Source of the DNA: a virus
Taxonomy: Duplodnaviria > Caudoviricetes
DNA length: 25,664 nt
Reading direction: 5' to 3' (one strand)
Virus record (IMG/VR): IMGVR_UViG_3300017766_001736
Span: 1 to 25,664 of that record
This document shows, one piece after another, positions 1-25,664 of this stretch. The notes beneath the pieces were generated by a model that did no database searches, had not been told where the DNA came from, and saw only the letters and a program-made list of their open reading frames with translations. The position numbers and the translations under genes were made by a program. Each line of letters opens with the position of its first letter. The stretch's first letter is position 1.

Positions 1-84
1 AAAGCTCCTATTTTATGGGTGCTGTCTGAACAATCATATATGAATACAGACCTACCAGGTAAGGTTATCAAGTTAGAATTATAA
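1..84 (+). CDS. 3' end of probable VWA-like (DUF2201-type) protein, partner of the MoxR-like ATPase (partial)
   Basis: Frame 1 open from the window edge: KAPILWVLSEQSYMNTDLPGKVIKLEL*, stop TAA 82-84. PxLWV...LPGKVIKL resembles C-termini of DUF2201/VWA-like proteins, which typically neighbour MoxR ATPases. Only 27 aa visible. Confidence 0.6.
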   Translation, partial: KAPILWVLSEQSYMNTDLPGKVIKLEL

Positions 85-103
85 ATTTAAAAAATTAAAA
101 AAG

Positions 104-526
104 ATGAGTCAAGTTCAATTAAATGTAGAAGAGTTAAAAGGGTTTTTAAAACACATTGTTAATAATAATCAATATATCCAAGCTGAAGGTAAAGTACCTG
201 TTGCAATTAACGTAGAAGGTGATGCAGGTCTTGGTAAGACTTCAGCTGTTAAGCAATTAGCAACTGAGATGGGTATGGATATTATTAAATTAAATCTTTC
301 ACAAATTGAGGAGTTAGGTGATTTGATTGGGTTTCCATTCAAAGAGTTTGAGATGGTAAGAGAAGATGGTGTTGTTAAGTGGGTTCAAGAGTCTTTAATG
401 GAGACTTATATCAAGAATAGGTATAGACCAACTAGCAATAGCAGAATGTCTCATGCTGCTCCTGAGTGGATTCAAGGTAAAGGTGAAGGTGGTTTCTTAA
501 TCTTAGATGATTATACACGTGCGGAT
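104..526 (+). CDS. MoxR-like AAA+ ATPase, exon 1
   Basis: Walker A GDAGLGKT, Walker B FLILDDY; frame ends ...TRAD at U526, followed by TAA as the first intron bases. Confidence 0.9.
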
Positions 527-582
527 TAACAAAATATGCAGTCTAGTTGTGTTAGTGTGAATAATTTGATTATCTTTATGAT

Positions 583-1332
583 ATGGAAAAATTAAACACA
601 GAAACACTTAAGACAGCATTAAAGTGTATAGGAATCTATAAAATTAAAATTAATGATAAAGAGTACATTGGTAGCTCTTGTAATATTGGTCATAGGTTAA
701 AACACCATTTGTGGTCTCTTAAAAATTTAAAACATCATAATAGAACAATGCAAAACTTATATAATAAATATGGTAAAGATGAAATTTACTTTAATATTGT
801 AGAGGAATGCACTGATGATATTTTAATTGAAAGAGAAGCTTATTATATTAACACAATTATTCCTTATATAAATCATATACTAGATCCACAAACTCTAGTT
901 AGAGATGATATTTATAAACAAAGAATAAGTGATGCTAAGAAAAAAGCTTATGCAAATGGTTTAAAACCTCATAATCTTAGAGCAGTACATAAGTATTCAC
1001 TAGAAAAAGGTGAATATTTAGAAAGTTTTGAATCTTTTACAGCTGCTGCTAAATCTATTAATGCTAAAAGTATTAACAGTATAAAAGCAGTGTGTAGTTT
1101 AAAACAAACCTCTGCTGGAGGATTTGTTTGGTCCTTTTATAAAGCCCCTTATGTGCTTTTAAAGACTAAACAATACAAGTTAGAACCAGTATTACAATAT
1201 ACTAATGATAATACTTTTATCAAAAAATGGGAGTCTATAAAACAAGCAAGTAAAGAACTTAGTATCTCTAATATTAATAGAGCAATATCTAAAGACTTAA
1301 CTGCTGGTGGTTATAGATGGAAAAAAGCATAA
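583..1332 (+). CDS. GIY-YIG homing endonuclease with C-terminal NUMOD1-like DNA-binding repeats
   Basis: GIYKIKINDKEYIGSS...RLKHH...EREAYYI...N catalytic domain; two repeats VHKYSLEKGEYLESFESFTAAAK...AGGFVW and VLQYTNDNTFIKKWESIKQASK...AGGYRW. Confidence 0.93.
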   Translation: MEKLNTETLKTALKCIGIYKIKINDKEYIGSSCNIGHRLKHHLWSLKNLKHHNRTMQNLYNKYGKDEIYFNIVEECTDDILIEREAYYINTIIPYINHILDPQTLVRDDIYKQRISDAKKKAYANGLKPHNLRAVHKYSLEKGEYLESFESFTAAAKSINAKSINSIKAVCSLKQTSAGGFVWSFYKAPYVLLKTKQYKLEPVLQYTNDNTFIKKWESIKQASKELSISNINRAISKDLTAGGYRWKKA

Positions 1333-1573
1333 AGTGGTTGGTCCGCAATAAATTCTGTGAATTCAGGGAAACTCCAGAGATGGACAATCCTGAGCCAAGC
1401 CTTACAGGGATGTAAGGAAGGTGCAACGACTAGTATATGGAGCCTAGAACAGGCAGTAAAATACCAAGAGCGCAGAACACATAGAAATATGTGATGATAT
1501 AGTCTGAACTGTAGATATAATCTAAAAGAAACTACAGAATCATAGGATAAAGAGCCTATGAGATAACATAATG
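1327..1573 (+). ncRNA. Group I ribozyme core (IGS, P3-P9)
   Basis: P3 UUCUGUG 1353-1359/CGCAGAA 1471-1477; P4 UUCAGG 1362-1367/CCUGAG 1389-1394; P5 UCCA-GAGA-UGGA; P6a CCUUACA-GGGA-UGUAAGG; P7 GACUA 1428-1432/UAGUC 1500-1504; P7 extension GCCU-AGAAC-AGGC; P8 CACAUA-GAAA-UAUGUG; P9 CUGUAG/CUACAG and UCAUAGG/CCUAUGA; recognisable P/Q/R/S elements. Confidence 0.92.
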
Positions 1574-2326
1574 CACCGCTTTATGCAAGCAACAATGGAA
1601 TTAATTGATCAGCAAGAATATATTTCATGGGCATTACCTAAGAACTGGCACATTGTATTGACTTCTAATCCAGATAATGGTGACTATAATGTAACTGCAT
1701 TAGATGTTGCTCAAAAGACTAGATTTATCTCAGTTGAGGTTAAGTTTGATATTAATGTATGGGCTAAGTGGGCAGAGCAAGTTGGTATTGATGGTAGATG
1801 TATTAACTTTATGTTGATGCACCCAGAAGTAGTAACTCAAAGAGTTAATCCAAGAGCTATTACTACTTTCTTCAATGCTATTAGTTCTATTGAGAAGTTT
1901 GAAGAGCAGTTACCATTAATCCAAATGATTGGTGAGGGTTCTGTTGGAGCTGAGTTCTCTAGTATGTTTACTATGTTCATTAATAATAAAATGGATAAAA
2001 TCATTTCTCCTCAAGATATTATGACTAATACTAATGAGGCATATGTAGTTGGAGCATTGAATGGTGCTGTAGGTAACGGAGATGATTTTAGAGCTGACAT
2101 CAGTAGTATTATTACTACAAGGATTATTAACTATTCATTGAAGTATGCATCTGAGCACAGCATCAGTGATACAATGATTAACCGTTTGGTTAAATTGACT
2201 ACAGACTGTGATGCATTCACTAATGATCTTAGATATTATATGGTTAAAGAGATTTTAGCTGGTAATAAACCTAAGTTTGCTAGATTAATGCAGAATCCAC
2301 TTGTAGTTAAAATGGCAGTTAAATAA
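1574..2326 (+). CDS. MoxR-like AAA+ ATPase, exon 2
   Basis: Continues after Walker B: HRFMQATMELID, sensor-1-like LTSNP, Arg-finger-like AQKTRF, lid NPRAITTF. The ORF-track ATG at 1571 is the end of the intron (omega G). Confidence 0.9.
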   Translation, partial: HRFMQATMELIDQQEYISWALPKNWHIVLTSNPDNGDYNVTALDVAQKTRFISVEVKFDINVWAKWAEQVGIDGRCINFMLMHPEVVTQRVNPRAITTFFNAISSIEKFEEQLPLIQMIGEGSVGAEFSSMFTMFINNKMDKIISPQDIMTNTNEAYVVGALNGAVGNGDDFRADISSIITTRIINYSLKYASEHSISDTMINRLVKLTTDCDAFTNDLRYYMVKEILAGNKPKFARLMQNPLVVKMAVK

Positions 2327-2341
2327 TAAATAATTAATAAT

Positions 2342-2367
2342 AAAGCGGTGTAAAAAGCCGCTTTTTT
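2342..2367 (+). terminator. Intrinsic terminator
   Basis: AAAGCGGT-gtaaaaa-GCCGCTTT running into a T tract, 15 nt after the ATPase stop. Confidence 0.7.
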
Positions 2368-2379
2368 AATAAAATTAAT

Positions 2380-3678
2380 ATGGAAAATACATTAATATTT
2401 CATGTATCATTAGGTGACACAGATTTTTATGATAATCATGATTTAAATTTATTAAGTTTTGATGTTGAAATTGATACAAAAATAGGTCAATTTAATGATT
2501 ATGGTAAATCTAGTATAACTTATCCTAATATACAACAAGGATATGAACCACAGTTAAATGATAAAGTATATCTAGCTAAATATACTAGTATACCAAGAGT
2601 TAAACTTAAAAATCTTACAAAAGAATATAAGATTAAGTCAACTATTGATATGAATTCAGCAACAGCAGTATTTGTATCTATAGAAAATATGCATAAGTTG
2701 ACTGAAAATCATTGGTATTATAAAGCAAATGCATCTGTAATAAGAGAATTTTTTACACAAGCACATGCATTAAAGCATATTGATGATTATTACTTTGATA
2801 AAGTTACTACAGCACTTGATTTTGTTACAAATGAATATGTTTGTCTTAGTTATCATAGTAAAAATGTATTAGAATATAAACATATACCATATGCAATTAC
2901 ATCTGGTATTGAAATGAATTCTAGTTCATTTGTTTATATTAAGGAAAAAGATACATATGATGCTGTAGTTAATTCTACTGTTCCTGTATATTCTGAATCT
3001 GACTTACTTAAATATATAAATGGTTCAGATGCATTACCTATTGAAGGAGAAATGTATGAGAGTTTATGTGAGATGTTTAATAGTTCTGACAATGATAACT
3101 GGACATTAGCTATGGAGATTATGGCTAATTCAAACTTTGAAGATAGTTTATTGTACTTAGGTTTGTTATTTTATAATTATGCTAATAAAATGCAGACTAA
3201 TAAAACTAGAAATCATGTTAACTTCAAGTCTTTATTGGCATTAATGGAAATAAAAGGTGGTTACTATCATTTAAATATTGATGAAATTACTATTAGACTT
3301 AAAAAGCATGGTAAGTTAACAAAAGATAACCTTGATATATTGCTAAAGCATCTAGGGGGAGACATAATAAGAAACGGTGATACTCAGATTTTTAAAGTAA
3401 AAACTGTTACTTTATCTGAAAATTTCTTACAAAGTTTAAATGAAAACTATACATTAACATTTGTTGATGATTATGTACCTTCCCCTGTTGAAGAAGAAGA
3501 AGTTAATGAAACAGTAGTTGACTTAGAAACAGAAGCAGTAGAATCAACTGTTGAAGAAACAGAAACTATTACTGAAGAAGTTGTAGAACCAGTTGAAGAG
3601 ATAATAACTAAAGTGGTTATTGATTTTGATAATGTTATTGTAGAACCTAAAACAAATAATGATGGCTATTTCTTATAG
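2380..3678 (+). CDS. Hypothetical phage protein with acidic low-complexity C-terminal tail
   Basis: 432-aa ORF with genome-typical codon usage; E/T/V-rich tail ending DGYFL; no catalytic motif recognised. Confidence 0.8.
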   Translation: MENTLIFHVSLGDTDFYDNHDLNLLSFDVEIDTKIGQFNDYGKSSITYPNIQQGYEPQLNDKVYLAKYTSIPRVKLKNLTKEYKIKSTIDMNSATAVFVSIENMHKLTENHWYYKANASVIREFFTQAHALKHIDDYYFDKVTTALDFVTNEYVCLSYHSKNVLEYKHIPYAITSGIEMNSSSFVYIKEKDTYDAVVNSTVPVYSESDLLKYINGSDALPIEGEMYESLCEMFNSSDNDNWTLAMEIMANSNFEDSLLYLGLLFYNYANKMQTNKTRNHVNFKSLLALMEIKGGYYHLNIDEITIRLKKHGKLTKDNLDILLKHLGGDIIRNGDTQIFKVKTVTLSENFLQSLNENYTLTFVDDYVPSPVEEEEVNETVVDLETEAVESTVEETETITEEVVEPVEEIITKVVIDFDNVIVEPKTNNDGYFL

Positions 3679-4669
3679 TGAAGAGTTAGAACAATTTTAT
3701 AAAAGTGACTTTTATTTTAGTTACTCAAGTATAAATAAATTATTATATTCACCATCTGCTTTTTATAAGCACTATATCTTAAATCAAAGAGAAGATATGG
3801 TGGATGCACATTTAGTAGCTGGTAAGGTACTACATTGTCTGATACTTGAACCAGAAAAATTTGATGAAGAATTTATTGTAATACCTAGTAATCTACCAAA
3901 AGACAACAATAAGTTGTTGGTAGATGAAGTATTTAAGGTTTATCAATCACAACCTGATACTGATTTAACATTGGCTGATTTCCCAGAAACAATTATTAGT
4001 GTATTAGCAGGTATCAATTTGCATCAATCACTTAAAACTGATGAAAGTAGAATTGCAAAAATGGTTACTGAACAGAATTCACAGTACTTTGAGTTTTTAA
4101 AAGTAAAACAAAACAAGACTATTGTTGATCAGGCAACACTTGATACAGCAAAAGAATCTGCTGAATTGTTGAAAAACCATGAAGTTGTAAGAGATTTAAT
4201 GCAACTGGACAAAGAAAAAGATGAAAAAATTAAAGTGTTTAATGAAGAAGGTGTACAATTAAGGTCAAGTAAGTATAAGTTTGGCTTTAAAGGTATATTA
4301 GATAATGTAGTCATGGACTATAATACTAAAACCTTATTTATTAATGACTTGAAAACTACTGGTAAAGCTATTCAAGATTTCCCAGACTCAGTACAATATT
4401 ACAAATATTGGATACAGGCCGTCATGTATAAACAATTGAGTTTAGGTAAATATCTTAAAGATTTACCAGACTGGGCTGAATGGAATATTGTTATTACTTT
4501 TATAGTGATTGATAGAAATAATTTAATATATCCATTTCAAGTATCTAGTGAAACATTAAAGGTATGGGAAGAAGACTTTAAAGAGATACTTAATGTGATT
4601 GAGTATCATTATAACAATAAAGATTTTACTTTGCCATATGATTTAGCAACAAAAAATGTAAAATTGTAA
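3659..4669 (+). CDS. PD-(D/E)XK exonuclease (RecE/ExoVIII, DUF3799-like)
   Basis: FSYSSINKLL, GKVLHCLILEPEKF, KGILD...INDLKTT, YWIQAVMY motifs. Start at 3659 or 3662. Confidence 0.85.
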   Translation: MMAISYSEELEQFYKSDFYFSYSSINKLLYSPSAFYKHYILNQREDMVDAHLVAGKVLHCLILEPEKFDEEFIVIPSNLPKDNNKLLVDEVFKVYQSQPDTDLTLADFPETIISVLAGINLHQSLKTDESRIAKMVTEQNSQYFEFLKVKQNKTIVDQATLDTAKESAELLKNHEVVRDLMQLDKEKDEKIKVFNEEGVQLRSSKYKFGFKGILDNVVMDYNTKTLFINDLKTTGKAIQDFPDSVQYYKYWIQAVMYKQLSLGKYLKDLPDWAEWNIVITFIVIDRNNLIYPFQVSSETLKVWEEDFKEILNVIEYHYNNKDFTLPYDLATKNVKL

Positions 4670-4675
4670 ACTGTT

Positions 4676-5233
4676 ATGAGTATTAATGCGCTTTATAGAA
4701 ATTATTTTCAAAAATCTAAGATATTTGTCTATCCGCTCTTAGGTATTAAAAAGGGTCAAAGTGTCACTCCAGTTCAAACTTATTTTGGCTGGAATGACTA
4801 TGTAATACCCGAGGATATGAAACTGGTTGCTGTGTATCATGAAAGAACAGATGCAGAGTATGTTAACTTTGAAAAGAATGTATTACTGAAACATAATAGA
4901 CTGAGTGATTTTGTTAAACTGAATGACAATGAAGTATTATATACATTTGATTTTTCTGATATAGCAGAAGATTGGATGCACTTAATTAACGGCAGGTATA
5001 GCAAAATGAATACAACCTTAAAGCGCAAAATAAGAGACCATTTTGATAAGAATGGTAGTAATTACATGTATATGGATAGTTTCTTGTTTCCTGAAAAGTA
5101 TTTTAATATTTACTCTGAGTTGCTAGGAGTAAATGAAGAAGTACTAAAAAGTGTAGGGGAATTATGTACTAAACCAGACATGGAAAAAGAAATATTAATG
5201 GTAACTATAAATGAGCTACAAAATAAAATATAA
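4676..5233 (+). CDS. Hypothetical phage protein
   Basis: 185-aa ORF tightly packed in the operon; no function recognised. Confidence 0.8.
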   Translation: MSINALYRNYFQKSKIFVYPLLGIKKGQSVTPVQTYFGWNDYVIPEDMKLVAVYHERTDAEYVNFEKNVLLKHNRLSDFVKLNDNEVLYTFDFSDIAEDWMHLINGRYSKMNTTLKRKIRDHFDKNGSNYMYMDSFLFPEKYFNIYSELLGVNEEVLKSVGELCTKPDMEKEILMVTINELQNKI

Positions 5234-5236
5234 ATT

Positions 5237-5623
5237 ATGACAGGACAACACACAATGACATTGATCAGTTCAGAATGGAATGGTCACAACACTTTTAGAT
5301 TAATTCCAGTATCTAATGATTCACCTTATGTAGAGTGTATTTATGATGTAACATCTGGGTTATTTGTTATTATTGGTAAAGTTACTAAGACTACTTTACA
5401 CATGTTACCTAAGTTAGATGATAATGGTGACCCAATGGGTACTGCAGCATTAAGACCTAATGGTAGAAATGTAAAAGAAGAAAGAGTATCAAGTGAAACA
5501 TTTCAAGAGTACTACTTAGATAATAAACTAGACATTAAAGATTTAGTAATCTATTTAGGTATCAATGCAGAAGAATTTGATTTTGAACCTATTTTAAATC
5601 AAGAAGTTAAACCTGCAAAGTAA
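5237..5623 (+). CDS. Hypothetical phage protein
   Basis: 128-aa ORF starting 3 nt after the upstream stop and followed by a terminator. Confidence 0.8.
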   Translation: MTGQHTMTLISSEWNGHNTFRLIPVSNDSPYVECIYDVTSGLFVIIGKVTKTTLHMLPKLDDNGDPMGTAALRPNGRNVKEERVSSETFQEYYLDNKLDIKDLVIYLGINAEEFDFEPILNQEVKPAK

Positions 5624-5634
5624 ACTATGATGGA

Positions 5635-5673
5635 AAGTCACAGAGTGTCACTAATGATGCTCTGTGCTTTTTT
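5635..5673 (+). terminator. Intrinsic terminator
   Basis: CACAGAGTGTCA-ctaa-TGATGCTCTGTG 12-bp stem (2 G.U) followed by CTTTTTT. Confidence 0.75.
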
Positions 5674-5704
5674 AACTAAAAAGGGGAAACAGCTTAACTG
5701 AATA

Positions 5705-7699
5705 ATGATTATGAAACAGAATTGGGTAATGGATTATGAAACATTGAGCAATTGCTTTATTGCTGTGTTTCAAGATGTTAAGTCAGATGATACAAAAGTA
5801 TTTGTAGTACATGACTTACAGAATGACTTTGATGACTATATTGAATTCTTGAAGAGAAATGTATTACATGGTGAATGGCATGTATCTTTTAATGGTTTAG
5901 GCTTTGATGGTCAGATAAGTGAGTATATCATTCAGAATGCTGAAAGTCTTTCTTATATGAGTGGATGTGAGATTGCTGAATGGATATATGGTAAAGCTCA
6001 ATATGTTATCAATAAACAAGGATCCGGTGAGTTTCTTGACTTTTATGAGAAAACCATGAGTATTAAACAAATTGATGTGTTTAAATTAAATCATTGGGAT
6101 AATCCTGCTAAAAGATCAAGTTTAAAATGGATTCAGTATAGTATGGATTGGGATAGTATCCAGGACATGCCTCTACATCACACTACTGAAATCACAACAT
6201 ATGATCAGATAGATATGATAATTGGTTATTGTATTAATGATGTTGTGTCTACTAAGAAGATAATGCAGCTTAGTAAGAATCAAATTGCATTGAGAAAAAC
6301 ATTAACTGAAGAGTATAATATTCCTTTATTCAGTGCATCTGAGCCAAGAATTAGTAAAGAGTTATTCTTACATTTCTTGAGTGAAAGTACCGGTATAAAG
6401 AAATATGAACTGAGACAGTTAAGAACTAAAAGAAATAGTATTCAAGTTAAAGATATTATACTTGAGTATGTGAATTTTAAATCTGCTACATTTCAGAAAT
6501 TGTTAGCAAAATTTAATGAGATTGTTGTATATCCAGAACACACAAAAGGTGGTTTCAAATATTCTATAAACTATAAAGGTGTAAAGACTGATTTTGGTTT
6601 AGGTGGTATTCATGGTGCTAGAACAGGTGGTATTTATAAATCTAATGAAGATATGATAATTATGACATCAGATGTTGTAAGTTATTATCCTAATCTTGCT
6701 ATTAGAAATAAATGGGCCCCAGCACATTTACCTAAAGTAGAATTTTGTGAGCTATATGAATGGTTCTTTGATGAAAGAAAAAAGATAAGCAAGAAAGATG
6801 TAAGAAATTATGTGTATAAGATTATTCTTAATTCAACTTATGGATTAAGTAATGATGCTAATAGTTTTCTATATGATCCTGAGTTTACTATGAGGATTAC
6901 TATTAATGGTCAGTTGAGCTTATGCATGTTGTATGAGATGATCATTGAAGAGATTCCTAATGCTGTGCCCTTGATGCAGAATACAGATGGTCTAGAAACT
7001 ATTATACCAAGAGAGTATCAAGATAGATATATGGATATCTGTGAAAGATGGGAGAAGATAACTAATCTTCAACTAGAGCATGATACATATAGTAAAATGA
7101 TTATAGGTGATGTAAATAACTACATAGCCATACATGATTACAAACTTGTTGATGAAGATAAATATAATGAAGTGAAGCAAGAAAACCCACATTATCTATT
7201 TAAAGAAGAAGATGGTAAGTTTTATTTTGCTGCAACTAAATGCAAAGGTAGATTTGAGTTTAATAATCTGGCCTTACACAAAAACAAAAGCTTTTTAATT
7301 ATCCCAAAAGCTATCTATTATTATTTTGTACATGGTATAGCACCAGAAGAATATCTATTAACTCAGACAAATATCTTTGATTATTGTGGTGGAGTTAAGA
7401 TAAAAGGTGACTGGGAATTTGTAGAAGAAAAGGTAGTCAATGGTGATTATAGTTCAACACAATTACAACATACTATAAGATATTATATATCAGAAAGTGG
7501 CAGTAAGATAGTTAAAAAGAATAACTCAGATGGTAGACAAATACAAATTGAAAGCGGTAAGTGGATGCAGACTCCATTTATCAATTATGTAGAGAAGCCT
7601 TTTGCTGAGTATAAAATTAACCCTAAGTATTATCTGGAGAAGATATACAAAGAGGTGAGACAGTTAGAACCGGTTATTAATCAATTAAGTTTATTTTAA
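5705..7699 (+). CDS. polB: Family B DNA polymerase with 3'-5' exonuclease
   Basis: ExoI DYETL, ExoII FNGLGFD, ExoIII YCINDV; motif A SDVVSYYPN, motif B KIILNSTYG, motif C NTDG; C-terminal QLSLF. Start at 5705 or 5711. Confidence 0.95.
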   Translation: MIMKQNWVMDYETLSNCFIAVFQDVKSDDTKVFVVHDLQNDFDDYIEFLKRNVLHGEWHVSFNGLGFDGQISEYIIQNAESLSYMSGCEIAEWIYGKAQYVINKQGSGEFLDFYEKTMSIKQIDVFKLNHWDNPAKRSSLKWIQYSMDWDSIQDMPLHHTTEITTYDQIDMIIGYCINDVVSTKKIMQLSKNQIALRKTLTEEYNIPLFSASEPRISKELFLHFLSESTGIKKYELRQLRTKRNSIQVKDIILEYVNFKSATFQKLLAKFNEIVVYPEHTKGGFKYSINYKGVKTDFGLGGIHGARTGGIYKSNEDMIIMTSDVVSYYPNLAIRNKWAPAHLPKVEFCELYEWFFDERKKISKKDVRNYVYKIILNSTYGLSNDANSFLYDPEFTMRITINGQLSLCMLYEMIIEEIPNAVPLMQNTDGLETIIPREYQDRYMDICERWEKITNLQLEHDTYSKMIIGDVNNYIAIHDYKLVDEDKYNEVKQENPHYLFKEEDGKFYFAATKCKGRFEFNNLALHKNKSFLIIPKAIYYYFVHGIAPEEYLLTQTNIFDYCGGVKIKGDWEFVEEKVVNGDYSSTQLQHTIRYYISESGSKIVKKNNSDGRQIQIESGKWMQTPFINYVEKPFAEYKINPKYYLEKIYKEVRQLEPVINQLSLF

Positions 7700-7700
7700 A

Positions 7701-8945
7701 ATGGGAGTGAGAACACAAAATTGTACAAGAGAATATTTAGGAACTATTCCATTACCTAATCATGCTGATACATATACTGTAATATCACATGAATTTGTAA
7801 TTAGTAACACGTTAGAGCAATTAGCTCTACACGGGTTCACTGTTGCAGATGAGAAATATAGAGCAAACTCAGATGGGTCAATTGCTCAAGGTATATATTA
7901 CCTTAACTATACTAAAGATCCTGAAGTAGGTATGATGTTTGCCTGGTCTAATAGTTACAATAAACAAATGAGGTTTAAATGTGCTATTGGTGGTTATGTA
8001 TTCATATGTATGAATGGTGTAGTTGCCGGTGATATGGGTGCTTATAGTAGAAAACACTTAGGTAGTGCAGATACTGATACTATTAAAACTATTATTGAAC
8101 AGATCAGTAATGCAGATGAGTACTTTGATCAGATTGTATCAGATAAAGACAAGATGAAAAAGATCATGTTAACTGAAAGAAAGCAAGCTGAGTTATTAGG
8201 TATCTTATATGCTGAGTATGAAATACTTACTAATGAGCAAATATCTGTAGTTAAGAATCAAATGGAAAAGCCAAGTTATGATTATAACTGTGACTTTAAT
8301 TCATTATGGGCATTCTATAACCATGTTACTTATGCATTGAAGAAAGCACATCCTAAAGACTGGATGGATGATCAAAGAAGATTACATTGGTTTATTGCTA
8401 TGGAATTTGACTTGGTGAACTATACTGATGTTGAAGAAGATGTTATTGTGGATCCATTATTATTAAATTATGGACAACCTGAGAATCAGACAAACTTGTT
8501 AAATCAAATAGCTGAGTTTACAGAAGAACCATCAATATCTTTAGAAGATGAGTTTGAAATAGAACCAGAAACAACATGGGTTGAAGATGAAGTAATTATT
8601 TATGAAGATCCTGCAGGTAATACATTTGAGGCACCTGTTGTTGAAACTCAGGATAAAATAAGAACAGTAGAACCTAATGATGATGTTTTTGAAGAACCAG
8701 TGATATTTGATGATATTACAATTGATGGTGAACCTGATGATGCGTATCTTGCTAGAGTAACTTTTATTGAAGAAGAACCTAAAGTTGAACCAGAAAAGTT
8801 ATCTTTGGATGATATTCTTATTAGAATACCTAATGAGGAAAAAGCAGAAGAGGTTAAACCTACTGAAACTAAGGTAGTTGATGACTTTGACTTTAACTTT
8901 GATGATGAACCAAAAAATGATTTGGGAGGTGAATTCTTCCTATAA
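7701..8945 (+). CDS. DUF932-like domain protein with long acidic tail
   Basis: YTVISH, NSYNKQ...GGYVFICMNG...RKH, SLWAFYNHVT pattern typical of DUF932/DUF945-like phage proteins; about 170-aa D/E-rich tail ending GEFFL. Confidence 0.72.
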   Translation: MGVRTQNCTREYLGTIPLPNHADTYTVISHEFVISNTLEQLALHGFTVADEKYRANSDGSIAQGIYYLNYTKDPEVGMMFAWSNSYNKQMRFKCAIGGYVFICMNGVVAGDMGAYSRKHLGSADTDTIKTIIEQISNADEYFDQIVSDKDKMKKIMLTERKQAELLGILYAEYEILTNEQISVVKNQMEKPSYDYNCDFNSLWAFYNHVTYALKKAHPKDWMDDQRRLHWFIAMEFDLVNYTDVEEDVIVDPLLLNYGQPENQTNLLNQIAEFTEEPSISLEDEFEIEPETTWVEDEVIIYEDPAGNTFEAPVVETQDKIRTVEPNDDVFEEPVIFDDITIDGEPDDAYLARVTFIEEEPKVEPEKLSLDDILIRIPNEEKAEEVKPTETKVVDDFDFNFDDEPKNDLGGEFFL

Positions 8946-8989
8946 AAGCACTTGCTCCAAGGGAGTATAGTTAAACAAATATATCAATC

Positions 8990-9019
8990 AAGGGATGCAG
9001 AAATGTGTCCCTTTTTTTT
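8990..9019 (+). terminator. Intrinsic terminator
   Basis: AAGGGATGCA-gaaa-TGTGTCCCTT, GNRA loop, 8-T run. Confidence 0.8.
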
Positions 9020-9026
9020 ACCTTTG
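9019..9026 (+). promoter_or_regulatory. Putative Bacteroidota sigma-A -7 element (TAnnTTTG)
   Basis: TACCTTTG directly after the terminator and 15 nt before ATG 9042; no clear -33 TTTG. Confidence 0.45.
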
Positions 9027-9041
9027 TCTAAAATAAAAATT

Positions 9042-9440
9042 ATGCAAAAGCAATTACAATCTGTAAAAGATTTCCATGAGGGATTTCAACAAATAAATGG
9101 TACTGAGCCAGCATTGATTACTCATGAAGAAGTTCAGTTAAGACATAAGTTAATGGCTGAAGAGAATGATGAGTATTTAGAAGCATCATTAAAAGATGGT
9201 CTATATACTGAAGAAAGATTAACTGAGATTGCTGATGCATTAGGTGATCAGTTATATATTCTGTGCGGTACCATATTGAAACATGGAATGCAACATATTA
9301 TAGAAGATGTGTTTGATGAGATTCACAGGTCTAATATGAGTAAATTGGGCCCAGATGGTAAACCTATTTTACGTGAGGATGGTAAAATTCTTAAAGGTGA
9401 AGGTTACTTTAAACCAAATCTTAAACAATTTATTAAGTAA
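9042..9440 (+). CDS. MazG-like NTP pyrophosphohydrolase (DR2231/PRA-PH-like)
   Basis: VKDFH...EENDEY...EIADALGDQLYI...EIHRSNMSKL...REDGKILKG...YFKP. True start likely ATG 9042 (A-rich leader), since the ORF-track start 8952 spans a terminator. Confidence 0.88.
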   Translation: MQKQLQSVKDFHEGFQQINGTEPALITHEEVQLRHKLMAEENDEYLEASLKDGLYTEERLTEIADALGDQLYILCGTILKHGMQHIIEDVFDEIHRSNMSKLGPDGKPILREDGKILKGEGYFKPNLKQFIK

Positions 9441-9655
9441 TGAAAGCCATACTAGAGTTTAACTTACCTGAAGATGAACTTGATTTAAGCAATGCTATTA
9501 ATGGTAATAAATTCAAACTCATACTATGGGATATGGATCAGCATCTTAGAAACATTGTTAAGTATGGTGAAAATGAAGAAGCAGTAGAAGTTGCTGAAGA
9601 GTTAAGGAATAAGTTACGTGAGTATTTTTCAGAATATAATGTGTCAATAGAATGA
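9440..9655 (+). CDS. Small hypothetical phage protein (MKAILEFNLPED type)
   Basis: 71 aa; TAATG stop/start overlap with the upstream gene. Confidence 0.8.
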   Translation: MKAILEFNLPEDELDLSNAINGNKFKLILWDMDQHLRNIVKYGENEEAVEVAEELRNKLREYFSEYNVSIE

Positions 9656-9807
9656 AAGCAAAATATAATAATAAGACAGTTTACATTAAAAGTGTATCAG
9701 AATATAAAGAGTATGCACTTGTAAGTTATACAAAAAGTAAACCTATAGGTTTATTTAAAGTAAACATTACAGATTTAGAAGATGTAAACATTAAAGATTT
9801 AAAATAA
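9652..9807 (+). CDS. Small hypothetical protein (51 aa, not in ORF track)
   Basis: ATGA overlap with the upstream stop; MKAKYNNKTVYIKSVSEYKEYALVSYTKSKPIGLFKVNITDLEDVNIKDLK*; ends 2 nt before the terminator. Confidence 0.7.
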   Translation: MKAKYNNKTVYIKSVSEYKEYALVSYTKSKPIGLFKVNITDLEDVNIKDLK

Positions 9808-9809
9808 AT

Positions 9810-9844
9810 AAGGGAGAGCCAATTACGGTTCTCCCTTTTTTTTT
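9810..9844. terminator. Probably bidirectional terminator between the convergent modules
   Basis: AAGGGAGAGCC-aattac-GGTTCTCCCTT 11-bp stem; T9 on +, A-rich left flank gives TTATTTATTTT on -. Confidence 0.82.
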
Positions 9845-9979
9845 CTACTTCCCTTGACCTCTATATTTCTTTGTATATAGTTTTGAACTTTTAAGTTTAG
9901 ATGTTTTAGTTTTACCATGAACACCTGGTCTAGATACTTTTACTGAAGCTACTGCGCTTCCTGTTACTTTCTTTGCCAT
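9845..9979 (-). CDS. Small very basic protein ending YRGQGK (44 aa, not in ORF track)
   Basis: MAKKVTGSAVASVKVSRPGVHGKTKTSKLKSSKLYTKKYRGQGK*; starts 6 nt after the 1090-aa gene stop and ends at the terminator. Confidence 0.8.
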   Translation of the reverse strand: MAKKVTGSAVASVKVSRPGVHGKTKTSKLKSSKLYTKKYRGQGK

Positions 9980-9985
9980 TGTATT

Positions 9986-12900
9986 TTATCTTAATAAACT
10001 TTCAAATCCTTTAACTGCTTCTTCTGGAGCAATGTTATTTCCTGAATAACCCATTAGTTTTAAGAAATAAGCCCAAGCTTTATTATCTCCTTTTTCCCAT
10101 ATACCAGTATCTCTTTTATACTCTTCAGTTATATTCCATGGCATTATTTGAGCAATTACACGTACTATTCTTTCTAGTGTACCTGTTACAGCAGATGGTG
10201 ATTTTATTACACGCATTGCATCTCCAGGATTTATATAACTTGCTGTTTCACTACGCATTCTAACTAACTCATACATTATAAAATTATATGCATAAGATTT
10301 TCTTATTGCTTCATCATCAGGATCATCTCCACTAAATGCATAAGCTAATATAGCAGCAAGACCAGCTAATGTAAGTATAATTGACAACTCAGTTAATGTT
10401 CTTGTTATCTGTGCTTTTTCAAATGTAGAATATGTTGACCAGTTTTTTACAACATTAAATTTCATATTTTTAATATCTCTTAGCATAGTTGAAGCAAAAG
10501 TTCTATAGTAACCTTCTGTTGGACTACCAAGTTCTTGATCCATAGATACTTTTTTAAATCTTCTTTTATAACCAGGTACTAAATGTTTTTTATACATTAA
10601 AGCTAATCTACCTAATGAAAATCTTTGTACTGTAGCTTTATCAAAATCATTATATACACCATGTAATCTTTTACTTAATGCATGTAGTTTATTTTGAAAG
10701 CCAAATCTTTTCTTAGATGTAAAGTCAGTATTATCAAATATACCATCAGTACCATATTTTTTATAAGCTTCATGTAAAGTTATTTCTTCACCTGTTGCAT
10801 TATCTTTTACTTTTGTAGCATCCATTAATGCAAACATTGCAGATACTTGTATTTCATACTCACCCCAATGCTGGTTAAAGAATAATGTATTAGATCTCAT
10901 TAACTTTCTAGCAGCAGTCTGAGATACATTTTTACCATATTCATCTTTAAAGTTACCTTGCATTGGATCATATTCCTCTATTAACTTACCAGTTAATGAT
11001 TCTGGTGTTGACTTACCAAAGTCTGCTAATATATTTGGAACTACTGCAGCAAATTCTTTTTTACCTTTAAAATAATTTTTTGAAGAAAAGAATTCACCTG
11101 AGCTAGCTTCAATAATTAATTGTATATTACCTTGTAAGTTATTAGCAACACCTTTTAATACATCAGCTGCAATTGTTGTAACAGCTGAGAATCCAGTAAT
11201 TGTATTAGTAATTTTTGCTGCAGAAAAACCAAATAATTCTTCTGCTTTTTGCATTTCATTATATACAACCATGTCAATAAATGCATCAACATGTTTTTTA
11301 GAATAACTCTCACCATTCTTTCTTAAGAACTCATCAAAGCCTATTTTTTTAGCAAAAGCATCTCTAATAGGTTTACCAGTTGATGTATTAGCAATTACTT
11401 CTCTTTCACCAATAATAGTTTTAAATAAGTTTATTTCATTACCAATTCTATTTAATGCTTCATATCTATTAGACATAGCACTAAACATTAATACTGATCT
11501 TACTAAATCTAAACTAACATCTTCTGCTGGCATATCAGTTGTAAAATCTACTGGTAAAAATTTAACACCTTCTTCTGATAAACTACCAATACCAAAATCA
11601 ACATCTTCTGCAGTAATAGATGTAGCACTTTTAAACTTATGTTTAACTAAAGCTTTCATCCCTTTAGTTTGTGCATATTCAAAATCAGTTTTATATATTG
11701 ATGGAAGTAGATAACCTCTTTGTTGAGTCTCTGGTAATTTTTCTTGTGCTTCAAAATACTGATTAACTAAATATTGATGGTATTCACCTTTAGCATTTTT
11801 TGGTTTATCATTCTTATCATATAATGCTTCCCAATTTGAGTTTATATAATCTATTGATGGCTCACTTAATTCACCTTTATAATATACAGTACCATCTTTA
11901 CTAGTTACTTGTACACTTTCAACCCATGCTTCATAGTCATTTTGACTAAGTATACCTTTATTTTTTAATTTTTGTTTTGATGCAAATATTTTATCAATTT
12001 CTTCTTGTGTCTTAGCTACAGTATTTTTTCTGTACCACTCATTTTTTGTTTTAGTTTGTTGTGCATCTGACATTCCTGCAAGTGAAGCATACATTTGTTT
12101 TTTAGCAGCATTGAATTTATTCATATCATGCTTCTGTACAAATGCTACTTTTTTAATTGTCTCTTCAGTACCATCACTTTTAGTTTTAGTAAAAGTTAAA
12201 AACTCATAAATACCTTCATTGAATTTACCTGGATTATTTTGACTTGCGGGTACAGTAGTTTTATATTTTTCAAATTCTGCACTTGCTATATTTTTAATTT
12301 TAATGTCATCTAATCTAGCCATTTCCATTTCAGTCTTTACAGCAACTGCAAATAAACCTAGTGACTCATCATTAGATGATATTAATGGACTAATTAAAAA
12401 ATCAATAACACCTTCATCTTTAGTAGCTCTAGTTAATATTTCTACTAAAGATTTTTTATCTAGTGAAAAATTTGTCCATACATTTATCTCTTCCTGTATT
12501 CTAAGTTTTTCTTTTTCTTTTGTCTCTGTAGCTAACCTTTGTTTAAGTGACTCAATATGTGGTTGTATTCTATCTTCTATACCTTCTGCTTGGTACTCTA
12601 ATAACCATTCTGCCATTAAAGGTATACCAACTTGTACATATTTCTTTTTAATATTGTTTTTTACAGTTATTGCATATGTTAGCATCTCCTGAGCAGTTTT
12701 ATTTGAATCAGAATCTTTTTCATCTACTTCAGATGAGAAATAATTATAAACATCTTGTTTACTTATCTCATCTAGTATTGAGTAACCATTAGCAAAATCA
12801 TTTATAGCAGCAAGTTCAACTAGTAATTCTTTTCTATCTGCAGTACTTGCTTTTTGTAATATTGCTTCAAAAGCTAGTGATGCATTTTTTGATTTGTTAA

Positions 12901-13258
12901 ATGCTTCTTTAACAAACATGTTAATAGAATCCACACCATCTAATGCTTTTAATGTATCAAGTAATTTTTTCTTTTCTTCAAGTACTTTTTCTTGTTTCTT
13001 GAACTTTTTACCCTCAATCATTTTGATTTCTTTACTCACATATAAACGCATTTTATCCACTAAAGAGGATAACTTATCCTCTCTACTGTCTTCTGGGTCT
13101 TCTTGTGAATCTTTATCAGCTATATCATACTCATTTAAATCATCATTATCCTCAAAACCTCTTTCAACCCAGAGCTCTTTTGCTCTTTCTTCATTGCCAT
13201 TAGCTTCTTTAAGAATATCTTGATACTCCTGACTAGTTTTAATTGGGCACTTTAACAT
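9986..13258 (-). CDS. Large putative virion cargo/ejection protein with C-terminal TM segment
   Basis: 1090 aa, overlaps the RNAP stop by 7 nt; hydrophobic LSIILTLAGLAAILAYAF at about 10334-10387; single Cys (C4). Role inferred from crAss-like synteny. Confidence 0.7.
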   Translation of the reverse strand: MLKCPIKTSQEYQDILKEANGNEERAKELWVERGFEDNDDLNEYDIADKDSQEDPEDSREDKLSSLVDKMRLYVSKEIKMIEGKKFKKQEKVLEEKKKLLDTLKALDGVDSINMFVKEAFNKSKNASLAFEAILQKASTADRKELLVELAAINDFANGYSILDEISKQDVYNYFSSEVDEKDSDSNKTAQEMLTYAITVKNNIKKKYVQVGIPLMAEWLLEYQAEGIEDRIQPHIESLKQRLATETKEKEKLRIQEEINVWTNFSLDKKSLVEILTRATKDEGVIDFLISPLISSNDESLGLFAVAVKTEMEMARLDDIKIKNIASAEFEKYKTTVPASQNNPGKFNEGIYEFLTFTKTKSDGTEETIKKVAFVQKHDMNKFNAAKKQMYASLAGMSDAQQTKTKNEWYRKNTVAKTQEEIDKIFASKQKLKNKGILSQNDYEAWVESVQVTSKDGTVYYKGELSEPSIDYINSNWEALYDKNDKPKNAKGEYHQYLVNQYFEAQEKLPETQQRGYLLPSIYKTDFEYAQTKGMKALVKHKFKSATSITAEDVDFGIGSLSEEGVKFLPVDFTTDMPAEDVSLDLVRSVLMFSAMSNRYEALNRIGNEINLFKTIIGEREVIANTSTGKPIRDAFAKKIGFDEFLRKNGESYSKKHVDAFIDMVVYNEMQKAEELFGFSAAKITNTITGFSAVTTIAADVLKGVANNLQGNIQLIIEASSGEFFSSKNYFKGKKEFAAVVPNILADFGKSTPESLTGKLIEEYDPMQGNFKDEYGKNVSQTAARKLMRSNTLFFNQHWGEYEIQVSAMFALMDATKVKDNATGEEITLHEAYKKYGTDGIFDNTDFTSKKRFGFQNKLHALSKRLHGVYNDFDKATVQRFSLGRLALMYKKHLVPGYKRRFKKVSMDQELGSPTEGYYRTFASTMLRDIKNMKFNVVKNWSTYSTFEKAQITRTLTELSIILTLAGLAAILAYAFSGDDPDDEAIRKSYAYNFIMYELVRMRSETASYINPGDAMRVIKSPSAVTGTLERIVRVIAQIMPWNITEEYKRDTGIWEKGDNKAWAYFLKLMGYSGNNIAPEEAVKGFESLLR

Positions 13259-16200
13259 ATTGCTTTAAGTATTTTATTTATTAAATTGTTTAACTGACGC
13301 TGAGTTGACTGAGGATCAGTTGTAAGTTTATTTATTGCACCAAATACATCTTTAATATCAATACCTTTAAGGGCTAATATGTTATCTAATTTGTATTCTT
13401 TAACACCATTTATAACTTGTTTTGTAAAGTTATATAATTGTTTTTGATTAACAGGTGTGTCTAATGCAGTTTCTTCTACAATCTTACCAGTAAACATATT
13501 CATGTTTTTCATGAATATTGAACCTGTAGTTTTATCAACTAAATCATATAAGTTCATATTATTCAATACCCATTTACTTGGACCAACAATAAACTCTTTA
13601 GGCATTCTACCTAGTTTTGCTACTTCAGCATTGAATGCTTTCATATTTTTGTCTATCTCTGGTTCTTCAGTAATATCTGATTCACTTTTACTTACTTCTT
13701 TAACATTATAGTTTTTTCTTAAATCTTCAAGTGCTGCTTGATTTATTCTATCTTCATACTGACCAGTTGTCTCACCTTCTTGTTTAAAGATAGTATCATG
13801 TTTAACTTCATGTATTAAAGCAAATGTAAACCACTCATCAACAGTATTGAACTCATTTTCAGCTAAAGGTGTTGCATAACTTCCATCTAATTGTTTAGTT
13901 GGTTTAGTCCATGATTTATCATTAAATTTTTGTTGCATTGCTTTTGCATCAATGCTTATTACTCCTGTAGTTCTATTATTACTCATAGCAACAACAGCAT
14001 CTTTATTAGTTGTAATTTTATCTACAAAGTTTAATGGTTTATTTCTAAATGATTTTTTCTCTAAACCTTTATTAATTGTAAAAATCTCTTTCTTTTTAAC
14101 TTCACTTACTGGTTGAGTAGATAGTTGAGTAGCTTTAAATGTATTAGTATATACATCTCTAATAGCTTGTTTAGCAGCTGCTTCTACTTCAGGTCCTTTG
14201 TATTGAGCTCTAGGTACCCATTTACCATCTTTTTGTACATTATAATTTTCTATATCTCTACTACCTACACCAGCAAAGTTCTTAGTAAGAGTTGGTGTAT
14301 TTATTTCTTTCCAACCATTATAATTCCATTCATATTTAGTACTATCATAACCAGTTTTAAGAAACTCTGTATCTTGTGTATACCATTTTTTTGTATCTAA
14401 ATCAAATACATATACTGGTTTACCCATTTTTATTCCTAATTGAACAGCAGTATTTGTTCCACCCATAACTTCAGGTTTTGTAGTAGGTTTTATTTCAGCA
14501 ACAGCAAATACAGCATCTGCATTAGCTACTTGATAATAATTTCTTACTTGTAAGTTTCCTTGTAATGTATCTGGATATTTTTCTCCAAGCAATCTCTCTA
14601 CCTCATTACGGGCTTTATCCATCTGTTCTTTAGTAAGAATTGTAGCTTTAACACCTGCGTTTCTAAGTTTTTGAGATAAATTTGGATTACCTGCATCTTT
14701 ATAATGTCTTTGATCAGTGATACCGAATTCTCTACCTATCATGTCCCAGAAAGTATCACCTCCATAAGCACCACCAGAATGATTAGTATATTCAGATGCA
14801 TTAGTACTAACAGTTTGTTGTTGAGAAGGTTGAGTACCAAATGTAATAGTTTGTTCATTCTCACTTACATTACCTAATGGTAAGTTCTCTTCACTGTCAT
14901 ATTGAGTATCTGTTTTACTGCTTTGTTTTCTTGGTCCGGTATAACTAGATTTTAAATAATTATTCTGGCCAAACTCATTAGCAAATAATAAGTTAGCAAT
15001 CTCAGTAAGTGTTTTATTATTTAAGTTATTTTCTAAAAACTCTCTTGAACTTGGTTCTAGTAATGAGAAGTATACATCATCTGGTAGTACATAACTTAAA
15101 CCATACTTAGTATTACCAACTCCATTTTGATAAATAGACATAAGTGGTAATACTTTGAATGTATCAGATATAACTTGATTCTCTACAGGGTCTTTAACTT
15201 TAATAACATTATCATCAGCAAGATCTATTAAGTTTTGATAGTATGCTTCAGCTAATTCACCTTTAACAGCACTCTTATTATTTAATGTAATAGTTTTAGT
15301 AGTTACTGTTACAACCTCCTTTCCTTCTTTCTTTTTATTTTTAATAGTTACATCACTTAACTGTTCTAATATTGGGAATCTTTCTTTTAGGTTATTATGC
15401 TTACTTAATGTAAACATAAAATTATCTACAAATTCTTCTGTATCAAGATTATTAAATGATTCTGGTATACCTGGATAGCCTTCTTCACTATTTACTGCAT
15501 CATATAATTTATTTTGATAAATATAGTTTATAATAGCATTTTTATATGAAGATATAAATGCTTGTACCCCATCTCTACCTGGTCCAAATTTAGATGTAAT
15601 ATCACCACCTCTTGATTTTATTGTATCTAACATAAAATCAGATACTGTTTTATTATTAGTAACATTAAATAAAGGAGCAACAACATCATTAACAATAGCT
15701 TTGTCAAAGAATGTACCTAATATAGATTCTTTTAATAATCTTTCAGCTAATTCAGGTTCTATTTTAGATGAGTCAGCTGCTTCTTCTAGTGATACAACTT
15801 TTTGTAATATCTCTTGAATTGTTTTTGATGTTTTAGTATCTGGGTTAGCCTGTCTTTTTAAATTAGATATACCTTTGATTTCTCTTTCAAATTCTAAGAA
15901 ATGTAAAAATGCAGCTATTGCATTAGGACTAGACTTATCATAATCCTTAATATTTTTAGATAACTCATTTTCAGTAAACTGATTAATACCTTCAGTAGCT
16001 ACTTGTGTAACATAATACCAGTTATCATTTGATAATAAGTGATTTTTATTTACTGCTGTATATAATGGTATTGTTTTTTTATTACCATAAGCATCTTCTT
16101 TAGGTTTACCATTTTCATCTAATACATATTTAGGATCAGTATATTTTACAGATAATATATCTGATTGTTTAATACGTCCTGCATTAATTGCATCTAATAG

Positions 16201-19200
16201 ACTTTTAGGTAAACCTTCTTTAGTATCACCATTTCTAAACTGAACTGTGATTTTATCTGTTGCTGTTTTAAGAGCTTCAAACATTTTTAATCTTGATGCT
16301 TCCTTAATAAGTTTAGTATCAGATGATAATCTAGTTTGAGCTAATGTATTTTGTAACGCTTTATATTTTATAAAACTTGGACTATCAACTCCATTTTCTG
16401 TAATACCTGCATATGCACTTTTAACTAATCTTTGTTGTCTTGCATATTCTTTTACTAATGGTTGAGACACAAAGTATACAGCTTCTCTTTTAGGAACACC
16501 AGCTTTTAATAATGAAAGTAATACTGGTACAATTTCTTTATTAGCTTGAATAAAGAATATCCATGCATCTTTCTCAACGTCAACTGCACCATTCATTAAG
16601 TGTGAAAATAAATCTGCAATCTTATCTTTACCGTCAACACTATTAATACCTGATAATGAGATTCTACCATCTTTAGTTTTATTATGGTCAAGTAATAATC
16701 TCATTTTGTAGTCTACATCCTCAAGTTCTTTATAAACTTTATTATTATCATCCCATGTTTGATGCTTATATGTTTTAGGTAAAGCAGCTCCTAATGATGT
16801 AAATAATGGATGCAATGCATTCTCTAGAGCAATAATACCTAATACATCTTTACCAACCATGTTTGCCTCATGTTTGTGTAAGTTATATCCTACTTCAAAT
16901 ATATCTGTTGGACTAATTGTTTTAAACTCTTTATACTCTGGTGAGTCATCAACTAATTCATCCGCAATATCTTGTAACAGGTATGTATCATTAGGTCTAA
17001 CTAATGTAGCATAGTTATTAGGTAACTCAAGTATACCTCTAATAGAATCAATTAATTTATTTTCTAAAGCTGCTTTTTGTAACTTGATTAGTCTTGTCAT
17101 TTCAGCTTTATCACCTTTCTTTTTAGATGCAGCAATAAGTCTATCTAATGTTTCAGTATCCATACCTGATTCAACATATTGACCTCTTGCATCTATATTA
17201 GGCATAAATGTAGTAAGCTTATCAACGTCATAATCCGCACCTGACTTAGCAACAATCTCTGATGGGGGTATAATAATATTACCTGCAGATGGATCTAAGA
17301 ACTCATATACTTCCATAAACTCCATAGAGTTTAATCCTTGTACCGGAATCCTTACAGCTGTCATAGTGATAGCTTTACGGTTATTACCTGTATTCAACCA
17401 CTTATCATCTTTAATCATCTCATTTAATCTTTCTCTTGTACCAATAACTTCTCCGTCATTGTCTTTAAGTTTTAAAAGATTATTAAAGTCACCTTGTAAA
17501 GCAATAGCAACTTTCATTGCAGCTGTTTTACCACTAACTGATTTTACTTTTGGAGTTTTACCAGCAATTATATCATTTAAATAATTGATTTCAACTCTTA
17601 AGTTTTCCTTATTTGTATCAGTATAGTATTTAGCTTGGTCAGCTAGTATATCTGTATATTTTTTAAGAGCTTCTTTAAGTTTATCTTGTGTATACCCGTT
17701 ATATTTATCATCAAGATTAATATCTTCAGGATGATAGAATGGTAAGTTATTACTACCTAAGTATTTTTCTATGTCTTTAGTTTCTGCTTTATCAAATTTA
17801 AAACCTGAATCCCACAATCCATTAGACATAGAACTTGCTACCTGTACTAAAGCCTCACCTTTAACTTTCTGTTTAACAATTCTTTTTTCAACTAAAACCA
17901 CAAGCATTTTCTCAATATCATCTGATAATAAGTGTAATGATAAGTCTTTAGTTATTTTATTGTCTTTACCTACCTGAATATATTTTACTAAGTGTTCTGG
18001 TAATTCTTTTCTTTCTAGTTCTCTTTGAACTACATCCATGAACTTAGTAATATCACCACTTACATATTTACCATTAACTTTCTCATATCCAATTTCTTCA
18101 AGTAATTCTTTCTTAAGTAAATCAGTATAATTAGCAATAGCATCTTCATATGCTTTAATATATGGAGCATAATCTTTATTTACTATTTCTCCATTTTCAT
18201 ATAAACCTTCAAGAATAAGTTTTCTTAACTGAGTTGAGAATACAGTTTTACCTTTGTACTTAGTAGGTACAGATGTAACATTTTTAAGATATGATAAGTA
18301 TATAGTATTAGGTGTAAACTTAATATCTGATTTTATTTTCTTTTGTAAACCTTTATCATCATATATCTGATCAGCTTTACCATCAGAAGTAATACTACCT
18401 ACTTTAGAACCAGTTTGGAATGTAGCATATTGTATATTAGATTTCATCATCTGATGATGTAATGACTCTAAGTCAGAACCTTTTATCACAGATGGAATTA
18501 ATGGCATCAATGCAAACTTATGCATTGCATTAACAGGTAAAGCTGTATTAGCTAAATGACCAAAGTGTTGTAATTTATATACTGGAAAGAATCTTACTAC
18601 ATTTTCAGCTTTAATTGGTCTATCATTAATAACATCTTGGAATAACTTTTCTTGTTCAGCTCCCCAATTATTTTCTGCTAATCTTAAATTACGGTATGCA
18701 TCAATAGTTATAAAACCTTGACCATCACCTTCTTCCATTTTAGTATATTTCTTTAACTCTTTTTTTAATCTGTAATCAATCTCAGCTTGTGATAGTTTTG
18801 ATTTTTTATAGTCATCTCTTAATGCTTTCTCAATATTTTTAATATATATTGAATCTCTTTCAACATCCTGCATAATTGCAGTATTAAAAGTATTAGTATA
18901 ATTAAACTTGTTATATTTTTCACCAAAGTTTGAATCTTTAGCTAACTTATAACCATAAGAAGACTTTTTAATAAGGTCACTCTGTAAAAAGTTTTGAGTA
19001 TAGACATCATCCATAAAACCTCTACCACCAGATGTAGAACCAGTATTTCTCTTATGCATTTCTTGTTTAGCATGATTATACTGTGTTGTATCACCATAGA
19101 TTAAGTTAGCAGTCTCAAAGTTATGAATCCATGAATTCATTGTATATGCTTTTACAAGTAACTCATGTTTATCTGAATCTTCTAAAGTAGAAAATACATT

Positions 19201-22200
19201 AAGCTTATTCATTAAAGCTGGGTCATAAAATGGAGACTCAGAAAACTTTTCATAGTTTTTAATTGACTGACCATTAAAGTATTCAGTTATTTGATTAGCA
19301 ATAATAGCTTTAACTTGAGGATTTTTATTTAAGTAATCTCTTAAATCACCGTCTTTAACTTCATCAATTAATTGATCTTTAGTATCTTTACTTAATATTT
19401 TATCAAATGCTGTAAATACTTCACCTGCATATATAGGATTTTCTTTAGTACCAACATTTCTATTGTAACCTTTATAGTTTTTAAATAAGTCTATATTAGC
19501 TTTAAAAGTTTGGATTCTTTTTAACTCAGCTTGTATGTACCCAATAAATATATTATCAATGGCATAGTCATATCCATTACCATTAGGTCCAAACATTTCA
19601 ATATCTACATATAAGTTACTCTTTTTCTTTTTAAGTCCACCTGAAATACCATTTGATACTTTCATACCAAATGAAGATGACTTAGAAGCATGTCTCATAA
19701 ACTCAGTGATACCTGATTTTAACATCATGTTCAATTCTTGGATATACTTACTTTGAACATCTAATGAAGTTGTATTAGCTCCTGTATTATCACTCACAAT
19801 TTGAGTACCTGCTACCATTGATAATTCAATTTTAGAATCACCTTTTCTAGCATTAAGTGTTACACCATCATTAAAGAAAATATTTTTTAAGATTTGTGAC
19901 TCTAATGTAAATGAGTTTATATTAGGATTAAGGTAACTCATGTATTGGTAACTATCTCCATTCCATAGATCTTTACCATTAGTTACATTATTAATAGCAT
20001 CAACAACTAAACTTACTGTATTATCTTCAATGAATTCATTAACTAGATTCTTTTCTGGGTTTAATACACTAAAGCTTGAGTAATTAGTACCGTATGTACT
20101 TTGTAGTTCAGCTAATCTTTTAATTATATTTTTTTCTGATGTAGTTTCTTTATAAATTCCTGCAGGTATATCACCATATAATGCACCAACTGGATTTGAT
20201 TTAAACTTTTTTACAAAGTTTTTATGTTCAGTACTTGCATTTTCATCTTTACTTATTTTATGTAATTCTTTAACAATATTAAATAAAGATGGTAAGCCAT
20301 AATATTCTTGTCTATTATTTAACTCTCTTTTTAATAAAGCTAAATCTTGTAAACCTATACCTAATGCATTAGCAAAAGGTATAGCAACCTCACTACTAAA
20401 TGATTTACGGTCAAAGTCCTCAACAAGTTTATCCAAGTTTAGTATAGACTTATTATCTGCAGTCTTATTGATATAATTAGTTTTTTGAGAAGCTTTAAAA
20501 TTACTACTAAACTTATCTACAATATTTTTAAACTCAATAGATGCATCGGTAACCTCAGATGAATAACCATTACCATCACTGTCATCAATTGTTAACTGAA
20601 TATATTTTAACTTAGTTTTCTTAAAGTCTTGCCAGAATGCAGCTTTAATATTAAACTCTTCAAGGTCATTTATATTTGTTGGATCCGGTATCTTATTAGC
20701 TACTAATTGTTTTAACTCAGGAAAAGCTACTGTAGCTGCATTAAGTTTTTGATACATCTTAACTGGATCCTTTTCACCACCAATAACTTTAGTAACTATA
20801 TTCCATGTTTTACTAAAATCTGCTAGTTCAGGGAAACCTAATTTACCTATTACTTGTTTATTATTATCAGAAAGTTTAAATAAACTTTTTAATATATATA
20901 GTGTTTCTTTCTCAGCTAGTTGTAATAATGATTTTTCACCTACTTTTTTATCAGAAAATTTTTCTGATTCTTCTGCATTCTCTGGTGCACTATTATCATC
21001 ATCTTCAGATACTTCATCATCAGATTCTATCTCAATATACTTTTGCTTGATTAAATCAAATGTACTATTATCAATATGGAATTTAATAACACCAGTTTTA
21101 GCATCACCCCAGTTTTTAATAGTTGCCTCAAGTATTCTTACTTTATCTTTTAATGATGTTACTTTATTAAAGTCATCTTCATCTGCTGCTTCAAGTTGTG
21201 CTTTGAAATAGTTTAACTTTTCTTCAAATCTTCCTTTTATAACATTGTATGCTACAGCTTTATTAGTATCATCAGTTAATAATTTTATTGTACCACTTCT
21301 TGTTGCTTTAGTAATTAGTCCTTCTTTTTCTGCAGCAACTCTATCATTATATACTTCATCAATTAATTGTGATAAAGCAGAATCAATTTGACTTGATACA
21401 GTCATAGAGTCCTGGAAACTTAAAGCTAATTCATTTGACTCAACATCCATTACACCCCTATCTCTATTAAGGACATTGAACATTGCATTATCAACAAGTG
21501 GTGTGTACTTATTTAAAAGTTTAGGGTTCTTACTTGCAAAGAATAGTCTTTCAAATAAATCTTCTTGAGTAGATCTCTTACCAAATAATGTTTTAATAAA
21601 GTTCCATATTCTTCTGAATATAGTATTTCTTACAGGAGCATCACCTACAGCTTTAGGATCTTTAGCATAAGTTCTATATTCTTCAGCTATTATTTCCTCT
21701 ACCTCAAGTGGAGAAAGATCATAGTTGTTTAATCTTTTTCTTGTCTCAGCATATAACTTAGTCTTTTGTTTTTTAGTTAAGTATAACTGAGAAAATGCAT
21801 GCCAAGCTTCATGATATAAATCTACAGCAGAACCACCAGTAGCAGTATCTAATTGTATTTTAGTATCTTGTAATCTTTTACCTGCTATAATGAATCTTGC
21901 ATAAACATCAGAGTTAACAATATTAGCCATGTGCTCAAGTTCAATGAACTTGGACAATGGAGAATTATTCCACCATTCTTGTGCTGCGTCAACTTCTTCT
22001 CTAGTAACATTACTAGGTAATTCAGCTGACCTGTTAAACATTGCATAAAATCTAGTCTTACCTGCTGGACTTTCTGTACCTTTTGGTTCAGTGTATTCAT
22101 TATCAGCTTTAGTTGCTTCTTCTTTTATTATCTCAGGTGTTCTTGGTTTTTCTTCTGCAGCATAATCAGTTTCAGCTACTTGACCTATTTTTTTACCTTT

Positions 22201-24297
22201 AGAATCATATATAGAAATAACATCTTTAAATAGTTTATTATCTTCTATGACATCACTTACAATAAAACTTACTGTAATATCATCTTTTGGTAAATTTTTA
22301 ACACTTACACCTTCTTCAAATCTTGCATTAATATATTTATCACCTGCTGTTAAACTAAAAGTTGTTGCATTAAAACTTCCTACAATAACACCTGGTAATG
22401 ATGGGTTTTGTTTTAACTTATCAACTAATTCATCTTTAGCTTGTCTTATAGCTGATCTAGGATCAGTAAATGTTTGTTCTTGTACTTGTTGTTTAGCTTT
22501 TTTTAACTCAGCAGATAATTTTTCATTTACTCTAAATGCAAAGTATGAGTTAAACGCACTAGTATCTGCATTTGGTGTAAAAATAATATTAGGATTAATT
22601 TGTTTTAAAAACTCTCTATAGTCTCCAGTTACAAGTTTACCATCAACATAATCAGTAAACTCAACATTATTCCATAGATCAGCATTATTCTTCATATTAG
22701 CATTATAAGTACCTGACTCATTTGATAATGCCTGAATAATTATTTCTTTAGCTTTTGCTGGATTAGATAAACCTACTGTGAATTTTTTAGGATTTTTTGC
22801 ATCAGTTTTATACTCAAGAATAAGTTCTTGTCTTTCTTTATTATATGATACAAATAGTTTTTTTCTTGACTTATTTATTTTATCATTTGAAAACTGTTCA
22901 TAAAAGTTATACTTTTCAAATGCATTAATAGTAGGATTAGATAATACAGAAGCAATTTTTTCAATCAAATATTTAGGCATATTTTTTCTGTCTACCATAA
23001 ACTCCTGACCATTAATATTGATTACAGTTGTACCTTCTTCAAACCCATCTCTTTTTTCTTTAACAGTAGTAAAGCTATAATTAATATCAATTTTATCTGA
23101 TAATTCTAAAAACTCTGATAACTCTAAATTACGTGCATCATAAAAATCTGGAATACCATTACTGATACTCATTATATCAAGTAACTTCTCATTCTTTTTA
23201 TCAGTTAGAATTTCATTTTTTAAATCAAAAAGAGCTTTGAATTGAGCTTGTTGCTCATCATAAAACATTTTATACAGTTCATCATAACTTTCACCCTTAG
23301 CCTTTAAATCTGCTTTAAATTCATCAAGAGTCATGTCAAGCTTACTAGCATAATTTGTAAGCATATCTTCTACAGACTGTATCTTACTTTCAATACCATA
23401 TATATCTTTAACTTCATATTCATCAGTCTGAGAATTATATGTAGCATTTCTTAAGAATTGATATACTGGTAAACCACCTTCTTCTTTAGATAATATGTCA
23501 CCATCCTTACTAAAGTTTATAATGTTACCTTGTTGATCTGATACTACTAGAACAATAATATCTGATGTTAAATTTGGTCCAATTCCTTTAGCAGAAATTG
23601 CATTACCTTTTGCATATAAATCTGCTGTAGTTTTATCTTTATTTGCAAATTTACTTAAAGGTATTGCTTTAAGGTTTAGTGTTCTACCTTGATAAGTTGG
23701 ACCAGTAATTTTATTTGTTTTACCATTGATTTCTAATTTAATTTTCTCAAGGGTATTATATATCCTTACTCTGTTTTGGTCAATTTCTTCTACAAACAGT
23801 TTACCTTTTTTATTAGGGTTAATAGAAACAAACTGTTGCATAGTAGATGTAAAAGCACTAGATGGTTTATATCTACCTGTATCACCTTCTGTTTCTTCTT
23901 CAGAATATGATGGTGTATTTGTATTTACTCCTTGTGCAATAACGGCATTTTTTAAATCTTTAACACTTGTCTCAGGTCTAAAATATTTTAATGTTTCAAG
24001 TAAACCATTTTCTGGATTTAAAAATTTACCAATTAAAGGTCTTATACTTGCCTCATTAATATTTAGATTAGCTAAACTATAATCACCAATAGCAGTATGC
24101 ATTAATGATGGTACATTCTGTAAAAATTTTGCAGCTGTATCAACATCTGATTTAGATTCAATTGTATTGAATAAATCATTCATATATGATACTGCATTAA
24201 TTTCTTGATTATTATTTAATGAGTCAAATAAGTCTCTATAAATTTTAGCAAATAACTTTTCTATTTGCTTTGTTGTTAAAGCACAAGTAATATTCAT
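13252..24297 (-). CDS. Giant virion-associated single-chain two-barrel DNA-dependent RNA polymerase with fused zincin and SLOG-like domains
   Basis: 3681 aa; RIPVQG (about 17335-17352) followed by GADYDVDK (DxDxD at 17221-17235); beta-like DGQGF and K...HK; zincin HEAWH...EEIIAE (21799-21813); SLOG-like domain about 14135-14795; second HEVKH (13798-13812). Confidence 0.9.
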   Translation of the reverse strand: MNITCALTTKQIEKLFAKIYRDLFDSLNNNQEINAVSYMNDLFNTIESKSDVDTAAKFLQNVPSLMHTAIGDYSLANLNINEASIRPLIGKFLNPENGLLETLKYFRPETSVKDLKNAVIAQGVNTNTPSYSEEETEGDTGRYKPSSAFTSTMQQFVSINPNKKGKLFVEEIDQNRVRIYNTLEKIKLEINGKTNKITGPTYQGRTLNLKAIPLSKFANKDKTTADLYAKGNAISAKGIGPNLTSDIIVLVVSDQQGNIINFSKDGDILSKEEGGLPVYQFLRNATYNSQTDEYEVKDIYGIESKIQSVEDMLTNYASKLDMTLDEFKADLKAKGESYDELYKMFYDEQQAQFKALFDLKNEILTDKKNEKLLDIMSISNGIPDFYDARNLELSEFLELSDKIDINYSFTTVKEKRDGFEEGTTVININGQEFMVDRKNMPKYLIEKIASVLSNPTINAFEKYNFYEQFSNDKINKSRKKLFVSYNKERQELILEYKTDAKNPKKFTVGLSNPAKAKEIIIQALSNESGTYNANMKNNADLWNNVEFTDYVDGKLVTGDYREFLKQINPNIIFTPNADTSAFNSYFAFRVNEKLSAELKKAKQQVQEQTFTDPRSAIRQAKDELVDKLKQNPSLPGVIVGSFNATTFSLTAGDKYINARFEEGVSVKNLPKDDITVSFIVSDVIEDNKLFKDVISIYDSKGKKIGQVAETDYAAEEKPRTPEIIKEEATKADNEYTEPKGTESPAGKTRFYAMFNRSAELPSNVTREEVDAAQEWWNNSPLSKFIELEHMANIVNSDVYARFIIAGKRLQDTKIQLDTATGGSAVDLYHEAWHAFSQLYLTKKQKTKLYAETRKRLNNYDLSPLEVEEIIAEEYRTYAKDPKAVGDAPVRNTIFRRIWNFIKTLFGKRSTQEDLFERLFFASKNPKLLNKYTPLVDNAMFNVLNRDRGVMDVESNELALSFQDSMTVSSQIDSALSQLIDEVYNDRVAAEKEGLITKATRSGTIKLLTDDTNKAVAYNVIKGRFEEKLNYFKAQLEAADEDDFNKVTSLKDKVRILEATIKNWGDAKTGVIKFHIDNSTFDLIKQKYIEIESDDEVSEDDDNSAPENAEESEKFSDKKVGEKSLLQLAEKETLYILKSLFKLSDNNKQVIGKLGFPELADFSKTWNIVTKVIGGEKDPVKMYQKLNAATVAFPELKQLVANKIPDPTNINDLEEFNIKAAFWQDFKKTKLKYIQLTIDDSDGNGYSSEVTDASIEFKNIVDKFSSNFKASQKTNYINKTADNKSILNLDKLVEDFDRKSFSSEVAIPFANALGIGLQDLALLKRELNNRQEYYGLPSLFNIVKELHKISKDENASTEHKNFVKKFKSNPVGALYGDIPAGIYKETTSEKNIIKRLAELQSTYGTNYSSFSVLNPEKNLVNEFIEDNTVSLVVDAINNVTNGKDLWNGDSYQYMSYLNPNINSFTLESQILKNIFFNDGVTLNARKGDSKIELSMVAGTQIVSDNTGANTTSLDVQSKYIQELNMMLKSGITEFMRHASKSSSFGMKVSNGISGGLKKKKSNLYVDIEMFGPNGNGYDYAIDNIFIGYIQAELKRIQTFKANIDLFKNYKGYNRNVGTKENPIYAGEVFTAFDKILSKDTKDQLIDEVKDGDLRDYLNKNPQVKAIIANQITEYFNGQSIKNYEKFSESPFYDPALMNKLNVFSTLEDSDKHELLVKAYTMNSWIHNFETANLIYGDTTQYNHAKQEMHKRNTGSTSGGRGFMDDVYTQNFLQSDLIKKSSYGYKLAKDSNFGEKYNKFNYTNTFNTAIMQDVERDSIYIKNIEKALRDDYKKSKLSQAEIDYRLKKELKKYTKMEEGDGQGFITIDAYRNLRLAENNWGAEQEKLFQDVINDRPIKAENVVRFFPVYKLQHFGHLANTALPVNAMHKFALMPLIPSVIKGSDLESLHHQMMKSNIQYATFQTGSKVGSITSDGKADQIYDDKGLQKKIKSDIKFTPNTIYLSYLKNVTSVPTKYKGKTVFSTQLRKLILEGLYENGEIVNKDYAPYIKAYEDAIANYTDLLKKELLEEIGYEKVNGKYVSGDITKFMDVVQRELERKELPEHLVKYIQVGKDNKITKDLSLHLLSDDIEKMLVVLVEKRIVKQKVKGEALVQVASSMSNGLWDSGFKFDKAETKDIEKYLGSNNLPFYHPEDINLDDKYNGYTQDKLKEALKKYTDILADQAKYYTDTNKENLRVEINYLNDIIAGKTPKVKSVSGKTAAMKVAIALQGDFNNLLKLKDNDGEVIGTRERLNEMIKDDKWLNTGNNRKAITMTAVRIPVQGLNSMEFMEVYEFLDPSAGNIIIPPSEIVAKSGADYDVDKLTTFMPNIDARGQYVESGMDTETLDRLIAASKKKGDKAEMTRLIKLQKAALENKLIDSIRGILELPNNYATLVRPNDTYLLQDIADELVDDSPEYKEFKTISPTDIFEVGYNLHKHEANMVGKDVLGIIALENALHPLFTSLGAALPKTYKHQTWDDNNKVYKELEDVDYKMRLLLDHNKTKDGRISLSGINSVDGKDKIADLFSHLMNGAVDVEKDAWIFFIQANKEIVPVLLSLLKAGVPKREAVYFVSQPLVKEYARQQRLVKSAYAGITENGVDSPSFIKYKALQNTLAQTRLSSDTKLIKEASRLKMFEALKTATDKITVQFRNGDTKEGLPKSLLDAINAGRIKQSDILSVKYTDPKYVLDENGKPKEDAYGNKKTIPLYTAVNKNHLLSNDNWYYVTQVATEGINQFTENELSKNIKDYDKSSPNAIAAFLHFLEFEREIKGISNLKRQANPDTKTSKTIQEILQKVVSLEEAADSSKIEPELAERLLKESILGTFFDKAIVNDVVAPLFNVTNNKTVSDFMLDTIKSRGGDITSKFGPGRDGVQAFISSYKNAIINYIYQNKLYDAVNSEEGYPGIPESFNNLDTEEFVDNFMFTLSKHNNLKERFPILEQLSDVTIKNKKKEGKEVVTVTTKTITLNNKSAVKGELAEAYYQNLIDLADDNVIKVKDPVENQVISDTFKVLPLMSIYQNGVGNTKYGLSYVLPDDVYFSLLEPSSREFLENNLNNKTLTEIANLLFANEFGQNNYLKSSYTGPRKQSSKTDTQYDSEENLPLGNVSENEQTITFGTQPSQQQTVSTNASEYTNHSGGAYGGDTFWDMIGREFGITDQRHYKDAGNPNLSQKLRNAGVKATILTKEQMDKARNEVERLLGEKYPDTLQGNLQVRNYYQVANADAVFAVAEIKPTTKPEVMGGTNTAVQLGIKMGKPVYVFDLDTKKWYTQDTEFLKTGYDSTKYEWNYNGWKEINTPTLTKNFAGVGSRDIENYNVQKDGKWVPRAQYKGPEVEAAAKQAIRDVYTNTFKATQLSTQPVSEVKKKEIFTINKGLEKKSFRNKPLNFVDKITTNKDAVVAMSNNRTTGVISIDAKAMQQKFNDKSWTKPTKQLDGSYATPLAENEFNTVDEWFTFALIHEVKHDTIFKQEGETTGQYEDRINQAALEDLRKNYNVKEVSKSESDITEEPEIDKNMKAFNAEVAKLGRMPKEFIVGPSKWVLNNMNLYDLVDKTTGSIFMKNMNMFTGKIVEETALDTPVNQKQLYNFTKQVINGVKEYKLDNILALKGIDIKDVFGAINKLTTDPQSTQRQLNNLINKILKAIC

Positions 24298-24308
24298 ATT
24301 TAATAATT

Positions 24309-25664
24309 TTATTTACAAGATAAATCTTCAAGTAAATCATTTGTAAGTTCTTCAGCTGTTACATCATTAGATGAAGCTTTATTAATAGCATTTTCAATTG
24401 CTTTTTTGTCACCAATAAAATCAGTTAATGCATTAATTGTTTCTGTAACTGTCTGTTTATCAATTGCATCCAAAACCTCTTGTGTTTTTTCTGCTTGTTT
24501 TACTTCCTCAATTCCCATTGTTGTAACGTGTTTATCCATTTCAGGTAAAGTTAATGTTTTTTCATCATTTCCGTATGTAAAAGATACTGATTTTTCATCA
24601 GATTTCAAAACAGTTAATGTACTACCTGTATCAGCAAACACCTTATCTTTATCCATTATTGGTTCTTTAACAATTACTGTATCACCTTTTTGAAGATTAA
24701 GTTCAGATGCTTTTGTAGCTGTAACATTATTTTCTAAAGTAGCTAGTTCTGTAAATATTTTTTTAGATGCTAAATTAAATAATTCTAAATCTGATTTAGT
24801 TTTTCTGCCTTCTTCAAGTGAGTAACCTGCTACATTTGCTAATCTTTTTGCAGTTGCTTCTTTATTTAAAGATATTTTTTCATTACCTTTTATTTTAGAT
24901 TCATCTAGTACTCTCAAAGAACTTTGATTCTGAAGAACTTCTTTAGATATAATACTGCTTAAAGCAATTGCATCTGTTTCTGTAATATTTTTATTAAGAA
25001 AATTTTGAACAGCATTAATTTGTTTAAATCCATATCCTGATTCAGAATCAACACTGTTTCCTTTTATAACCCAATTACCTTGATCTCCAAAAAACGGATA
25101 CCACTGACCTTTAACTTTAGTATCTGTACCAGAAGTAGATTGATAAAATGGTACTTGTATACCATCTATATTAACGACAACTCCCCATCTTCCTTGTGTT
25201 AAACTGAATATTTGTTTTCCATCTACTTCTATAAGATAGTTATTAGAAAATAACCTTTCTATAAAATCTTTTACAGATTCATCAGGCTTTCTTTCTATAT
25301 CAGCTTTAGCATCTGTAGTACCAACAGTAGATAATTCTGCATCATATTTTTCTTTAAGCTTTTCTTTAACTTTATTTTGATTCCAGCCTTCTACTACTTC
25401 TTCTTCACCTTTTGCATTAGTGTACACTCCATAGTAACCACTATCAGTTGAATAATTAAAACGTATATTGCTATATGCTTTATTTCTTCTTTTTTCTATT
25501 TCTGTAGTATCTAGTACTGGTTCAACAACTGATTTATTTTCAGTAGTTTTTTCTATAGCAGCTAATTCTGCATCATATTTAGTTACAGCATTTAAAACTT
25601 CATTATAATAATTATCTGCACTTACATTGTATGCTTTTGCAGAAGTCTCAATATTTGGTCTATT
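24309..25664 (-). CDS. Large putative virion cargo protein, C-terminal part (5'-truncated)
   Basis: The frame stays open from the ORF-track GTG 25427 to the window edge (79 more codons: NRPNIETSAKAYNV...TKYDAELAAIEK...TEIEKRRNKAY...), giving 451 visible aa; KYDAEL repeats; ends LLEDLSCK. Confidence 0.8.
   Translation of the reverse strand, partial: NRPNIETSAKAYNVSADNYYNEVLNAVTKYDAELAAIEKTTENKSVVEPVLDTTEIEKRRNKAYSNIRFNYSTDSGYYGVYTNAKGEEEVVEGWNQNKVKEKLKEKYDAELSTVGTTDAKADIERKPDESVKDFIERLFSNNYLIEVDGKQIFSLTQGRWGVVVNIDGIQVPFYQSTSGTDTKVKGQWYPFFGDQGNWVIKGNSVDSESGYGFKQINAVQNFLNKNITETDAIALSSIISKEVLQNQSSLRVLDESKIKGNEKISLNKEATAKRLANVAGYSLEEGRKTKSDLELFNLASKKIFTELATLENNVTATKASELNLQKGDTVIVKEPIMDKDKVFADTGSTLTVLKSDEKSVSFTYGNDEKTLTLPEMDKHVTTMGIEEVKQAEKTQEVLDAIDKQTVTETINALTDFIGDKKAIENAINKASSNDVTAEELTNDLLEDLSCK
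25332..25349 (-). repeat. 18-nt direct repeat, copy 2 (encodes KYDAEL)
   Basis: + strand TAATTCTGCATCATATTT, identical to 25563-25580. Confidence 0.85.
25563..25580 (-). repeat. 18-nt direct repeat, copy 1 (encodes KYDAEL)
   Basis: + strand TAATTCTGCATCATATTT, identical to 25332-25349; offset 231 nt, in frame. Confidence 0.85.

Follow-up and report, generated by a model that had tools for sequence, protein, structure and literature searches.

Why do the four cysteines of three consecutive giant phage proteins all lie at ends that face one another? This question is raised by the right half of a viral DNA of 25,664 nt (IMG/VR record IMGVR_UViG_3300017766_001736); the whole of this stretch is called the window below. 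The initial annotation, made from the sequence alone, proposed that the C-terminal Cys of each protein bonds the N-terminal Cys of the next, giving a redox-cleavable chain in gene order. The comparisons presented here point to a pattern that runs through the whole order Crassvirales, in which matched terminal modules would dock and probably be locked by a disulfide.

Cysteine map of the cargo block

The frames of the cargo block occupy the right half of the window on the minus strand and comprise 451 visible, 3681 and 1090 aa, that is, 5,222 aa. The three proteins and their cysteines are as follows.

24309..25664, minus strand: first chain member, assigned as a gp67/gp47-like cargo protein, C-terminal 451 aa, with an acidic tail ending in Cys-Lys
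24315..24317, minus strand: Cys 450 of 451 (LSCK) of the first chain member, donor Cys of junction 1
24283..24285, minus strand: Cys5 of the RNA polymerase (RNAP), acceptor Cys of junction 1
13252..24297, minus strand: 3681-aa virion RNAP, homologue of phi14:2 gp66 and crAss001 gp50
13255..13257, minus strand: Cys3681, the last residue of the RNAP, donor Cys of junction 2
9986..13258, minus strand: 1090-aa last chain member, homologue of phi14:2 gp65 and crAss001 gp49
13247..13249, minus strand: Cys4 of the 1090-aa protein, acceptor Cys of junction 2

A recount of the three frames agrees with the initial annotation that their 5,222 residues hold only four Cys, all at facing ends, and the coordinates it gave are exact. 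The C-terminus of the 1090-aa protein lacks Cys, as it had said, and its comparison with PolB (8 Cys per 664 aa) stands. Four preset 5-residue windows would each receive one of four Cys by chance with a probability of ~2e-11, the windows having been chosen post hoc. Its caveat that the start overlap might dictate the Cys applies to junction 2, where the genes overlap by 7 nt, and not to junction 1, which has an 11-nt gap. The upstream protein was also described correctly as only partly visible, being truncated at the contig end.

Junction 2 is spanned unchanged by contigs from three of four runs, belonging to three other studies (X6, X7 and X8; X13 ends too near), and junction 1 by a contig from one of the four (X7). 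The available genome is the window alone, and terminase, portal and capsid genes are absent from it. An Rfam scan of the window gave no matches. The DNA of the window is best represented in freshwater metagenomes; the single RNA run contains too small a share of it to be of use.

Identity and domains of the three proteins

Judged by sequence similarity, the three proteins are homologues of the virion RNA-polymerase block of the Crassvirales, matched to gp66 and gp65 of phi14:2 and, through relatives, to gp67. The 3681-aa RNAP finds phi14:2 g066 by tblastn with E 1e-8, and the 1090-aa protein finds phi14:2 gp65 and crAss001 gp49 with E 1e-34 and 2e-50, respectively. The tail of the first member matches that of a complete 2205-aa upstream protein in a related locus (L019), and its counterpart in another (L017) matches crAss001 gp47 in one domain (E 1.9e-11). 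The cut protein, with 451 aa visible here, is therefore assigned to the gp67/gp47 type through its complete relatives. The homologues were identified as virion proteins by mass spectrometry in crAss001, according to the accessible text of PMC10172136, and those of phi14:2 are annotated as such, also by mass spectrometry. The following parts were recognised.

21799..21813, minus strand: HExxH zincin-like motif, H829-H833, in the RNAP chain
17221..17235, minus strand: RNAP catalytic motif DYDVD, D2355-D2359, within GADYDVD 2353-2359
14353..14799, minus strand: DprA-like accessory domain, residues 3167-3315, in the variable RNAP tail (phrog_768, E 4e-10)
13255..13680, minus strand: C-terminal module of the RNAP, residues ~3540-3681, ending in Cys3681
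13124..13258, minus strand: N-terminal head module of the 1090-aa protein, residues ~1-45, with Cys4
10331..10387, minus strand: hydrophobic helix 958-976 of the gp65-like protein, a possible membrane anchor

The DYDVD motif of the RNAP is equivalent to the DFDID of phi14:2 gp66, both being of the D[FY]DxD type. The head module is predicted to form a small beta-alpha-alpha-beta fold followed by a loose linker (pLDDT 72-86 over residues 1-40 and <50 at 46-60), and the end of the adaptor tail, in adaptors such as those described below, is predicted to be helical. A hydrophobic window lies within the last 200 aa of 112 of the 121 gp65-like homologues, and LysM was found in all three long gp65-like forms tested.

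Identity with the virion RNAP of Schitoviridae (N4-like) was rejected, given the two Cys, the DxDxD-type enzyme and the lack of a family match to a T7-like core. Pfam offered no name for any of the three proteins or for six adaptors, and neither the RNAP nor the gp65-like alignment A2 matched any PDB sequence. Fold searches with the adaptor and gp65-like models returned only generic three-helix bundles (best Z 10.2, 91 residues, rmsd 2.2). A single-sequence locus search with the first 1000 aa of the RNAP retrieved no loci. Complex prediction for RNAP residues 3612-3681 with residues 1-60 of the gp65-like protein, supplied as alignments, scored 0.03 with the controls unfolded as well, so that the score speaks neither for nor against docking.

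Conservation of the terminal cysteines across Crassvirales

In the homologue counts, a terminal Cys is one within the first or last 15 residues. Among RNAP homologues, a C-terminal Cys is present in 118/120 and an N-terminal one in 104/120; the 16 without the latter start at apparent internal starts. Their 418,961 residues include only two internal Cys. The gp65-like proteins show the complementary pattern, with an N-terminal Cys in 117/121 and a C-terminal one in none. Complete upstream proteins in related loci, counted by eye, carry a C-terminal Cys in 41 cases of 41 and lack an N-terminal one in 40. Cys5 of the RNAP is invariant in all 48 rows of alignment A1, which holds full-length sequences only, and C4 of the gp65-like protein is invariant in A2. 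The residues flanking the Cys vary highly, and its position ranges from -1 to -10. Of 343 control genes on the opposite strand, 47 carry Cys at the N-terminus and 15 at the C-terminus, and no gene has it at both.

When 150 representatives of clusters at 50% identity are taken, 146 have a C-terminal and 128 an N-terminal Cys, with 50 internal Cys in 524,910 aa. Gut lineages have up to 13 internal Cys, so that restriction to the ends is strict in the clade studied here and looser elsewhere. Among named phages, 12 of 14 obey the terminal-Cys rule, including these two:

phi14:2: gp67, C1797 of 1797; gp66, C3 and C2179 of 2180; gp65, C3
crAss001: gp47, C2339 of 2341, its single Cys, encoded on the opposite strand; gp50, C5 and C2404 of 2412; gp49, C5

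The exceptions are cr273_1, in which the last Cys lies 50 residues before the end, and IAS virus, whose gp56 has no N-terminal Cys and whose split falls in a run of N. The tabulation across orthologues that the initial annotation had suggested thus finds the terminal placement conserved order-wide. The contrary outcomes it had named, a lack of conservation or Cys found only where a start overlap forces them, did not appear: 34 of the 145 C-terminal Cys codons at paired junctions of near relatives overlap the next gene.

Pairing of cysteines at gene junctions

In near relatives, the block runs from a Cys-free cargo protein through the first member, the RNAP and optional adaptors to the last member. 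The first member has a C-terminal Cys only, the RNAP and the adaptors have both, and the last member has an N-terminal one only. Neighbouring plus-strand genes, each at least 150 aa long, form 191 distinct junctions, and of these 145 have Cys on both sides, 46 on neither and none on one side alone. The C-terminal Cys codon lies outside the next gene at 111 of the 145, with gaps of up to 36 nt.

Order-wide, 135 junctions comprise 80 with both Cys, 43 with neither and 12 one-sided. In seven of the latter, a small unrelated gene has been inserted between two members, whose pairing persists across it; two lie outside the block and one involves a frameshifted RNAP. The last two are real departures, with the Cys 32 residues from the end in L144 and 287 more residues after a tail-like Cys in L182. 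Clustering at 50% core identity reduces the 64 order-wide RNAPs to 27 groups and, because the sequences are related, junction counts are not counts of independent events.

The modules around the Cys are also matched. With profiles for the tail type of the window's RNAP and the head type of its gp65-like protein, built partly from sequences later scored, 52 of 151 junctions carry both types, 98 neither, and one is a borderline mismatch. The tail type is borne by an adaptor in 23 cases, by a long protein in 26 and by a cut ORF in three. Two further correlations, of tail with head similarity (rho 0.43) and of charge (rho -0.43), were dropped as support, both being confounded by descent.

Fusion and fission of chain members

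The Cys pairs follow the splits between proteins. An N-terminal Cys is found in 30 of 31 RNAPs that have the catalytic motif <2000 aa from the start and in 0 of 19 in which this distance is at least 2500 aa; the count excludes 12 sequences truncated 5' and two of intermediate position. The 19 RNAPs with the distant motif are interpreted as fusions with the first member; in Suoliviridae, this fusion was judged by length, position and the zincin segment, without full homology. At the other end, all three RNAP+gp65 fusions of Intestiviridae, confirmed by motif and HMM, have the N-terminal Cys and lack the C-terminal one. An all-in-one protein of 4622 aa unites the zincin motif with the RNAP and the gp65 domain, and both of its termini are free of Cys; it is a single sequence, and its upstream neighbour lies outside the data. 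Longer fused gp65 forms comprise at least two proteins in a weak search, with proteins of up to 5000 aa. Fusion into a polyprotein in some crassviruses is already in print (bioRxiv 10.1101/2020.03.07.982082, in its accessible part).

Chains can also be extended. Each of 24 distinct adaptors (242-762 aa) carries both Cys, and the last ~140 residues of the 3681-aa RNAP have a homologous module at the C-terminal end of 23 of them. In relatives, this module forms the C-terminal half of a separate adaptor protein of 242-655 aa. By this homology, the RNAP of the window has evidently taken in the tail of an adaptor, and the seam is free of Cys. In crAss001, the zincin segment belongs to gp47 and precedes junction 1, whereas here it follows that junction; this change of side implies that the Cys pair tracks the split and not a fixed domain.

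Proposed disulfide chain and alternative explanations

On comparative grounds and by analogy, these patterns suggest that cognate tail and head modules dock and that a disulfide then locks them, giving a "virtual polyprotein", a reading that we regard as likely. The head-to-tail chain of the initial annotation is retained in this form: its topology is supported by the fusion and fission patterns and its disulfide chemistry by a cryo-EM precedent in phage A4, which bears the same signature. Its further claim that the chain follows gene order has to be replaced by functional order, since crAss001 gp47 is encoded on the opposite strand.

The proteins would be made separately in the reducing cytoplasm and would first dock non-covalently. 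Co-packaging would follow, and both thiols would be oxidised after lysis, in the released virion, where the Cys-free interiors would leave the intended bond as the sole option. Most of the confidence placed in the model belongs to these three steps. During ejection with partial unfolding, the bond would keep the subunits joined when the docking folds open, so that they would exit in order and in fixed ratio; links reaching the cytoplasm could be reduced by the host. Cargo must partly unfold for passage through the crAss001 tail, according to the accessible text of PMC10172136, and this would be the moment when a covalent link matters. Whether the purpose is ordered threading or simple stabilisation of the packed cargo is judged to be about evenly balanced. 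The conserved hydrophobic helix, together with LysM in the long forms, suggests that the last member may remain anchored by this end in the envelope and retain the RNAP at that site, as was proposed for the linked units of the N4 virion RNAP (PMC13434306, accessible part). Catalysis does not require the link, since recombinant gp66 on its own can transcribe single-stranded DNA (bioRxiv 10.1101/2020.03.07.982082, accessible part).

A bolder and more tentative version, to which we give somewhat less than even confidence, is that of a redox-cleavable polyprotein built after translation. A Cys-tipped plug-and-socket code would join two to five separately encoded cargo proteins (~6,500-7,000 residues) into a single covalent thread, which would pass through the tail in a set order before being cleaved by the reducing cytoplasm of the host; new payload domains would be added as cassettes, and even the polymerase could be split (L182).

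The same head-to-tail topology would arise if facing Cys shared a metal ion or a small bridging group. Such sharing would suit a reducing cytoplasm and anaerobic gut hosts without an oxidant, the tails at junction 1 have an acidic character (average net charge of -4.5 across 25 aa) and the head Cys adjoins the free N-terminal amine. However, at 147 of 151 junctions neither Cys has another Cys or a His within 10 residues, and A4, the one solved case with this signature, was modelled as a disulfide; metal sharing is thus unlikely. The great diversity of tail and head sequences across the order, and the few tail Cys located 32-50 residues inside, could instead mean that each Cys serves on its own as an attachment point, be it for a common packaging factor, a lipid or a processing enzyme. 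This is quite unlikely, as Cys is missing from the outer ends of the series (gp65-like C-termini, 0/121 with Cys; first-protein N-termini, 40/41 without), Cys are gained and lost pairwise, the all-in-one protein has no terminal Cys and one tail type consistently faces one head type.

The anaerobic life of many hosts and the reducing cytoplasm would favour docking that is real but non-covalent in life, with the contact Cys oxidising only during purification in air. The disulfides of A4 and crAss001, the latter modelled in the tail in the accessible text of PMC10172136, were indeed observed in purified particles. Such a reading appears improbable, since Cys alone is conserved at the ends order-wide yet purged elsewhere to 0.0005-0.01%, and selection for the same side chain on both sides would be hard to explain without sulfur chemistry. 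Self-closure of the RNAP through Cys5 and Cys3681, with the other two Cys paired together or with their own copies, would account for both Cys being present in the RNAP and in every adaptor. It is highly improbable given that fused RNAP chains retain one Cys, matched by one on the remaining partner, and that the tail type tracks the head of the next protein and not its own. The 7-nt overlap at junction 2 is the commonest spacing (30/145), which fits an artefact of general Cys depletion combined with codons forced by overlapping stops and starts. The probability of this artefact is nevertheless vanishingly small: it is refuted by the 111/145 C-terminal Cys codons that are clear of the next gene, by crAss001 gp47 on the other strand, and by Pf-WMP3, which retains the A4-type Cys signature with its genes 138 nt apart. 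Gene overlap also fails as an explanation because the pairs vanish on fusion, reappear at splits and span strands in crAss001. The docked and disulfide-locked chain thus stands as the preferred reading.

Significance of the cysteine pairs

Crassviruses are the most abundant gut phages, and the proposed chain bears on how they package and eject megadaltons of cargo in order. The Cys pairs would account for the free fusing and splitting of the block and would provide a sequence rule that separates cargo members from bystander genes. The accessible text of PMC10172136 attributes cargo order to packing and mutual interactions, and that of PMC13434306 asks how three RNAP-associated proteins relate to the single chain of N4.

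Searches of the accessible literature found no report that crassvirus cargo proteins have terminal Cys or disulfides, a scope that excludes subscription papers, the Nature version of the gp66 work and Extended Data. The accessible parts of the crAss001 structure paper (PMC10172136), of the gp66 preprint and of PMC7886860 are equally silent, the reduced and non-reduced crAss001 mass-spectrometry data, which may bear on the claim, lying beyond this scope. A single link of this kind is already known from A4; what appears to be new, on the comparisons made here, is its multi-link, modular and order-wide form. The single disulfide of A4 may accordingly be one instance of a general design of podophage ejection proteins.

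Comparison with known systems

The closest counterparts are gp67/gp66/gp65 of phi14:2 and gp47/gp50/gp49 of crAss001, which are homologous, through relatives in the case of the first member, and have the same terminal Cys. The RNAP of the window differs from theirs in its length of 3681 aa, which includes the zincin segment and the absorbed adaptor tail.

The virion RNAP of N4 and DEV is likewise giant, purged of Cys and ejected, and consists of three linked units, namely a membrane-binding N-terminal domain, a core and a C-terminal domain, according to the accessible text of PMC13434306 and PMC11445570. These units were proposed to exit as beads on a string (PMC13434306, accessible part). In contrast to the crassvirus block, with its separate genes and candidate disulfide links, the N4/DEV enzyme is a single polypeptide of T7-like type with zero Cys. 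The initial annotation attributed the general depletion of Cys to the Cys-free nature of ejected proteins, and this holds: as far as the accessible text of PMC11445570 goes, ejection proteins of Schitoviridae (N4-type) suppress Cys altogether, which accounts for the depletion. T7 gp15 and gp16 also contain zero Cys. Ejection is therefore possible without such links, as the T7 and N4-type proteins demonstrate.

A parallel outside phages is offered by the docking domains of polyketide synthases and the COM domains of nonribosomal peptide synthetases, short matched C- and N-terminal modules that order giant proteins and replace the peptide linker when genes are split. They are non-covalent, cytoplasmic and Cys-independent. 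The crassvirus tail and head modules are likened to them by these general features, not by sequence or fold.

The most instructive comparison is with cyanophage A4 (Anabaena phage A-4L, Saffermanviridae), whose pre-ejectosome was modelled from cryo-EM with a disulfide between gp27 Cys1715 and gp26 Cys5 (PMC12002296, accessible text). These are the sole Cys of the two proteins, at position 1715 of 1717 aa in gp27 and 5 of 1114 aa in gp26. Small local searches, which would miss strongly diverged homologues, detected no homology to the crassvirus proteins: profiles A1 and A2 gave a best E of 0.044 against nine A4 proteins, and A4 gp26 and gp27 a best E of 0.25 against 440 cargo ORFs. In the accessible text of PMC12002296, the C-terminal helix of gp27 sits in a cleft of gp26, and the disulfide lies within a folded pentameric ring and is described by the authors as stabilising. 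A4 thus shares with the crassvirus block consecutive large ejection proteins whose sole Cys are at facing ends. It differs in having one link between two proteins, reported there as a local detail, with no virion RNAP in the pair, whereas the crassvirus chain would have at least two links, a variable length and mobile tail and head modules, and would extend over a whole order.

Cys Pairs in Rearranged Cargo Blocks

The pairing of a C-terminal Cys with the N-terminal Cys of the next cargo protein was also found in blocks of altered composition. In phage Lbo-JY46 (L005, 12355-25261), the pair involves two members only, being formed by the last residue of the gp47-like protein and residue 4 of the gp65-like protein; a search of this two-member block for the catalytic RNAP motif, D[FY]DxD, did not find it. 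In four other related loci, small unrelated genes lie between the chain members:

L146, 13600: inserted gene, which looks ferritin-like when judged by eye
L153, 8017: inserted gene
L193, 14447: inserted gene
L168, 14595: inserted gene

The products of these genes (165-573 aa) have no terminal Cys, and the flanking chain members keep their Cys pairing.

The RNAP itself also varies. In locus L050 (7386-26531), one 6381-aa ORF carries two RNAP-like regions in tandem, their motifs being DFDGD (position 2334) and DFDID (position 5680), and has terminal Cys at both ends. The RNAP of L182 (6104-18098) is broken into two genes directly past the catalytic motif: in the first piece, a tail-like Cys lies at position 1656, and the chain runs on for another 287 residues beyond it; the second, a gene of its own, encodes 871 aa with Cys3 and a last Cys.

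Add-On Domains of the Cargo Proteins

Additional domains were observed in two chain members:

Window 14353-14799: DprA-like domain within the RNAP tail
L041 20849-26656: long last member with LysM
L030 20245-28566: long last member with LysM
L027 22351-28434: long last member with LysM

QPS/TQPVS-like linkers bound the DprA-like domain on both sides, and in homologues the added domains are different ones (NADAR, 2OG-Fe, helicase). The long last members comprise 1936-2774 aa, with LysM located approximately 270-320 aa before the C-terminus.

Other Elements of the Window

104-2326: AAA ATPase gene (phrog_1297), in two pieces
583-1332: GIY-YIG/NUMOD1 endonuclease gene interrupting it, with non-coding flanks
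9810-9837: strong hairpin and T run between convergent gene blocks, likely a terminator

The insertion in the ATPase gene is likely a group I intron, with a putative core motif; an Rfam search of the window gave no match.

Comparison with crAss001

In crAss001 (L004, 17486-24724), the DFDxD motif was found in gp50, and the gp65 homologue is gp49. This assignment of the RNAP to gp50 differs from that in PMC10172136, where the crystallised RNAP is described as a homologue of crAss001 gp49.
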